UHGV virus genome: UHGV-0154679 | Direction: 5' to 3' (one strand) | DNA from: a virus | Length of the DNA: 40,171 nt | Part shown: positions 1-40,171 of the stretch, piece by piece | Layout: each line of letters opens with the position of its first letter | How positions within the stretch are numbered: position 1 is the first letter of the stretch | Position numbers and translations under genes: made by a program | The notes under the pieces: model-generated | The model's input: only the letters and a program-made list of their open reading frames with translations | What the model was told of the DNA's origin: nothing | Database searches by the model: none

Positions 1-122
1 CGCTAATTGCAAAGCCACATGTCCTGATGGCTGACAACATCATCCCGGCACCAAAGCGCCGCCATACCGGTATTGCATCGGCACGACGAGCAGCAAAGAG
101 ACGCAGGAGAGCAAAACGATGA
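1..122 (+). CDS. 3' end of an upstream ORF (partial; continues left of window)
   Basis: Frame 3 is open from the window edge to TGA at 120-122, overlapping the next ATG (ATGA junction). Confidence 0.3.
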   Translation, partial: LIAKPHVLMADNIIPAPKRRHTGIASARRAAKRRRRAKR

Positions 123-307
123 AAAACCGTAAAGCAAAGATTCTGTTAGTTCGTAGAAACGCTCCTGGCGTCTGGCAGTGGGTGAGACTCAGCAACCGAC
201 GGATGGGGTTAATGAAACATTACGGGATGATGGATTGTGGTTTTTGCAAAAAGCCCAGCGCGGCGCAAAACCGCTGGAAAAACCACTTGCGTACTAAAGG
301 AGAGTGA
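119..307 (+). CDS. Hypothetical small basic protein (62 aa)
   Basis: ATG overlaps the upstream stop; stop lies 1 nt before the next gene's ATG. Tight operon packing is the only support. Confidence 0.35.
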   Translation: MKNRKAKILLVRRNAPGVWQWVRLSNRRMGLMKHYGMMDCGFCKKPSAAQNRWKNHLRTKGE

Positions 308-308
308 T

Positions 309-518
309 ATGGCTATCGCTGCAAGTTACACCATGCATCTCTATTGTGACTGCCGTCAGTGCACGGAAGGTGTATATCCAGTGCCAGACTTCGGTGAGTA
401 TATAGGTACGTCATGGGCTGGCTGTGCAAAAGAGGCGCGCAAGGATGGCTGGCGAATAAGCAAAGACAAAACGCGTGCTTTTGCGCCCGGGCATAAAGTT
501 TTGAGGGTTAACAAATGA
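309..518 (+). CDS. Hypothetical Cys-containing small protein (69 aa)
   Basis: Strong SD AAGGAG 7 nt upstream of ATG 309; contains a CDC..QC cysteine cluster. Track ORF 237-518 trimmed to the SD-supported start. Confidence 0.45.
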   Translation: MAIAASYTMHLYCDCRQCTEGVYPVPDFGEYIGTSWAGCAKEARKDGWRISKDKTRAFAPGHKVLRVNK

Positions 519-1423
519 CCACTATAACCAAAGAGCGACTACGGACAATCAAGCAGTGGCGCGAAACATACGGACCTGGTAGCAACGTTGTACTGCCAGC
601 AGAAGAAGCGGAAGAACTGGCACGAATTGCTCTGGCATCGCTGGAGCAGAATGTACTATCGGGCAACTCTCCGCTTATTCCTGGTGAAGTGTTGTCCGCA
701 ATCCGGGAGGTTGCCAGGATTCGTGCCGATTTCGATGATTTTGACGGTGACAGGCGAGGTATCGGTGATTGTCTGGATGAGGCCGAGCAAGAGCTTATCG
801 TTACCATTAACAAATATGCCAGTCAGTTGGCAGCAGAACCGATAGCGACTAATGACGTTCGAGAGCAAACAGCCGTTCCGCCAATACAGGCTGATGTCGC
901 GCAAGCAATTGAAAATCTCAAGCAGAAGTTAGTGGAATGCAATCGCTATAACTACTGCGCAGATGCAGTGAAGAACGTAGAGGATGCCTGCCGTGCTGTT
1001 AGCTATAGCCAAGCCGACAATCAGCCAGCATCTGGCAACCAGGCTGCCGAATCCAATCGCGATAATGAGTGGACTGGCAATCCTGATATTGATAACGCCA
1101 TCATCATGCTCGACCGCATAGATACGCTGGAAAATTGCGATGATGACCGTATTGAGGCTGTTAAGGCTGTTTTGCGTAGACTGGCTGGCAACTATCCGGT
1201 AATTCCGGATGGTTGGATAAGCTGTAGTGAGCGAATGCCTGAGAACATTCCCGGAAGTTGTAAAGAGTATCTGGTGTTTGATGGGCTTAATAATAAAGTT
1301 CATCACGATTACTGGGTTGTCCCTGATGGAGACAGTGCGCCAGTTGCGTCGTTCTGGAATCATTACGGGGCACATGTAACTCACTGGATGCCTCTACCAG
1401 AACCGCCGCAGGAGGCGAAATGA
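515..1423 (+). CDS. Phage protein with DUF551-like C-terminal domain (302 aa)
   Basis: C-terminus ...VVPDGDSAPVASFWNHYGAHVTHWMPLPEPP resembles the DUF551 signature; ATGA overlap with the next ORF. Confidence 0.6.
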   Translation: MTTITKERLRTIKQWRETYGPGSNVVLPAEEAEELARIALASLEQNVLSGNSPLIPGEVLSAIREVARIRADFDDFDGDRRGIGDCLDEAEQELIVTINKYASQLAAEPIATNDVREQTAVPPIQADVAQAIENLKQKLVECNRYNYCADAVKNVEDACRAVSYSQADNQPASGNQAAESNRDNEWTGNPDIDNAIIMLDRIDTLENCDDDRIEAVKAVLRRLAGNYPVIPDGWISCSERMPENIPGSCKEYLVFDGLNNKVHHDYWVVPDGDSAPVASFWNHYGAHVTHWMPLPEPPQEAK

Positions 1424-1680
1424 TGGATGTAAAAGAGAAGGTTTTGCAGGTGATGCGTTCCCGGGCTGCCCTGCAAGATAAAGCTCTCGGCGGGAAATAT
1501 CCATTCAGGATGGCAACCTGGAATCTGCGGTTGGCAATGGAGAAGGAATTTCCTGATGAAGAATGGCGTTCGGCAGATTTGCGCAAAATTCTTATGGAGA
1601 TGGCTAAAGATGGAACAGTATCCAAAGATACCCATGCCAGCCGGATTGGTCAGGCGGTATGGAGACTGGAGGTGAGGTAA
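1420..1680 (+). CDS. Hypothetical protein (86 aa)
   Basis: SD AGGAGGCGA precedes the ATG; translationally coupled to the upstream ORF. Confidence 0.5.
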   Translation: MMDVKEKVLQVMRSRAALQDKALGGKYPFRMATWNLRLAMEKEFPDEEWRSADLRKILMEMAKDGTVSKDTHASRIGQAVWRLEVR

Positions 1681-1756
1681 TAAGCTGGCCTGAAGCATTT
1701 GCGATTGTAGGCGTAGCTATGGCGATTGCCGCTATTTTTATCTTCTGGGGGTAACG

Positions 1757-1990
1757 ATGGGAAAATTAACTTTTGTAGTCGAATTTGAGGATGGCAAAGA
1801 GCCACCTGTTAGCGCCAATCTTGATGTTGCTGGTGGCAGGCTGGTTTCGGTTCTATTTGGTGATTACCGCGACGACTTCTTTCAGCCTGAAGAAGTTGAT
1901 GTAGTGCGAGAAGCATTAAACGAGCTAAGTGTTGATAACGATGATGCTCATGCGGAAATCATCAAAAAAATGGAACTGCTAACTCACTAA
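1757..1990 (+). CDS. Hypothetical acidic protein (77 aa)
   Basis: ORF with a GGGGG SD-like run before the ATG. Confidence 0.45.
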   Translation: MGKLTFVVEFEDGKEPPVSANLDVAGGRLVSVLFGDYRDDFFQPEEVDVVREALNELSVDNDDAHAEIIKKMELLTH

Positions 1991-2038
1991 ATTATCAATT
2001 ATGGTGCTATCACCTACGACACCGAGAGAAAATTTATA

Positions 2039-2167
2039 ATGTCAAAAGTAAATGTTTTGATTTTTTCAGCAATTGTTGGCTTTGGTTTTACTGCCGGAGT
2101 GCAGATTTATATTACGTGGGAAAAAATCATCAACTACGCATGGAGTTGTTTTATTAAGTGAGGTAAG
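2039..2167 (+). CDS. Possible small membrane peptide (42 aa)
   Basis: ATG 2039 gives MSKVNVLIFSAIVGFGFTAGVQIYITWEKIINYAWSCFIK; one hydrophobic helix; stop immediately precedes the next gene's SD/ATG. Below the track's size cut-off. Confidence 0.25.
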
Positions 2168-2168
2168 T

Positions 2169-2462
2169 ATGTGGAGAGGTAATAATCATGGCAAAAGCCA
2201 GATGATACTTACCGAATATAAGCTAGACCACAAAACCAATAAATCACGCTCAGTATATTTGCTCCGGCACAATAGCCGCGTAAGAAATACCGTGCTGGAA
2301 CAAAATCTGACAGTTGAAATGGATAATTGCGGGGGATTCAAGCCAACAATTTCGCTTGATGATTTTCCTCGTGGTTTAAGCGAAAGAGAAGCAATGCTGA
2401 AATTAGCAGAATGGCTACAAAGATTAAGCATTGCTATTGAAGATAACTGGTCTGAACCTTAA
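2169..2462 (+). CDS. Hypothetical protein (97 aa)
   Basis: SD GAGGTAAG before ATG 2169 (internal Met of track ORF 2073-2462). Confidence 0.4.
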   Translation: MWRGNNHGKSQMILTEYKLDHKTNKSRSVYLLRHNSRVRNTVLEQNLTVEMDNCGGFKPTISLDDFPRGLSEREAMLKLAEWLQRLSIAIEDNWSEP

Positions 2463-2468
2463 ATTTAT

Positions 2469-2843
2469 ATGATGACACTAAAACATTTTCTTGACCGCCC
2501 ATTATGGGCGGCAGCCGCAGGCTATGACTTTAATTATATGGATTGCATGTCTTGTACTGCCAATGCATACGACCATTCGTTCATCCTGCTGTTTAATTCT
2601 TTAAGAATATTGCCGGAAACAGAAGTTGGAGAGCTTCATTTATGGCTATTGGGCTTTATCGCGGCTGTCGTTGGTATTGCTGTATGGCCTTTTATTTTCT
2701 GGCTGGTGGCTGTTGTAGTGTGGTTTAAGTGCAAGACATACCGGAAAAAGTATTTCTTAGGTGATGGAATGACTGATATTGCCAAAATGAACATTGAAGA
2801 ATGGACTAAGGAATGTGAAAAGAAATGGCGCAAAAAGAAATGA
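2469..2843 (+). CDS. Hypothetical membrane protein (124 aa)
   Basis: Hydrophobic core LWLLGFIAAVVGIAVWPFIFWLVAVVVWF. Confidence 0.4.
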   Translation: MMTLKHFLDRPLWAAAAGYDFNYMDCMSCTANAYDHSFILLFNSLRILPETEVGELHLWLLGFIAAVVGIAVWPFIFWLVAVVVWFKCKTYRKKYFLGDGMTDIAKMNIEEWTKECEKKWRKKK

Positions 2844-3469
2844 CCAGAATCACTGAAGAGCGCATATCAGAGATTATTTCCCGTATCGAAATGTATGGTC
2901 ACGGTGCTGGATATACGGCAGATGAAGTATTGGAAATAGCCCAGCAGATGCTGGCCTTGAGACAAAAAGAGCAACATGAAAGTAATACGTGTAGATTGAA
3001 TTTTGAGCATTGGCTGGAACAGCAACGCGGAAAAATCGATGTGGACTGTGGTTGTGTGTCCACTGAAACATTCATGCACTGGCTGTGGGTAGCTTACGAG
3101 GCTGGCAACTATCCGGATATTCCGGATAGTTCGGTGCCAGCACCAGGAAAGGGCGTCACCGGTGAACGTATCCGAATTAAGCCGCATGTTTATCGCGAAC
3201 TGGTTAACCGTCTCCACGATACAGCGATCAAGTGTGCTGGCACCCAGCAATTACGAGAAAGAATTAGCCGTGTTTTGGGCGACGTTATTACACCAGATCA
3301 TCATAAACAAGCCGAGAAAAGTGGCCTGGAAAGGTGTCACCTTGAGGCGGCATTAAACATTAAGCCGGGGCATACGCTTGGCATTATTGATGCACTATTG
3401 GTTCATAAGATGGCCAGGGCTTTATTGCCGCTGGTGGATGCTGGCGATACAAGCGAGGGTGAAGTATGA
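2825..3469 (+). CDS. Hypothetical protein (214 aa)
   Basis: Long ORF in the same-strand gene array; start uncertain (ATG 2825 or 2840). Confidence 0.5.
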   Translation: MAQKEMTRITEERISEIISRIEMYGHGAGYTADEVLEIAQQMLALRQKEQHESNTCRLNFEHWLEQQRGKIDVDCGCVSTETFMHWLWVAYEAGNYPDIPDSSVPAPGKGVTGERIRIKPHVYRELVNRLHDTAIKCAGTQQLRERISRVLGDVITPDHHKQAEKSGLERCHLEAALNIKPGHTLGIIDALLVHKMARALLPLVDAGDTSEGEV

Positions 3470-3828
3470 GAGTTGCAGATCACATCAAACACCTTGAAAG
3501 AATTATCGAAAACGGTGAACTCTTAAGAGATCAGATGAGACGCACGGCAGAAGTCAGAGAGGCGATAATCCGCAGTCAGGCTGGTAAATTAAAGCAATTA
3601 TCAGAGATTAACGCGCTATACAAGAACAGACGTAACCGGGCGGCGCTGCGGCTTCAGAAAGCACGTAATGAAATTAAAGTGGTGGAGGCAAAACTGAAAA
3701 AACAGATTCAGCGTTACGATCAGCAAGATGCTTTTTATGCCGCCATCAAGGCGGCTGCTAATGAAATAGGCATCTGGAAGTTGCTGGTGGAGAAAGCAAA
3801 GACGAAGTTAAATGCCAACGAAAGCTGA
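3466..3828 (+). CDS. Hypothetical coiled-coil protein (120 aa)
   Basis: ATGA overlap with the upstream ORF; SD GAGGGTGAAG; charged helical sequence. Confidence 0.5.
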   Translation: MRVADHIKHLERIIENGELLRDQMRRTAEVREAIIRSQAGKLKQLSEINALYKNRRNRAALRLQKARNEIKVVEAKLKKQIQRYDQQDAFYAAIKAAANEIGIWKLLVEKAKTKLNANES

Positions 3829-3902
3829 ACTACAGGTACCCACCAGCACATACAGAAAATGATTGTTTCCACATCAAGGAGATTTTAATGTTTCACTGAA
3901 CA

Positions 3903-4040
3903 TTAAGTAAGCCAGTGCATAATTCCATTTTTTACTGACCTTAAAAGCAAAATCAAAACGATGATGAGGATGATCGCCAGAATCTGGCTAATAACAGGCG
4001 CATCTAAAAATGCACTCAGGAACTGAAAAAAAGCAGTCAT
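3903..4040 (-). CDS. Candidate small hydrophobic peptide (45 aa)
   Basis: Minus-strand ATG at 4040 with AAGGA about 10 nt upstream; translation MTAFFQFLSAFLDAPVISQILAIILIIVLILLLRSVKNGIMHWLT, a single predicted TM helix. Confidence 0.25.
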   Translation of the reverse strand: MTAFFQFLSAFLDAPVISQILAIILIIVLILLLRSVKNGIMHWLT

Positions 4041-4449
4041 TAAGGTGGTTCCTTGTCAAATGTAAAGGAGCACTTGCTCACGTTGACGTAGAAACCCAAC
4101 CCCTATATAGTTGGATTCGGTGAAAGAAAGTCGTTAACGTGAGCTTACGGCACATGTTTTCGGAACAACATCAGGGAACGGCTAATTCCTTGATGCGGAT
4201 GGGGTCTGTAATGCAGACCCTATCTATTAACGTCATGATTGCATCTCAAATTTTCTCCTTATCTTCATTAATCAAAATTCATTTCATTTGTGAAACATCA
4301 CAATATTTAGAAAATGGCCCTCTTGCAAGTGCATAACTTTGTGGATAAATCAGGAAGAAAAAAGTTGATTCTGCGCACGGCAAGGCAGATAAGCTGTGCA
4401 CAAAAATCAATGGGAAAAGAAAAAAAATTAAAAGTTACTTTGCTGGTTA

Positions 4450-4457
4450 AATAATAG
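4450..4457. repeat. IS26 target-site duplication, left copy (AATAATAG)
   Basis: Identical 8-mer at 5278-5285 directly abutting the other IS end. Confidence 0.9.
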
Positions 4458-5277
4458 GGCACTGTTGCAAATAGTCGGTGGTGATAAACTTATCATCCCC
4501 TTTTGCTGATGGAGCTGCACATGAACCCATTCAAAGGCCGGCATTTTCAGCGTGACATCATTCTGTGGGCCGTACGCTGGTACTGCAAATACGGCATCAG
4601 TTACCGTGAGCTGCAGGAGATGCTGGCTGAACGCGGAGTGAATGTCGATCACTCCACGATTTACCGCTGGGTTCAGCGTTATGCGCCTGAAATGGAAAAA
4701 CGGCTGCGCTGGTACTGGCGTAACCCTTCCGATCTTTGCCCGTGGCACATGGATGAAACCTACGTGAAGGTCAATGGCCGCTGGGCGTATCTGTACCGGG
4801 CCGTCGACAGCCGGGGCCGCACTGTCGATTTTTATCTCTCCTCCCGTCGTAACAGCAAAGCTGCATACCGGTTTCTGGGTAAAATCCTCAACAACGTGAA
4901 GAAGTGGCAGATCCCGCGATTCATCAACACGGATAAAGCGCCCGCCTATGGTCGCGCGCTTGCTCTGCTCAAACGCGAAGGCCGGTGCCCGTCTGACGTT
5001 GAACACCGACAGATTAAGTACCGGAACAACGTGATTGAATGCGATCATGGCAAACTGAAACGGATAATCAACGCCACGCTGGGATTTAAATCCATGAAGA
5101 CGGCTTACGCCACCATCAAAGGTATTGAGGTGATGCGTGCACTACGCAAAGGCCAGGCCTCAGCATTTTATTATGGTGATCCCCTGGGCGAAATGCGCCT
5201 GGTAAGCAGAGTTTTTGAAATGTAAGGCCTTTGAATAAGACAAAAGGCTGCCTCATCGCTAACTTTGCAACAGTGCC
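4458..5277 (+). mobile_element. IS26: IS26 (IS6 family), complete 820-bp copy
   Basis: 14-bp terminal inverted repeats GGCACTGTTGCAAA (4458-4471) and TTTGCAACAGTGCC (5264-5277); internal ORF is the IS26 transposase; flanked by 8-bp direct repeat AATAATAG. Confidence 0.95.
4521..5225 (+). CDS. tnp26: IS26 transposase Tnp26 (234 aa)
   Basis: Protein begins [60 protein letters not shown], recognised as IS26/IS6-family DDE transposase. Track ORF 4503 trimmed to ATG 4521. Confidence 0.95.
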
Positions 5278-5285
5278 AATAATAG
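5278..5285. repeat. IS26 target-site duplication, right copy (AATAATAG)
   Basis: Identical 8-mer at 4450-4457. Confidence 0.9.
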
Positions 5286-5317
5286 TCGTTACGCAATTGT
5301 TCTGGATGGGATTTGAT

Positions 5318-5569
5318 ATGCACGATTGGAATATTGCAGCTAAAAGTCAGGAAGAACGGGATAAGGTTAACGTTGATCTGGCTGCCAGCGGTGTGGCGTA
5401 CAAAGAGCGATTGAACATACCTGTCATAGCTGAACAGGTAGCCCGCGAGCAACCAGAGAATCTGCGCACCTATTTCATGGAACGGTTACGGCACTATCGG
5501 CAGTTAAGCCTCCAGTTGCCAAAAGGGAGCGATCCGGTGTATCAGAACGAGGATGCACCAAAAAAATAA
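5318..5569 (+). CDS. hot: Hot, homologue of DNA polymerase III theta subunit (83 aa)
   Basis: [36 protein letters not shown] resembles E. coli HolE; SD GGATGGG before ATG 5318 (internal Met of track ORF 5231). Confidence 0.85.
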
Positions 5570-5654
5570 CGGCAAGATGGGGGAGAAATGTGATTAGCCC
5601 CCAGCGTGGCGCGCCTACAAACCCCGCTTTCACAAACTATGCCTTTTCAATGTA

Positions 5655-5674
5655 TACTGTATGAATAAACAGTA
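5655..5674 (+). promoter_or_regulatory. LexA (SOS) box TACTGTATGAATAAACAGTA upstream of humD
   Basis: Matches CTGT-N8-ACAG exactly; lies 19 nt upstream of the humD ATG. Confidence 0.8.
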
Positions 5675-5692
5675 TCATTGAGGTAAAACGCT

Positions 5693-6082
5693 ATGGGCTT
5701 CCCTTCTCCTGCGGCGGATTATGTTGAAAGCCGAATTTCTCTTGATCAGCAGATAATTAGACATCCTTCAGCGACCTACTTCATGCGGGCAGCTGATAGC
5801 CATCACCGTGAGGGAATATTGCAGGGTGCTTTGCTGGTGGTTGATTCCTCGCTTACTCCGGTTGATGGTTCTCTGCTTGTGTGCGCTATGGAGGGTGAAT
5901 ATCGCATAAAGAGATACAGGAAGTATCCGCGCCAGCACCTGGAGGACTTAAGCACCGGGAAGAAAGAGGCGTTACCAGTAGATGACGATGGATACACGGG
6001 CAGTAATGCTGTTTTTGGTGTGATCACTCATGTCATCAATGATGCCCGAAGTGGGGAATTTGATGATTGTCCGGTTATTTAA
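5693..6082 (+). CDS. humD: HumD, UmuD-like SOS mutagenesis protein (129 aa)
   Basis: UmuD/LexA-type peptidase fold sequence; preceded by a LexA box; same position as P1 humD before phd-doc. Confidence 0.85.
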   Translation: MGFPSPAADYVESRISLDQQIIRHPSATYFMRAADSHHREGILQGALLVVDSSLTPVDGSLLVCAMEGEYRIKRYRKYPRQHLEDLSTGKKEALPVDDDGYTGSNAVFGVITHVINDARSGEFDDCPVI

Positions 6083-6117
6083 GCTGCAAAGTGCTGGTGC
6101 TTTATGCCTGTGAAGTT

Positions 6118-6145
6118 TATAATTGTGTACGCATAACGAGTACAC
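6118..6145 (+). promoter_or_regulatory. phd-doc promoter/operator: TATAAT plus GTGTAC...GTACAC inverted repeat
   Basis: TATAAT at 6118-6123 followed by inverted repeat arms at 6125-6130 and 6140-6145, just upstream of the phd ATG. Confidence 0.5.
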
Positions 6146-6154
6146 GAGGTGTTT

Positions 6155-6376
6155 ATGCAATCCATTAACTTCCGTACCGCGCGTGGCAACCTTTCTGAAG
6201 TGCTCAACAATGTTGAAGCCGGGGAAGAGGTTGAAATCACCCGCAGAGGCCGTGAGCCAGCAGTAATTGTCAGCAAGGCTACTTTCGAAGCCTACAAAAA
6301 AGCGGCGCTGGATGCTGAATTTGCATCCCTGTTTGACACCCTGGACTCCACCAACAAGGAACTGGTTAACCGATAA
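6155..6376 (+). CDS. phd: Phd antitoxin (73 aa)
   Basis: [73 protein letters not shown], recognised as P1 Phd; TAATG overlap with doc. Confidence 0.92.
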
Positions 6377-6756
6377 TGAGGCATATATCACCGGAAGAAC
6401 TTATTGCGCTTCATGATGCGAATATAAGCCGCTACGGCGGCCTGCCGGGAATGTCTGATCCGGGTAGGGCAGAGGCCATTATCGGGAGAGTTCAGGCCAG
6501 AGTTGCCTACGAAGAGATCACCGACCTTTTCGAAGTCTCCGCCACCTACCTGGTGGCTACAGCGAGAGGGCATATATTCAATGATGCCAATAAGCGTACC
6601 GCGCTAAACAGCGCGCTGCTATTTCTACGCCGTAACGGGGTGCAGGTATTTGATTCACCTGAACTGGCAGACCTTACTGTAGGCGCTGCGACTGGCGAGA
6701 TATCTGTATCTTCTGTCGCCGACACGTTACGTAGATTGTATGGTTCTGCGGAGTAG
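6376..6756 (+). CDS. doc: Doc toxin (Fic-fold kinase, 126 aa)
   Basis: 126-aa protein translationally coupled to phd; recognised as P1 Doc. Confidence 0.92.
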
Positions 6757-6760
6757 ATTA

Positions 6761-6940
6761 ATGGCACGCAAATACAACAAATTGTCCCGTGAAGCGTTAA
6801 AGATGCTTCTTGATGGCGTGAGTCGCCGCAAGGTAAAGCAATACCTGGTTGGTAAGCAAATTGGAGTCAGGACCGCTATTGCTGTGTTATGCCGTCAGGA
6901 AATGGTTGTGCTTAAACAGAGAATGCCGGGCAGCAGATAA
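6761..6940 (+). CDS. Small basic protein downstream of doc (59 aa; pdcA position)
   Basis: ATG 6761 with GGAG 8 nt upstream; name by synteny only. Confidence 0.45.
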   Translation: MARKYNKLSREALKMLLDGVSRRKVKQYLVGKQIGVRTAIAVLCRQEMVVLKQRMPGSR

Positions 6941-6967
6941 AGCCCAATCAGTGATTAAAGGTGTGAT

Positions 6968-8011
6968 GTGAAAGCCATAATTACTCCCTTTGTACAGAAA
7001 GAGCTTGGCCTCGCCACGTTCAAAGTGGATCAGGAGGTCAGAAAGCTGGTGGAGGCTGGCCGTAAATTTATTATGGAGCCGGTGCCGCGTGAGTTAATCG
7101 AGCACATGGAAGACGGCCTCGTTGTTACCGAGCAAACCATGGCAACAAATGAGGCGTTGCAGCCGTTTTTTAACAGCGATGAACTGTTTCGCCGTATTGG
7201 TGGAATTGACGCGCTGGTGGCGTGGTTGCGTAGGAAAGAGGGTCAATGCCAGGCCGCAGATCGTAGTTGGTGTGACAACCATATTGTCCACGCTGAACGA
7301 GACAATAGCGCGGTGTTGTTGTGCTGGCATCACGATAACCATTACCGGATGCGTGGTTTTAATGAGCTGAAAGAAACGCTGCACAATAATCGCGTTAACT
7401 GGATACTGGATGTCGCCCGTCAGGAAATGGGCCTTTCAAATAGCCATGATTTAAGTATTCAGGAGCTGTGCTGGTGGGCTTTCATGCGCAACATGATGCA
7501 CCTGATGCCGGAAGAAGTCTGCCGCATATCAATAAATAAGATGAAGGCTACTCCGCAGGATAGCGGACCTCTGAAAGAGGCGGATATTCGCCCGTATGAC
7601 GATCGCGCTACAGCATATGTTCAGATGATGGAAGAACGCGCCGCGCCGATGCGTGCAAAAGTATGCCCTGTGGATGTTGACTCCGACCCTGGCATGGCGC
7701 ATTTCAAAATACCAAAACTGCGATCGCTAAAATTACCTGAGTACATGGACTTTGTTGCTTCCCGTCCATGCTGTGGGTGTGGAGCTGCGGGAGCTGGCGC
7801 TCACATTACGCCTTATATCGTTCGTCATAGTCGATTATGCGCGCATGACATTTACGCAATTCCTCTGTGCCAGTCATGCCAGCGTGATATTGAGCGTGAC
7901 CGCGATAATTGGGAGAAGACGCACGGTAGGCTGGCGATGCATCAACGATTGTTCTTTGATTACGCGCTTGGAGTCGGCGCTATCACAAGTCACTCGTCGA
8001 GCGGTAGATAA
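6968..8011 (+). CDS. Cys-rich protein downstream of doc (347 aa; pdcB position)
   Basis: GTG start with AAAGGTG SD; C-terminal CCGCG and CQSCQ cysteine clusters; name by synteny only. Confidence 0.5.
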
Positions 8012-8012
8012 A

Positions 8013-8029
8013 ATTGCTCTAATGTATTG
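8013..8029 (+). promoter_or_regulatory. C1 operator-like 17-mer ATTGCTCTAATGTATTG upstream of lpa
   Basis: Close match to the asymmetric P1 C1 operator consensus ATTGCTCTAATAAATTT as I recall it; a weaker overlapping copy at 8026-8042. Confidence 0.6.
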
Positions 8030-8099
8030 CTATTTCTTTAATCGAGGGTATTATATTCCACGTTGATTAGTTGACATGGGCTAATCAGTAGGTGACAGG

Positions 8100-8552
8100 A
8101 TGTTACTTAACTGGCAGGGACGCCACTTCATGGAAATAAATCACTCACGAATAACATCGTACGAGATTGCGGATTACATGATCCGCACTAAATCTCTTCT
8201 ATCAGCGAAAGAACTCGCAGCAATTCTTGAAAAGGAATACCCGCATCTGGATGTCGATAAGCGAGACGTTTATCTGCGCTTAAAGGCTATCGCTGTGTCT
8301 AAGTATTCGTCTGTTTTGATTGATGACAGTACACGCCCACGTAGATTTCAGATCCACTCTCTGAATCCTGAATTCTTTCGCCGCAGCCGCGCGCCGCGCC
8401 GGTTTGATGAAAAACTCCAGAACGACCTCTATATGACGCAGGACGAAAAGGAACGCCGGGAACACCAGCCTTGGGTAATGGCGCGTCAACTTTTCAATAA
8501 GGTAGCCCGTCAGCACCGTCATTACGGTAATGCCACATCCGCACGTATCTGA
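8100..8552 (+). CDS. lpa: Lpa, late promoter activator (150 aa)
   Basis: 150-aa basic protein immediately upstream of pacA and downstream of a C1 operator, as in P1. Confidence 0.75.
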   Translation: MLLNWQGRHFMEINHSRITSYEIADYMIRTKSLLSAKELAAILEKEYPHLDVDKRDVYLRLKAIAVSKYSSVLIDDSTRPRRFQIHSLNPEFFRRSRAPRRFDEKLQNDLYMTQDEKERREHQPWVMARQLFNKVARQHRHYGNATSARI

Positions 8553-8637
8553 TTGATTGCTTGCCCGTTCCGGGCCTTTTGACATGTGACTTTCGTTACC
8601 CTCGCGTCAAAAAGAGTTTTTACGAAAGGAAGCATAA

Positions 8638-9831
8638 GTGACCTGGGACGATCACAAGAAGAATTTTGCTCGCCTGGCGCGAGATGGTGGTTACACCATC
8701 GCACAATATGCCGCCGAGTTTAATCTCAACCCAAACACCGCACGTCGTTATCTCCGTGCATTCAAAGAAGACACCAGAACAGCGGACAGCCGTAAGCCAA
8801 ATAAGCCTGTCAGGAAACCACTAAAAAGCATGATCATTGATCACGCTAATGATCAACGTGCAGGTGATCACATTGTGGCTGAAATGGCTGAAAAACAAAG
8901 AGTTAATGCTGTTGTCAGTGCCGCAGTCGAGAACGCTAAGCGCCAAAATAAGCGCATAAATGATCGTTCTGATGATCATGACGTGATCACCCGCGCCCAC
9001 CGTACCTTACGTGATCGCCTGGAACGCGACACCCTGGATGATGATGGTGAACGCTTTGAATTCGAAGCTGGCGATTACCTGATAGATAACGTTGAAGCGC
9101 GGAAGGCCGCGCGCGCTATGTTGCGTCGGTCCGGGGCCGATGTTCTGGAAACCACTCTTCTGGAAAAGTCTCTTTCTCATCTCCTTATGCTGGAGAACGC
9201 CAGGGATACGTGTATTCGCCTGGTGCAGGAAATGCGCGATCAGCAAAAAGACGATGATGAAGGTACTCCGCCTGAATACCGTATCGCGAGCATGCTAAAC
9301 AGCTGTTCCGCGCAGATAAGCAGCCTGATCAACACCATTTACAGCATCCGGAATAACTATCGAAAAGAAAGCCGGGAGGCGGAAAAGCACGCTTTGTCTA
9401 TGGGGCAAGCTGGCATTGTTAAGCTGGCATACGAACGAAAGCGTGAAAATAACTGGTCAGTGCTGGAAGCAGCTGAATTCATTGAGGCGCATGGCGGGAA
9501 AGTGCCGCCCCTGATGCTGGAGCAAATCAAAGCCGATCTGCGTGCTCCTAAGACCAATACCGATGATGAGGAAAGGCAAACAGCCGTCGGTGGCCCTTCT
9601 CTTGAAGATCTGGACAAAGTTGCGCGAGAACGGGCCGCCAACCGCCGCGCCGATGCCGCATTGTGGATTGAGCAGCGTAGGGAAGAAATCGCCGATATCG
9701 TTGATACAGGCGGTTATGGAGATGTTGATACTGAAGGTGTATCAAACGACCCATGGCTGGAACAAGACCTGGACGAAGACGAGGAGGAAGACGAAGAAGT
9801 TACCCGCAAGCTATACGGGGATGATGATTAA
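8638..9831 (+). CDS. pacA: PacA, terminase small (pac-recognition) subunit (397 aa)
   Basis: GTG start with AAAGGAAG SD; 397 aa; contains the hexamer pac site in its 5' part; acidic C-terminus; TAATG coupling to pacB. Confidence 0.92.
8831..8989 (+). promoter_or_regulatory. pac packaging site: 4 + 3 TGATCA/G hexamers with Dam GATC sites
   Basis: Hexamers at 8831, 8838, 8850, 8865 (left cluster) and 8961 (TGATCG), 8973, 8984 (right cluster). Confidence 0.85.
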
Positions 9832-11315
9832 TGGCCAGAAGTTGCGTAACGGACCCACGTTGGCGCGAGCTGGTGGCGCTATATCGTTATGACTGGATTG
9901 CGGCCGCTGATGTTTTGTTCGGCAAAACACCTACCTGGCAGCAGGATCTGATTATTGAGTCTGTGCAGGAACAGGGTAGCAAGACATCTGTTTCGTCTGG
10001 TCACGGTACCGGGAAATCAGACATGACTTCTATCATGATCATGTTGTTCATAATCATGTATCCCGGTGCCCGCGCCATTATCGTTGCGAACAAAATTCAG
10101 CAGGTAATGACCGGTATATTCAAGTACATCAAGATAAACTGGGCTACGGCCACCAGCCGTTTTCCATGGCTTGCTGATTATTTTGTTCTGACAGAAACCG
10201 CTTTCTATGAGGTTACTGGTAAAGGTGTATGGACTGTAGTACCGAAGGGCTTTCGTCTGGGAAGTGAAGAAGCTCTCGCCGGTGAACACGCAGATCATCT
10301 TCTGTATATTATCGATGAAGCCTCCGGTGTCAGTGATAGAGCTTTCGGTATCATCACCGGTGCTCTTACCGGACAGGATAACCGCATCTTATTACTGTCA
10401 CAGCCTACACGCCCAAGCGGCTATTTCTACGATACACACCATAAACTGGCCAAGCGTCCTGGTAACCCTGATGGCGTTTATACGGCGATCACGCTTAACA
10501 GTGAGGAATCACCGCTGGTAACGCCAGCATTTATCAAAATGAAGCTGGCGGAGTACGGCGGGCGTGATAACCCTATGTACATGATTAAGGTACGCGGCCT
10601 ATTCCCTAAATCACAGGATGGCTTCCTTCTTGGACGTGATGAGGTTGAACGTGCAACGCGGCGGAAAGTCAAGATTGCAAAAGGATGGGGCTGGCTTGCA
10701 TGTGTGGACGTTGCTGGTGGTACGGGACGGGATAAGTCCGTTATCAATATCATGATGGTGTCCGGCCAGCGAAATAAACGCCGTGTAATCAACTATCGAA
10801 TGCTGGAATACACAGACGTTACAGAAACGCAGCTTGCCGCCAAAATTTTCGCAGAATGTAATCCTGAGCGATTCCCAAATATCACCATAGCGATAGACGG
10901 CGATGGCCTGGGTAAAGCAACGGCGGATCTGATGTACGAGTATTATGGTATTACCGTACAGCGTATACGCTGGGGTAAAAAGATGCATAGCCGTGAAGAT
11001 AAGAGCCTGTACTTTGATAAACGTGCTTATGCCAACGTTCAAGCCGCAGAGGCCGTAAAATCTGGTCGTATGAGACTGGATAAGGGTAATGAAACTATTG
11101 AGGAAGCGTCGAAAATCCCTGTAGGGATTAACTCCGCAGGTCAATGGAAGGTGATGAGTAAGGAGGATATGAAGAAAAAACTCAACCTGCACTCACCAGA
11201 CCATTGGGATACATATTGTTTCGCTATGCTGGCGGATTATGTTCCCCAGGATGAAGTGCTTAGCATCGAAGACGAAGCGCAGGTTGATGAAGCTCTGGCA
11301 TGGCTTAATGAATAA
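9831..11315 (+). CDS. pacB: PacB, terminase large subunit (494 aa)
   Basis: Walker A GHGTGKS and Walker [11 protein letters not shown]; 494 aa; coupled to pacA. Confidence 0.93.
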
Positions 11316-11339
11316 CTCATTGACCATGCCGGATAGAAA

Positions 11340-12191
11340 CTATTGCGCGCTTTCGGGGTTGTCGTTTACTGGCTGCCCCTTCTTGGTTTTACGGCTGCGC
11401 GTAACTGATGCGGCTGACTTAACCTTTTTCTCTTCGCGAGTGATGGCAATTTGTTTTTTTACATTTTCAATATCTGCCAGGCGATATATTTTTGCCTGCG
11501 GCCAGCGGTCGCAGATGATCGGTTCTATGGAGTCATAAAGGCTAAATTTTGCTTTCTCGAATTCACCGTTGATGATGATTCCATCACGGAGAGTTTCATC
11601 GCAGATAAACACACCACACAGCGGCACATGGTAACTAACTGATTTACCATCATTGTAGTTAGGGCTACTGGAAATGTAGTGGACGCGCAGCATTGTTTCG
11701 CTAAAGCCGTGTACACGCATACGGAATTTTTCATCCTCCGGGTACTGCTTCATTAGCTCTTTTGTTGCTTCCAGGTTCTCTATGTATTTCGCACTGTGCT
11801 CATTGATCCCCGCGCTTTTCTGGATGCGAATGTCCTTATCAATCAGATGAATAATGCGGCCAGCGGTCATGTTGACGCTGTTCACAGCTTCTGTCTGATA
11901 AGTCGTAACCTTACGCACACCGCGAAGGATGTTAGGCACAGGATATAAAATAGTCTTTGGGATATTGAGGTCTGGGTACTGTTCCAGTTCCCGCGCCATT
12001 AAAGTCCATTTATCAATTTCAGCCTGAATGCTGTCCGTTTCTTTGAACGGTAGAACGACAACCGGGCGTACAGGACGACCGTCGCTGGCGGCATCAACGT
12101 GTTGGGCGCGTGCAACAGCTTTTTTTAGAAAGAGATCCCTGAAGCTGACGAACTCCTGGTACAGTTGTTCGCCGTAGACATAATTTATCAT
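11340..12191 (-). CDS. c1: C1 repressor of lysogeny (283 aa)
   Basis: 283-aa protein beginning MINYVYGEQLYQEFVSF, recognised as P1 C1; lies immediately before lox with coi upstream. Confidence 0.93.
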   Translation of the reverse strand: MINYVYGEQLYQEFVSFRDLFLKKAVARAQHVDAASDGRPVRPVVVLPFKETDSIQAEIDKWTLMARELEQYPDLNIPKTILYPVPNILRGVRKVTTYQTEAVNSVNMTAGRIIHLIDKDIRIQKSAGINEHSAKYIENLEATKELMKQYPEDEKFRMRVHGFSETMLRVHYISSSPNYNDGKSVSYHVPLCGVFICDETLRDGIIINGEFEKAKFSLYDSIEPIICDRWPQAKIYRLADIENVKKQIAITREEKKVKSAASVTRSRKTKKGQPVNDNPESAQ

Positions 12192-12214
12192 TGATCCTCC
12201 TCCAGAATTGACAT

Positions 12215-12255
12215 GGCCAACAACTCACAGCGGATTACACTGGGAGTTGTTGGCC
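12215..12255. repeat. Perfect 12-bp inverted repeat GGCCAACAACTC / GAGTTGTTGGCC with 17-nt spacer between coi and c1
   Basis: Arms at 12215-12226 and 12244-12255 are exact reverse complements. Confidence 0.7.
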
Positions 12256-12301
12256 ACCATTATAGAAGGATCCAACGAAAATAATAGATTTATTAGTGCA
12301 T

Positions 12302-12511
12302 TTATTGTGAGTCTGGCTGGTTAGTGGCCATGAGATATTCGATTGTGTCAGTGAGATCATCCAGGTCGTCTTGGGTGATGCGGTACTCCTGATTGGATAT
12401 CTTTGAGTAGTGTTCAGCAATGGCGCGGGCAGCGTCGGTTTCGGCAGGGTCTACAGATAAAGCGTTAGAGCAATGTCTAACGTCGTCGATGGTTGGTGGA
12501 ATGAAAGCCAT
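12302..12511 (-). CDS. coi: Coi, C1 inactivator (69 aa)
   Basis: 69-aa acidic protein immediately upstream of c1 on the same strand; SD GAGG. Confidence 0.85.
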   Translation of the reverse strand: MAFIPPTIDDVRHCSNALSVDPAETDAARAIAEHYSKISNQEYRITQDDLDDLTDTIEYLMATNQPDSQ

Positions 12512-12749
12512 AATTATGCCTCACTGTATTGACAACACAGAGCCTGAAGCTCTGACCTACTGTTTCACCCATGATCCATGCTGGGGTAATCTAACAACAT
12601 TGCGCTGTGTGTAAGATGAGCAATGCATAGCTGTAATGCCGTTGTATAAGGTTTCCCTGTTTGCTCATTTCCTTCTGAGCCGCTCTACAACGCTGAAGAC
12701 ACATTAAATAGTGAATCCAAAGTCGTATTACGAAACGGCGGCAAAACTA

Positions 12750-12766
12750 TAATTTATTAGAGCAAT
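12750..12766 (-). promoter_or_regulatory. C1 operator-like 17-mer (minus orientation; ATTGCTCTAATAAATTA)
   Basis: 16/17 match to the recalled consensus; in the immC control region upstream of coi/c1. Confidence 0.65.
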
Positions 12767-12832
12767 TGTCAAACAACTATGAAAAACAATCCAGTTTTTG
12801 GCTGGTGGAGTGGGATTTTTCTCTCAAAATTT

Positions 12833-12849
12833 ATTGCTCTAATAATTCT
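12833..12849 (+). promoter_or_regulatory. C1 operator-like 17-mer ATTGCTCTAATAATTCT
   Basis: Divergently oriented relative to the 12750-12766 copy, 67 bp apart. Confidence 0.6.
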
Positions 12850-12892
12850 TGATTTTTATGCGCAGCTGGACGTAAACTCCTCTTCGGACCTA

Positions 12893-12926
12893 ATAACTTC
12901 GTATAGCATACATTATACGAAGTTAT
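12893..12926 (+). other. loxP: loxP site-specific recombination site
   Basis: Exact 34-mer ATAACTTCGTATA-GCATACAT-TATACGAAGTTAT. Confidence 0.98.
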
Positions 12927-12998
12927 CTTAAGGGTTATTGAACATGATCAATTTACCTGTAAATCCATACAGTTCAATACCTTATCAGGTCAAATAGT

Positions 12999-13018
12999 GA
13001 TCACTTGATCATTTGATC
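12999..13018. promoter_or_regulatory. Cluster of three Dam GATC sites (TGATCA x3) in the lox-cre intergenic region
   Basis: GATC at 12999, 13007 and 13015; an imperfect long palindrome follows at about 13025-13082. Confidence 0.5.
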
Positions 13019-13115
13019 AAGGTTGCGCTACGTAAAATCTGCGAAATGTTGGCAGTGTTAGTGCTCCAGATTTCGCGTAGCGCACTTAGCACCACCAATC
13101 AATCAGAGGTGAAAA

Positions 13116-13337
13116 ATGGGATATTCAGCTGCTAAAGTGTCCACTCATATTGAGCTTGAGAAAAACCGTGGTTACTGGCGGGCAAAAGGGTTTGATCGTG
13201 ATAGTTGTCAACTGTCATTATCGCGCGGTGAAGAGAAAATAGAACGCACGCGCGGTCGCTGGCGTTTCTATGACGAGAACCATAAACAGGTAAAGGCAGA
13301 GCCGATCCTGTACACTTTACTTAAAACCATTATCTGA
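13116..13337 (+). CDS. Possible small ORF between loxP and cre (73 aa)
   Basis: ATG 13116 preceded by GAGGTG SD; ends 8 nt before the cre ATG. May instead be non-coding cre promoter region. Confidence 0.3.
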   Translation: MGYSAAKVSTHIELEKNRGYWRAKGFDRDSCQLSLSRGEEKIERTRGRWRFYDENHKQVKAEPILYTLLKTII

Positions 13338-13344
13338 GTGTTAA

Positions 13345-14376
13345 ATGTCCAATTTACTGACCGTACACCAAAATTTGCCTGCATTACCGGTCGATGCAAC
13401 GAGTGATGAGGTTCGCAAGAACCTGATGGACATGTTCAGGGATCGCCAGGCGTTTTCTGAGCATACCTGGAAAATGCTTCTGTCCGTTTGCCGATCGTGG
13501 GCGGCATGGTGCAAGTTGAATAACCGGAAATGGTTTCCCGCAGAACCTGAAGATGTTCGCGATTATCTTCTATATCTTCAGGCGCGCGGTCTGGCAGTAA
13601 AAACTATCCAGCAACATTTGGGCCAGCTAAACATGCTTCATCGTCGGTCCGGGCTGCCACGACCAAGTGACAGTAATGCTGTTTCACTGGTCATGCGACG
13701 GATCCGAAAAGAAAACGTTGATGCCGGTGAACGTGCAAAACAGGCACTGGCGTTCGAACGCACTGATTTCGACCAGGTTCGTTCACTCATGGAAAATAGC
13801 GATCGCTGCCAGGATATACGTAATCTGGCATTTCTGGGGATTGCTTATAACACCCTATTACGTATAGCCGAAATTGCCAGGATCAGGGTTAAAGATATCT
13901 CACGTACAGACGGTGGGAGAATGCTAATCCATATTGGCAGAACGAAAACGCTGGTTAGCACCGCAGGTGTAGAGAAGGCACTTAGCCTGGGGGTAACTAA
14001 ACTGGTCGAGCGATGGATTTCTGTCTCTGGTGTGGCTGATGATCCGAATAACTACTTGTTTTGCCGTGTCAGAAAAAATGGTGTTGCCGCGCCATCTGCC
14101 ACCAGCCAGCTATCAACTCGCGCCCTGGAAGGGATTTTTGAAGCAACTCATCGATTGATTTACGGCGCTAAGGATGACTCTGGTCAGAGATACCTGGCCT
14201 GGTCTGGACACAGTGCCCGTGTCGGAGCCGCGCGAGATATGGCCCGCGCCGGAGTTTCAATACCGGAGATCATGCAAGCTGGTGGCTGGACCAACGTAAA
14301 TATTGTCATGAACTATATCCGTAACCTGGATAGTGAAACGGGGGCAATGGTGCGCCTGCTGGAAGATGGCGATTAG
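13345..14376 (+). CDS. cre: Cre tyrosine recombinase (343 aa)
   Basis: Translation MSNLLTVHQNLPALPVDATSDEVRKNLMDMFRDRQAFSEHTW...MVRLLEDGD is recognised as Cre along its length; adjacent to loxP. Confidence 0.98.
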   Translation: MSNLLTVHQNLPALPVDATSDEVRKNLMDMFRDRQAFSEHTWKMLLSVCRSWAAWCKLNNRKWFPAEPEDVRDYLLYLQARGLAVKTIQQHLGQLNMLHRRSGLPRPSDSNAVSLVMRRIRKENVDAGERAKQALAFERTDFDQVRSLMENSDRCQDIRNLAFLGIAYNTLLRIAEIARIRVKDISRTDGGRMLIHIGRTKTLVSTAGVEKALSLGVTKLVERWISVSGVADDPNNYLFCRVRKNGVAAPSATSQLSTRALEGIFEATHRLIYGAKDDSGQRYLAWSGHSARVGAARDMARAGVSIPEIMQAGGWTNVNIVMNYIRNLDSETGAMVRLLEDGD

Positions 14377-14393
14377 CCGTTCATTTGCGCTTG

Positions 14394-14410
14394 ATTGCTC
14401 TAATTATTTG
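14394..14410 (+). promoter_or_regulatory. C1 operator-like 17-mer ATTGCTCTAATTATTTG downstream of cre
   Basis: Operator consensus match between cre and the next ORF. Confidence 0.55.
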
Positions 14411-14426
14411 ATATTTATGGTGACGC

Positions 14427-14738
14427 ATGCGGAAGGATTTCAAAATAGACGGAAAATATGTGGTGCTGTCTGTAAGCTCTCAAATTCAGTCACCATCTGT
14501 CATTGTCACCGTAAAGTTGAGCGATAGGATGCCTGATATCGACTCGATATCTGTTGCGTTCCCCGTTAAAAGCATGCGGAGTGCTGAACATTTTGTGATG
14601 AATGCAACGGAGGAGGAAGCGCGGCGCGGGCTTACTAGAGTGATGGTGGAATTTGGCGAACTCCTGGGTAAGGTAAACAATGCCCTTTCAATCAGTTCAG
14701 CAAGATCCAAAGCGTTAACAGCTTCCATGATGAAATAA
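14427..14738 (+). CDS. Hypothetical protein at the cra (cre-associated) position (103 aa)
   Basis: ORF with GGTGA SD; name by synteny only. Confidence 0.45.
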   Translation: MRKDFKIDGKYVVLSVSSQIQSPSVIVTVKLSDRMPDIDSISVAFPVKSMRSAEHFVMNATEEEARRGLTRVMVEFGELLGKVNNALSISSARSKALTASMMK

Positions 14739-14743
14739 AAAAA

Positions 14744-14762
14744 GCCTGGCAAGGAGCCAGGC
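14744..14762 (-). terminator. Hairpin GCCTGGC-AAGGA-GCCAGGC with a T-run on the minus strand
   Basis: 7-bp stem flanked by A7 on the plus strand, i.e. a U-tract for leftward transcripts. Confidence 0.4.
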
Positions 14763-14869
14763 TGCACAAAAGAGCGGGTTTGTATTCCGCATCCAATCAA
14801 TCAAGAAGGAGTATAGCACACAGGTACTGAAGTGAAAAAATGTGATTCGCGATTAACAAAATATCTACC

Positions 14870-14899
14870 ATTGCTCTAATTGATTGCTATAATTAAGCC
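14870..14899 (+). promoter_or_regulatory. Two overlapping C1 operator-like sites with embedded TATAAT (ref promoter)
   Basis: ATTGCTCTAATTGATTG (14870-14886) and ATTGCTATAATTAAGCC (14883-14899); TATAAT at 14888-14893. Confidence 0.6.
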
Positions 14900-14953
14900 G
14901 CAGTTTTTGTCAACTACGAAGACGTTGCCATTACTTAACTCCTTGACATCATT

Positions 14954-14979
14954 GGCGGCCATTAGGCCGCCTTTTTTTT
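14954..14979 (+). terminator. Intrinsic terminator-like hairpin plus T8 in the ref leader
   Basis: GGCGGCC-ATTA-GGCCGCC followed by TTTTTTTT, ending 5 nt before the ref ATG. Confidence 0.6.
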
Positions 14980-14984
14980 GCCAT

Positions 14985-15545
14985 ATGAAAACAATCGAAC
15001 AAAAACTTGAACAGCGCCGCGAGTGGCAGAAGGCAGCCAGAGAACGAGCGATCGCTCGGCAACGGGAAAAGTTGGCTGACCCCGCCTGGCGAGAATCGCA
15101 ATATCAGAAAATGCGGGATTCTATCGACCGCCGTATCGCTAAACAGAAAGAGCGCCCACCAGCCAGCAAAACGCGGAAAAGTGCGGTAAAGATAAAATCT
15201 CGTGGCTTGAAGGGGCGAACATCGACAGCGGAGGAACGGAGCATCGCCAATGCTCTTGGCGCTCTCCCCTGCATTGCCTGCTACATGCATGGAGTAATAT
15301 CTGAAGAGGTATCTCTGCACCATATCTCCGGTCGTACCGCGCCGGGTTGTCACAAAAAGCAATTGCCCCTTTGTAGATGGCACCACCAGCATGCAGCACC
15401 GGCTGAAGTAAGAGAAAAATACCCCTGGCTGGTCCCTGTTCATGCCGATGGTGTGGTTGGAGGCAAGAAAGAATTCACCTTGCTGAACAAGTCAGAGATG
15501 GAGTTGCTGGCTGACGCCTATGAGATGGCAAACATCATGCACTAA
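14985..15545 (+). CDS. ref: Ref, recombination enhancement function (HNH-type endonuclease, 186 aa)
   Basis: 186 aa from ATG 14985 (MKTIEQKLEQRREW...); basic N-terminus and C-terminal Cys/His HNH-like motifs. Track ORF starts at a TTG inside the operator and was trimmed. Confidence 0.8.
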   Translation: MKTIEQKLEQRREWQKAARERAIARQREKLADPAWRESQYQKMRDSIDRRIAKQKERPPASKTRKSAVKIKSRGLKGRTSTAEERSIANALGALPCIACYMHGVISEEVSLHHISGRTAPGCHKKQLPLCRWHHQHAAPAEVREKYPWLVPVHADGVVGGKKEFTLLNKSEMELLADAYEMANIMH

Positions 15546-15734
15546 TAAATATATTATTTTTAATCTGAAATAATTGACAACTGACAAGTGACTTCAGTCA
15601 GAATCATCACATGCCCGGTACGGATGGATCCCTTTTCAAATATTCCATGGACGGCACAGTCTGAGTACCGGGCGCTACCTTCAGTTGTATTGCTAAGCCG
15701 CCGCTGGTGGCTTTTCTTTTTTGTAGGGGGCGCT

Positions 15735-16376
15735 ATGGATAAGAAAATATGCGTTGTTTCGATGAGCGTCGGCAAACCGGCGTCAATGACTGCTGCATGG
15801 ATCAACAATGAGCTAATAATGGCTGAGCGGACCAGCTACCCTGAACGCCGCCGCGATATGGAACTCCAGCTGCTGCGCGAATTGCGAGAAAAAGAGGAAA
15901 AGGGTTTTATCGTGCTGGTGGAAGAGGAAAACAGCTTTATTACTGGTCGAGTTGGCCAGCGTGTAAGGTTGCGCGATCCCTTCATGAACGGCAGGCCGGT
16001 ACTAATTGAGGCAATGCAGATTTATAAGGAGCTGGAACGCCAGAAAGCAATCAAGTTACCGCGCAAGGAATCCGGCAAATACATCCTCCACCAAAGCATC
16101 TTCGATTCCGAACACGATAAAAAAGGCGATGAATTTTTCAACATCAACTGGAGCGAAATAACGACAGAGCATGTTCTGACGTTACTATGTTGCTTTGCGA
16201 CGGAATACAACAACGTTGCCAGCGCCGACTACATCAGGGCAATGGCTGGAGAAGTTGAGGCACGCCAGGAACCATCGTTACTAAGCCCTCTGATTAACAT
16301 AATTCGCGGGACCCAAACGCTGGCACAAAAACAGGTGCCTAAGGGAGTATTAACAGGAAAAGGAAATTATCTATAA
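15735..16376 (+). CDS. Protein at the mat (particle maturation) position (213 aa)
   Basis: ATG 15735 with GTAGGGGG SD (internal Met of track ORF 15588-16376); name by synteny only. Confidence 0.45.
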   Translation: MDKKICVVSMSVGKPASMTAAWINNELIMAERTSYPERRRDMELQLLRELREKEEKGFIVLVEEENSFITGRVGQRVRLRDPFMNGRPVLIEAMQIYKELERQKAIKLPRKESGKYILHQSIFDSEHDKKGDEFFNINWSEITTEHVLTLLCCFATEYNNVASADYIRAMAGEVEARQEPSLLSPLINIIRGTQTLAQKQVPKGVLTGKGNYL

Positions 16377-16432
16377 ACGTCAATGCATTAGGGTATACTT
16401 CTCCGTAGAACTATAAGTAAATGGAGTAAGTA

Positions 16433-17737
16433 ATGAGCGAGTATATAGAAATTGCCTATGCAGCGGCTACACATAGGCTGTGCTTTCTTACAGGCACTGG
16501 ATTTTCAAAGGCTGTTTCTGATGATAAAGCCCCAAGTTGGCAATCTTTATTGGAGCAACTGTGCGGTTTATTGAAGGATGGTGACTCACTCAAAGAGGAA
16601 TTATTTCCTGATGGAAAAGCAAAAGACCTTAGCCTTGAAGAAGCTGCTCAGGTTATTGCACTAAAACTTATACTTTCGGGGGAAAATATTTACCAAGAGA
16701 TTGAGAAAATCATAGCCTCAATCGAACTTGATCCATCAATTGAATATATTCAAGACTTTTTCAAAGAAAACACATTTAAAGTAATTACGACAAATTATGA
16801 CAAGTTAGCAGAAAAGCTGGCTGGAGAGAATCGAACTTGTACAATCACCCCCGGCCTGCCAATTCCAAAATATAATTGTGAGGTTAAAGTCTACCATGTT
16901 CACGGTTCTATAGACTCCCCATCAGACATGGTTGTTACTAGCGAGGATTATTTCAGATTTATAAATGGTAATTCTTACTTTTCTAATAAACTAAGCACAG
17001 TTCTACATGAAAACACTATTGTTATCCTTGGCTATTCTCTAAGTGACGCGAACCTAAAGGCTATTATAAATGAATATAAGGTATTTTCACGGGACAACGT
17101 AATGTCCTCCAATATTTTCCTTGTTTCCCGAGGGGAACTATTGCAACCTATTAAAGATTACTATTTTTCCTGCTATGGGGTTAGGGTTATAGATAAAACA
17201 GAGGTATCTGATTTCTTTAGAAAACTTAACGATAAAATTCCAGAAGCAAAAAAAATAAAAGACAAATTGAGGCACTCAATCAAATCGGTAATAAAAAACG
17301 GAAGAGAGTATAAAATAGAGTTCTTGAAGCTAGAGGATTCTTTTTATCATATCATTTCCTCCATTTCATCATCTGGATATAGCTGGAATAATGAAAATGT
17401 ATTAAATGTTTTTTGTAATATAATAGATAAAAAAATAGAGCTTACTAAAAAGCCTGGCGCATGGGAGCAGTATGAACACCTGGCAAAATGGCTTATTTAT
17501 TTCGGTAGTTTATTTGAAGTAAAAGGAACCAATTTTGAGAAAAAATACATACATGCGGTTGAACACTCAATGACTTATATGAATAAACCTTACGAAACAG
17601 GCTACTCATGGCGAGCATATCTAGCCTGGAAAACAAAATGGCCTTCACTGACAGCATCTAACCGCTCTCTTATTAAGAATGAGATGGAAGATATCCCGCT
17701 ACAACAGATTCACGATATTGTATCTAAGTTTATATAG
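16433..17737 (+). CDS. SIR2-like (SIR2_2-type) domain protein, 434 aa, candidate NAD+-depleting defence effector
   Basis: Motifs LCFLTGTGFSKAV (Gly-rich loop), VITTNYD (N121) and VYHVHGS (H155/H157) in SIR2-like order and spacing; C-terminal region of about 170 aa is Trp/Tyr-rich and unassigned; gene is visibly AT-rich compared with its flanks (not computed); SD GGAG 9 nt upstream. Confidence 0.7.
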   Translation: MSEYIEIAYAAATHRLCFLTGTGFSKAVSDDKAPSWQSLLEQLCGLLKDGDSLKEELFPDGKAKDLSLEEAAQVIALKLILSGENIYQEIEKIIASIELDPSIEYIQDFFKENTFKVITTNYDKLAEKLAGENRTCTITPGLPIPKYNCEVKVYHVHGSIDSPSDMVVTSEDYFRFINGNSYFSNKLSTVLHENTIVILGYSLSDANLKAIINEYKVFSRDNVMSSNIFLVSRGELLQPIKDYYFSCYGVRVIDKTEVSDFFRKLNDKIPEAKKIKDKLRHSIKSVIKNGREYKIEFLKLEDSFYHIISSISSSGYSWNNENVLNVFCNIIDKKIELTKKPGAWEQYEHLAKWLIYFGSLFEVKGTNFEKKYIHAVEHSMTYMNKPYETGYSWRAYLAWKTKWPSLTASNRSLIKNEMEDIPLQQIHDIVSKFI

Positions 17738-17745
17738 TATATTTA

Positions 17746-17774
17746 TCTCCGGCCTAATCTCCCTAGGCCGGAGA
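17746..17774. terminator. 9-bp stem hairpin TCTCCGGCC...GGCCGGAGA between convergent genes
   Basis: Sits between the SIR2-like gene stop (17737) and the minus-strand ORF stop (17779). Confidence 0.45.
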
Positions 17775-17778
17775 GTTC

Positions 17779-18027
17779 TTAATCAGCATTCAGGAGCAAT
17801 GCGTTATCTATGATGATCTGCTCCCATTCTTCGAATGCCCGATCGCGGACGCCCTGGGGAACACTGTTAGTTTTGAAATCGACGACCGTACGCCATTTCC
17901 CGTCCGGACGGTACATGCGCAGAGCTTTACTTCCCCCTTCCCTGCGCACCTCAACGTTATGCTTGTCAGCAAACTCTTGTAATGCTCGTAGCGTCCCATG
18001 CTTTACTGTGTAGTATCGCTTTTTCAA
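17779..18027 (-). CDS. Small protein at the lxc/bof position (82 aa)
   Basis: 82-aa ORF downstream of darB and its 146-aa neighbour; ATGA-coupled; name by synteny and size only. Confidence 0.4.
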   Translation of the reverse strand: MKKRYYTVKHGTLRALQEFADKHNVEVRREGGSKALRMYRPDGKWRTVVDFKTNSVPQGVRDRAFEEWEQIIIDNALLLNAD

Positions 18028-18464
18028 GTTTTCTCTCCAGCCTGTGCCAAGGCTTCAACTTCCAAATCGTAAGACTCAAACTCATAGTCCTGGTCGTCAA
18101 CTTCTTCAGGCACTGGCAGTAAATGCCAGGCTGAGTATATCTGACCATTATCAAAACGCTCCTGGCTGTAGAGCGTCGCGGCTATGAGTGTTAGCGCCGG
18201 GCGGTCATAACGGTAAATTTTGCGAACGTCACGGTCAACGAGACGACCGAAATTACCATAACCGCGCTCCAGTAATAATTTTTTAATTTCCGGCCAGTAT
18301 GGACCATAGCTGCGGTACAGGCGGGGATTTTTCAGTAATCGCCCGCGTAGCCCTGACAGGAAGAAATCAACGTATTCGTCTTCTGTCTTTCCTAACAACG
18401 CTGTACGGAGTACCGCCTCAAGATATGTTTTATTCGGTTTTATTGTATCAGATAGTGTGGCCAT
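18024..18464 (-). CDS. Protein at the ulx position downstream of darB (146 aa)
   Basis: Minus-strand ORF between darB and the 82-aa ORF; name by synteny only. Confidence 0.4.
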   Translation of the reverse strand: MATLSDTIKPNKTYLEAVLRTALLGKTEDEYVDFFLSGLRGRLLKNPRLYRSYGPYWPEIKKLLLERGYGNFGRLVDRDVRKIYRYDRPALTLIAATLYSQERFDNGQIYSAWHLLPVPEEVDDQDYEFESYDLEVEALAQAGEKT

Positions 18465-18497
18465 ATTATGCGACGCCCGGCGAACCGGGCGCTCCTG

Positions 18498-21400
18498 TTA
18501 TGCGTATTGTTGGATGACGGCCAGAACGTCCGCCACGTTGTGTTTTGTCTCGATAATCCACCAGTTACCCGGGAAATCGCTGTTCTTCGCCTTCGCTGGC
18601 AGCCAGCGAGCGCCGAATTTCGCCTTGATTGCGTCTTTCGCACGGAAAAGAACGCCTTTCATGCCTGAGGCTTCCTGAAGCCCAAATACCTCGCCAGCGG
18701 CGAATTTTGGTGCGTACATCATCTTCAGGTCGGCGGTGGATACGCGATAATTCAGACCAAGAGACTGAGCTATGCTGGTGGCATCACCCTGTATTGATGA
18801 TAACTCTTCTTGTTTCTCGTTTCTGGCGGCAATCTCTTCCTCCGTGATGTTGCCAAGGGCCAGGTTTATCCGATCAGCGTCGGCCTGTTTCTCTTCATCG
18901 GTGCGCCCGGCAAGAACCGTGTTAATTCTCTGCAATATCTCCACATGATTCTTGCGCATGCTGAGCAATTCCGGCGTAACCTCGTTAAGATCCACCAGCC
19001 CAAGGATGGCAAGGTCGGAAAACATTGATACCAGGTTGTAGGTCATGCGATAGCTGAGTTGACCATAGGCTGATGGCAACTTCACCGCATCCATTTGATA
19101 GGCATCCATAAATTTAGAGCCGTCGTTTACGATATCCGCTATTGCAGGTGTGATTTTCCCTGTGGTGGCGGCCTCCCTGATTGCTGTTACCCACGATTGA
19201 GTCAGCGCGGCGACTGCATGATTCAGATTGGCTTCCCGTTCTGCTGCGATGCGCGCGCTTGCTGCGTCCATTGCCTGCTTGATCTCGGCTTTATTGCTGT
19301 AAATGCCAATGGTGCCAAACTGTGCTGTGGTGATCTCATAATCTGACGCCCGGAACTCATTGGTACCGAAAATGGCATTGGTGACTTCAAGTTCAGAATC
19401 CCCGTTACGAGTAGCCCCCTGGCTTGTTTTTTCCGGCATTCTGGCGATCGCATCCGCTATTTTCTCCTGAATTGCTTCAGGGGATAGCGTATCTCCGTAT
19501 GACGCGATTACATCGCCATAATTGGAGCCAAACAATTCAACCAGGAATGTTTCTGCCGAACGGATCTGGCGGTTATTCCCTTCCGACATCATACCAAGCA
19601 CCCATTTTGCAATTGACGACTTCAGCGCGCCGTCACGGCGATCCGGGTAAACCGCATGCTTCAGTGGGTCCGTATAGGTACCAACAAAATCAATGCTATA
19701 GCCTGACTCTGTAGTCTGAACGCCGTACGAGTCAGTGATTTTGATCATGCCGCGCTGCTGGAAACGGTAGAAATCGTCACAGGAAATGATGTCGTTAATC
19801 CCGGCGATGGAGACGCCACCACTGATTTTCTGCATAACAGCATCTTCATCGGGAGTTACATCCACCTGTTTATCCAGCGTCTTCACATCCCAGTTACCCG
19901 ATTTGGTGCCTTTGAAGGTAAAGATGATCTCCACGTCTGCGCGCTGGCTGTCGAAGTCCAGCGACTTAATGCGAACGATATCACCGGCACAATCGTAGTA
20001 TTGGCCTACACGCCATGAGCGATCGCCGATAACAAGGAACTCATTCGCATGGTTAACCAGATCAGGATCAACATCCAGAATGCCTTTATTTATTGCATCC
20101 TCCACCAGCGGGCGCAGGCGTTTGATATCCGTCGCGGCCTTCTGAGTACGGTTCAATAATTTCTCATAGCGGGAGATGGCTTGAGAGATATTAGCCTTGC
20201 GCTGAATGGCGTTTTTCAACGACGCGCGATACTGTGCTAACAACATACGGTCTGTGTGATGGACGCTCCCCCAGCGGGCCTTCCAGTCTGCGTTATCAGC
20301 TGCTTTGGCCATTACCGCCTGTTTGAATTTAGCTACCTCGGCGGTGGTCTTTTCAAGTTCCGCTTTGCTTCGCTCTAATTCAGCGGTAAGTACCTCCACA
20401 TCCTCGCCAGCTGCGTGCTGCGCCTTGATGTAGTTCTGAAGGTCGATAGTAGCCTGTTCTTTCTGGCGAGCGCATTGCGCGGCTTTCGCCTTATCCATTT
20501 GAACCTGCATCATTGCCAGACGTTCGCCATCATCCTTAGCGGTATACATCTGCATTTCGATCATATCGTTGGCGTCGGCGTTCTCCATTTCTGACTTATC
20601 TGAACGGAGGATATCGGAGATCCAGCCTGCTTTACGCTTCAGCGTCTTCAGTCGGTATTCATCGAAAGAACCCTTGCCGCAGTAGTAATGAACGCGAACG
20701 CTTGCACGGTTGGAGCCAACTCGGGCACCGCGACCGTTACGCTGTGCGATACTGGCTGGTGTCCATGGCAACGTCAGATGATGGATGTCAGTCGTTCCTC
20801 GATGCAGGTTGATACCCACCTCTGCCTTTTTGTTGCAGATGATGATCGGAGTCCGGCCCTCCTGGAAGTCGGCAGCAATCTTTTCCAGCCCACCCAGCGA
20901 CATTTCATTTTGCTGCGCGATATAGGCGTCATACAGAGCCATTTGCTCGTTGTATTTCGCTATCTGTGCATCTGTTGGTTCATCCGGTAGCTCTTTCGGT
21001 GGTTTAACCGCTTTCAGTTTCTTACCGGTTTTACCTGCCTCGGCAACCGTCTGAGCATTCAGGATACCCACCTTTGAAGGTTCAAGGTTAAGAGCATTGC
21101 AGATAATGCGCTTGAGCTTCTGGTGCTGCGTTTTTTCATCGGTGAAGATGATTTGCTTACCTTCCGGGAAAAACTCCTTCAGCGTGGCGATCAGCTTCGC
21201 GTATTTGGGTGTAACGGGGTGAGTTACGGTCTGTTCGTCAATGCCAAACTTGGCCAGGCGCTTATTCACTTCCTGCTCAAATGCTTCCGGTACCTGCAAC
21301 TGAATAAACTCGCCCTTATCTATCAGGGAGTATTGCGATTGCTGCGTGATCGAATCATCACTGTCGTCGTCTTCGCTGGTGGCTTGTTTAGGCAAACTGT

Positions 21401-24400
21401 CCGCCAGCTGCTGCACCGCATCGGCGTACTCCGGCAGGAAACGATAGGTGATCCTGCGATAGTACAGGTCCATGTCAGTACATACGCGGTCCATATCCCT
21501 GATTATTGAGAAGATCGGACGGGCTTTCTCGTGCTCAATCACGCCGTCTTCATTGACCGAGGTCGTTACGCCATTGTTGGCTTTGGCTGCCGCTTCCGCC
21601 TGCTGACGCAATTCTTCATACGCCGCCAGTTGTTCTTCAGTAAGTGGTGCATCCTGCTGGTGTTCGTCCAGTTCCGGGATCTCCACGGTATCCTTAACGT
21701 CTTCCGCCGTTTTAAGCGTTGTCCAGCGATGGAATATGCCGCGCAGCGCATCAAGGTTTTCAAAGCCCACCAGCGCCATTTTTTCTTCAACTTCACCGCT
21801 GATTTTCTGTACCGTTTCCAGCCTGGTCTTGCCGAAGAATTTAACGAAGTCATCAGGACCGTAGATCCCCATCTTCTGCCAGTATTCTTTCGGCAGAACA
21901 TGAGAAAGCATGTTGTATGCATCGATCGGGGTGTTAACGACTGGCGTTGCAGTCAGGAGAACCGGTCCGCGCCCGCCATTCTTTTTCATCAGGTACGCGT
22001 TTTTGATTGCCATATCTCGCGCCGATTGCGCCACCGCGCTGGTGGGCAGATAGGCCAGCTGTGACGCTTCGCGACCATTTTTATAGCTATTGCGGTAGTT
22101 GTGGCCTTCGTCGGCGATCACGCTGTCGAAGCCCATATCCTCAAAGTACGGATACTTCTCTGCTTTTTCGGTACCGGTATCTGAATACTCCGACAATACC
22201 CGGCGACGCGCCGCCTCTTTGCGATGGGAATCGGAATCCATTGCGCTGGCCACACGTCCGGCAGCAACGAAGTCATAAAGCATGTCTTGTGCATGCTCAT
22301 CTACGGTGTCATCACGTAGCGGAATGCGGGCGTATTGTTCTTTGGTAAACACGACTGCACGGTAATTTGAGTGCGGGATCGCATTCATCCGCGCCGTGAT
22401 AGTGGCTTCATCTGCCAGCTTAAGAGCATCGCGCATAACTGGAGTGCCATCAGTACCAAGAACAGGTTTACCGTTCTCATCGAGCACCGGCACCTGGCGA
22501 ATCTGATCGCCATCCATCAGCACATCAAGACCGACGAACAAGTAGTTACTGAATGCCTCTTCACTCAGGAATTCTTTAGCTTCGTAATACCAATTTTCCA
22601 GCACTGATTTAGGCACTACATAAGCAGTACGGGTGGAGCGACCGTTCTCATAGTTGAACGCCTCAAGCGCCAGCGCGGTCGTGGTTTTACCCAGCCCGGT
22701 GCCGAAGCCCAGGATGCCGCGCCCATCTTCGGACAGTCGGCGCACCTCGCTATTCTGGTAATCAAATGGCTGGCGCTTACCGCTTAATCCCTTCAACCCA
22801 AGCGGATCGCCAGAGTGTTCAAACGGGATATTGCTATTGAACACATCGTTGTATTTGGCAACCAGCTCATCGTAGCGATCGTGCGTCTTGATCCACTTAT
22901 TGAACTGGTCCTCAAGCAGTGCCATCTGCTCGCGGTAGCCGTTCGCCGTCGCGCTATCTTTGCCACCGATACGCGCACCATTGAGATACTTTTCCAGCTG
23001 TGCCGGGAACCCGGTCGCGTTTTCACCTGATTTACGGTCCCACTCGTAGCGGATCTCGCCTGTTTCTTTATCCTTGCGCTGGACGACACCGTATCGGTGC
23101 CCGACGAACAGGCCATCACCACCGTGATAGGTGTCAGAAACCATTTCGTCGCCTTCCAGCTGCACTGACTGCACATAGCGCAGATCCGGATAGCCGTTTT
23201 CCTGCAAAAACTCCAGAATGACGGAACGGTCGAACCAACGGCTATTGAGCTTAAACCGGATATTCTCTGCTGGCGTCTTGATGCGCTTCTCTTCGATCGC
23301 TGCCAGCTGATTAAGGACGTTGTTCTTTACTGGACCGTCGGGGAGCGTGGCGAGGAATTCCTGTTTTGGAGCCACTATCTCGTTAATGTCGCCGCTGGTG
23401 GCGCGGGCGAACGGAACAATCCCGCCATACGGTGAAACCGCAATACCAGGAGTGCTGGCCAATAAATTAAGCAACTCTTCATCACTGGCTGGCAATTCGC
23501 CGGTAAACGCAAGGCGGAAATCATCGCTATAGAGATAACGCAGGGTGTCCTGATAGCTGGTGGAGTCATAACTGGCGCTGGAATCATGCGTAACCAGCTT
23601 TCCTGTCAGCTCGTCAGAAATAGTGCCATCCAGCTTAATTGCACCACGGAAAGCAAACCAGGCGCGCGCACCGCTTCCCGATAATTTAGCTATCGGACCG
23701 CGACCAGGGTTACCAAAACGGTCAATCTCTGCCTGCAAACGGGATACCAGAGAAAGGCGCTGCTGTTCGATTTGTTCAGCACTATGCCCGGCGGCCTTCA
23801 TATCCTGATATTCAATTAACATCCGGCCAATCATCGCCCCACGATACAAGCGTTCACGGTATTTTTCAGGCTGGCTGTTAATCCAGTCCACCAGCTGCAC
23901 CATATCGTCGCTGATTGATGTGGTGTACTTATCGCGGACATTTGCCATCTGGGTAAATGTCATACCGAGACGGCCTTCTGTTGTAGTCAGGTTACGCTGA
24001 AGAGCCTCCCAGCTATCCGCGCCATAACTGGCAGCATCAATTTTAAGTTCCTTCCCGGCATCAGCTTCAATCCAGCGACCACCAGCATATTTTTGCCATA
24101 CGCCATTAATCAGGCGCATTTCCCCTTCACCAACAACGTCTGCGGTCAGTGACGGTTCAGCCATATCGAGCAAAGACCAGTCGATACGGCTTTCGAAACG
24201 ATGAATCAGCTTCGCTTTAAGAGCCTGGTTATCAATCTGACCGTCGGCACGAACCTCAATACGCCCCTGGAAGCCCTTTTCCTGGGTGCCATGAACAAAC
24301 CGGCGGCCATCCTTTTCAAACCACTTGCCAGAAATAAACGTTGGCCAAAGCACATTTGCCGATTCAAGAGTGCTTTCATCCACCAGGGGGATTTTCTCAG

Positions 24401-25238
24401 CCATCTCTGCCGGATGTTTGCGCATCAGCACCACATCAACGACTGTACTGGTCCCGTTTGCGTCAAAAGTACCGGTAGGCAAGCGGTGGGCACCAAGAAA
24501 TTCAGCTTTCCGTGATAGGCGCAGGCGTAACCGCTTCATGTTTGAACCTGAAACAATGGACGGCGGCACAATCACGCACATGAATCCGCCTGGCTTTATC
24601 TTGTCCAGCATGCGGAGCATGAAGTAAGAACCCATGTCCGTTTCTTCTGCGTAAGGCTTATCGATGTTGCGTGTGTTATCACGACCGCCGAACGGAACGT
24701 TACCCACAACATGGTCGAATGAATCGTTAGGCGTGCTTATAGCCAGCTGTTCGAACGGGGAAATCTGTACGCTGTCTTCCGGGTGTAACAACTGGTTTAT
24801 ACGACCGGAAACACTGCTGATCTCAGTCGCGGTCATCACCGTACCAACCGGTTTTGTCTCATTAAAAACGCCGGTTCCCGCCGATGGTTCCAGAGTGTTA
24901 CCTACGTCCGCGCCGTAGAGCTTCATGATCTCCCAGACACCTTCAGCGATCGGCTTTGGTGTGTAATATTCGGAGACGGACCCGCCAATGCCGCCTTCAC
25001 CGGTGTACCCAGCCAGGATCTGGCGCTGTTCATCTGTCAGTGTCGCGCCGTCCACCAGCGAATTAAGCAAATCTATCGCCTTCTGATTCGCCTCCCGGCG
25101 TAGTCGGTCATAGCTTTTGCCTTCCACCTTTTCCACGCCGTATCTAATCGGCGCTCGGTGAGATGTTATTGCCCTAATGTATTTCAATATTTCGCTGACA
25201 CTTGAACAGCGAAACACCCCCATAGATAGCTTGTTCAT
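18498..25238 (-). CDS. darB: DarB, injected antirestriction protein (methyltransferase plus helicase, 2246 aa)
   Basis: N-terminal adenine-methyltransferase-like motifs (GNVPFGG) and a central SF2 helicase core (GTGLGKTTTAL, VIADEGHNYRN, LLTATPVVNT); size close to P1 DarB. Confidence 0.9.
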   Translation of the reverse strand: MNKLSMGVFRCSSVSEILKYIRAITSHRAPIRYGVEKVEGKSYDRLRREANQKAIDLLNSLVDGATLTDEQRQILAGYTGEGGIGGSVSEYYTPKPIAEGVWEIMKLYGADVGNTLEPSAGTGVFNETKPVGTVMTATEISSVSGRINQLLHPEDSVQISPFEQLAISTPNDSFDHVVGNVPFGGRDNTRNIDKPYAEETDMGSYFMLRMLDKIKPGGFMCVIVPPSIVSGSNMKRLRLRLSRKAEFLGAHRLPTGTFDANGTSTVVDVVLMRKHPAEMAEKIPLVDESTLESANVLWPTFISGKWFEKDGRRFVHGTQEKGFQGRIEVRADGQIDNQALKAKLIHRFESRIDWSLLDMAEPSLTADVVGEGEMRLINGVWQKYAGGRWIEADAGKELKIDAASYGADSWEALQRNLTTTEGRLGMTFTQMANVRDKYTTSISDDMVQLVDWINSQPEKYRERLYRGAMIGRMLIEYQDMKAAGHSAEQIEQQRLSLVSRLQAEIDRFGNPGRGPIAKLSGSGARAWFAFRGAIKLDGTISDELTGKLVTHDSSASYDSTSYQDTLRYLYSDDFRLAFTGELPASDEELLNLLASTPGIAVSPYGGIVPFARATSGDINEIVAPKQEFLATLPDGPVKNNVLNQLAAIEEKRIKTPAENIRFKLNSRWFDRSVILEFLQENGYPDLRYVQSVQLEGDEMVSDTYHGGDGLFVGHRYGVVQRKDKETGEIRYEWDRKSGENATGFPAQLEKYLNGARIGGKDSATANGYREQMALLEDQFNKWIKTHDRYDELVAKYNDVFNSNIPFEHSGDPLGLKGLSGKRQPFDYQNSEVRRLSEDGRGILGFGTGLGKTTTALALEAFNYENGRSTRTAYVVPKSVLENWYYEAKEFLSEEAFSNYLFVGLDVLMDGDQIRQVPVLDENGKPVLGTDGTPVMRDALKLADEATITARMNAIPHSNYRAVVFTKEQYARIPLRDDTVDEHAQDMLYDFVAAGRVASAMDSDSHRKEAARRRVLSEYSDTGTEKAEKYPYFEDMGFDSVIADEGHNYRNSYKNGREASQLAYLPTSAVAQSARDMAIKNAYLMKKNGGRGPVLLTATPVVNTPIDAYNMLSHVLPKEYWQKMGIYGPDDFVKFFGKTRLETVQKISGEVEEKMALVGFENLDALRGIFHRWTTLKTAEDVKDTVEIPELDEHQQDAPLTEEQLAAYEELRQQAEAAAKANNGVTTSVNEDGVIEHEKARPIFSIIRDMDRVCTDMDLYYRRITYRFLPEYADAVQQLADSLPKQATSEDDDSDDSITQQSQYSLIDKGEFIQLQVPEAFEQEVNKRLAKFGIDEQTVTHPVTPKYAKLIATLKEFFPEGKQIIFTDEKTQHQKLKRIICNALNLEPSKVGILNAQTVAEAGKTGKKLKAVKPPKELPDEPTDAQIAKYNEQMALYDAYIAQQNEMSLGGLEKIAADFQEGRTPIIICNKKAEVGINLHRGTTDIHHLTLPWTPASIAQRNGRGARVGSNRASVRVHYYCGKGSFDEYRLKTLKRKAGWISDILRSDKSEMENADANDMIEMQMYTAKDDGERLAMMQVQMDKAKAAQCARQKEQATIDLQNYIKAQHAAGEDVEVLTAELERSKAELEKTTAEVAKFKQAVMAKAADNADWKARWGSVHHTDRMLLAQYRASLKNAIQRKANISQAISRYEKLLNRTQKAATDIKRLRPLVEDAINKGILDVDPDLVNHANEFLVIGDRSWRVGQYYDCAGDIVRIKSLDFDSQRADVEIIFTFKGTKSGNWDVKTLDKQVDVTPDEDAVMQKISGGVSIAGINDIISCDDFYRFQQRGMIKITDSYGVQTTESGYSIDFVGTYTDPLKHAVYPDRRDGALKSSIAKWVLGMMSEGNNRQIRSAETFLVELFGSNYGDVIASYGDTLSPEAIQEKIADAIARMPEKTSQGATRNGDSELEVTNAIFGTNEFRASDYEITTAQFGTIGIYSNKAEIKQAMDAASARIAAEREANLNHAVAALTQSWVTAIREAATTGKITPAIADIVNDGSKFMDAYQMDAVKLPSAYGQLSYRMTYNLVSMFSDLAILGLVDLNEVTPELLSMRKNHVEILQRINTVLAGRTDEEKQADADRINLALGNITEEEIAARNEKQEELSSIQGDATSIAQSLGLNYRVSTADLKMMYAPKFAAGEVFGLQEASGMKGVLFRAKDAIKAKFGARWLPAKAKNSDFPGNWWIIETKHNVADVLAVIQQYA

Positions 25239-25304
25239 TGGTAATCCTTAACAAGTGACTAGTGTTAAATTCCGTTCAAACACGATGCGAATTATTCTAA
25301 TTAA

Positions 25305-28035
<2,731 letters not shown>

Positions 28036-28048
28036 CCATCAAAAATAA

Positions 28049-28066
28049 CCCCGGCGGCTGCCGGGG
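28049..28066. terminator. Hairpin CCCCGGC-GGCT-GCCGGGG between convergent transcription units
   Basis: 7-bp GC stem flanked by an A-run upstream and TTCTCGTT downstream. Confidence 0.45.
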
Positions 28067-28079
28067 TTCTCGTTAACTA

Positions 28080-28334
28080 TTATCGCCTTCGTCTGCGTGC
28101 CATATATTTTCGCACCGCGCGACGTGGGCAATCTGAAGCGGTTTCTTTCTGCTGCATCAATCTTGCAGCCATGCTCAAAAATGTCAGGCACAGCCGAAGC
28201 CCGGCATATAATAGCGGTTCCAGTGGCCACGTCTCATTGAGCACATATACCGCCATGAAAATCGAGTCGAAAACTATCGCCGCCAGCGATAACTTCATTG
28301 TCGAAAGTCGGCGGAGCTGCCGGAGTTTATTCAT
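28080..28334 (-). CDS. Possible small membrane protein downstream of lyz (84 aa)
   Basis: Start overlaps the lyz stop by 8 nt; hydrophobic segment LSLAAIVFDSIFMAVYVL; Arg-rich C-terminus. Confidence 0.3.
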   Translation of the reverse strand: MNKLRQLRRLSTMKLSLAAIVFDSIFMAVYVLNETWPLEPLLYAGLRLCLTFLSMAARLMQQKETASDCPRRAVRKYMARRRRR

Positions 28335-28884
28335 TGACCAGTCCCGTCAGGCAAAGCTGGCGTTCTTTTTCACGGCGAATCTTTAAACCTCGCAGGGGCA
28401 CGCCGTTACTGTTCACGAAATCAGGGAGATGGTTACACATATTCACCCATTCTCCTTTCTGCGCCCACTTGTGGATGGACGTTTCTACTCGCATGCCTCG
28501 CGCTTTGCTGTAGTAGGTCCGTAAACTATTGCATCCCATATTGAATGCCGCGCTTGTCATTGCGCTAAAGGCATTATCGGGCATGTCTTTGCCCCGGAAG
28601 TGCTGGTTAATACAGCGTTCAGCGATCAGGATATTCTTTTCCCAATCAGCGGCGATTTGCTGGTCGGTTTTTCGCACGCCCGGCGTTACCCCGTGTGTAT
28701 TACCAATCCCGTCAGTCCATACACCCGCCGGGCACATGTATGGGTCACGTCGGCAACCTTCAGCGTTTCCGATAAGCTCAAGCCCCGCCTGGTTGGTTCG
28801 CACATTGCCATTACCCATCACGATGGTAATCATCACCGCGATAGCGCAAATTGCACCGCCTCCTGCGGCTGTTTTTCCCTTCAT
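28327..28884 (-). CDS. lyz: Lyz, SAR endolysin (T4-lysozyme family, 185 aa)
   Basis: N-terminal Gly/Ala-rich SAR segment MKGKTAAGGGAICAIAVMITIVMG followed by a lysozyme-like catalytic region; 185 aa. Confidence 0.9.
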   Translation of the reverse strand: MKGKTAAGGGAICAIAVMITIVMGNGNVRTNQAGLELIGNAEGCRRDPYMCPAGVWTDGIGNTHGVTPGVRKTDQQIAADWEKNILIAERCINQHFRGKDMPDNAFSAMTSAAFNMGCNSLRTYYSKARGMRVETSIHKWAQKGEWVNMCNHLPDFVNSNGVPLRGLKIRREKERQLCLTGLVNE

Positions 28885-29016
28885 AAAGACCTCATAAGCG
28901 AATTTTTACGCTCCAGGACAAACACCCATTCACAGCCAATACCGACTGACTCGATCCCTTTAGAAGACACAGGATAATGCAAATCACTTGTTAGCTACGT
29001 TTCAAAGATATACATT

Positions 29017-29033
29017 ATTGCTCTAATTAATTT
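29017..29033 (+). promoter_or_regulatory. C1 operator-like 17-mer ATTGCTCTAATTAATTT in the lyz/ssb divergent region
   Basis: 15/17 match to the recalled consensus, 20 nt upstream of the ssb start. Confidence 0.6.
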
Positions 29034-29052
29034 ATTTTATTAGGTAAGATAA

Positions 29053-29541
29053 GTGGCACAACGCGGTGTAAACAAAGTCATCCTGATTGGTACCCTGGGG
29101 CAAGACCCGGAGATCAGGTATATACCAAATGGCGGCGCGGTCGGAAGACTCAGCATCGCAACGAATGAATCATGGCGCGACAAGCAAACGGGCCAACAGA
29201 AAGAGCAAACAGAATGGCATAAAGTCGTTTTGTTCGGAAAACTTGCTGAAATTGCGAGTGAGTATTTACGAAAAGGTTCTCAGGTCTACATCGAAGGGAA
29301 ACTTAAAACCCGTAAGTGGACAGATGACGCCGGTGTAGAACGTTACACGACGGAAATTATCGTCAGCCAGGGCGGCACCATGCAAATGATCGGCGCTCGC
29401 CGCGACGATTCACAGTCCTCAAATGGCTGGGGGCAGTCAAACCAACCTCAAAACCACCAGCAATACAGCGGTGGTGGCAAACCTCAGAGCAGCGCCAATA
29501 ACGAACCTCCAATGGACTTTGAAGACGATATTCCGTTTTAG
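29053..29541 (+). CDS. ssb: Single-stranded DNA-binding protein (162 aa)
   Basis: Strong similarity to E. coli SSB ([27 protein letters not shown]...[29 protein letters not shown]) with Gly/Gln-rich tail ending DDIPF; GTG start. Confidence 0.95.
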
Positions 29542-29743
29542 AGTTTATGAGTAAAAAACGACTGAAAGAAAAGCGGTGGTCCAAACGCCAACAAAAGCAC
29601 GAACTCGCTAAAAAACGCCAAAGTTGGCAATGGAACGCGTTTTTAACGAACAGAACACCCCGAGATATTGCTTTCGCTGGTGGGAAAACATTCCTGACCC
29701 ACCTGAAGGCGCAATACATCAGTTTTTAAGCAGAGAAAAGACT

Positions 29744-30532
29744 ATGGCAGCACAAAATACTAAAACAATTCAATACCGCCTGCGTAATGGCCAGAGTGTC
29801 GAAGTGACCATCAATAATGATGGTGTACCTGGCGAAAAGGTTTCTATCTCCGATCTGGCTATCGAAAAAACCATCATGTGCCACCTTGGCTTTACTGAAG
29901 AAGTGAGCAAAAAGCATGGTGTAGCAATCTGGAGCGCAATGGATACTGGTATGCGCAAATTCATTACTGCTCGTACCCCAGGGATGACCATGATGGACCT
30001 CATGCAGATTGCGCCGCTGTTTGAATGTGAGCCTTTAGATGTATTCAGCAATCCAGCTATCTGCCAGCAGTTATATGGTGAGATGAAACTCGCGGTTACC
30101 CCCATTGTGCTGCATGAAGGATCGCTTGCTGGCGTGTGGAAAGTGGAGCGTATTTCAAGCTACATGCCTTTCCATGTCAACGGCGTAATCACTGGTGAAA
30201 ATCAACCTGTTTCCGTTATAAAGTCAGACCTCAAGCGCGCAATTCTTGAAGCAAGTTGTCGAGTTGTCGGCCTGGGCAAACAGTCTTATGTTTCCTTCCC
30301 GGCTGGCCCTGAAGGCCCGGCAGAAATTCTGATTATGGATGCCGATCTGCTATGGCAAATACAGTTTCTGATTGGCAAAAGCATCATCCGCGCTGAAGAA
30401 CTCGATCAGTACATTACCTGCACGATGACGGATGAAGTCAAAAGTGTGGCTATAGCCAATGCCCGGAACCTATGTCGTGCTGCATTAACAGAACTGCAAG
30501 AAAACACCACGGAAGAGGTGGAAAGTGATTAA
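29744..30532 (+). CDS. Hypothetical protein (262 aa), upstream partner of the PacB paralogue
   Basis: ATG 29744 (the track ORF extends to 29624, a TTG start); stop overlaps the GTG start of the next gene. Confidence 0.5.
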   Translation: MAAQNTKTIQYRLRNGQSVEVTINNDGVPGEKVSISDLAIEKTIMCHLGFTEEVSKKHGVAIWSAMDTGMRKFITARTPGMTMMDLMQIAPLFECEPLDVFSNPAICQQLYGEMKLAVTPIVLHEGSLAGVWKVERISSYMPFHVNGVITGENQPVSVIKSDLKRAILEASCRVVGLGKQSYVSFPAGPEGPAEILIMDADLLWQIQFLIGKSIIRAEELDQYITCTMTDEVKSVAIANARNLCRAALTELQENTTEEVESD

Positions 30533-31619
30533 TCGTATACAGAATGAATCTGCCTGGTTAGCACTGATAGAACGGTATAAAGACAATTGGGAACTGGCAG
30601 CAAAAGAGTTGCTTGATATTGAGTTAACACCTCATCAAGCAAAAATTATTAACGCGATAAAGAACACCGGAGCCAAAGTCACTGCCACCACACCACATGG
30701 TATTGGGGAAACCTCTATTGTGGCAGTGATTAGCATCCTGCAAACAATACTGTATTCGTGTTCCCGTACAGTGGTTGTTTCTCCTGCGATTAACGATAGT
30801 CGAAAAACAATAATTGACTATATGTTCCGTTATTGGGAGCGAGTTACCCAAAAACACCCTTTTCTTGGCAATTATTTCAGAATACACCCTGACAAAGGGT
30901 TGGTGCATATCAGTGAAACATGGGGATGCGTCTATATAACCTATTGTCTGAATAACGAAGAGTCTCTGGCTGGTTTTACTGGACCGCACGATCTTTTCAT
31001 CGTTATTAACTCGGCGGAAATCAGCGATCGCGCTCATGCAGTGATAACTGGCAATTTAACCAATTATGACTCGCGCCTGCTGTTGCTGTCGAAACCATCG
31101 GAACGCGAGAAAGGGTACTTTTATGATTCGCATCACCGGTTGGCCCATAGTAAAAACAATCCTGCTGGTTTTTTCACGGCGATAACTCTAAACACAGAGG
31201 ATTCACCTCTCGTTTCTGAAGCATATCTTGAATTCAAAGCCAAAGAGTTTGGTGGGCGCAATAGCGATGAATATCGCCGATTGATCTTGGGGAAATTTCC
31301 CGGGATTCGGGAGTTGATGGAAAAGTCATCTGTTCCCCGTAATATGCACTTCACAATGACTGACGGTAGTAAATGGGTAGTGCCTACGATCGTGATCGCC
31401 AAACACCATGCGAAACATCACGCTCAAAAACACAACTCCAGCACATTAGACTGGCTGAAGGCCTATACAATACCGTTATTCTCGGCAAACCATAACGCTA
31501 TAGCTGAATGGGCTAAACAAATCCCCTGGCAGGATGTGGCTGAAGAGGCATTTGTCGAAAAACCACCAAGAGATTTGCACGAGCACTGTTGGCTGACATC
31601 AGAAAAAAGCTTCTCGTGA
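30525..31619 (+). CDS. PacB-paralogous protein: terminase ATPase-like domain with degenerate Walker motifs (364 aa)
   Basis: Collinear with PacB residues about 10-260 in this window (DNWELAAKEL vs [10 protein letters not shown]; RLLLLSKPSEREKGYFYDSHHRLA vs [23 protein letters not shown]; FFTAITLNTEDSPLV vs [15 protein letters not shown]); Walker A is HGIGETS (Lys to Glu) and Walker B is FIVINSAE (DE to NS); no nuclease-domain counterpart. Confidence 0.7.
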   Translation: MINRIQNESAWLALIERYKDNWELAAKELLDIELTPHQAKIINAIKNTGAKVTATTPHGIGETSIVAVISILQTILYSCSRTVVVSPAINDSRKTIIDYMFRYWERVTQKHPFLGNYFRIHPDKGLVHISETWGCVYITYCLNNEESLAGFTGPHDLFIVINSAEISDRAHAVITGNLTNYDSRLLLLSKPSEREKGYFYDSHHRLAHSKNNPAGFFTAITLNTEDSPLVSEAYLEFKAKEFGGRNSDEYRRLILGKFPGIRELMEKSSVPRNMHFTMTDGSKWVVPTIVIAKHHAKHHAQKHNSSTLDWLKAYTIPLFSANHNAIAEWAKQIPWQDVAEEAFVEKPPRDLHEHCWLTSEKSFS

Positions 31620-31624
31620 GGTAA

Positions 31625-31648
31625 AAATCCCGCCGATTGGCGGGATTT
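31625..31648. terminator. 10-bp stem hairpin AAATCCCGCC-GATT-GGCGGGATTT between convergent genes
   Basis: A-run upstream and T-rich downstream on both strands. Confidence 0.5.
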
Positions 31649-31650
31649 CT

Positions 31651-31959
31651 TCAATATACGATCTGGTCTACATGATCACCAAAATCATCGTCGTCGTCCT
31701 CATCGCCACCATCTACTGCTGGCCAATCAACAAACCAGCCAGCGTAAAGATGCAGCGTTCGGAGAACATCACTTGCGGGAGCATCAAGGGTGTTAACGAA
31801 TCCCATATAGCTATTGGGATTTGCCCCAGCTATGGCTTCAGCGATCATGTCCTCGGTAATGTCACCGGAGATAATGCTTAAACGCCCGGAAACTTCTTCA
31901 TTATCATCAAATTCGATAATGGCATCTCCGCCTAATGGCGCTGCGATTTTAATCTGCAT
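31651..31959 (-). CDS. Hypothetical acidic protein at the distal end of the darA operon (102 aa)
   Basis: Minus-strand ORF overlapping the ddrB stop; Asp-rich C-terminus. Confidence 0.4.
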   Translation of the reverse strand: MQIKIAAPLGGDAIIEFDDNEEVSGRLSIISGDITEDMIAEAIAGANPNSYMGFVNTLDAPASDVLRTLHLYAGWFVDWPAVDGGDEDDDDDFGDHVDQIVY

Positions 31960-34936
31960 TATTTAGCTCCTTTGCCACACCTAATAACAGTTCCAGCAAT
32001 CCGTCACCATTCATCAGTGATGCGGCAGCGGCCTCTTTGTCATGATACAACTGAAGAGCCATAGAGAATACTTCCGTTGCTGACGTTTTGGAAATAGTCG
32101 GTGATTTCTGCCGAATTTTCCCGGTGTTACTTACTGAGGCTGGCGGGTATACCTTCGCCATATAAATATTACTCAATCGAGATCTGAAGCACCATTCAGG
32201 CTTGCCACGCCCACCGATATTGACGAAAGATGGCTTATCCCCTTCAACATTGGCCTTCAGGAATGACCGGGCTTTCTCTAACAAACCAGGGTTACTGTAC
32301 TCAAGATGATGACCCAGCTCGTGCCACAGTGCACTTGCATTTTCATCGTTCAAATTGACAGCAACAACACCATTTAGATTTGCATATGCCCTTCCCTGGT
32401 GGTGAACCACTTTTGATAAGGTCGATATTTTCCCGCCGGTCAGGCGATAAATATCAGCAAGTTCCTTGCGCAGGTCTATCCCACCATTCTGTCCAGCGCG
32501 GGCTTCTTCCACTTCTTCCGTGATAAAAGAGTCGGCCCACTCAAGAGCTTTTTCTTCAGATACGGATGAGTTTGCGATCGCACTGTTCATGGCAGATAAC
32601 ACTTTCTCGTGGACCGAACCCATACTTCGCTGATTCATTTGCCAGCGTGTCTGCGGGTTATATGAGAATCGCTTAAGTAGTTGGTCAAGCTGCTCAAGTT
32701 CTTCTTCACTGACATACTTTTTAGCCTCACCAATAATGCCAGGGAGAATATTGCCGTTAGGATTAAACGCTCGCGACAGGAAGAGTTTCAGCGCCCCCAT
32801 GCCCTCCGATGCTTCAATATCACCAATAACCCGGTTAACAATGGCCGCACTCTTCGGATTAGCATCCGCCAACGCTCTGGCTACGATTTGCAGGGACGAT
32901 ACGACCTCACGCTGCATATCAGTCCTGATCTCATCAATAAACTCTGGCGTTATGCCGTGCTCTTTAAGGATATCCCGGCCTTCCGCCGTTACCCCATCGA
33001 TATCACCGACATGTTTATTAACACGACTTTGCAATGCCTTAAATGCCTTCAGAATTCCACGGGCATCATCCGCTTTACTAACGGCCTTCCTGAATGCTGG
33101 CAAGAAGTCTGAGTTAACCTCATTTTGTTGATCGGCCCACTGAATGGAGGCTTCTTTCATCTCGTCCAGAGTCAGATCACCCAACGCGGTATGGTCTGTG
33201 AATATGAGCGACAACCTCTGAACCATTTCTGCCAATGGTGATGCCGAATGCGCCGCGCTAAGGAATGCTTTCACCCTGGTTGGGCGAATGGAAAACCAGT
33301 CAATAGCTGGTGGCATATCTCCGTTTTTTATCGCCTGCGCTATCTCGTCAAAGCCATCGCGCCCAAGGGAGGATGCGTGATTTAACAAGCCGCGAAGTAA
33401 CGAATTGCTGATACCGAATAATCGGCACCATTTTTTCACGTCGGCAACAGGCATTCGAACAAAATGCGCAAGCACTTGTACAAGCTGTTCATCCTGGGGA
33501 TCTGTGCGGGAAAGCAGCCTGATCAGATGAATAATGTCTTTGATGCCGGATGCCCGATGTAATAGCAAACTGGTATACGGAGCAACACCGTTGTAACTAC
33601 CGCCGGAAACGGACTCGAAAAGACCGCCGGATATCCCTTGCATGCCTTCGTTTTCCAGTTCCTGAGACACCTGGCGAAGGATATCCTGTAACGACACATC
33701 GCCGCCGCCAAACATATCCCCCAGCGCCTGGCCCTGGTGCTGTAACTCATCATTGATACGTTGAGCCATCAACTTAAAGGCGGTGGCCATACGCTTCGCG
33801 CTACGGTTATTCGCGACGATGAACAACGCGAGTGCTTTCACTTCCGGGGCCGTTTCGCTGAACATATCCCCCTGAGCAATAACATCGGTAATATGCTGGC
33901 CTGACTCCTTCGATTGCCTTACCAGGTCTACCGCATCTTTCAATGCCTCCAGCGCCTTTTTATCGAGGCTATCCGCTGTCTCAATGCCATCAACAATAGT
34001 TGTCACAGCCTGCTTGTGCGCTTCTCCTGATAAAGCCTGCATCTGGACAAAATCATTGGCTGCCGCATTAAGCGCCGTCAGAACATTACGCATATCCGGA
34101 TCAGGTTCTTCTGCAACCATCCTTACCAGGCGCGCATCCTTATATGCCTTGGCAAAGATCGCGTTTTGTATACGGTCAACAAGTTGCCGTGTTGGTCGCC
34201 CATCTTCCGTTACAAGGCCAGCAGCCTGTGTGGCACCAACTTGCGTCATGAATCCGCGAATAAACGCGTCATTACTGCGGCTAAGCAGATCTCCGCTTTC
34301 TGATGGGTTAAACAGCGCCATCATCGCCGGAGTTATGCTGTCGGCATCAACAAAAGCCTTTTCACTGGCTGCCATTTCCTGGAGATCAGAAATATTTGAG
34401 TCCTTGGCAAACTGAACACGGTCAACCTTCGTTAACCGGCGGCGCACCAGTACCGGAGCCGTCATTGATTCAACCTTTTCAGGCCGTATGCCGAATTCGG
34501 TCGCATGTTCAATCAGGTACTCCCGATACCGATCCGCATTACCGTCCTGATAGGCTTTAATGATCCCCATGGTCCGCCCATTACCTGACTCAACGGCATT
34601 GTCCTCACCAATTATTGGCGCACCATGGCTGGATAAACCGGAATCAGTAAGCTGAGCTGGCCGCAAATCTTTGGATATCTGGTTAACCTGAAGAAGGCTG
34701 GATGCGCGGGTCCGGTCGCGCGGCTGAAGTTCCTGGGGATAGTCAGGATTAATTTTCCCATCCAGAGTATTGGATACCAAAAGAGCTGAGGCATCGACGA
34801 TATCAAACGCTGTTTTTACCTCGTCTCCCTTCGCTGTCACCACATACGAAACCCGCCCATAATCGGGCAGGTTCTTTAGCAGCTCGATCAGCGTTTCTAT
34901 GCTGGTGGCCATTACCACCTGATCGCTTAAGCTCAT
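31949..34936 (-). CDS. ddrB: DdrB-like large protein with HExxH motif (995 aa)
   Basis: Position after darA-ddrA; contains WHELGHHLEY near the C-terminus. Confidence 0.6.
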   Translation of the reverse strand: MSLSDQVVMATSIETLIELLKNLPDYGRVSYVVTAKGDEVKTAFDIVDASALLVSNTLDGKINPDYPQELQPRDRTRASSLLQVNQISKDLRPAQLTDSGLSSHGAPIIGEDNAVESGNGRTMGIIKAYQDGNADRYREYLIEHATEFGIRPEKVESMTAPVLVRRRLTKVDRVQFAKDSNISDLQEMAASEKAFVDADSITPAMMALFNPSESGDLLSRSNDAFIRGFMTQVGATQAAGLVTEDGRPTRQLVDRIQNAIFAKAYKDARLVRMVAEEPDPDMRNVLTALNAAANDFVQMQALSGEAHKQAVTTIVDGIETADSLDKKALEALKDAVDLVRQSKESGQHITDVIAQGDMFSETAPEVKALALFIVANNRSAKRMATAFKLMAQRINDELQHQGQALGDMFGGGDVSLQDILRQVSQELENEGMQGISGGLFESVSGGSYNGVAPYTSLLLHRASGIKDIIHLIRLLSRTDPQDEQLVQVLAHFVRMPVADVKKWCRLFGISNSLLRGLLNHASSLGRDGFDEIAQAIKNGDMPPAIDWFSIRPTRVKAFLSAAHSASPLAEMVQRLSLIFTDHTALGDLTLDEMKEASIQWADQQNEVNSDFLPAFRKAVSKADDARGILKAFKALQSRVNKHVGDIDGVTAEGRDILKEHGITPEFIDEIRTDMQREVVSSLQIVARALADANPKSAAIVNRVIGDIEASEGMGALKLFLSRAFNPNGNILPGIIGEAKKYVSEEELEQLDQLLKRFSYNPQTRWQMNQRSMGSVHEKVLSAMNSAIANSSVSEEKALEWADSFITEEVEEARAGQNGGIDLRKELADIYRLTGGKISTLSKVVHHQGRAYANLNGVVAVNLNDENASALWHELGHHLEYSNPGLLEKARSFLKANVEGDKPSFVNIGGRGKPEWCFRSRLSNIYMAKVYPPASVSNTGKIRQKSPTISKTSATEVFSMALQLYHDKEAAAASLMNGDGLLELLLGVAKELNNAD

Positions 34937-34948
34937 CCCTGTTACGCC

Positions 34949-35314
34949 TTATGCTGCCTCTTTAATGTTGGCGGCTATCCATGCCGCAGTGTGCTGTTTA
35001 ACCTGGTCCAGGTCGATGTATGTGCCAACATATTGACTCAAATCCTGCAAGGTACCGATAAATGCATCGGTGCTCTGATCGACGAATTTATCAGCCAGGA
35101 AATCAGCAACCAGTTTTGGCACACCATCATGTTCCGAAGGTTGTTTTTCCTCGCCACTACCACCGCCGGACGCGCCGTACCCCATCTGTTGCATGATCTG
35201 GTCAATTTCATCGCTGATATCCAGCAACTCCATGCCACTCGCGGTAGCCGCTTTGGACATCAGAGCATCCAACTTATCGCTGAGATCCATTAACTCAATA
35301 GCTGATAGTGTCAT
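34949..35314 (-). CDS. ddrA: DdrA-like small acidic protein (121 aa)
   Basis: ATGA-coupled downstream of darA; name by synteny. Confidence 0.55.
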   Translation of the reverse strand: MTLSAIELMDLSDKLDALMSKAATASGMELLDISDEIDQIMQQMGYGASGGGSGEEKQPSEHDGVPKLVADFLADKFVDQSTDAFIGTLQDLSQYVGTYIDLDQVKQHTAAWIAANIKEAA

Positions 35315-37230
35315 GCCGCTACCCCCGCTTTCTGGATTGCTACCAACAGATCAGCCAGGTGGCGAGCTGCGCCGTTAACCAGCTCTTCGTTTTCCTCAAA
35401 ACGTCCGGCAGCCTGAAGGGCTGCAATCGCTTCCCGGACATTGCCCCGGGCGTTACGGATCTCCGCCATGTCAGTGCTTTGTATATCCATCACGTTATTG
35501 AGATATTCAATGGCTTTATTAGCCTCTGCATCTGCTTCGCTAACCGTTTCATCAGGCTGTGCCGGGGCCGGTTCTGGCTGAGGAATCTCACCGACTTCGG
35601 CCTGCAATGCATTGATCATGCTCTGCACCATTTTCTCGGTGCCAGCGCCCCCAGGAAACGCAATATTGGGGAAAGTTTTTTGAAACTGAGTTTTCAGCAT
35701 TACGCGGAACTCGTCTGGTGAGCTGGTGGCCAGCTCCAGAGCTTTTTGTGCATATTTGCCAAACGGACCATTAGTAAGTGTCTTCGCCAGGAAGTCGAAA
35801 GAATCCTCGCGAGGCAATAACTTCAGGTCGTACTCACTCATTTGCTGATCAGAAAGCGGGGTATCGTAAGTAGCAATGCCGTAGCGTGCATATTCATAAT
35901 ACGGGTCACCTTCATCAGGGCGCGGCAGAATTGCTTTGTTACCTTCAGGTATTGCGCCAGGGGCCGCCGGACGCATTTGCAGGGCATATCGATATGCACC
36001 TACAGAGACTTCTGGTTCAGGCGAAGAGCTACCGGCATCCTCCGCTGGTTCAGGTTCGACGTTTTCCGGTTTATGTTCTTCTGGTTGGACCAGGTATTCC
36101 GATACATTACCCGCTTTATAGGCTTTAAACAGCTTGCCGATCGCATCTGCCATGTCCACACCCTGTATGGATTTAGCCTTGATCATGTATACGCTGCCAT
36201 CCGGATCGGTTAACTGGATATACCCTTCGCCGCCCCCAATGAATTGCTTCATTGATGCACCATTACTGAGCGTCACTTCCCCGTCCATATGCATACGATT
36301 TTTGATACTGGCAAGGCGATCCGTCAGCGCGCGAGAGTGCCCACCAGTCATCCCCGCTGGAGCAATGGTATCGCGCCCACCAGTGCGATTGAGCTGATCA
36401 ATCTCCGTCTGCAAACGCTCATTCTCTTCATAAAGAGAATCCGCTTCCGATGCAACAGCGTTAATTTTCTGCTCCAGATCTGCCTTCTGCCCTTCTACCG
36501 CTGCCACCTGATCCGCGAGGTCGCTCATGGCATCCTCTTTCTGGTCACTGTCAGCCTGTAGTTGGGTTATTTCATCAACAAGGGCTTTTTTCTTCTTCTG
36601 CGCACGCTGGAATTTTGCCGAGTTTTTCTCTGCAAGGTTGGCAAGTTTCATGGTGACCTGCGCCAGCGTCATATCACGTCCACTCATCGGAGCAACGGTG
36701 TGAGTAACGTCTTTTTTATTCAGTAAGAACTGGAAAGCAACCAGCGTATCGCTATTGGTGATCCGGTTTTCCGCTGTCGGGCTATGAAACAGAATGCTGA
36801 TAGTCTGACCATCACTGAGCGGAATAATGGCTGGCAAGACCGGCAGCCCGTTAACGTTACGTGCCCGGCCAATTTCAGCGCCGCCGATCGCGCGCGCGCC
36901 GCTCTGGGCCACATCCCCCGTTTTATCACTCCCCGCAGAGATTCCGGTACCATTCAGCTTCTGGTTCAATGCCCGGACAAATGCCTGCATGGTCCGGTGT
37001 AACTGCAAACGAGTAGAACTAATCGCCTCCAGTAAATCCGTAGCACACCAGTGGATCGGCGTGTCATAGAAGAACGTAGCCTCGATTTCCTCCAGGGTGT
37101 TGGATTCCGTCATCAGATAGCGGTCCTCACCGGCCATTAATGCGCGATATTCATCATCAGTCACTGGCGGGGGAAGCACGTCAAGCCCAGGCTTGATCGT
37201 CACCCCTTTATTGATATTGAACTGTTCCAT
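35311..37230 (-). CDS. darA: DarA, antirestriction head protein (639 aa)
   Basis: 639-aa ORF in the lydA-lydB-hdf-darA-ddrA-ddrB arrangement; size matches my recollection of P1 DarA. Confidence 0.7.
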   Translation of the reverse strand: MEQFNINKGVTIKPGLDVLPPPVTDDEYRALMAGEDRYLMTESNTLEEIEATFFYDTPIHWCATDLLEAISSTRLQLHRTMQAFVRALNQKLNGTGISAGSDKTGDVAQSGARAIGGAEIGRARNVNGLPVLPAIIPLSDGQTISILFHSPTAENRITNSDTLVAFQFLLNKKDVTHTVAPMSGRDMTLAQVTMKLANLAEKNSAKFQRAQKKKKALVDEITQLQADSDQKEDAMSDLADQVAAVEGQKADLEQKINAVASEADSLYEENERLQTEIDQLNRTGGRDTIAPAGMTGGHSRALTDRLASIKNRMHMDGEVTLSNGASMKQFIGGGEGYIQLTDPDGSVYMIKAKSIQGVDMADAIGKLFKAYKAGNVSEYLVQPEEHKPENVEPEPAEDAGSSSPEPEVSVGAYRYALQMRPAAPGAIPEGNKAILPRPDEGDPYYEYARYGIATYDTPLSDQQMSEYDLKLLPREDSFDFLAKTLTNGPFGKYAQKALELATSSPDEFRVMLKTQFQKTFPNIAFPGGAGTEKMVQSMINALQAEVGEIPQPEPAPAQPDETVSEADAEANKAIEYLNNVMDIQSTDMAEIRNARGNVREAIAALQAAGRFEENEELVNGAARHLADLLVAIQKAGVAA

Positions 37231-37231
37231 G

Positions 37232-37843
37232 TTAATTTCCTGCTTTCAGTTGCTTAAGACGGCGTTTGAGTTCGCCATTTCGGGCCTTTTCGTTATTGAG
37301 TCGGCCTGTCTCCTTATCCAGCTTCGCCCGCAAATCAGTGATCTGCTGTTGATTGAAAGACACCGAGTTCTGCGCTGATTTATAAGCGGCAACCACCTGA
37401 GCATTCCGCTGTTTTGCCTCTTGCAGGCGCTGAAAGTTGGATTTTACTGCCGGTTTCTTGTCTACCGGATTGGCAACACGTTTCGCTTTGGCGATCAGTG
37501 ATTTCTGGAATTTTGCGGAGTTTTTGCGGGCCGCTTGCCCCATGACGGTACCAAGCGTCTTGATATCCGGCGACTGAGCGTTAGGAATAGCTTTTCCATT
37601 CAGCCTCACAGACGATATATCGCCAGTATCGTTTACCTGTATGGCAAGAATTTGTCCGTCGTTAAGAACCAGCTTTGCGGTTTTAACTTTAACGCCATCT
37701 TTCGTTGTTGCGCGGTTGCTGGAGTCAACCTCAATTACCGTAACACCGGTTTTATTGATCGCCGCGATAAGGGATTTCAGCCCCTTTTCATTAACCTGGT
37801 CAAAATCGACCGTTGCATACTTATTTTTCGTCATCTGACACAT
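37232..37843 (-). CDS. hdf: Hdf-like protein (203 aa)
   Basis: Immediately upstream of darA in the same operon; basic coiled-coil C-terminus. Confidence 0.5.
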   Translation of the reverse strand: MCQMTKNKYATVDFDQVNEKGLKSLIAAINKTGVTVIEVDSSNRATTKDGVKVKTAKLVLNDGQILAIQVNDTGDISSVRLNGKAIPNAQSPDIKTLGTVMGQAARKNSAKFQKSLIAKAKRVANPVDKKPAVKSNFQRLQEAKQRNAQVVAAYKSAQNSVSFNQQQITDLRAKLDKETGRLNNEKARNGELKRRLKQLKAGN

Positions 37844-38264
37844 CCTGTGCGAGATTTATTACGTAACTTCTGCGGATTTGCTGAGTAACAGGGAAAATCC
37901 GATACAACGGGTTAATGAACGAGTCGCCATGCGTAACCATGACGTTGAAATGCCACAGTCGCTCTCCTTTACCCATATATTCAGTGGGTATGTACAACCA
38001 TTCACTGTTTTCGCCCTGTTCAGCCGACGTCAAACAACGTTGTTCGCCTTCAATCACTGTCGTCGGCTTCTGAACATCGCGGATCCAATATCTGACCGTT
38101 GCGCCGCGCAAAAACGGGAATTTAGACCGGTATTTGAACGGCACCCGGATGAAACCCGGTTTAATTTCCACATCACCAAGTTCTAAATGCGTGATGTCCT
38201 TGCGTTTTAGCAAATAGCGATCGGCTAAAGCTAACGCAAGAACGCATACACCCCAGCCAATCAT
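37821..38264 (-). CDS. lydB: LydB-like antiholin (147 aa)
   Basis: Follows the holin-like ORF; overlapping stop/start. Confidence 0.55.
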   Translation of the reverse strand: MIGWGVCVLALALADRYLLKRKDITHLELGDVEIKPGFIRVPFKYRSKFPFLRGATVRYWIRDVQKPTTVIEGEQRCLTSAEQGENSEWLYIPTEYMGKGERLWHFNVMVTHGDSFINPLYRIFPVTQQIRRSYVINLAQDVSDDEK

Positions 38265-38590
38265 TTCCCGCCTCCCTTTTTCACCAAACTTGTAAGAACA
38301 TTCAGAATGCTATCGATATTCACTCGTTTCATCCCTGAAATCACCTCATGACCGTTATTGCTGGCTATCGTTACCATTAAGTACGTAATTGATAACTCCC
38401 AGCCCTCGTGTTGCCCCAATAGGTACGCCACCGCGCCAGCTGTCACTGCAACAAAGATCTCCGTAACCAATCCCAACAAATTGCCAGACTGGCGACCGTC
38501 TCGGACATCCATCAGGAACGTGCCTATCCCACCAATTACTGAAAGCAGGAGCGCAATAGCAACTGGAGCTAATTCCTGTGTGTCAAGCAC
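38261..38590 (-). CDS. lydA: LydA-like holin (109 aa)
   Basis: Two or three predicted TM helices and charged C-terminus KKGGGK; coupled to lydB. Confidence 0.6.
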   Translation of the reverse strand: MLDTQELAPVAIALLLSVIGGIGTFLMDVRDGRQSGNLLGLVTEIFVAVTAGAVAYLLGQHEGWELSITYLMVTIASNNGHEVISGMKRVNIDSILNVLTSLVKKGGGK

Positions 38591-38664
38591 AAGTTCCCTC
38601 CTACGTTGTCAGGAGGTAATGGTATGCAAAGTAACTTCTCAACCGGTTATGTTGCATAAGAGAC

Positions 38665-38928
38665 TTATCTATTCAACCGACTTTTGGAACCTTCAATAAT
38701 AAGCCTGCTATTGGCGCTGAAAATAAGAACCATGCAGCTCTGAAGGCTTTCATTCATGTCCTTATATTCCGCGAGATACATGCCAATAAAGCCAGCAAGT
38801 ACGGCGGAAATACATTCGGCCAGCAATTTCTTGCATGAAGACTCGTAACGGTTTTCACATAGCCCACTCAAATACGAATACACCCCACCAAGAAGGGATA
38901 ACATCACGATATGTACATAAAATGTCAT
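38665..38928 (-). CDS. Small membrane protein at the head of the lyd/darA operon (87 aa)
   Basis: Hydrophobic ORF first in the minus-strand operon. Confidence 0.35.
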   Translation of the reverse strand: MTFYVHIVMLSLLGGVYSYLSGLCENRYESSCKKLLAECISAVLAGFIGMYLAEYKDMNESLQSCMVLIFSANSRLIIEGSKSRLNR

Positions 38929-39221
38929 TTTTTACCTATACAACAGTAAGTTGAACAACATTTGAGAACGGTATGCACTTTGTGATTTCCACACACACTG
39001 GTTTTGTTAATTAAAACCTGTAGCTTGCAATAAATAACGATAGTGGGCAGAAAATATGCTAATAGGCTATGTACGCATATAGACAAATGAACAAAACACA
39101 GCTATGCAGTGAAAAGCACTTGAAAGCGCAGGATGTGAGCTAATTTTTGCGAATAAGGCGAGCAGCAAAAAAGCTGGGCACCCTGGGTTAAAAAAGGTTC
39201 TGCGTATGCTTTCCAGAGGTG

Positions 39222-39241
39222 ATACCCTAGTCTCGGACTAG
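39222..39241. other. Hairpin CCCTAGTC-TCGG-GACTAGGG in the cin/lyd intergenic region
   Basis: Perfect 8-bp stem with tetraloop; no adjacent U-tract. Confidence 0.4.
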
Positions 39242-39363
39242 GGACAACATTTCGAGAACAGTTTTCATTAGCGGCCAGCAGGCGCTAGATACATCGAATT
39301 GATGTGCCGCGCGATAAATGTACCTATTCTATCAAGATAAATTACACCGACGCGGCATTAGAA

Positions 39364-39936
39364 TTACAGCTCAGATTGAGTTTGGCGCTTCTCTACAGGA
39401 TGATAACGATAAATCGTCGATACACCGATATCGTAAATAATTGCCAACTGTTTCCTGCTGTAGCCATTTTCGATCAACCTCGCTATTTGCTCATGTTGTT
39501 CTTTTGTCAACTTCGGGCGACGTCCGCCAATGCGTCCCTGTTCGCGTGCAGCTGCCAGTCCGGCCAGTGTTCTCTCAACAATTAATTCACGTTCCATTTC
39601 TGCTAAAGCCCCCATGACGTGAAAAAAGAAACGCCCCATGGGTGTTGATGTGTCAATACTGTCTGTCAGACTACGGAAATTAACACCTTTTTCCCGCAAC
39701 TCCTCTATAAGCGTGATAAGGTGTTTCATACTTCTGCCAAGCCTATCCAGCTTCCAGACAACCAGCGTATCTCCTTCTGATAACGTTCTGAGCAGCTTTT
39801 TCAAGCCTGGTCTGGCTGACTTTGTTCCGCTTATTTTATCTTCAAAAATCAGTTCACATCCTGCGCAGTTCAGTGCATTTCTTTGTAAATCTGTGTTTTG
39901 GTCATTTGTTGACACACGAATGTAGCCAATTTGCAT
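39364..39936 (-). CDS. cin: Cin serine DNA invertase (Hin/Gin/Cin family)
   Basis: MQIGYIRVSTNDQNTDLQRNAL...VVWKLDRLGRSMKHLI...MGRFFFHVMGALAEMERELIVERT matches the invertase family; start placed at the MQIGY Met (track ORF starts 3 codons upstream). Confidence 0.9.
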   Translation of the reverse strand: MQIGYIRVSTNDQNTDLQRNALNCAGCELIFEDKISGTKSARPGLKKLLRTLSEGDTLVVWKLDRLGRSMKHLITLIEELREKGVNFRSLTDSIDTSTPMGRFFFHVMGALAEMERELIVERTLAGLAAAREQGRIGGRRPKLTKEQHEQIARLIENGYSRKQLAIIYDIGVSTIYRYHPVEKRQTQSEL

Positions 39937-39990
39937 GAAAAACAACCTCTTTGTTTAGTTAAAAATACATCGTTGGTATAGGTAGGGATT

Positions 39991-40016
39991 AAGACTAAAA
40001 CGTTGGTTTGGGGGAA
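39991..40016. other. Candidate cix crossover site for Cin
   Basis: 26-bp element with AAAC/GTTT half-site symmetry around a central AA/TT, 55 bp upstream of cin, exactly where a tail-fibre reading frame opens. Confidence 0.45.
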
Positions 40017-40171
40017 GGCTCAGCATTGCCCGTTGGCGTGCCCGTTCCGTGGCCCTTAGAAACACCACCAACGGGCTGGCTGAAATGCAATGGTGCAGCA
40101 TTTTCTTCTGAAATGTATCCCAAACTGGCAAAAGCCTACCCCACCAATAAATTACCGGATTTACGGGGAGA
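39999..40171 (+). CDS. Promoterless 5' part of a tail-fibre variable segment (Sv'-like), continues beyond window
   Basis: Open frame without start codon from the cix-like site to the window end; translation ...PVGVPVPWPLETPPTGWLKCNGAAFSSEMYPKLAKAYPTNKLPDLRG resembles the P2 H / Mu S / P1 S variable-region junction. Confidence 0.5.

Follow-up and report, generated by a model that had tools for sequence, protein, structure and literature searches.

A solitary IS26 of the G184N type within the late promoter LPhot of a P1-like phage-plasmid

The DNA analysed here, a stretch of 40,171 bp referred to below as the window, belongs to a P1-like (IncY, Punavirus) phage-plasmid and carries a solitary, intact IS26 that encodes the G184N form of its transposase. 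The element lies between upfO and hot, within the annotated late promoter LPhot, at a site that is empty in all related records searched. From its anatomy and position we infer a history that we regard as very probable as a whole: IS26 would have entered by copy-in cointegration, the cointegrate would have been resolved, LPhot would have been split by the event, hot would now be served by read-through transcription, and the insertion would be neutral for the phage-plasmid. The event is of an ordinary and well-known type, of which the window provides a new instance with one neat positional detail, the use of the LPhot -10 region as target. This detail and the G184N transposase are two points beyond an earlier note on the same DNA.

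Structure and identity of the element

On sequence inspection IS26 is complete and occupies positions 4458-5277 (820 bp, plus orientation). Its left terminal inverted repeat, GGCACTGTTGCAAA (4458-4471), has its exact reverse complement in the right repeat, TTTGCAACAGTGCC (5264-5277, minus strand); 14/14 bases match and the similarity stops past base 14. The left repeat holds the -35 hexamer of the tnp26 promoter, TTGCAA (4465-4470), to which base G10 of the repeat belongs (PMC8477213). Since the repeat motif, searched with up to two mismatches, is present at just two positions of the 40,171-bp window, which are the two ends of this element, the window contains a single copy of IS26. The tnp26 gene (4521-5225, plus strand) is an uninterrupted ORF, without stop codon or frameshift, for a DDE transposase of 234 aa with N at residue 184. 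Its product covers the NCBIfam equivalog model NF033587 (IS6 family transposase) at full length with 278 bits for a cutoff of 125, and matches Pfam DDE_Tnp_IS240 (PF13610) at 5e-49. The earlier description of an intact 820-bp IS26 with 14-bp inverted repeats and a 234-aa transposase proved exact to the base. With all the sequence features required for activity intact, this IS26 is potentially active.

The element has everything in common with known IS26 (IS6/IS26 family; putatively the IS26-v1 / IS15-delta-I type): the same 820 bp, the 14-bp terminal repeats, the 8-bp duplication and the 234-aa DDE transposase; within the element itself there is no difference from known G184N copies. Identical copies of the 820 bp are found on many enterobacterial plasmids, at least 5000 records being matched, all with at least 99% identity among the matches listed.

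Asn184 is encoded by AAC and corresponds to GG>AA at IS positions 613-614 (window 5070-5071). Among ten IS26 copies drawn from three records, six had the G184 haplotype (WP_001067855.1), three were of the same type as the window copy (WP_001067858.1) and one carried an additional change. The window element is identical to the three sampled N184 copies over 820/820 positions, and over 818/820 to the annotated IS26 of AB571791 and five other G184 copies. It is thus two nucleotides away from the common G184 haplotype, whereas IS26-v1 is described as having three differences, these being counted from the reference IS26 (PMC9412624). G184N defines IS26-v1 and, according to Pong 2019 as that work is cited in PMC8477213, PMC9412624 and PMC12540391, enhances cointegration activity. 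The same substitution is also carried by IS26-v3 (PMC12540391), and the window copy may be of either type. In one plasmid survey G184N ranked as the second most common form of Tnp26 (bioRxiv 10.1101/2024.02.20.581145).

Target-site duplication and the empty site in relatives

IS26 is flanked by two perfect copies of the octamer AATAATAG (4450-4457 and 5278-5285, both on the plus strand), in agreement with the duplication claimed earlier. The chance of an 8-bp match at fixed positions can be put at ~1.5e-5, but the fact that relatives hold the octamer only once is more decisive in showing that the repeat is not fortuitous. In P1 the site has a single copy of the octamer, in the context ...GCTGGTTAAATAATAGTCGTTAC.... 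In a local BLAST comparison with NZ_CP069885, the closest plasmid found (IncY, 95.8 kb), window positions 2973-4457 and 5278-23526 align to adjacent segments of the plasmid, which share exactly 8 bp, and 4458-5277 is the sole internal gap over this range. Such an exact 8-bp overlap of the flanks is, as judged from the alignment, what a genuine target-site duplication leaves behind.

Deleting 4458-5285 in silico and aligning the restored junction, a check proposed in the earlier note, gave a healed site that at least 25 P1-like plasmids match over 600 bp with 100% identity; in 121 records it is covered to at least 80%. The best phage record in INPHARED, vB_EcoM-813R1, covers everything except ~820 bp. 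The order of the flanking genes (pmgV-like, upfN, upfO, IS26, hot, humD, phd, doc, pdcA/B, lpa, pacA) is that of the P1-family backbone.

Neither of the two IS junctions is spanned by any PLSDB record or present in 5426 complete E. coli genomes, no INPHARED phage record carries IS26 at the hot site, and neither junction was found when IMG/VR, the JGI metagenomes and the representative genomes of GTDB were scanned for exact matches. A synthetic junction with IS26 inverted had no match in PLSDB. The possibility of a recurrent target site was rejected, as no PLSDB record has IS26, direct or inverted, at this position or close to it. Since the junctions occur nowhere else in the collections searched, the insertion is private to the window sequence and probably recent. 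By the same comparisons it is neither a conserved feature of relatives nor a recurrent hotspot; conservation in related genomes, which would have spoken against the earlier interpretation, is not what was found, none of the related genomes searched having IS26 at the site.

Position of the insertion in LPhot

The P1 record NC_005856 annotates LPhot (formerly LP91/LPr91) with a -22 region at 86521-86529 and a -10 at 86539-86544, 22 bp before hot, whose start is annotated at 86567 with an alternative at 86579. The status of LPhot is that of a GenBank annotation of the P1 record, and Lpa-dependent initiation there is an annotated activity. The P1 promoter reads AAGTTACTT-TGCTGGTTA-AATAAT-AG-TCGTTAC. 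In the window the Lpa box (-22 region), AAGTTACTT, 9 bp in length, is located at 4432-4440 on the plus strand and is identical to that of P1. The P1 -10 maps to both 4450-4455 and 5278-5283, the AATAAT at 4450-4455 being the same as in P1. On the basis of this annotation, the target octamer is the LPhot -10 hexamer AATAAT together with the next 2 bp, AG, which means that LPhot would be split by the insertion.

The Lpa box, the spacer and one copy of the -10 are kept together on the left of IS26, where they face its left end; the left -10 lies 9 bp upstream of the tnp26 -35 TTGCAA, with tnp26 in sense orientation. hot retains only the duplicated hexamer at 5278-5283, preceded by the right inverted repeat of IS26 in place of the lost Lpa box. 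As the earlier note had proposed, the gene has been separated from its native upstream region, the Lpa box now being 820 bp more distant. P1 late promoters are activated by Lpa, the factor that would drive LPhot in trans; its gene, lpa, is intact at 8100-8549 (plus strand; tblastn with P1 Lpa, 99.3% identity, 150 aa).

The gap between the box and the -10 is 9 nt at LPhot (compared over 4432-4455), against 4 nt at LPpac and other box-plus-hexamer sites in the window. LPhot may deviate from the usual late promoter pattern, or initiation may use a hexamer other than the annotated -10. Any usable hexamer within 4445-4455 would stay on the left with the box, which leaves the topological conclusion unchanged. 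The 4-nt sites include LPpac at 8584-8602 and another perfect box at 38637-38619 (minus strand).

No ORF is broken by the insertion. [quoted passage not shown] Its product matches Pfam DNA_pol3_theta at 5e-34 and NCBIfam NF008207 with 104 bits (cutoff 97), and 82/87 residues are identical to P1 Hot. ATG 5306 is the start annotated in P1, while ATG 5318 is the PGAP start and has a GGGA Shine-Dalgarno sequence. The distance of 33 bp between the insertion and hot given previously holds for ATG 5318; the P1-annotated ATG 5306 is 20 bp from the right repeat. The location of IS26 directly upstream of hot in a P1-like phage-plasmid, with tnp26 reading towards this gene, was confirmed.

Two minor features of the junctions can be mentioned. 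The 7-mer ACTTTGC is shared by the left flank (4437-4443, over parts of the Lpa box and of the spacer) and the inner edge of the right inverted repeat (5262-5268); the right end of IS26 thus bears ACTT, one half of a palindrome resembling an Lpa box, 12 nt ahead of the duplicated -10, which is probably a coincidence. An ORF at 5231-5569 (plus strand) begins with TTG inside the right end of IS26 and continues in frame into hot, and would give a chimeric, N-terminally extended Hot of 112 aa. No obvious Shine-Dalgarno sequence was noticed for it, and an exact-protein look-up found no such gene on record.

Expression of hot after the insertion

Transcription of hot from an IS-borne outward promoter was proposed in the earlier note as an alternative to read-through. 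The TTGCAA of IS26 ends is known to combine with a resident -10 into hybrid promoters, among them those of aphA7, blaSHV-2a and blaKPC (PMC7986276), and the window has in common with these cases the presence of an IS26-end TTGCAA beside a resident -10 upstream of a gene. It differs from them in spacing, which is 16-18 bp in the known hybrid promoters and just 7 bp here, between TTGCAA of the right repeat (5265-5270) and AATAAT (5278-5283). The hexamers found at 16-18 bp from TTGCAA at the right junction, CGTTAC, GTTACG and TTACGC, do not resemble a -10. A hybrid promoter is consequently not predicted, and this candidate was rejected. In agreement with this, a consensus scan returned no promoter across the right junction; the lone sigma-70-like match that it gave at the junctions includes the left -10 and is directed into IS26. 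An outward hybrid promoter on the minus strand at the left junction was also rejected, by eye, the hexamers at 16-18 bp being AACCAG, ACCAGC and CCAGCA.

The same consensus scan detected no terminator-like sites in 4200-5700. An intrinsic terminator after the tnp26 stop was considered and rejected, as the hairpin at ~5226-5248 lacks a U-tract and the region is not more strongly folded than shuffled controls (z = -0.42). Fold-back inhibition of tnp26 translation on transcripts started outside the element was also considered: in the predicted fold of the leader of an LPhot-initiated transcript, bases derived from the left inverted repeat pair with 2/4 bases of the tnp26 Shine-Dalgarno sequence (z = -0.37, no better than shuffled controls).

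With neither a hybrid promoter nor a terminator predicted, hot most likely depends on read-through, and would be transcribed mainly from LPhot, the upstream promoters and Ptnp26. For the read-through itself, the only basis is that no intrinsic terminator is predicted. This model retains the first of the two possibilities proposed earlier as the likeliest one and leaves no predicted basis for the second. The level of the hot transcript is probably reduced. hot is reportedly non-essential for P1; the insertion would for this reason be tolerated and is most likely neutral. hot is described by Chikova & Schaaper 2007 as being expressed in both the lysogenic and the lytic stages.

Origin of the insertion

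IS26 is unable to move on its own; all that it forms are cointegrates, which arise by a copy-in or by a targeted-conservative route (PMC8477213). Resolution of a cointegrate is recA-dependent, takes place between the two IS26 copies and leaves the target with one IS and a new 8-bp repeat (PMC7986276), while the targeted-conservative and homologous routes yield no duplication (PMC7986276, PMC9602291). A lone copy flanked by a duplication implies copy-in cointegration and a later step in which homologous recombination resolved the cointegrate, and the presence of the duplication excludes targeted-conservative and plain homologous entry. The earlier view of a simple replicative transposition, as opposed to homologous recombination, is correct in that the duplication excludes homologous and targeted-conservative entry, but has to be amended because IS26 forms only cointegrates, and their resolution is itself a recombination.

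The proposed sequence of events would start from a donor IS26 present in the same cell, either in a different replicon or as part of a translocatable unit, undergoing copy-in (replicative) cointegration into AATAATAG between upfO and hot. The cointegrate, with its two IS26 copies in direct repeat, would then be resolved by homologous recombination between them, which would leave one IS26 with the 8-bp duplication on either side. Transcription initiated at LPhot would thereafter run into the left end of IS26 in the same direction as tnp26, hot would be left with the duplicated -10 and with neither an Lpa box nor a usable -35, and the phage-plasmid would become a preferred target for IS26-borne resistance units.

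The past of the element is not legible from a single sequence, and the same end state, a single IS26 with a perfect duplication, would be produced if the element were the remnant of an IS26-bounded unit, such as a pseudo-compound transposon with a resistance gene, that had lost its cargo by recombination or by excision of a translocatable unit. Units that lose their centre and leave behind a single IS26 between the original repeats are on record (PMC7986276), and in P1-like phage-plasmids the majority of resistance genes adjoin IS6/IS26 elements (PMC9600943). We nevertheless consider this origin unlikely, given that no collection searched has an IS26-bounded unit, or an IS26 in either orientation, at the site, that the window has neither a resistance gene nor a second IS26, and that cargo loss adds one step to direct cointegration and resolution. 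We are close to dismissing altogether a targeted-conservative entry, homologous recombination with an IS26 that was already present, and an artefact of a chimeric assembly. IS26 repeats often confound short-read assemblies and are in this sense a general source of such artefacts, but here a perfect 8-bp duplication of an octamer that is single-copy in relatives flanks the element, both flanks are collinear with the P1 backbone, and a chimera would not generate so precise a duplication.

The preferred history, copy-in cointegration followed by resolution, treats the position of the insertion as neutral. The opposite view is that the insertion was adaptive, either because tnp26 under an Lpa-activated promoter couples IS26 to lytic growth or because an altered expression of hot benefits the element. 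The Lpa box and the -10 are indeed intact and aimed in sense into tnp26, 9 bp upstream of its own -35, lpa is intact, and no terminator is predicted between LPhot and tnp26. Selection of this kind is very unlikely in our opinion, as the junction is present in no other record searched, giving no sign of spread or recurrence, and the site has not been reused by IS26 in either orientation in PLSDB. IS26 inserts with little target specificity, and in a gene-dense genome of 95 kb a strike in a promoter is thus unremarkable.

A related idea is that the hyperactive G184N tnp26 has come under an Lpa-activated late promoter, so that cointegration would be boosted during lytic development of P1. We think this improbable, although slightly less so than an adaptive origin of the insertion. 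If it were true, the boost would come at high copy number just before packaging, and the phage-plasmid could fuse with resident resistance plasmids, and capture genes from them, at a higher rate. Expression of tnp26 from the late promoter is unlikely to matter much.

Significance for resistance gene acquisition

Neither a further IS26 nor any resistance gene lies in the 40-kb window, beyond which the replicon has about 55 kb more. P1-like phage-plasmids often carry IS6/IS26 elements, and most of the resistance genes found there adjoin such elements (Pfeifer et al. 2022, PMC9600943). Compared with these resistance islands, the window has the same type of host element and the same IS family, but its IS26 is solitary, has no cargo within 40 kb, occupies a site that is empty in the records searched and is located inside LPhot. 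The insertion also falls in the pmgT-humD block (variable region 8/H), listed as highly variable among P1-like phage-plasmids (PMC9603915).

Cointegrates are ~100-fold more frequent if the target already carries IS26 (PMC7986276), with which the earlier suggestion of a landing pad for resistance cargo is consistent. The phage-plasmid now has an IS26 that looks active and belongs to the G184N type, the more active one; by the published work such a copy would raise its fusion with IS26-bearing DNA by about this factor. IS26-mediated fusion is thought to be the first step in the acquisition of resistance genes by P1-like phage-plasmids, which then spread them by infection. The insertion leaves the knowledge of IS26 or of P1 unchanged. 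As a natural mutation that splits its promoter, it offers a route to ask how hot is expressed, and the same insertion could show whether a phage late promoter drives an IS transposase.

Comparison with P1, P7 and the closest plasmid

Insertion sequences tolerated in non-essential or intergenic DNA of the P1 family are also represented by IS1 in P1 and IS903 in P7, which belong to IS families other than that of the window element. IS903 of P7 is in the same hot/lxr slot as the window IS26, with the difference that P7 lacks hot and has other ORFs there. In P7 (NC_050152, 1671-4254) homology to the window ends at ~4446, just before the LPhot -10, and resumes at ~5640, just upstream of humD. This replacement suggests that the hot/lxr position behaves as an exchangeable cargo slot with its left boundary at the late promoter. 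The P7 slot is filled with unrelated small ORFs, IS903 and two minus-strand ORFs.

In P1, lxr (573 bp, minus strand) separates hot from humD; it is absent from the window (5570-5692), where the two genes are 123 bp apart; vB_EcoM-813R1 and NZ_CP069885 share this arrangement. Ahead of humD, the window retains a LexA-box-like CTGT-N8-ACAG and a sigma-70-like promoter (5629-5658).

Apart from IS26 and a segment at its left end, the window differs from the near-identical NZ_CP069885 by two small mobile or accessory elements, both unrelated to IS26. This plasmid carries a TnpB element (IS200/IS605-type RNA-guided endonuclease) and a DUF2829 gene at 41669-43003 and 35782-36466, respectively, where the window has clean joints at 34952/34953 and 29746-29754. 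Window positions 1-1381 are mosaic, with patchy matches of 93-98% to the ead/Ea22-like small-ORF region of NZ_CP069885; the segments 506-663, 882-1187 and 1240-1381 are uncovered, and the whole belongs to the variable region that is known to precede pmgT-V. At the other end, window 37773-40171 extends beyond the end of the circular NZ_CP069885 record as fetched. At the position of P1 res-mod, after ref and mat-like genes, the window has a gene for a SIR2-family protein (~16430-17740; NZ_CP069885 22440-23744), which is possibly an alternative defence cargo. Beside it, on the minus strand, lies a 6.8-kb N6-DNA-methylase gene (~18500-25270; NZ_CP069885 24505-31272), which we take as darB-like.

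What the first reader, a model, noticed from the sequence alone, without database searches (positions are those of the whole stretch)
15735..18027. The mat-lxc interval is a compact AT-rich cargo cassette; res, mod and IS1 are absent
In P1 as I recall it, mat is followed by res and mod (EcoP1I), IS1 and isaA/isaB, roughly 7-8 kb, before lxc/ulx/darB. Here the same interval is about 1.4 kb and holds only the SIR2-like ORF, whose composition is visibly more AT-rich than both flanks. A 9-bp-stem hairpin (17746-17774) closes the cassette against the convergent lxc-position ORF. This looks like a swappable defence slot in P1-like phage-plasmids. The prophage still carries the Dar antirestriction proteins but apparently no restriction system of its own in this window.
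Basis: partly seen in the sequence, partly recalled or inferred. Interest (0 to 1): 0.6.

Follow-up and report, generated by a model that had tools for sequence, protein, structure and literature searches.

The report
Swappable defence slot in P1-like plasmid
In this P1-like phage-plasmid, the spot between the mat and lxc genes where phage P1 keeps its restriction enzyme holds a single AT-rich gene for a SIR2-type NAD-destroying enzyme, one of at least 14 alternative fillings of a variable region that was already published.

Summary
Between the mat stop (16376) and the lxc stop (17779) lie 1,402 bp at 35.9% GC, the lowest-GC 1.4 kb of the window (mean 48.4%). They hold one real ORF (16433-17737, 434 aa, SIR2_2). 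It is closed by a hairpin at 17746-17774, which has an 11-bp stem, not 9. res and mod are absent. IS1, isaA and isaB never lie in this interval in P1. They sit between ssb and hxr, and isaA is present in the window at 29576-30532.

The "swappable slot" reading is supported. Among 73 IMG/VR P1-like loci the interval has 14 states, including empty, type III RM, CapRel and two SIR2 alleles. All fillings are AT-rich. The right junction is sharp at the lxc stop codon. The left junction is graded across the last ~100 nt of mat. The variable region is already published (Venturini 2019 "RD-1"; "region 1 res-mod", 2022), and the validated CapRel-SJ46 sits in the same slot.

The SIR2 protein has a defence-type NADase domain (N121/H157) and a HEAT-like C-terminal domain. 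It has no conserved partner gene. Homologues lie in prophages, a satellite and defence islands. It is most likely a one-protein sensor-NADase causing abortive infection, but this is untested. Modest interest.

The parts
15536..15604 (+). mat control region: C1 operator Omat (15536-15553), sigma-70 promoter Pmat and late promoter LPmat (15574-15604), mapped from the P1 annotation
   Evidence: The alignment to P1 2620-2730 is nearly identical.
15735..16376 (+). mat (maturation control), 213 aa. This is the conserved left anchor of the slot.
   Evidence: 96% identical to P1 Mat. Seven of the nine differences lie in the last 45 residues.
16245..16376 (+). Variable 3' tail of mat: the graded left boundary of the exchanged module. 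The tail still encodes a homologous C-terminus in every variant.
   Evidence: A multiple alignment of seven P1-like elements loses identity progressively over the last ~60-130 nt of mat.
16377..17778 (.). Cargo cassette (1,402 bp, GC 0.359): everything between the mat stop and the lxc stop
   Evidence: The megablast match to P1 and P7 stops at these points.
16423..16426 (+). Shine-Dalgarno GGAG, 6 nt before the ATG of the SIR2 ORF
   Evidence: Read directly from the sequence.
16433..17197 (+). SIR2 (NADase-type) domain of the 434-aa ORF, residues 1-255. It has a GTGFS NAD-binding loop (residues 21-25), catalytic N121 (16793-16795) and H157 (16901-16903).
17198..17737 (+). C-terminal all-helical (HEAT-like alpha-solenoid) domain, residues 256-434, plus the stop codon. 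It is the presumed sensor.
17746..17774 (.). Perfect 11-bp GC-rich hairpin with a 7-nt loop, between the convergent SIR2 and lxc genes. It is a likely terminator on the + strand, and perhaps for lxc as well.
   Evidence: Twelve of the 14 slot variants carry their own, different hairpin at this position.
17779..18027 (-). lxc (modulator of C1): the conserved right anchor. The breakpoint is sharp at its stop codon.
   Evidence: 100% identical to P1 Lxc. Junction alignment.
18024..18464 (-). ulx (Dar antirestriction component)
18498..25238 (-). darB (methyltransferase/helicase antirestriction protein)

Best explanation
The window comes from a P1-like phage-plasmid. The mat-lxc interval is one of the recognised variable regions of P1-like elements, the res-mod region called RD-1. 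Whole cargo modules are exchanged there by ordinary homologous recombination in the conserved flanks. The crossover can fall anywhere inside the 3' end of mat on the left, and in lxc-ulx-darB on the right.

In this element the module is a single AT-rich gene plus its own terminator hairpin. The gene encodes a 434-aa protein with two parts: an N-terminal defence-type SIR2 NADase domain and a C-terminal HEAT-like helical domain.

The most likely mechanism is as follows. In the lysogen the protein is made at a low level and kept inactive. During infection by another phage, the helical domain binds a phage protein. The enzyme is then activated, probably by oligomerising as its structural relatives do. 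It hydrolyses cellular NAD+, which aborts the infection and protects both the clonal population and the resident plasmid-prophage.

Shown here: the anatomy, the variability of the slot, the fold and catalytic residues, purifying selection, and the defence and mobile-element contexts of homologues.

Inferred: NADase activity, the trigger, the abortive-infection outcome, the expression route, and recombination as the exchange mechanism.
For: Slot:
- There are 14 content types in 73 loci. All cargo is at GC 0.32-0.43, against a ~0.48-0.50 backbone.
- Empty sites exist, in RCS47 and in 8 IMG/VR loci.
- The right junction is sharp at the lxc stop and the left junction is graded in the mat tail.
- No flanking repeats and no recombinase gene are present.
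- The window and an empty-slot locus differ at 0 of 686 nt in lxc-ulx and 6 of 500 nt in mat. Loci with the same cargo differ by up to 140 nt in the same flanks.
- The region is published as variable.
- Validated defence occupants are EcoP1I and CapRel-SJ46.

Gene:
- PF13289 at 83 bits.
- PADLOC matches only SIR2 defence models: PDC-S25, ThsA, LmuA, Dsr2.
- PDB sequence matches are ThsA, DSR2 and KomC.
- N121, H157 and the GTGFS loop are invariant in 35 homologues.
- The family keeps its full length (431-437 aa, 54-61% identity) across many gamma-proteobacteria.
- pN/pS is 0.27 among 8 intact alleles.
- Homologues lie next to a lambdoid prophage integrase, in a P4-like satellite, and beside type I RM+GmrSD, OLD/UvrD-like genes and other defence-like genes.
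- There is no conserved neighbouring gene.
Against: - No experiment on this family was found in the literature library.
- No convincing sigma-70 promoter lies directly upstream of the ORF. The best candidates score 8 of 12. The gene sits only 56 nt after mat, whose promoters are C1-repressed or late. Expression in the lysogen is therefore unproven.
- The C-terminal domain gives only generic alpha-solenoid matches, so a sensor role is an analogy with DSR2.
- Two of 11 IMG/VR copies are frameshifted.
- Some slot occupants have no known defence link: GNAT, EAL+AraC and a lipoprotein.
- No pair of loci with different cargo has both flanks fully identical, so no very recent swap was caught.
Confidence: 0.65

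Rival explanations
1. The SIR2 protein serves the P1-like element's own life cycle, not defence. It would act as a protein deacylase or ADP-ribosyltransferase, co-transcribed with mat during lytic growth, that modifies a host or phage protein.
For: It is co-directional with mat and only 56 nt downstream, with no strong promoter of its own. The mat promoters are C1-controlled or late. RefSeq labels it 'NAD-dependent protein deacylase'.
Against: - The slot is empty in 8 of 73 loci and in RCS47, and holds unrelated genes in most others, so nothing in it is needed for the life cycle.
- Homologues occur outside P1 contexts, in defence islands.
- I did not see CxxC pairs, the zinc module of classical sirtuins, in the translated sequence. 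This is my reading and was not formally tested.
Confidence: 0.1
2. The interval is a general cargo ('moron') slot with no special link to defence. The SIR2 gene is simply one AT-rich passenger whose function in this context is neutral or decaying.
For: GNAT, EAL+AraC, YaaC+deoxyribosyltransferase-like and lipoprotein cargos match no defence model. Two of 11 SIR2 copies are frameshifted. Published descriptions treat the region as a hot spot for foreign DNA in general.
Against: 49 of 65 non-empty loci carry validated or candidate defence genes: type III RM, CapRel, SIR2, JukA-like, PDC-S31 and PDC-S34. pN/pS of 0.27 indicates selection on the SIR2 gene. The allele is kept at 97.7-99.9% identity in 65 plasmids from many hosts and countries.
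Confidence: 0.15
3. The cassette moves by a dedicated site-specific or transposition mechanism, like an integron cassette or a miniature mobile element, and not by homologous recombination in the flanks.
For: The right junction is exact to the base at the lxc stop codon in all variants. Each cassette ends in a hairpin, which could in principle be a recombination site.
Against: - There are no direct or inverted terminal repeats and no target duplication around the cargo.
- The cassette carries no recombinase.
- The hairpins differ in sequence between cargos.
- The left junction is graded over ~100 nt of coding sequence, which is the signature of homologous exchange.
- SIR2 alleles 1 and 2 share 89% identity only over the mat tail, the spacer and the first ~80 nt of the ORF.
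Confidence: 0.05

Closest known systems
P1 variable region RD-1 / 'region 1 (res-mod)' of P1-like phage-plasmids (Venturini et al. 2019, PMC6906374; PMC9603915, 2022)
   Same: The boundaries are exactly the same: P1 3469-9749, from the base after the mat stop to the base before the lxc stop. It shares the low G+C and the replacement of res-mod by element-specific ORFs.
   Different: Those papers describe a handful of elements, or gene presence/absence, and frame the region as a hot spot for foreign DNA or resistance genes. They do not name SIR2. They do not catalogue the occupants or point out that most are defence genes.
DSR2 (defence-associated sirtuin 2, Bacillus subtilis)
   Same: It is a single-protein system with an N-terminal SIR2 NADase and a helical-repeat C-terminal region. 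In DSR2 that region binds a phage tail-tube protein and switches on NAD+ hydrolysis. It gives the best Foldseek matches, and the catalytic N/H pair is conserved (abstracts).
   Different: DSR2 is about 1,000 aa, with MID and CTD domains, and is a tetramer. This protein is 434 aa. Sequence similarity is confined to the SIR2 core. The NCBIfam Dsr2 score is 30 bits against a cut-off of 1400.
CapRel-SJ46 (fused toxin-antitoxin of Salmonella phage SJ46; Zhang et al. 2022, PMC9712102)
   Same: It occupies the same mat-lxc slot of a P1-like element, on the same strand, as a single gene with its own terminal hairpin. It follows the same logic: an effector domain fused to a C-terminal sensor that recognises a phage protein.
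   Different: Its effector is a RelA/SpoT-type pyrophosphokinase, not a SIR2 NADase. It is experimentally validated, and this SIR2 is not.
EcoP1I type III restriction-modification (res, mod) of phage P1
   Same: It occupies the same slot, has low GC and a defence function.
   Different: It is two genes of 5.1 kb on the opposite strand. mod is transcribed from promoters that overlap the 3' end of lxc, and there is no terminal hairpin. It restricts DNA and does not deplete a metabolite.
Defence hot spots of P2-like phages and P4-like satellites (Rousset et al. 2022, cited in PMC10879196)
   Same: Fixed positions between conserved phage genes carry interchangeable compact defence systems. A homologue of this SIR2 sits in a P4-like satellite of Klebsiella oxytoca.
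   Different: They belong to a different phage family and different anchors.

Membership tests
P1-like variable region RD-1 (res-mod slot) | Lies between the stop codons of mat and lxc on a P1-type backbone | tested here: met
   Mat is 96% and Lxc 100% identical to P1. cre, c8, ref, ulx and darB are in P1 order.
P1-like variable region RD-1 (res-mod slot) | Content differs between P1-like elements while the flanks are conserved | tested here: met
   14 content types in 73 loci. 65 and 57 of ~670-699 PLSDB backbones carry the SIR2 alleles.
P1-like variable region RD-1 (res-mod slot) | Lower G+C than the backbone | tested here: met
   0.359 against 0.484. All cargo types are at 0.32-0.43.
Defence-type SIR2 NADases (Pfam SIR2_2, PF13289) | Match to PF13289 above the gathering score | tested here: met
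   83.4 bits against a cut-off of 24.5.
Defence-type SIR2 NADases (Pfam SIR2_2, PF13289) | Catalytic Asn and His and the glycine-rich NAD loop are conserved | tested here: met
   N121, H157 and G21/G23/S25 are invariant in 35 homologues. They align to the TTNYD and HG motifs of ThsA and DSR2.
Defence-type SIR2 NADases (Pfam SIR2_2, PF13289) | NAD+ hydrolysis triggered by infection, and protection against phage | not testable with these tools
   Needs plaque assays and NAD+ measurement. No published test was found.
DSR2 | About 1,000-aa protein with SIR2, MID and CTD domains; NCBIfam equivalog NF041819 | tested here: not met
   The protein is 434 aa. It scores 30 bits against a cut-off of 1400, with only the SIR2 core aligned.
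Thoeris ThsA | C-terminal SLOG/STALD ligand-binding domain and an adjacent TIR gene (thsB) | tested here: not met
   The PADLOC ThsA match covers only residues 118-222. The CTD is an alpha-solenoid. The slot holds one gene.
SIR2-HerA (Nezha) | Adjacent HerA helicase gene | tested here: not met
   There is no second gene in the slot, and no conserved neighbour in six other contexts.
Lamassu (LmuA with SIR2 effector) | Adjacent SMC-like LmuB gene | tested here: not met
   The LmuA model matches residues 20-219 only. There is no partner gene.
PADLOC candidate PDC-S25 | Full-length match to the 517-528-position profiles | tested here: inconclusive
   It is the best PADLOC hit (E 5e-24), but only profile positions 128-278 of 517 align.
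Type III RM EcoP1I | res and mod genes present | tested here: not met
   P1 res-mod has no blastn match in the window.

The most novel reading that the evidence does not exclude
The 434-aa SIR2 + HEAT-like protein founds an uncharacterised, widespread family of standalone 'mini-DSR' phage sensors. It is present in about 18% of P1-like plasmids and also in prophages, satellites and defence islands of many gamma-proteobacteria. On this reading the mat-lxc slot is a discovery-grade hot spot, and its other unclassified occupants (DUF2971/PDC-S31, PIN_12/PDC-S34, YaaC+deoxyribosyltransferase-like, GNAT, EAL+AraC) would also be new anti-phage systems.
Probability: 0.4. Interest if true: 0.55.

Novelty: new member of a known kind. 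Interest (0 to 1): 0.38.

Why it matters
P1-like phage-plasmids are common in E. coli and Salmonella: about 700 PLSDB plasmids carry this backbone. They move between strains as viruses. A fixed slot that carries interchangeable immune genes means these elements spread phage resistance, which bears on phage therapy and on the fitness of their hosts.

The slot already yielded two textbook systems, EcoP1I and CapRel-SJ46. Its other occupants, including this SIR2 protein, are therefore a short, well-defined list of candidates for new single-gene defence systems with compact sensors.

The finding itself is not surprising to a specialist. The variable region is published, and SIR2 NADases are a known effector class.

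Tried and rejected
- **Flanking repeats, att-like sites or IS ends around the cargo:** only short chance matches were found.
- **A sigma-70 promoter for the SIR2 gene:** the standard scan found none on the + strand upstream. A relaxed scan gave only 8-of-12 candidates. The expression route stays open.
- **A conserved partner gene:** the upstream and downstream genes in four other genomes are unrelated to one another and to Mat.
- **Published work on this protein or on SIR2 in P1-like elements:** none was found by term search or by the RefSeq accession. The V. cholerae SIR2 paper concerns Nezha (SIR2-HerA), not this family. The Sir2-HerA classification paper and the domain-centric screen do not cover standalone SIR2.
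- **tblastn of the protein against deposited phage genomes:** only weak SIR2-core hits in Gram-positive phages. The gene is in plasmid records, not in records deposited as phages.
- **Pairs of loci with different cargo but identical flanks:** none exist. The closest pair differs at 6 of 1,186 nt. The first attempt at the flank analysis timed out.
- **Errors:** two literature searches failed on terms that were too short.
Full report
**What is in the sequence**

The window is a P1-type phage-plasmid backbone. The gene order is cre (13345-14376), c8, ref, mat (15735-16376, +), one ORF at 16433-17737 (+), then lxc (17779-18027, -), ulx (18024-18464, -) and darB (18498-25238, -). Mat is 96% and Lxc 100% identical to the P1 proteins.

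The interval between the mat and lxc stop codons is 16377-17778, or 1,402 bp. Its GC content is 0.359, against 0.474 and 0.505 in the 2-kb flanks and 0.484 for the window. It is the lowest-GC 1.4-kb stretch in the 40 kb (profile). The only substantial ORF is the 434-aa one, which matches Pfam SIR2_2 (PF13289, 83 bits). A GGAG lies 6 nt before its ATG.

Eight nucleotides after its stop codon there is a perfect 11-bp stem with a 7-nt loop at 17746-17774. The hairpin ends 4 nt before the lxc stop codon. It folds at -20.8 kcal/mol on the + strand and -22.2 on the - strand, with z-scores of -5.3 and -4.7. The + strand has the better U-tract.

- In the P1 reference, mat ends at 3468 and lxc at 9750. 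The interval (3469-9749, 6.3 kb) holds res, mod and the IS5 of the mod749::IS5 laboratory strain. Natural type III RM versions of the slot are about 5.1 kb.
- IS1, isaA and isaB are not there. They lie at 21569-24132, between ssb and hxr.
- In the window, res, mod, IS5, IS1 and isaB have no match, but isaA is present at 29576-30532.
- The hairpin stem is 11 bp, not 9.

**Is it a variable slot?**

Yes. Deposited P1-like phages already show an empty slot and several different fillings:
- RCS47 is empty, with 39 bp between mat and lxc.
- 673R5 and SJ46 carry RelA/SpoT (CapRel) genes.
- JL22 carries a 316-aa gene.
- Ro157c2YLVW carries a two-gene cargo.
- P1 carries res-mod.

I fetched 80 IMG/VR loci through Lxc. 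In 73 of them both anchors were found, and I clustered the intervals. There are 14 states:

| Slot content | Loci |
|---|---|
| This SIR2 allele | 11 |
| DUF2971 protein of 346 aa (PADLOC PDC-S31) | 10 |
| Empty | 8 |
| Type III RM | 7 |
| PIN_12 protein of 316 aa (PDC-S34) | 6 |
| CapRel, two alleles (PDC-S33) | 6 + 3 |
| Antirepressor + HTH + JukA-like | 4 |
| GNAT, two alleles | 4 + 3 |
| YaaC + deoxyribosyltransferase-like | 4 |
| EAL + AraC-like (the second gene was read from its sequence, not scanned) | 4 |
| Second SIR2 allele, 57% amino-acid identity | 2 |
| Small lipoprotein | 1 |

Every cargo is AT-rich (GC 0.32-0.43). By locus count, 49 of the 65 non-empty slots carry validated or candidate defence genes.

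In PLSDB the lxc-ulx backbone occurs in 699 records, 670 of them at 80% coverage or more. SIR2 allele 1 is full-length in 65 of these. Allele 2 and a relative of it are in 57. In complete E. coli genomes, 69 of 5,426 carry allele 1, almost always on plasmids.

**Boundaries and exchange mechanism**

The right junction is exact. All variants become alignable at the lxc stop codon.

The left junction is graded. Identity decays over the last ~60-130 nt of mat, while the encoded C-terminus stays recognisable. Each cargo therefore brings its own version of the mat tail. Seven of the nine Mat differences from P1 lie in the last 45 residues.

There are no terminal repeats, no target duplications and no recombinase. 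The window and an empty-slot locus (L047) differ at 0 of 686 nt in lxc-ulx and 6 of 500 nt in mat. Loci with the same cargo differ by up to 140 nt over the same flanks. SIR2 alleles 1 and 2 are 89% identical only over the mat tail, the spacer and the first ~80 nt of the ORF, and 68% overall.

All of this fits reassortment by homologous recombination in the flanks. That mechanism is inferred, not demonstrated.

Twelve of the 14 variants end with their own, unrelated GC-rich hairpin next to the lxc stop. The exceptions are the type III RM, whose mod promoters overlap lxc, and one other variant. The hairpin's role, insulating the convergent lxc-ulx-darB unit from the cargo, is therefore conserved while its sequence is not.

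**The SIR2 protein**

- Sequence matches are confined to the SIR2 core of antiphage proteins: ThsA, DSR2, KomC, LmuA-SIR2 and PDC-S25.
- N121, H157 and the GTGFS loop are invariant in 35 homologues.
- The family is large and keeps its length: 431-437 aa for most members, at 54-61% identity. It occurs in Vibrio, Halomonas, Marinobacter, Pseudoalteromonas, Klebsiella, Pantoea, Pseudomonas and the E. coli chromosome.
- Homologues sit next to the integrase of a lambdoid prophage (E. coli), inside a P4-like satellite (K. oxytoca), beside type I RM and GmrSD (Marinobacter), beside OLD/UvrD-like genes (P. putida), and among HNH, HsdR_N, DUF87 and STAND-like genes (Halomonas).
- No neighbouring gene is shared.
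- Among eight intact allele-1 variants pN/pS is 0.27. Two of 11 IMG/VR copies are frameshifted.

**Mechanism proposed**

The protein is a one-protein sensor-effector. The helical domain would recognise a phage component, the SIR2 domain would be switched on, NAD+ would be depleted and the infection would abort. This is by analogy with DSR2 and with the same-slot CapRel-SJ46.

The weak point is expression. There is no good promoter in the 56-nt spacer or in the mat tail. The conserved mat promoters are C1-repressed or late. Either leaky read-through or an unrecognised promoter must be assumed.

**Comparison with what is known**

The variable region is already published. Venturini et al. 2019 define RD-1 as P1 3469-9749, note its low G+C, and note that res-mod is replaced by element-specific ORFs. 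A 2022 survey lists 'region 1 (res-mod)' among eight variable regions.

Surveys of defence systems in P1-like elements report type III RM, dGTPase, PrrC and CapRel, but not SIR2 and not the location. No paper in the library links SIR2 with P1-like elements.

The protein is not a member of DSR2, ThsA, SIR2-HerA or Lamassu, because defining features of each were tested and not met. It is best called a new, uncharacterised member of the defence-type SIR2 NADases, sitting in a known hot spot.

**Verdict**

The remembered P1 map was partly wrong. Novelty is limited: the hot spot is known and the effector class is known. The specific SIR2 + HEAT family and the catalogue of occupants are the useful additions.

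Noticed in passing
window 29576-31619: This is the second P1 variable region (RD-2, isaA-IS1-isaB). isaA is present, 94% identical to P1. IS1 and isaB are replaced by an overlapping 364-aa ORF (30525-31619) with no Pfam or PADLOC match.
   Followed up: partly
window 15695-15713: A terminator-like hairpin followed by a T-run (AAGCCGCCGCTGGTGGCTT TTCTTTTTTG) lies between the conserved Pmat/LPmat promoters (15574-15604) and the mat ATG at 15735. It falls inside the longer 250-aa Mat reading frame annotated in P1. It could be a leader or attenuator, or it could be evidence that the 213-aa Mat is the real product.
   Followed up: no
IMG/VR loci L016-L095, last 60 nt before the lxc stop: Twelve of the 14 slot variants end in their own unrelated GC-rich hairpin next to the lxc stop codon. 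The function of the position is conserved and the sequence is not.
   Followed up: partly
L056 10250-11791 (-) versus window 16251-17778: A second SIR2 allele (435 aa, 57% amino-acid identity) occupies the same slot. It is 89% identical to the window only over the mat tail, the spacer and the first ~80 nt of the ORF, and 68% overall. PLSDB holds 57 records with this allele or a variant 80-90% identical to it.
   Followed up: partly
L042 and L094 (IMG/VR copies of the SIR2 cargo): Two of 11 copies of the SIR2 gene carry 1-nt indels that break the reading frame. They may be pseudogenes or assembly errors.
   Followed up: no
about window 15050-15650 (ref and its surroundings), seen in the left-flank alignment of 73 loci: In the left-flank alignment of P1-like loci, per-site nucleotide diversity is 0.09-0.19 upstream and drops to 0.01-0.045 in about the last 600 alignment columns, approaching mat. 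Some locus pairs differ by about 18% over this flank. Divergent upstream flanks are combined with the same slot cargo.
   Followed up: no
L098 / L099 (Klebsiella oxytoca), gene at 8001-9308: A 57%-identical homologue of the SIR2 protein lies inside a P4-like satellite (integrase, Ash-like protein, P4-type primase, P2-type capsid gene). The same single-gene module therefore circulates between different kinds of mobile element.
   Followed up: no
window 12750-13049 and 2001-3000: There are other low-GC dips in the window: 0.34 just upstream of cra/cre, and 0.395 at 2-3 kb. I did not examine them.
   Followed up: no

Follow-up and report, generated by a model that had tools for sequence, protein, structure and literature searches.

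What does a lone gene for a SIR2-like protein do in the slot where phage P1 keeps its restriction-modification genes res and mod? The gene lies in the virus genome UHGV-0154679, of which a stretch of 40,171 nucleotides (hereafter the window) was analysed. An initial annotation, made from the letters of the window alone, had read it as a candidate single-gene NADase abortive-infection system, possibly undescribed.

The candidate system consists of one gene (Table 1) of 434 codons plus a stop, with an ATG start and the Shine-Dalgarno sequence GGAG 7 nt upstream; the ORF first proposed is confirmed. Homology to P1 stops at the mat stop codon (16376) and restarts at the lxc stop codon (17779), so that the cargo is precisely the span 16377-17778. 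Comparison with P1 (NC_005856), whose gene order is mat, res, mod::IS5, lxc, showed that this span corresponds exactly to the mat-lxc gap, as the initial annotation had recognized. The gene is absent from P1, P7, RCS47 and SJ46 and is thus cargo, not a conserved part of the P1 backbone. Its GC content is 35.5% versus 50.7% for the flanking P1 genes, and the mat-lxc region (RD-1) of P1 has already been described in the literature as a low-GC variable hotspot. The 56-nt and 41-nt intergenic stretches of the slot leave no room for a second ORF, and a PADLOC scan of ten further ORFs returned no match to other defence genes in the window.

Table 1. Features of the mat-lxc slot and its borders (positions in the window).
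Feature	Position	Strand	Basis or comment
mat (P1 backbone), left slot border	15735..16376	+	
Candidate sigma-70 promoter TTAACA-N16-TATAAA	16350..16377	+	overlaps mat stop codon; putative
56-nt leader with Shine-Dalgarno GGAG	16377..16432	+	one base differs between the two divergent allele types
SIR2-CTD gene, 434 aa	16433..17737	+	ORF; full-length match to phrog_7567
N-terminal SIR2_2 (Rossmann-like) domain, residues 1-255	16433..17197	+	Pfam, AF2, Foldseek, alignment
C-terminal all-helical domain (CTD), residues 256-434	17198..17734	+	family-specific; presumed sensor/regulatory module
11-bp GC-rich hairpin between the convergent SIR2 and lxc genes	17746..17774	.	likely terminator, part of cargo
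lxc (P1 backbone), right slot border	17779..18027	-	

The candidate promoter is the sole match to its motif in the window, and 4 of 100 shuffled sequences also gave a match. SJ46 carries TTAACA-N16-TATAAT upstream of CapRel, in a register identical to that of the window motif. No plus-strand promoter upstream of the SIR2-CTD gene was called by the standard promoter scan, which missed the motif because its -10 hexamer ends in A. No convincing promoter of its own was thus found for the gene, which starts 56 nt downstream of mat, whose promoters in P1 are C1-controlled or late; it may therefore not be expressed in a lysogen, and this counts against a role in defence. At the other end of the gene, the hairpin found at the same spot differs with each alternative cargo of the slot, and the one seen here is likely a terminator that belongs to the cargo.

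The N-terminal part of the protein has the SIR2 fold anticipated for it, and the profile search and Foldseek on the AlphaFold model agree on this point. Pfam SIR2_2 (PF13289) matches residues 117-253 (E=2.1e-23; 83.4 bits versus a cutoff of 24.5) over profile positions 3-141 of 141, and the AF2 model of the domain is confident, with pLDDT mostly >90. Among solved structures, Foldseek ranked the SIR2 domains of DSR2, ThsA and KomC closest, with a TM of ~0.7 against SIR2-only chains, and the best solved matches by sequence and fold (SeThsA 7uxt, DSR2, BcThsA and KomC) are all defence NADases. Three SIR2-like motifs follow one another in the order first described, namely LCFLTGTGFSKAV at residues 16-28, VITTNYD at 117-123 (with N121) and VYHVHGS at 153-159 (with H155 and H157). 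The accompanying assignment of N121 and H155/H157 as NAD residues stood for two of them: N121 aligns with N133 of DSR2, and H157 with H171 of DSR2 (chain numbering) and with the ThsA histidine, whereas H155, although nearly invariant, is not aligned to a catalytic residue. In a 39-sequence family alignment reaching down to 24% identity, N121, H157, T120, Y122, G158 and D205 are invariant, and G21 and G23 of the Gly-rich loop are invariant or nearly so. The NAD+ site is predicted to take in the G21-T-G23 loop, N121 and H157, and we infer that the 434-aa protein acts as an NAD+ glycohydrolase.

The C-terminal part, initially described as some 170 Trp/Tyr-rich residues without a nameable domain, answers to that description. 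Its 179 residues include six of the seven tryptophans of the protein, plus ten tyrosines (W+Y 8.9% versus 5.9% in the SIR2 part), and gave no match in Pfam. The region is confidently predicted to be all-helical and HEAT/ARM-like; no specific relative was found, its structural likeness being to generic solenoids only, and it is therefore from architecture that we presume the CTD to be a sensor. Conserved residues include W344, Y347, W353, S379, S392, W393, W399, N410 and R411. A CTD profile search returned 96 matches among 1.84 billion representative proteins, only as fusions to SIR2 and in proteins of 406-480 aa, and SIR2_2 was present in every divergent full-length match tested.

Homologues of the whole protein form 657 clusters, the best 120 of which all fall at 423-465 aa, and many genera retain the full-length architecture, at identities of 24-60%. 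The protein matches phrog_7567 of PHROGs over its full length, where the function is given as unknown, and the gene is annotated as 'SIR2 family' in 124 PLSDB plasmids. P1-like phage-plasmids occur in ~13% of complete E. coli genomes; ~134 of the 699 complete E. coli genomes that bear one (~19%) carry the gene, its two allele types A and B taken together.

Other occupants of the mat-lxc slot are the EcoP1I res-mod genes, CapRelSJ46 (in phage SJ46) and a gene for a PIN-domain protein. Outside P1-like elements, homologues were found in a P4-like satellite, adjoining the primase gene, at a lambdoid prophage border, adjacent to int, next to Gabija, and next to type I RM and GmrSD. These contexts, together with a P1 slot otherwise held by res-mod or CapRelSJ46, support a location in defence hotspots of mobile elements or in defence islands. 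In a Halomonas island, a DUF87 gene lies 2.6 kb from the homologue with three genes between them, an arrangement not repeated elsewhere. Possible partners were sought by BLASTP among the genes directly adjoining the homologue in five contexts, then among all ORFs ≥60 aa lying no more than 3 kb away at 25 loci. No neighbour recurred outside the P1 backbone, and a two-gene system was rejected since nothing else recurs; the initial claim that the gene lacks a partner and is flanked by mat and lxc thus withstood a wider search.

The second allele type (B) is 57% identical and lies in this slot as well, preceded by a leader that is nearly the same. Types A and B share 50% identity in the CTD and 63% in the SIR2 part, the CTD being the more divergent, and type B is a mosaic with a swapped CTD region; in our interpretation, such divergence and mosaicism are the pattern expected of an immune sensor domain. 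The natural allele series has members at 57%, 84% and 92-99% identity and includes CTD mosaics. Among type-A alleles, dN/dS of 0.12-0.20 in both domains shows that purifying selection maintains the protein. A test for positive selection on the CTD gave dN/dS of 0.97 versus 0.15 for one allele pair; pooled polymorphism was not significant (p=0.33) and, despite that pair, no positive selection is claimed.

Full-text searches of PMC and bioRxiv returned no functional description of the SIR2-CTD gene, which is covered neither by DefensePredictor nor by Vassallo 2022. The gene may hence be called undescribed with respect to function, but not as a sequence, as it is filed in PHROGs and annotated as 'SIR2 family'. 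Because it is already catalogued (PHROGs, PLSDB) and because single-gene SIR2 defence candidates exist, PDC-S25 itself being a PADLOC candidate only, the idea of lone-SIR2 defence is less novel than the initial annotation implied. Rousset et al. 2022 cloned and tested a member of PDC-S25, pFR88 from the P4 hotspot of E. coli M605, and listed it among 'additional tested systems' and not among the validated ones. By analogy, this outcome warns that a standard phage panel need not reveal a phenotype for a lone SIR2.

We consider it probable that the SIR2-CTD gene encodes a complete anti-phage defence in one protein and sits in the mat-lxc hotspot (RD-1, res-mod) as exchangeable cargo, a reading that brings together domain identity, catalytic conservation, the fixed two-domain architecture, the solitary gene, purifying selection and genomic location. 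The protein would shield the lysogen, and hence the prophage, against other phages. Its effector would be the N-terminal SIR2 domain which, when activated, would hydrolyse NAD+ via N121 and H157; the loss of NAD+ would then starve the infected cell and the phage, by abortive infection as in DSR1, DSR2, ThsA and SIR2-HerA. The CTD would be the switch, keeping the enzyme autoinhibited in uninfected cells and letting it be released or assembled on an infection cue, most probably a phage protein bound directly by the CTD. The sensor region of DSR2 binds tail tube protein. More tentatively, and as a possibility that we rate somewhat short of even, the protein could be a 'mini-DSR', the smallest self-contained SIR2 immune receptor, in which a ~180-residue family-unique helical module would recognise a phage protein directly and license NAD+ destruction, while P1-like phage-plasmids would swap both whole alleles and CTD segments behind a fixed leader and so change the phages excluded.

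The movement of the gene alone between elements bears on a first alternative, an orphan ThsA-like effector that does not itself sense the phage but whose CTD binds a small second messenger from a sensor that another locus of the host or prophage encodes, such as a TIR protein: an effector that needs a distant sensor would thereby be stranded. This explanation draws on the nearest solved SIR2 by sequence, which is that of ThsA (7uxt, E=8e-10), on the match to the PADLOC ThsA model (E=9e-18), and on the conserved Trp/Tyr/Ser/Asn/Arg cluster of the CTD, which could line a ligand pocket. However, the ThsA matches stay within residues 118-222, in the SIR2 core, the protein has neither a SLOG nor a Macro domain, the CTD is a helical repeat and not a nucleotide-binding fold, and neither a TIR gene nor any other recurrent partner was seen in the 25 contexts, all of which makes such an effector unlikely.

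We likewise give little credence to a decaying or inert passenger, which would have lost its partner or function and would persist by hitch-hiking in a recombination hotspot. Frameshifts do occur in a few copies, NC_017653 among them, and the sole comparable lone SIR2 that was tested, pFR88, is not reported as active. Against this stand the low dN/dS in both domains, the preservation of the whole architecture in many genera at 24-60% identity, the invariance of the catalytic residues, and the maintenance of two allele lineages in the ~134 E. coli genomes.

A regulatory sirtuin, acting as an NAD-dependent deacylase or ADP-ribosyltransferase on a host or P1 protein, perhaps in lysis-lysogeny or maturation circuitry, is less probable again. 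The catalytic Asn and His fit this role as well but cannot discriminate, as they are common to deacylases and NADases, and the gene is flanked by two regulatory genes, mat and lxc. The PGAP/RefSeq name, 'SIR2 family NAD-dependent protein deacylase', also points this way and is probably misleading: the Pfam scan reported only SIR2_2 (PF13289), the classical sirtuin family (CobB/Sir2) giving no match, and, to our knowledge, the characterised members of SIR2_2 are defence NADases. The protein, moreover, has no four-Cys zinc module, none of its six cysteines being conserved family-wide, and the gene is cargo that is also found in unrelated elements and chromosomal defence islands. Finally, a factor for counter-defence or inter-element competition, destroying NAD-derived immune signals or sabotaging host NAD-dependent defences during P1 infection, is very improbable. 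The gene does adjoin ulx and darB, which belong to the Dar anti-restriction system, and phage-encoded enzymes acting on NAD-derived messengers are known. Yet bacterial chromosomes have homologues next to RM, Gabija and GmrSD, a P4-like satellite carries one too, the P1 slot is otherwise taken by defence systems, and we know of no anti-defence protein with a SIR2_2 fold.

If the defence reading holds and the gene is active, it would be a widespread factor, not yet taken into account, in how susceptible clinical and veterinary E. coli are to phages, with a bearing on host-range prediction for phage therapy: about one in five P1-like phage-plasmids of E. coli carry the family in their main defence slot. 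At 434 aa, an active protein would rank among the smallest self-contained SIR2 sensor-effectors. A CTD without known relatives and a natural allele series make it a convenient system in which to ask how specificity for a trigger is encoded and exchanged; should direct recognition by the helical module be true, the family would offer a natural, compact and reprogrammable sensor-effector pair for studying the evolution of specificity in one-protein immunity. The P1 mat-lxc site itself behaves as a hotspot for cassettes, much as the P2 and P4 hotspots do, with res-mod, CapRel, a PIN protein or SIR2 of type A or B as its occupant.

How does the protein compare with known systems? The initial annotation had found no fit to ThsA+ThsB, SIR2-HerA, SIR2-APAZ/pAgo or DSR1/DSR2, and NCBIfam scores below cutoffs and PADLOC matches limited to the core bear this out. 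Because these matches cover the SIR2 core only, membership of DSR1/2, ThsA, LmuA and PDC-S25 was rejected, and no PADLOC PD-* model matched the protein. DSR2 of Bacillus subtilis (PDB 8k98 and 8wkt, among others) is likewise one polypeptide, in which an all-helical, HEAT-like region comes after the N-terminal SIR2 NADase; it gave the best Foldseek matches (E=5e-11), and its VITTNYD and VHG catalytic motifs align with those of the 434-aa protein. DSR1 and DSR2, however, are ~1000-1260 aa long, the NCBIfam models Dsr2 (NF041819) and Dsr1 (NF041818) score 30 and 21 bits versus cutoffs of 1400, and no C-terminal sensor region homologous to theirs was found here.

The ThsA of type I Thoeris (PDB 7uxt, 6lhx, 8bto), whose SIR2 domain is the closest by sequence, has a similar length (~480 aa) and a similar two-domain layout of effector plus regulator, but its second domain is SLOG, whereas the 434-aa protein has the helical-repeat CTD and neither SLOG nor Macro in Pfam. 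With no adjacent TIR gene, no ThsB/TIR partner among the called neighbours of homologues in the 25 contexts, and a ThsA match restricted to the SIR2 core, a type I Thoeris system was rejected. SIR2-HerA and SIR2-APAZ/pAgo were likewise set aside, as the slot in the window contains no HerA and no Argonaute/APAZ gene, and the distant DUF87 gene of the Halomonas island is an isolated case.

PDC-S25 (~520 aa) is also a stand-alone SIR2_2 protein of E. coli phage and satellite hotspots and gave the best PADLOC match (E=4.7e-24). Only the SIR2 core aligns, with query residues 101-247 against profile positions 128-278 of 517; the length differs and the C-terminal half is unrelated to the CTD. The available 399 aa of pFR88, by comparison, cover positions 10-342 of that profile (E=4e-85). 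Being a PDC-S25 member and only 30% identical to the present protein over 116 aa, pFR88 belongs to a different family. LmuA with a SIR2 effector (Lamassu; PDLC03856, 433 positions) has a similar length and matches residues 20-219 (E=1e-13), but again in the SIR2 part alone, and LmuB/SMC or LmuC lies near the gene in no context.

CapRelSJ46, the fused toxin-antitoxin of Salmonella phage SJ46 and a validated defence system, shares no sequence similarity with the 434-aa protein, and its effector is a RelA/SpoT-family toxSAS, not SIR2. It nevertheless occupies the same mat-lxc slot in the same orientation, as a single gene with an N-terminal effector, a C-terminal sensor and its own terminator hairpin, and by analogy it is a functional precedent for a one-protein sensor-effector at this site.

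In the window, the gene encoding a SIR2 protein with a helical C-terminal domain (CTD, residues ~256-434) belongs to a P1-like phage-plasmid with the local order cre, cra, ref, mat, SIR2-CTD ORF, lxc, ulx and darB. The initial annotation had placed it between the mat and lxc backbone ORFs, in the restriction-modification slot of P1, and the equivalent P1 interval indeed holds res and mod::IS5. Comparison of the locus with P1, RCS47, SJ46, JL22 and others revealed that backbone homology ends at the mat stop codon and restarts at the lxc stop codon; the intervening span is therefore exactly the cargo. The GC content of the gene is 35.5% vs 50.7% for the flanking P1 genes.

This slot is recognised in P1 as a low-GC variable region, named RD-1 or "variable region 1". 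Comparison of the window interval with those of P1 (L015), SJ46 (L016), JL22 (L012), RCS47 (L027), L011 and L013 indicates a cassette site: its cargo is CapRelSJ46 in SJ46 (a 373-aa RelA/SpoT protein, experimentally validated as a one-protein sensor-effector), a split RelA/SpoT gene in vB_EcoM-673R5 and a 315-aa PIN_12/PIN_8 protein in JL22, while MH422554 carries ~1.2 kb without annotated gene and RCS47 is empty. Immediately ahead of the lxc stop codon, every cargo terminates in a hairpin of its own. The 3' end of mat (16200-16376) shares 76-91% identity among P1-like elements vs 93-98% on the lxc side, and this greater divergence suggests that left recombination breakpoints fall inside mat. 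Elsewhere in the window, a transposase ORF (Pfam DDE_Tnp_IS240, E=6e-49) has apparently been inserted into the backbone upstream of the phd/doc region, where GC content is locally high (55%), and a low-GC stretch (38-43%), corresponding to a block of hypothetical and ead/Ea22-like genes in related plasmids, may be another cargo region; its several small ORFs gave no Pfam or PADLOC match.

Coordinates of the SIR2-CTD gene, its alleles and neighbouring features
Feature	Sequence	Coordinates	Strand	Details
cre	window	13345-14376		
mat	window	ends 16376		left neighbour
Cargo	window	16377-17778		
SIR2-CTD ORF	window	16433-17737	+	434 aa, ATG start, GGAG 7 nt upstream
lxc	window	17779-18027	-	right neighbour
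IS26/IS240-type DDE transposase ORF	window	4503-5225		
Low-GC stretch	window	2000-4500		
Small ORFs	window	2073-3828	+	
Type B allele	L041	6001-7305		cluster P0003
Type B allele	L055	3882-5183		cluster P0004
Type B allele	L058	6001-7302		cluster P0006
Non-translating copy	L038	3509-4809		
Non-translating copy	L043	6001-7303		
Non-translating copy	NC_017653.1	6608-7911		
DUF4917 gene	L009 (P. putida)	13556-14566		
NERD-UvrD helicase gene	L026 (Stutzerimonas)	6110-7972		

Pfam assigned residues 117-253 to SIR2_2 (E=2.1e-23), and the nearest solved proteins by sequence, namely SeThsA (7uxt), DSR2, BcThsA and KomC, are all defence NADases. A confident full-length AlphaFold2 model (pLDDT 85, pTM 0.82), built from 55 homologues, resolves into an alpha/beta domain (residues 1-255) followed by an all-helical one (258-434); in the PDB, Foldseek retrieved DSR2, ThsA and KomC, with a TM of ~0.7 to SIR2-only chains. 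Profile search and model thus agree with the SIR2 identity initially proposed for the N-terminal part, and the three motifs then described lie at residues 16-28, 117-123 and 153-159. In DSR2, the VITTNYD and VHG motifs are the counterparts of N121 and H157: H157 falls opposite H171 by chain numbering, and N121 opposite N133 by the 38-residue spacing. Across 39 family members, down to 24% identity, T120, N121, Y122, H157, G158, Y173, Y182, G200, Y201 and D205 are invariant and G21, G23 and H155 nearly so; the catalytic machinery is therefore under selection. The protein lacks the four-Cys zinc module.

The C-terminal part had been described as matching no nameable domain, and the searches concur: Pfam gave nothing above threshold and Foldseek nothing below E=0.29. 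The model of the CTD alone is also confident (pLDDT 88.5, nine helices). A CTD profile found only 96 matches among 1.84 billion representative proteins; every full-length match is a 406-480 aa protein with the domain at ~residues 255-435, and SIR2_2 was present in 8/8 divergent ones scanned. On this evidence the CTD is a module specific to the family and never paired with another effector. It has a helical-repeat-like form, as is typical of protein-binding scaffolds, from which we infer that it may be the sensor or regulatory part.

Three IMG/VR P1-like contigs carry in the same slot a family member (type B) with only 57-58% protein identity to the window allele (type A), the SIR2 part being 63% identical and the CTD 50%; cluster P0006 alone comprises 324 member sequences. 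A single base separates the 56-nt leaders of the two types, and the first codons are common to both. In mat and lxc, nucleotide identity is 95-100%; it drops abruptly from the start codon onward and is regained at the lxc stop. The type B alleles of L055 and L041 share ~97% nucleotide identity in the N-terminal half but only 65-77% in the CTD region, which makes this gene a mosaic. Among 5,426 complete E. coli genomes, 699 contain the lxc-ulx backbone that marks P1-like elements, 70 type A and 64 type B; the family therefore occurs in ~19% of genomes bearing such an element, nearly always on ~92-107 kb plasmids, and PLSDB holds 124 matching plasmids. Three copies do not translate through (length off by 1-4 nt), reflecting either frameshift pseudogenes or assembly errors.

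Homologues fell into 657 clusters, the best 120 of which are full-length (423-465 aa, 53-61% identity), from Vibrio, Halomonas, Marinobacter, Pseudoalteromonas, Klebsiella, Pantoea, Pseudomonas, Delftia and other hosts. Chromosomal and viral contexts include a lambdoid prophage edge adjoining int (E. coli), a P4-like satellite after the primase (Klebsiella; presumably the hotspot of Rousset et al. 2022), the vicinity of Gabija (P. putida) or of type I RM and GmrSD (Marinobacter), and an island with HNH, HsdR-N, DUF87 and STAND genes (Halomonas). In the P. putida island, a DUF4917 gene ~4 kb downstream may belong to the same defence island. In Stutzerimonas, the homologue lies between a NERD-UvrD helicase gene, which ends 29 nt upstream of it, and a DUF2971 gene; of all contexts, this alone could include an operon partner, and the arrangement does not recur.

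The reading with the best support, which we consider probable, is that this single protein constitutes an abortive-infection system: the helical CTD would keep the SIR2 NADase off until encountering an infection cue, in all likelihood a phage protein, and the released SIR2 domain would hydrolyse NAD+ through N121 and H157. A standard promoter scan called none for the gene; a candidate, TTAACA-N16-TATAAA, overlaps the stop codon of mat. SJ46 has TTAACA-N16-TATAAT in matching register ahead of CapRel, and CapRelSJ46 showed activity when expressed under 100-200 bp of its native upstream sequence. An orphan effector activated by a messenger is unlikely; when all flanking ORFs within 3 kb were clustered for 25 loci, no neighbour recurred apart from the P1 backbone, bearing out the initial view that no partner gene exists. 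Equally unlikely is an inert passenger: for type A alleles, dN/dS is 0.12-0.20 in the SIR2 domain and the CTD alike, a sign that the protein is functional, and an excess of CTD replacements in one allele pair only was not significant on pooling (p=0.33). RefSeq names the product "SIR2 family NAD-dependent protein deacylase", probably a misnomer, and a regulatory deacylase or ADP-ribosyltransferase appears slightly less plausible still. A counter-defence factor is very improbable.

As first proposed, the protein fits none of the established SIR2 systems: its scores for DSR2 and DSR1 (30 and 21 bits) fall far below cutoffs of 1400, the lack of a SLOG domain and of a ThsB partner rules out ThsA, and it belongs to neither SIR2-HerA nor SIR2/pAgo. 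Lamassu was also rejected, since the LmuA model matches the SIR2 core only and LmuB is absent. The best PADLOC match, again over the SIR2 core only, is PDC-S25, an unvalidated single-gene candidate. One of its members is pFR88, a single-gene SIR2 clone from a P4 hotspot that Rousset et al. listed among "additional tested systems" and not among validated ones; its recovered sequence is 30% identical to the SIR2-CTD protein across 116 aa, and the C-termini are unrelated. The suggestion that the system is possibly undescribed stands in part: full-text searches of PMC and bioRxiv found no description of the family, but lone SIR2 candidates of phage hotspots are already catalogued, which makes the gene less surprising than first implied. 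It is nonetheless real, well-defined, widespread and worth testing, as a putative single-gene SIR2-based defence whose sensor-like domain is novel and whose single-gene SIR2 kind is already known.

Follow-up and report, generated by a model that had tools for sequence, protein, structure and literature searches.

A conserved, non-catalytic paralogue of the PacB terminase ATPase domain in P1-like elements

The virus genome UHGV-0154679, analysed here over its full stretch of 40,171 nucleotides (referred to below as the window), encodes the large terminase PacB and, at a second locus, a 364-residue protein called pseudo-PacB that is almost certainly a non-catalytic paralogue of the N-terminal (ATPase, motor) domain of PacB. 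Pseudo-PacB is a conserved pseudoenzyme that forms part of an old clade of degenerate copies. Its gene is an accessory one, which reference P1 does without and which about one fifth of P1-like plasmids carry. The two loci concerned are as follows:

30525..31619, + strand: pseudo-PacB gene, 364 aa, GTG start and TAA stop, encoding a PacB-type ATPase-fold domain and a small C-terminal domain; match to PHROG 5902 at E=2.8e-186
30525..31310, + strand: N-terminal domain (residues 1-262), a large-terminase ATPase fold without catalytic motifs, 35% identical to PacB 11-274, AlphaFold pLDDT 93-98
9831..11315, + strand: PacB itself (494 aa), the working large terminase, in which GHGTGKS and IIDEASG are intact and the nuclease half is present; its family gave rise to the paralogue
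8638..9831, + strand: PacA, the small terminase or pac-recognition subunit, a candidate binding partner

The pairwise alignment of the two proteins by BLASTP is highly significant (E=9e-55), with residues 11-272 of pseudo-PacB placed collinearly against residues 11-274 of the window's own PacB and 94 identities in 266 positions (35%). The initial annotation had proposed such a paralogy, and had described the protein as collinear with the N-terminal two-thirds of PacB; the collinearity stands, and the shared part is smaller than stated, at the N-terminal 53-55%. The TerL profile phrog_2 also matches pseudo-PacB (E=3.5e-9). The AlphaFold model of the protein has a pLDDT of 87 overall and of about 97 across residues 1-262, and its top Foldseek matches are the TerL ATPase domains of Sf6 gp2, P74-26 TerL and T4 gp17, with which, as with PacB, its N-terminal ASCE ATPase fold is homologous. 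The motifs G-x-FY-x-SHH, EDSPLV and YGG...YR...G-FP are retained, together with the N-terminal helices of the PacB family. The PacB of the same genome is no closer to pseudo-PacB (35% identity) than foreign PacBs are (35-37%). At full length the protein matches PHROG 5902, a family already clustered in the database under an entry that has no function or description.

The BLASTP alignment ends at PacB residue 274, and no similarity to the PacB nuclease half was found past residue ~262 of pseudo-PacB. The place of the nuclease domain is taken by the following:

31311..31616, + strand: C-terminal domain (residues 263-364), a mobile phage domain of ~90-100 aa
31398..31433, + strand: His/Lys-rich helix AKHHAKHHAQKH within the C-terminal domain

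The 102 C-terminal residues form a small alpha/beta domain in the model that is unrelated to the nuclease domain. Structure prediction and alignment thus bear out the earlier proposals that the ATPase fold is present, that the nuclease domain has been lost and that unrelated sequence has been put in its stead. The His/Lys-rich stretch, also pointed out at that stage, lies where it was said to lie; its histidine richness is limited to the enterobacterial lineage, and relatives carry ARNRAEHYANEF and similar sequences. Comparison of the C-terminal domain with solved structures gave no convincing match, and a Pfam search with it returned nothing. This domain of ~100 aa occurs only in uncharacterised phage proteins, standing alone in Cronobacter phage JK004, two genes after DnaB, and fused in Xanthomonas CP2-like phages to a DUF1351 and coiled-coil protein inside a recombinase-exonuclease-SSB module. 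Across the clade to which pseudo-PacB belongs, the same N-terminal domain bears different C-terminal modules, or none.

The loss of catalytic function is read from three sites in the N-terminal domain:

30690..30713, + strand: Walker A remnant TPHGIGET, with Glu62 (30708-30710, GAA) at the position of the P-loop lysine, followed by Thr63
30993..31019, + strand: Walker B remnant LFIVINSAE, with Ile161-Asn162 (31005-31010) where Asp-Glu would be expected
31080..31109, + strand: motif III region LLLSKPSERE, which in real PacB-type terminases reads LLLSQPT-R

At Walker A, where PacB has GHGTGKS, pseudo-PacB has HGIGETS, and the replacement of lysine by glutamate claimed in the initial annotation is confirmed at the codon. 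At Walker B the acidic pair is absent, as had been claimed, but its replacement is not Asn-Ser, since a gapless alignment pairs Asp-Glu with Ile161-Asn162; this correction, like that to the extent of the shared part, leaves the overall interpretation as it was. Motif III is the coupling motif of TerL enzymes, and its residues Q190, T192 and R194, conserved in real PacBs, are not maintained throughout the degenerate clade. Conserved features of pseudo-PacB include the Q motif (Q38), the glycines of the P-loop, and the lid and post-motif-III motifs. In a scan of 1.84 billion proteins, nearly all TerL-type matches that span both Walker motifs keep G-x-G-x-G-K-[ST] and [DE]-E, and the degenerate clade departs from both consensus motifs. 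In its diverged members the lysine position is occupied by R, H, M, T, I or C, and the Asp-Glu pair is missing. The idea of a sponge, with a nucleotide pocket remodelled and then conserved, is disfavoured by the free variation of the P-loop position (E, R, H, M, T, I, C) within the clade.

Set against PacB and the other TerL proteins, pseudo-PacB is without the Walker A Lys/Ser, the Walker B Asp-Glu and the RNase H-like nuclease, and its motif III region is changed. To judge from these sequence features, driving packaging and cutting DNA should both be beyond the protein, and it therefore probably acts purely by binding; that its accessory function is of this binding-only kind is very probable. 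GenBank and RefSeq records label the protein 'hypothetical protein' or, in MH422554 and MH445380, 'terminase large subunit', and the latter label misleads, given that the protein lacks the catalytic hallmarks by which a terminase is defined.

The degenerate paralogues of the PacB N-terminal domain are monophyletic in 196 of 200 neighbour-joining bootstraps (11 cluster representatives), and their clade is nested within the PacB-type terminases. Mean identity is 39% inside the degenerate clade compared with 58% among real PacBs, and the degenerate clade therefore evolves faster. Relatives are found in P1-like elements that carry pacAB (L009, L011, L017/18, L048-L064 and L086/87), and every clade context that could be classified is a P1-like element, where classification covers the loci with enough flanking DNA and leaves aside the short contigs of P0008, P0047 and P0044. 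Alongside the paralogue an intact pacA-pacB pair was seen in the window itself and, where the flanking DNA sufficed, in three other lineages. A scan of the genome contigs yielded two loci only. Among the P1-like plasmids of PLSDB the pseudo-PacB gene is present in 120 records, compared with 617 that have pacB, and it is present in 100 of 5426 complete E. coli genomes.

Within the window, pseudo-PacB closes an array whose elements, with the convergent neighbour that follows, are:

29017..29033, + strand: C1 repressor operator Ossb (Op21), upstream of ssb and identical to that of reference P1
29053..29541, + strand: ssb, the first gene of the array
29744..30532, + strand: isaA homologue, 262 aa from the ATG at 29744 in a frame open from 29624; the conserved upstream partner gene
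30515..30532, + strand: translational-coupling junction, with the SD sequence GAGGTGG at 30515-30521, the GTG at 30525 and an 8-base overlap with isaA, whose stop is at 30530-30532
31651..31959, - strand: hxr, which converges on the gene from downstream and opens the hxr-ddrB... (dar) strand

The run of genes that begins with the C1-operator-controlled ssb ends with pseudo-PacB, and no terminator-like site was found on the + strand between ssb and the end of pseudo-PacB. The overlap of isaA and pseudo-PacB recurs with the same architecture in L009. This arrangement suggests that, once C1 repression is lifted, pseudo-PacB is probably produced early, from the final cistron of the ssb-isaA array and in translational coupling to IsaA. 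The dar anti-restriction strand begins 31 bases downstream of the gene. Unlike PacB, which is encoded in the pacA-pacB operon, is not an accessory protein and evolves more slowly, pseudo-PacB lies ~19 kb from pacAB (8638-11315) and not beside the small terminase gene.

Whether reference P1 carries the gene had been left open, and it does not. Homology to P1 halts at window position 30533 and resumes at 31653, and the end of the P1 DNA homology coincides exactly with the isaA stop. The slot between isaA and hxr in reference P1 holds IS1 and the unrelated isaB and corresponds to region RD-2 (PMC6906374); CRISPRi indicates that the P1 genes in the slot are non-essential (PMC10695390). IsaB (YP_006489) thus shares the slot with pseudo-PacB without sharing sequence similarity, and belongs to a different family, PHROG 30162. 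The idea that isaB is a diverged or truncated pseudo-PacB was rejected, as the best comparison with pseudo-PacB gives E=0.084 over 57 residues and that with PacB E=19. Two proposals for IsaA were likewise rejected: that it is a PacA paralogue within a duplicated 'pseudo-pacAB' operon (no alignment), and that it shares ancestry with the Ref-like nuclease encoded ahead of the paralogue in L011. Pfam and NCBIfam hold no match for pseudo-PacB or IsaA, PADLOC-DB v2 has 0 families at E<=1 for pseudo-PacB, IsaA or Hxr, and PDB sequence searches returned nothing for pseudo-PacB and nothing for the IsaA profile.

The initial annotation had named a packaging regulator, a decoy and a defence or anti-defence factor as possible roles. 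Among the ends that binding could serve, a counter-defence or conflict role is the one favoured, albeit tentatively. Made early, pseudo-PacB would serve phage-host or phage-phage conflict as an inert mimic of terminase. Ahead of the real enzyme, it would tie up a factor able to recognise the ATPase fold of terminases, such as one of the terminase-sensing immune receptors Avs1-3 or Upx, and a non-activating or blocking function would be supplied by IsaA and/or the C-terminal domain. The context, with its early C1-controlled operon and its cassette of a Tad2-like gene and isaA, favours conflict or anti-defence and leaves some probability to a role in packaging. The Tad2-like-IsaA-pseudoPacB cassette is kept in two lineages at different genome positions, and a full Tad2-like gene is present at 4 of 21 E. 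coli-type loci and at 15 of the 16 loci of a lineage ~50% identical; the association with Tad2-like and dar genes is a weak pointer to anti-defence. Counting against a conflict role are the N-domain-only clade members, which are not adjacent to Tad2-like genes, and the presence of the C-terminal domain elsewhere in replication and recombination modules. The restriction to P1-like contexts also counts against it, being exactly the distribution expected of a function aimed at PacA, PacB or the portal.

For Avs2 and Upx, the ATPase domain of terminase is by itself enough to be sensed, and Avs2 reads terminase-bound ATP (PMC13601566). In the same work, T4 vs.8 is described as a terminase-ATPase-like accessory protein that keeps Walker A and B and for which an anti-defence role is suggested, and vs.8 and, functionally, Ksap1/Ksap2 are terminase-ATPase-like accessory proteins that trigger Avs2 (PMC13601566). 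By this description vs.8 resembles pseudo-PacB in being a lineage-restricted accessory protein whose likeness to the large terminase of its own phage is confined to the ATPase domain; it differs in that pseudo-PacB has lost Walker A/B and has an extra C-terminal domain. Owing to the Walker loss, pseudo-PacB would lack the ATP-dependent contact that terminase is described as making with Avs2, and because Avs2 and Avs3 read the ATP site, its loss should weaken recognition by both. A simple decoy would moreover be harmful unless oligomerisation were blocked, because ligand binding normally activates STAND sensors. The most specific version of the conflict reading, in which pseudo-PacB with IsaA would blind a receptor as an inert mimic that occupies Avs1-3, Upx or another sensor and blocks its oligomerisation, is a long shot. 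Under it, the loss of the ATP site and the added C-terminal domain would convert a trigger into an inhibitor. The anti-Avs proteins in the EVADES preprint are unrelated to pseudo-PacB, and the literature gave no account of an inactive terminase paralogue in P1-like phages, nor of a terminase-mimic anti-defence protein.

The main rival to a conflict role, somewhat unlikely in itself, is that the dead domain keeps PacB surfaces for PacA, for other PacB subunits or for the portal, and so modulates or interferes with packaging. It could regulate pac cleavage or motor assembly, or act as a dominant-negative poison of the pacase of a competing P1-like phage. The retained fold, N-terminal helices and PacB-family motifs speak for such surfaces, as do the nesting of the clade within PacB-type terminases, the P1-like nature of all classifiable contexts and the cognate pacA-pacB found in the window and the three further lineages; the replacement of the nuclease domain by varied modules or by nothing is what would be seen for an N-terminal targeting module. 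These points are offset by the position of the gene in the C1-controlled ssb array, far outside the packaging operon, by the normal packaging of reference P1 and of the ~80% of P1-like plasmids that are without it, and by the lack of any closer match to PacB of the same genome than to foreign PacBs. C1 control further speaks against an exclusion function expressed from the prophage. SaPI Ppi and PICI Rpp are satellite proteins that bind the helper terminase small subunit and are not known to be terminase homologues. The analogy with them may extend to non-enzymatic binding to the packaging machinery, whereas pseudo-PacB comes from the phage's own genome and is a pseudoenzyme of terminase descent.

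Decidedly improbable is a role as an early factor of DNA metabolism, in which the inactive ASCE domain and the C-terminal domain would bind DNA or SSB, Ban/DnaB or a recombinase, and in which pseudo-PacB would assist or protect replicating phage DNA. Its basis is the company that the protein keeps: ssb ahead of it in the window, a DnaB/Ban-like helicase gene directly before a 37%-identical full-length homologue in L065, a Ref-like RecA-dependent nuclease gene overlapped by the N-domain-only paralogue of L011, and the settings of the C-terminal domain in JK004 and the Xanthomonas CP2-like phages. Such neighbourhoods are, however, also simply those of 'early genes', and the neighbours change between lineages (radical SAM, LysM, Tad2-like). 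The predicted pI of pseudo-PacB, near neutral at 7.0, does not favour this role either.

A functionless relic, that is, a copied piece of pacB that has lost its active site and is now in decay, is strongly disfavoured. It would account for the disappearance of all the catalytic motifs, for the absence of the gene from P1 and for the occasional disrupted copies (ISEc60 in pEA13_2 and a 1-base frameshift in ON470617). Yet dN/dS is 0.09-0.30 for pseudo-PacB and 0-0.12 for the C-terminal domain, the gene is intact in 39 of 39 IMG/VR copies, the full-length ORF and the fold persist in homologues down to ~30-37% identity, and the synteny and translational coupling with isaA are conserved. Because the protein is under purifying selection, it is better described as a look-alike with a new non-catalytic job than as a pseudogene. 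The remaining alternative, that pseudo-PacB is a second working terminase whose Walker residues would reappear once a frame or sequence error was corrected, draws on the single base that separates Glu62 GAA from Lys AAA and is already refuted, given that GIGETS and VINSAE/VINAAE recur in the IMG/VR copies checked, that 119 plasmid records span at least 80% of the gene at 94-100% identity, that relatives 37-53% identical agree in their motif states and diverged ones have other residues in place of the lysine and no Asp-Glu pair, and that the nuclease domain is absent from every frame.

P1 is one of the classical model phages and forms the backbone of a phage-plasmid family that is very common in the Enterobacteriaceae, and the presence of IS1 and isaB in the slot of reference P1 may be why no description of pseudo-PacB was found. 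The wrong label 'terminase large subunit' could mislead terminase-based phage classification. The large terminase is the most conserved of phage enzymes, and from it has come a stable lineage of dead, fast-evolving copies with exchangeable C-terminal modules. Such copies, kept beside the working enzyme, are a ready-made test case for the evolution of viral pseudoenzymes. The finding also bears on the role of terminase-like accessory proteins such as T4 vs.8 and on whether phages are able to counter immune receptors that recognise terminase. If pseudo-PacB were indeed to blind such a receptor, it would be, as far as could be found, the first anti-defence protein that mimics the conserved viral pattern itself.

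The window is a P1-like phage-plasmid; positions 29500-32000 match phage vB_EcoM-813R1 at 99.96% identity, with one gap, and two 'Punavirus P1' records at 96.5%. The initial annotation described one ORF of this region as a catalytically degenerate paralogue of the PacB ATPase domain, an observation that is confirmed here with small corrections.

Features of the ORF and of the DNA upstream of it
29017-29033: C1 operator Ossb, ahead of ssb, identical to reference P1
29053-29541: ssb, upstream of the ORF
29571-29743: leader after ssb, encoding the N-terminus shared by reference-P1 IsaA and the SJ46 Tad2-like protein (2572-2742 in both locus L001 and the phage SJ46 locus, L004)
30525-31619 (+): ORF, 364 aa, GTG start with GAGGTGG ahead of it

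The ORF lies where it had been placed, with the length reported. Compared by BLASTP with the PacB of the window (9831-11315, 494 aa), the ORF product shows 94/266 identities (35%, E=9e-55), with ORF residues 11-272 collinear with PacB 11-274 and no significant alignment past that; the described collinearity stands, with the shared part amounting to about 53-55% of PacB rather than two-thirds. Codon 30708-30710 is GAA, so that, as first noticed, Glu62 occupies the P-loop Lys position of PacB (HGIGETS versus GHGTGKS). The Asp-Glu pair of the PacB Walker B motif is indeed not kept, although a gapless alignment sets Ile161-Asn162 opposite it instead of the Asn-Ser originally proposed.

The structure prediction suggested earlier as a check on the ATPase fold bears it out. 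An AlphaFold2 model from a 98-sequence alignment (mean pLDDT 87, pTM 0.80) reaches pLDDT 93-98 over residues 1-262, and the first Foldseek matches in the PDB are large-terminase ATPase domains, namely Sf6 gp2, P74-26 TerL (TM 0.64-0.68 on target) and T4 gp17. Searching 1.84 billion representative proteins with a profile returned 1210 relatives; among the best 150 of these, nearly all TerL-type matches long enough to cover both motifs have G-x-G-x-G-K-[ST] and [DE]-E, and a small set of proteins is without them. Column-by-column comparison shows that this degenerate set has lost Walker A (S-G-H-G-T-G-K-S), Walker B (D-E-A-S-G) and motif III (SQPT-R) together, and that it retains the Q motif (Q38), the P-loop glycines, EE..AG, G-FY-SHH, EDSPLV and the YGG...YR...G-FP lid region. 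In some relatives the Lys is shifted by one position (GIGHKS, GIGQKT, GVGTKT); one of these keeps the Walker B Glu, and the Asp-Glu pair is absent from all of them. Both the Lys and an acidic Walker B residue are missing from the window's protein, which makes ATP hydrolysis very unlikely and canonical Mg-ATP binding unlikely. The ORF therefore encodes a terminase ATPase fold devoid of ATP-hydrolysis residues and of the nuclease domain. The protein is homologous to TerL/PacB but falls short of a working terminase on all catalytic and architectural counts, so databases and annotations should not present it as one; existing records call it 'hypothetical protein' or 'terminase large subunit', and the latter label is misleading.

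The degenerate proteins form a group nested among PacB-type terminases, with 11 cluster representatives joined in 196/200 bootstraps of a neighbour-joining tree of ATPase-domain columns, a distance tree in which long-branch attraction may contribute to the grouping. Outside this clade, P0044 (L024 644-1450), an ATPase-domain-only protein of a different TerL lineage, degenerated independently. Mean identity is 39% among clade members, 36% between the clade and real PacBs and 58% among real PacBs; the dead copies therefore evolve faster. Most members consist of the N-terminal domain alone (244-268 aa) and are complete genes wherever contigs permit checking; P0069, at 230 aa, is possibly partial, and P0010 (L015 10001-11335) carries a different, 185-aa C-terminal extension for which no family match was found. 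Every context of classifiable length is a P1-like element (C1-type repressor, Cre-like integrase or RepL), and intact pacA-pacB accompanies the paralogue in L009, L011, L017/18, L048-L064 and L086/87. The paralogue resembles foreign PacBs at least as closely as the PacB encoded in the same genome, a pattern read as a probable old duplication without concerted evolution.

The C-terminal domain has a separate history. PHROG 17928 matches residues 263-364 with its C-terminal end, and the domain also occurs in stand-alone proteins of 85-143 aa. In the CP2-like Xanthomonas phage Tenjo (L020 1900-3315) it ends a 471-aa protein with a weak DUF1351-like N-terminus followed by a highly charged, coiled-coil-like Ala/Glu/Arg/Gln region of ~250 residues; the record's label 'DUF820' for this protein has no Pfam support. 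In CP2-like Xanthomonas phages the gene for this protein lies within a recombinase-exonuclease-SSB module. In Cronobacter phage JK004 (L021 2354-4291) the domain stands alone two genes after DnaB, and in a distant P1-like contig (L065 8583-11062) a 37%-identical full-length protein, C-terminal domain included, directly follows a DnaB/Ban-like helicase. The His/Lys-rich helix pointed out initially is present and constitutes a lineage-specific decoration; relatives carry, for example, ARNRAEHYANEF at its position.

Reference P1 does not have the ORF. P1 DNA homology ends at window position 30533, the end of isaA, and restarts at 31653 in hxr; between them P1 carries IS1 and isaB, and IsaB is unrelated to both the ORF product and PacB. 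The slot corresponds to 'RD-2', a region of difference of P1-like plasmids (PMC6906374), and CRISPRi found the P1 genes in it non-essential and pacB essential (PMC10695390). The gene is common all the same, being present in 120 PLSDB plasmid records (Escherichia 106, Salmonella 9, Klebsiella 4, Shigella 1), compared with 617 records with pacB, and in 100/5426 complete E. coli genomes, nearly always on plasmids of ~92-120 kb. A 100% identical fragment was also seen on a 7-kb contig labelled 'MAG: Bacillota bacterium' (L026, JAFAFU010000075.1), which is most likely mis-binned.

Selection maintains the gene, which is not a relic. By the Nei-Gojobori method, pairwise dN/dS of the window copy against those of MH422554, E. 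albertii and Salmonella is 0.09-0.30, and 0-0.12 for the C-terminal part; the frame is uninterrupted in all 39 IMG/VR copies examined (37-100% identity). Two natural disruptions were seen. In E. albertii pEA13_2 (L007 3780-5090), ISEc60 splits the gene exactly between the ATPase-like and C-terminal domains, and the halves are annotated as two hypothetical proteins. In the otherwise identical vB_EcoM-813R1 record (L003, ON470617.2, 4524-4533; about window 31520-31535), a 1-base indel, which is a genuine mutation or else a sequencing mistake in that record, frameshifts the C-terminal domain and leaves an annotated CDS of 1071 bases.

An 8-base overlap joins the isaA stop to the ORF start, and no terminator-like site was found on the + strand between ssb and the ORF end. 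Together with Ossb, these features point to a probable early, C1-repressed ssb-isaA-ORF transcript with translational coupling. Further C1-operator matches with 2 mismatches each (chance expectation for the 17-base operator 0.01 per window) lie at 12750-12766 (-), 14394-14410 (+) and 14870-14886 (+) and presumably mark additional promoters under C1 control in the immunity region. Downstream, the convergent hxr-ddrB strand of the P1 dar anti-restriction region begins after 31 bases.

IsaA precedes the ORF in 21/21 E. coli-type loci, and its homologues (24-48% identical) recur at many IMG/VR loci and often lie ~6 kb downstream of pacB; IsaA is widely conserved in P1-like elements, with no Pfam, PADLOC or PDB-sequence match for the window copy (29744-30532). 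In L009, from a lineage ~50% identical, the pair (IsaA 46%, ORF 47% identical) has the same overlap at a different genome position, downstream of pacAB-c1-cre-dUTPase, with a Tad2-like gene (Thoeris anti-defence 2 domain, PF11195; 8515-9201) ahead of it. That lineage has 17 IMG/VR loci (L048-L064). Of the 16 in which upstream DNA is available, every one has IsaA directly ahead of the ORF, and 15 have the Tad2-like gene ahead of IsaA. A full 281-aa Tad2-like gene separates ssb from isaA in 4/21 E. coli-type loci (L028, L030, L035, L044) and in phage SJ46 (2572-3417), where the ORF is absent; the remaining E. coli-type loci with upstream sequence keep only its leader of ~57-65 residues. The Tad2-like-IsaA cassette, with or without the paralogue, thus occupies two different genome positions, and many P1-like elements have the Tad2-like gene directly 5' of isaA. 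The first 57 residues of the 320-aa reference-P1 IsaA share 86% identity with the N-terminus of the SJ46 Tad2-like protein, and therefore a common leader after ssb has been linked to distinct downstream modules. The window's copy of this leader is still in frame with isaA, the frame being open from 29624, which makes the isaA start ambiguous (29624 TTG or 29744 ATG).

The ORF is an accessory gene linked to isaA, and we infer that its protein acts by binding. The partner may be a factor of phage-host or phage-phage conflict that recognises the terminase ATPase domain, a reading held tentatively; in its favour are the conserved Tad2-like cassette, the position in a variable slot, the rapid evolution and the predicted early timing. 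Among enterobacterial sensors of this domain are Avs1-3 and Upx; the ATPase domain alone suffices for Avs2 and Upx, and Avs2 reads terminase-bound ATP (PMC13601566). The function of the terminase-like accessory proteins T4 vs.8 and Ksap1/2 was left open there, with anti-defence suggested (PMC13601566); vs.8 is the closest described analogue, but keeps its Walker motifs. Also plausible, though less probable, is that the protein binds the phage's own packaging proteins (PacA, PacB, portal), a reading favoured by the confinement of the clade to P1-like elements and by the pairing of one N-terminal domain with different C-terminal modules. A part in early DNA metabolism, to which the neighbours of the C-terminal domain elsewhere point, is improbable, and very little weight falls on a relic or artefact.

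The family is already clustered as PHROG 5902, with no function attached. A literature search found no description of it (the 2004 genome paper on P1, which does not have the gene, was outside the search), no catalytically dead terminase paralogue in P1-like phages and no terminase-mimic anti-defence protein. With a predicted binding role, the ORF represents a solid, previously unremarked pseudoenzyme lineage within a model phage family.
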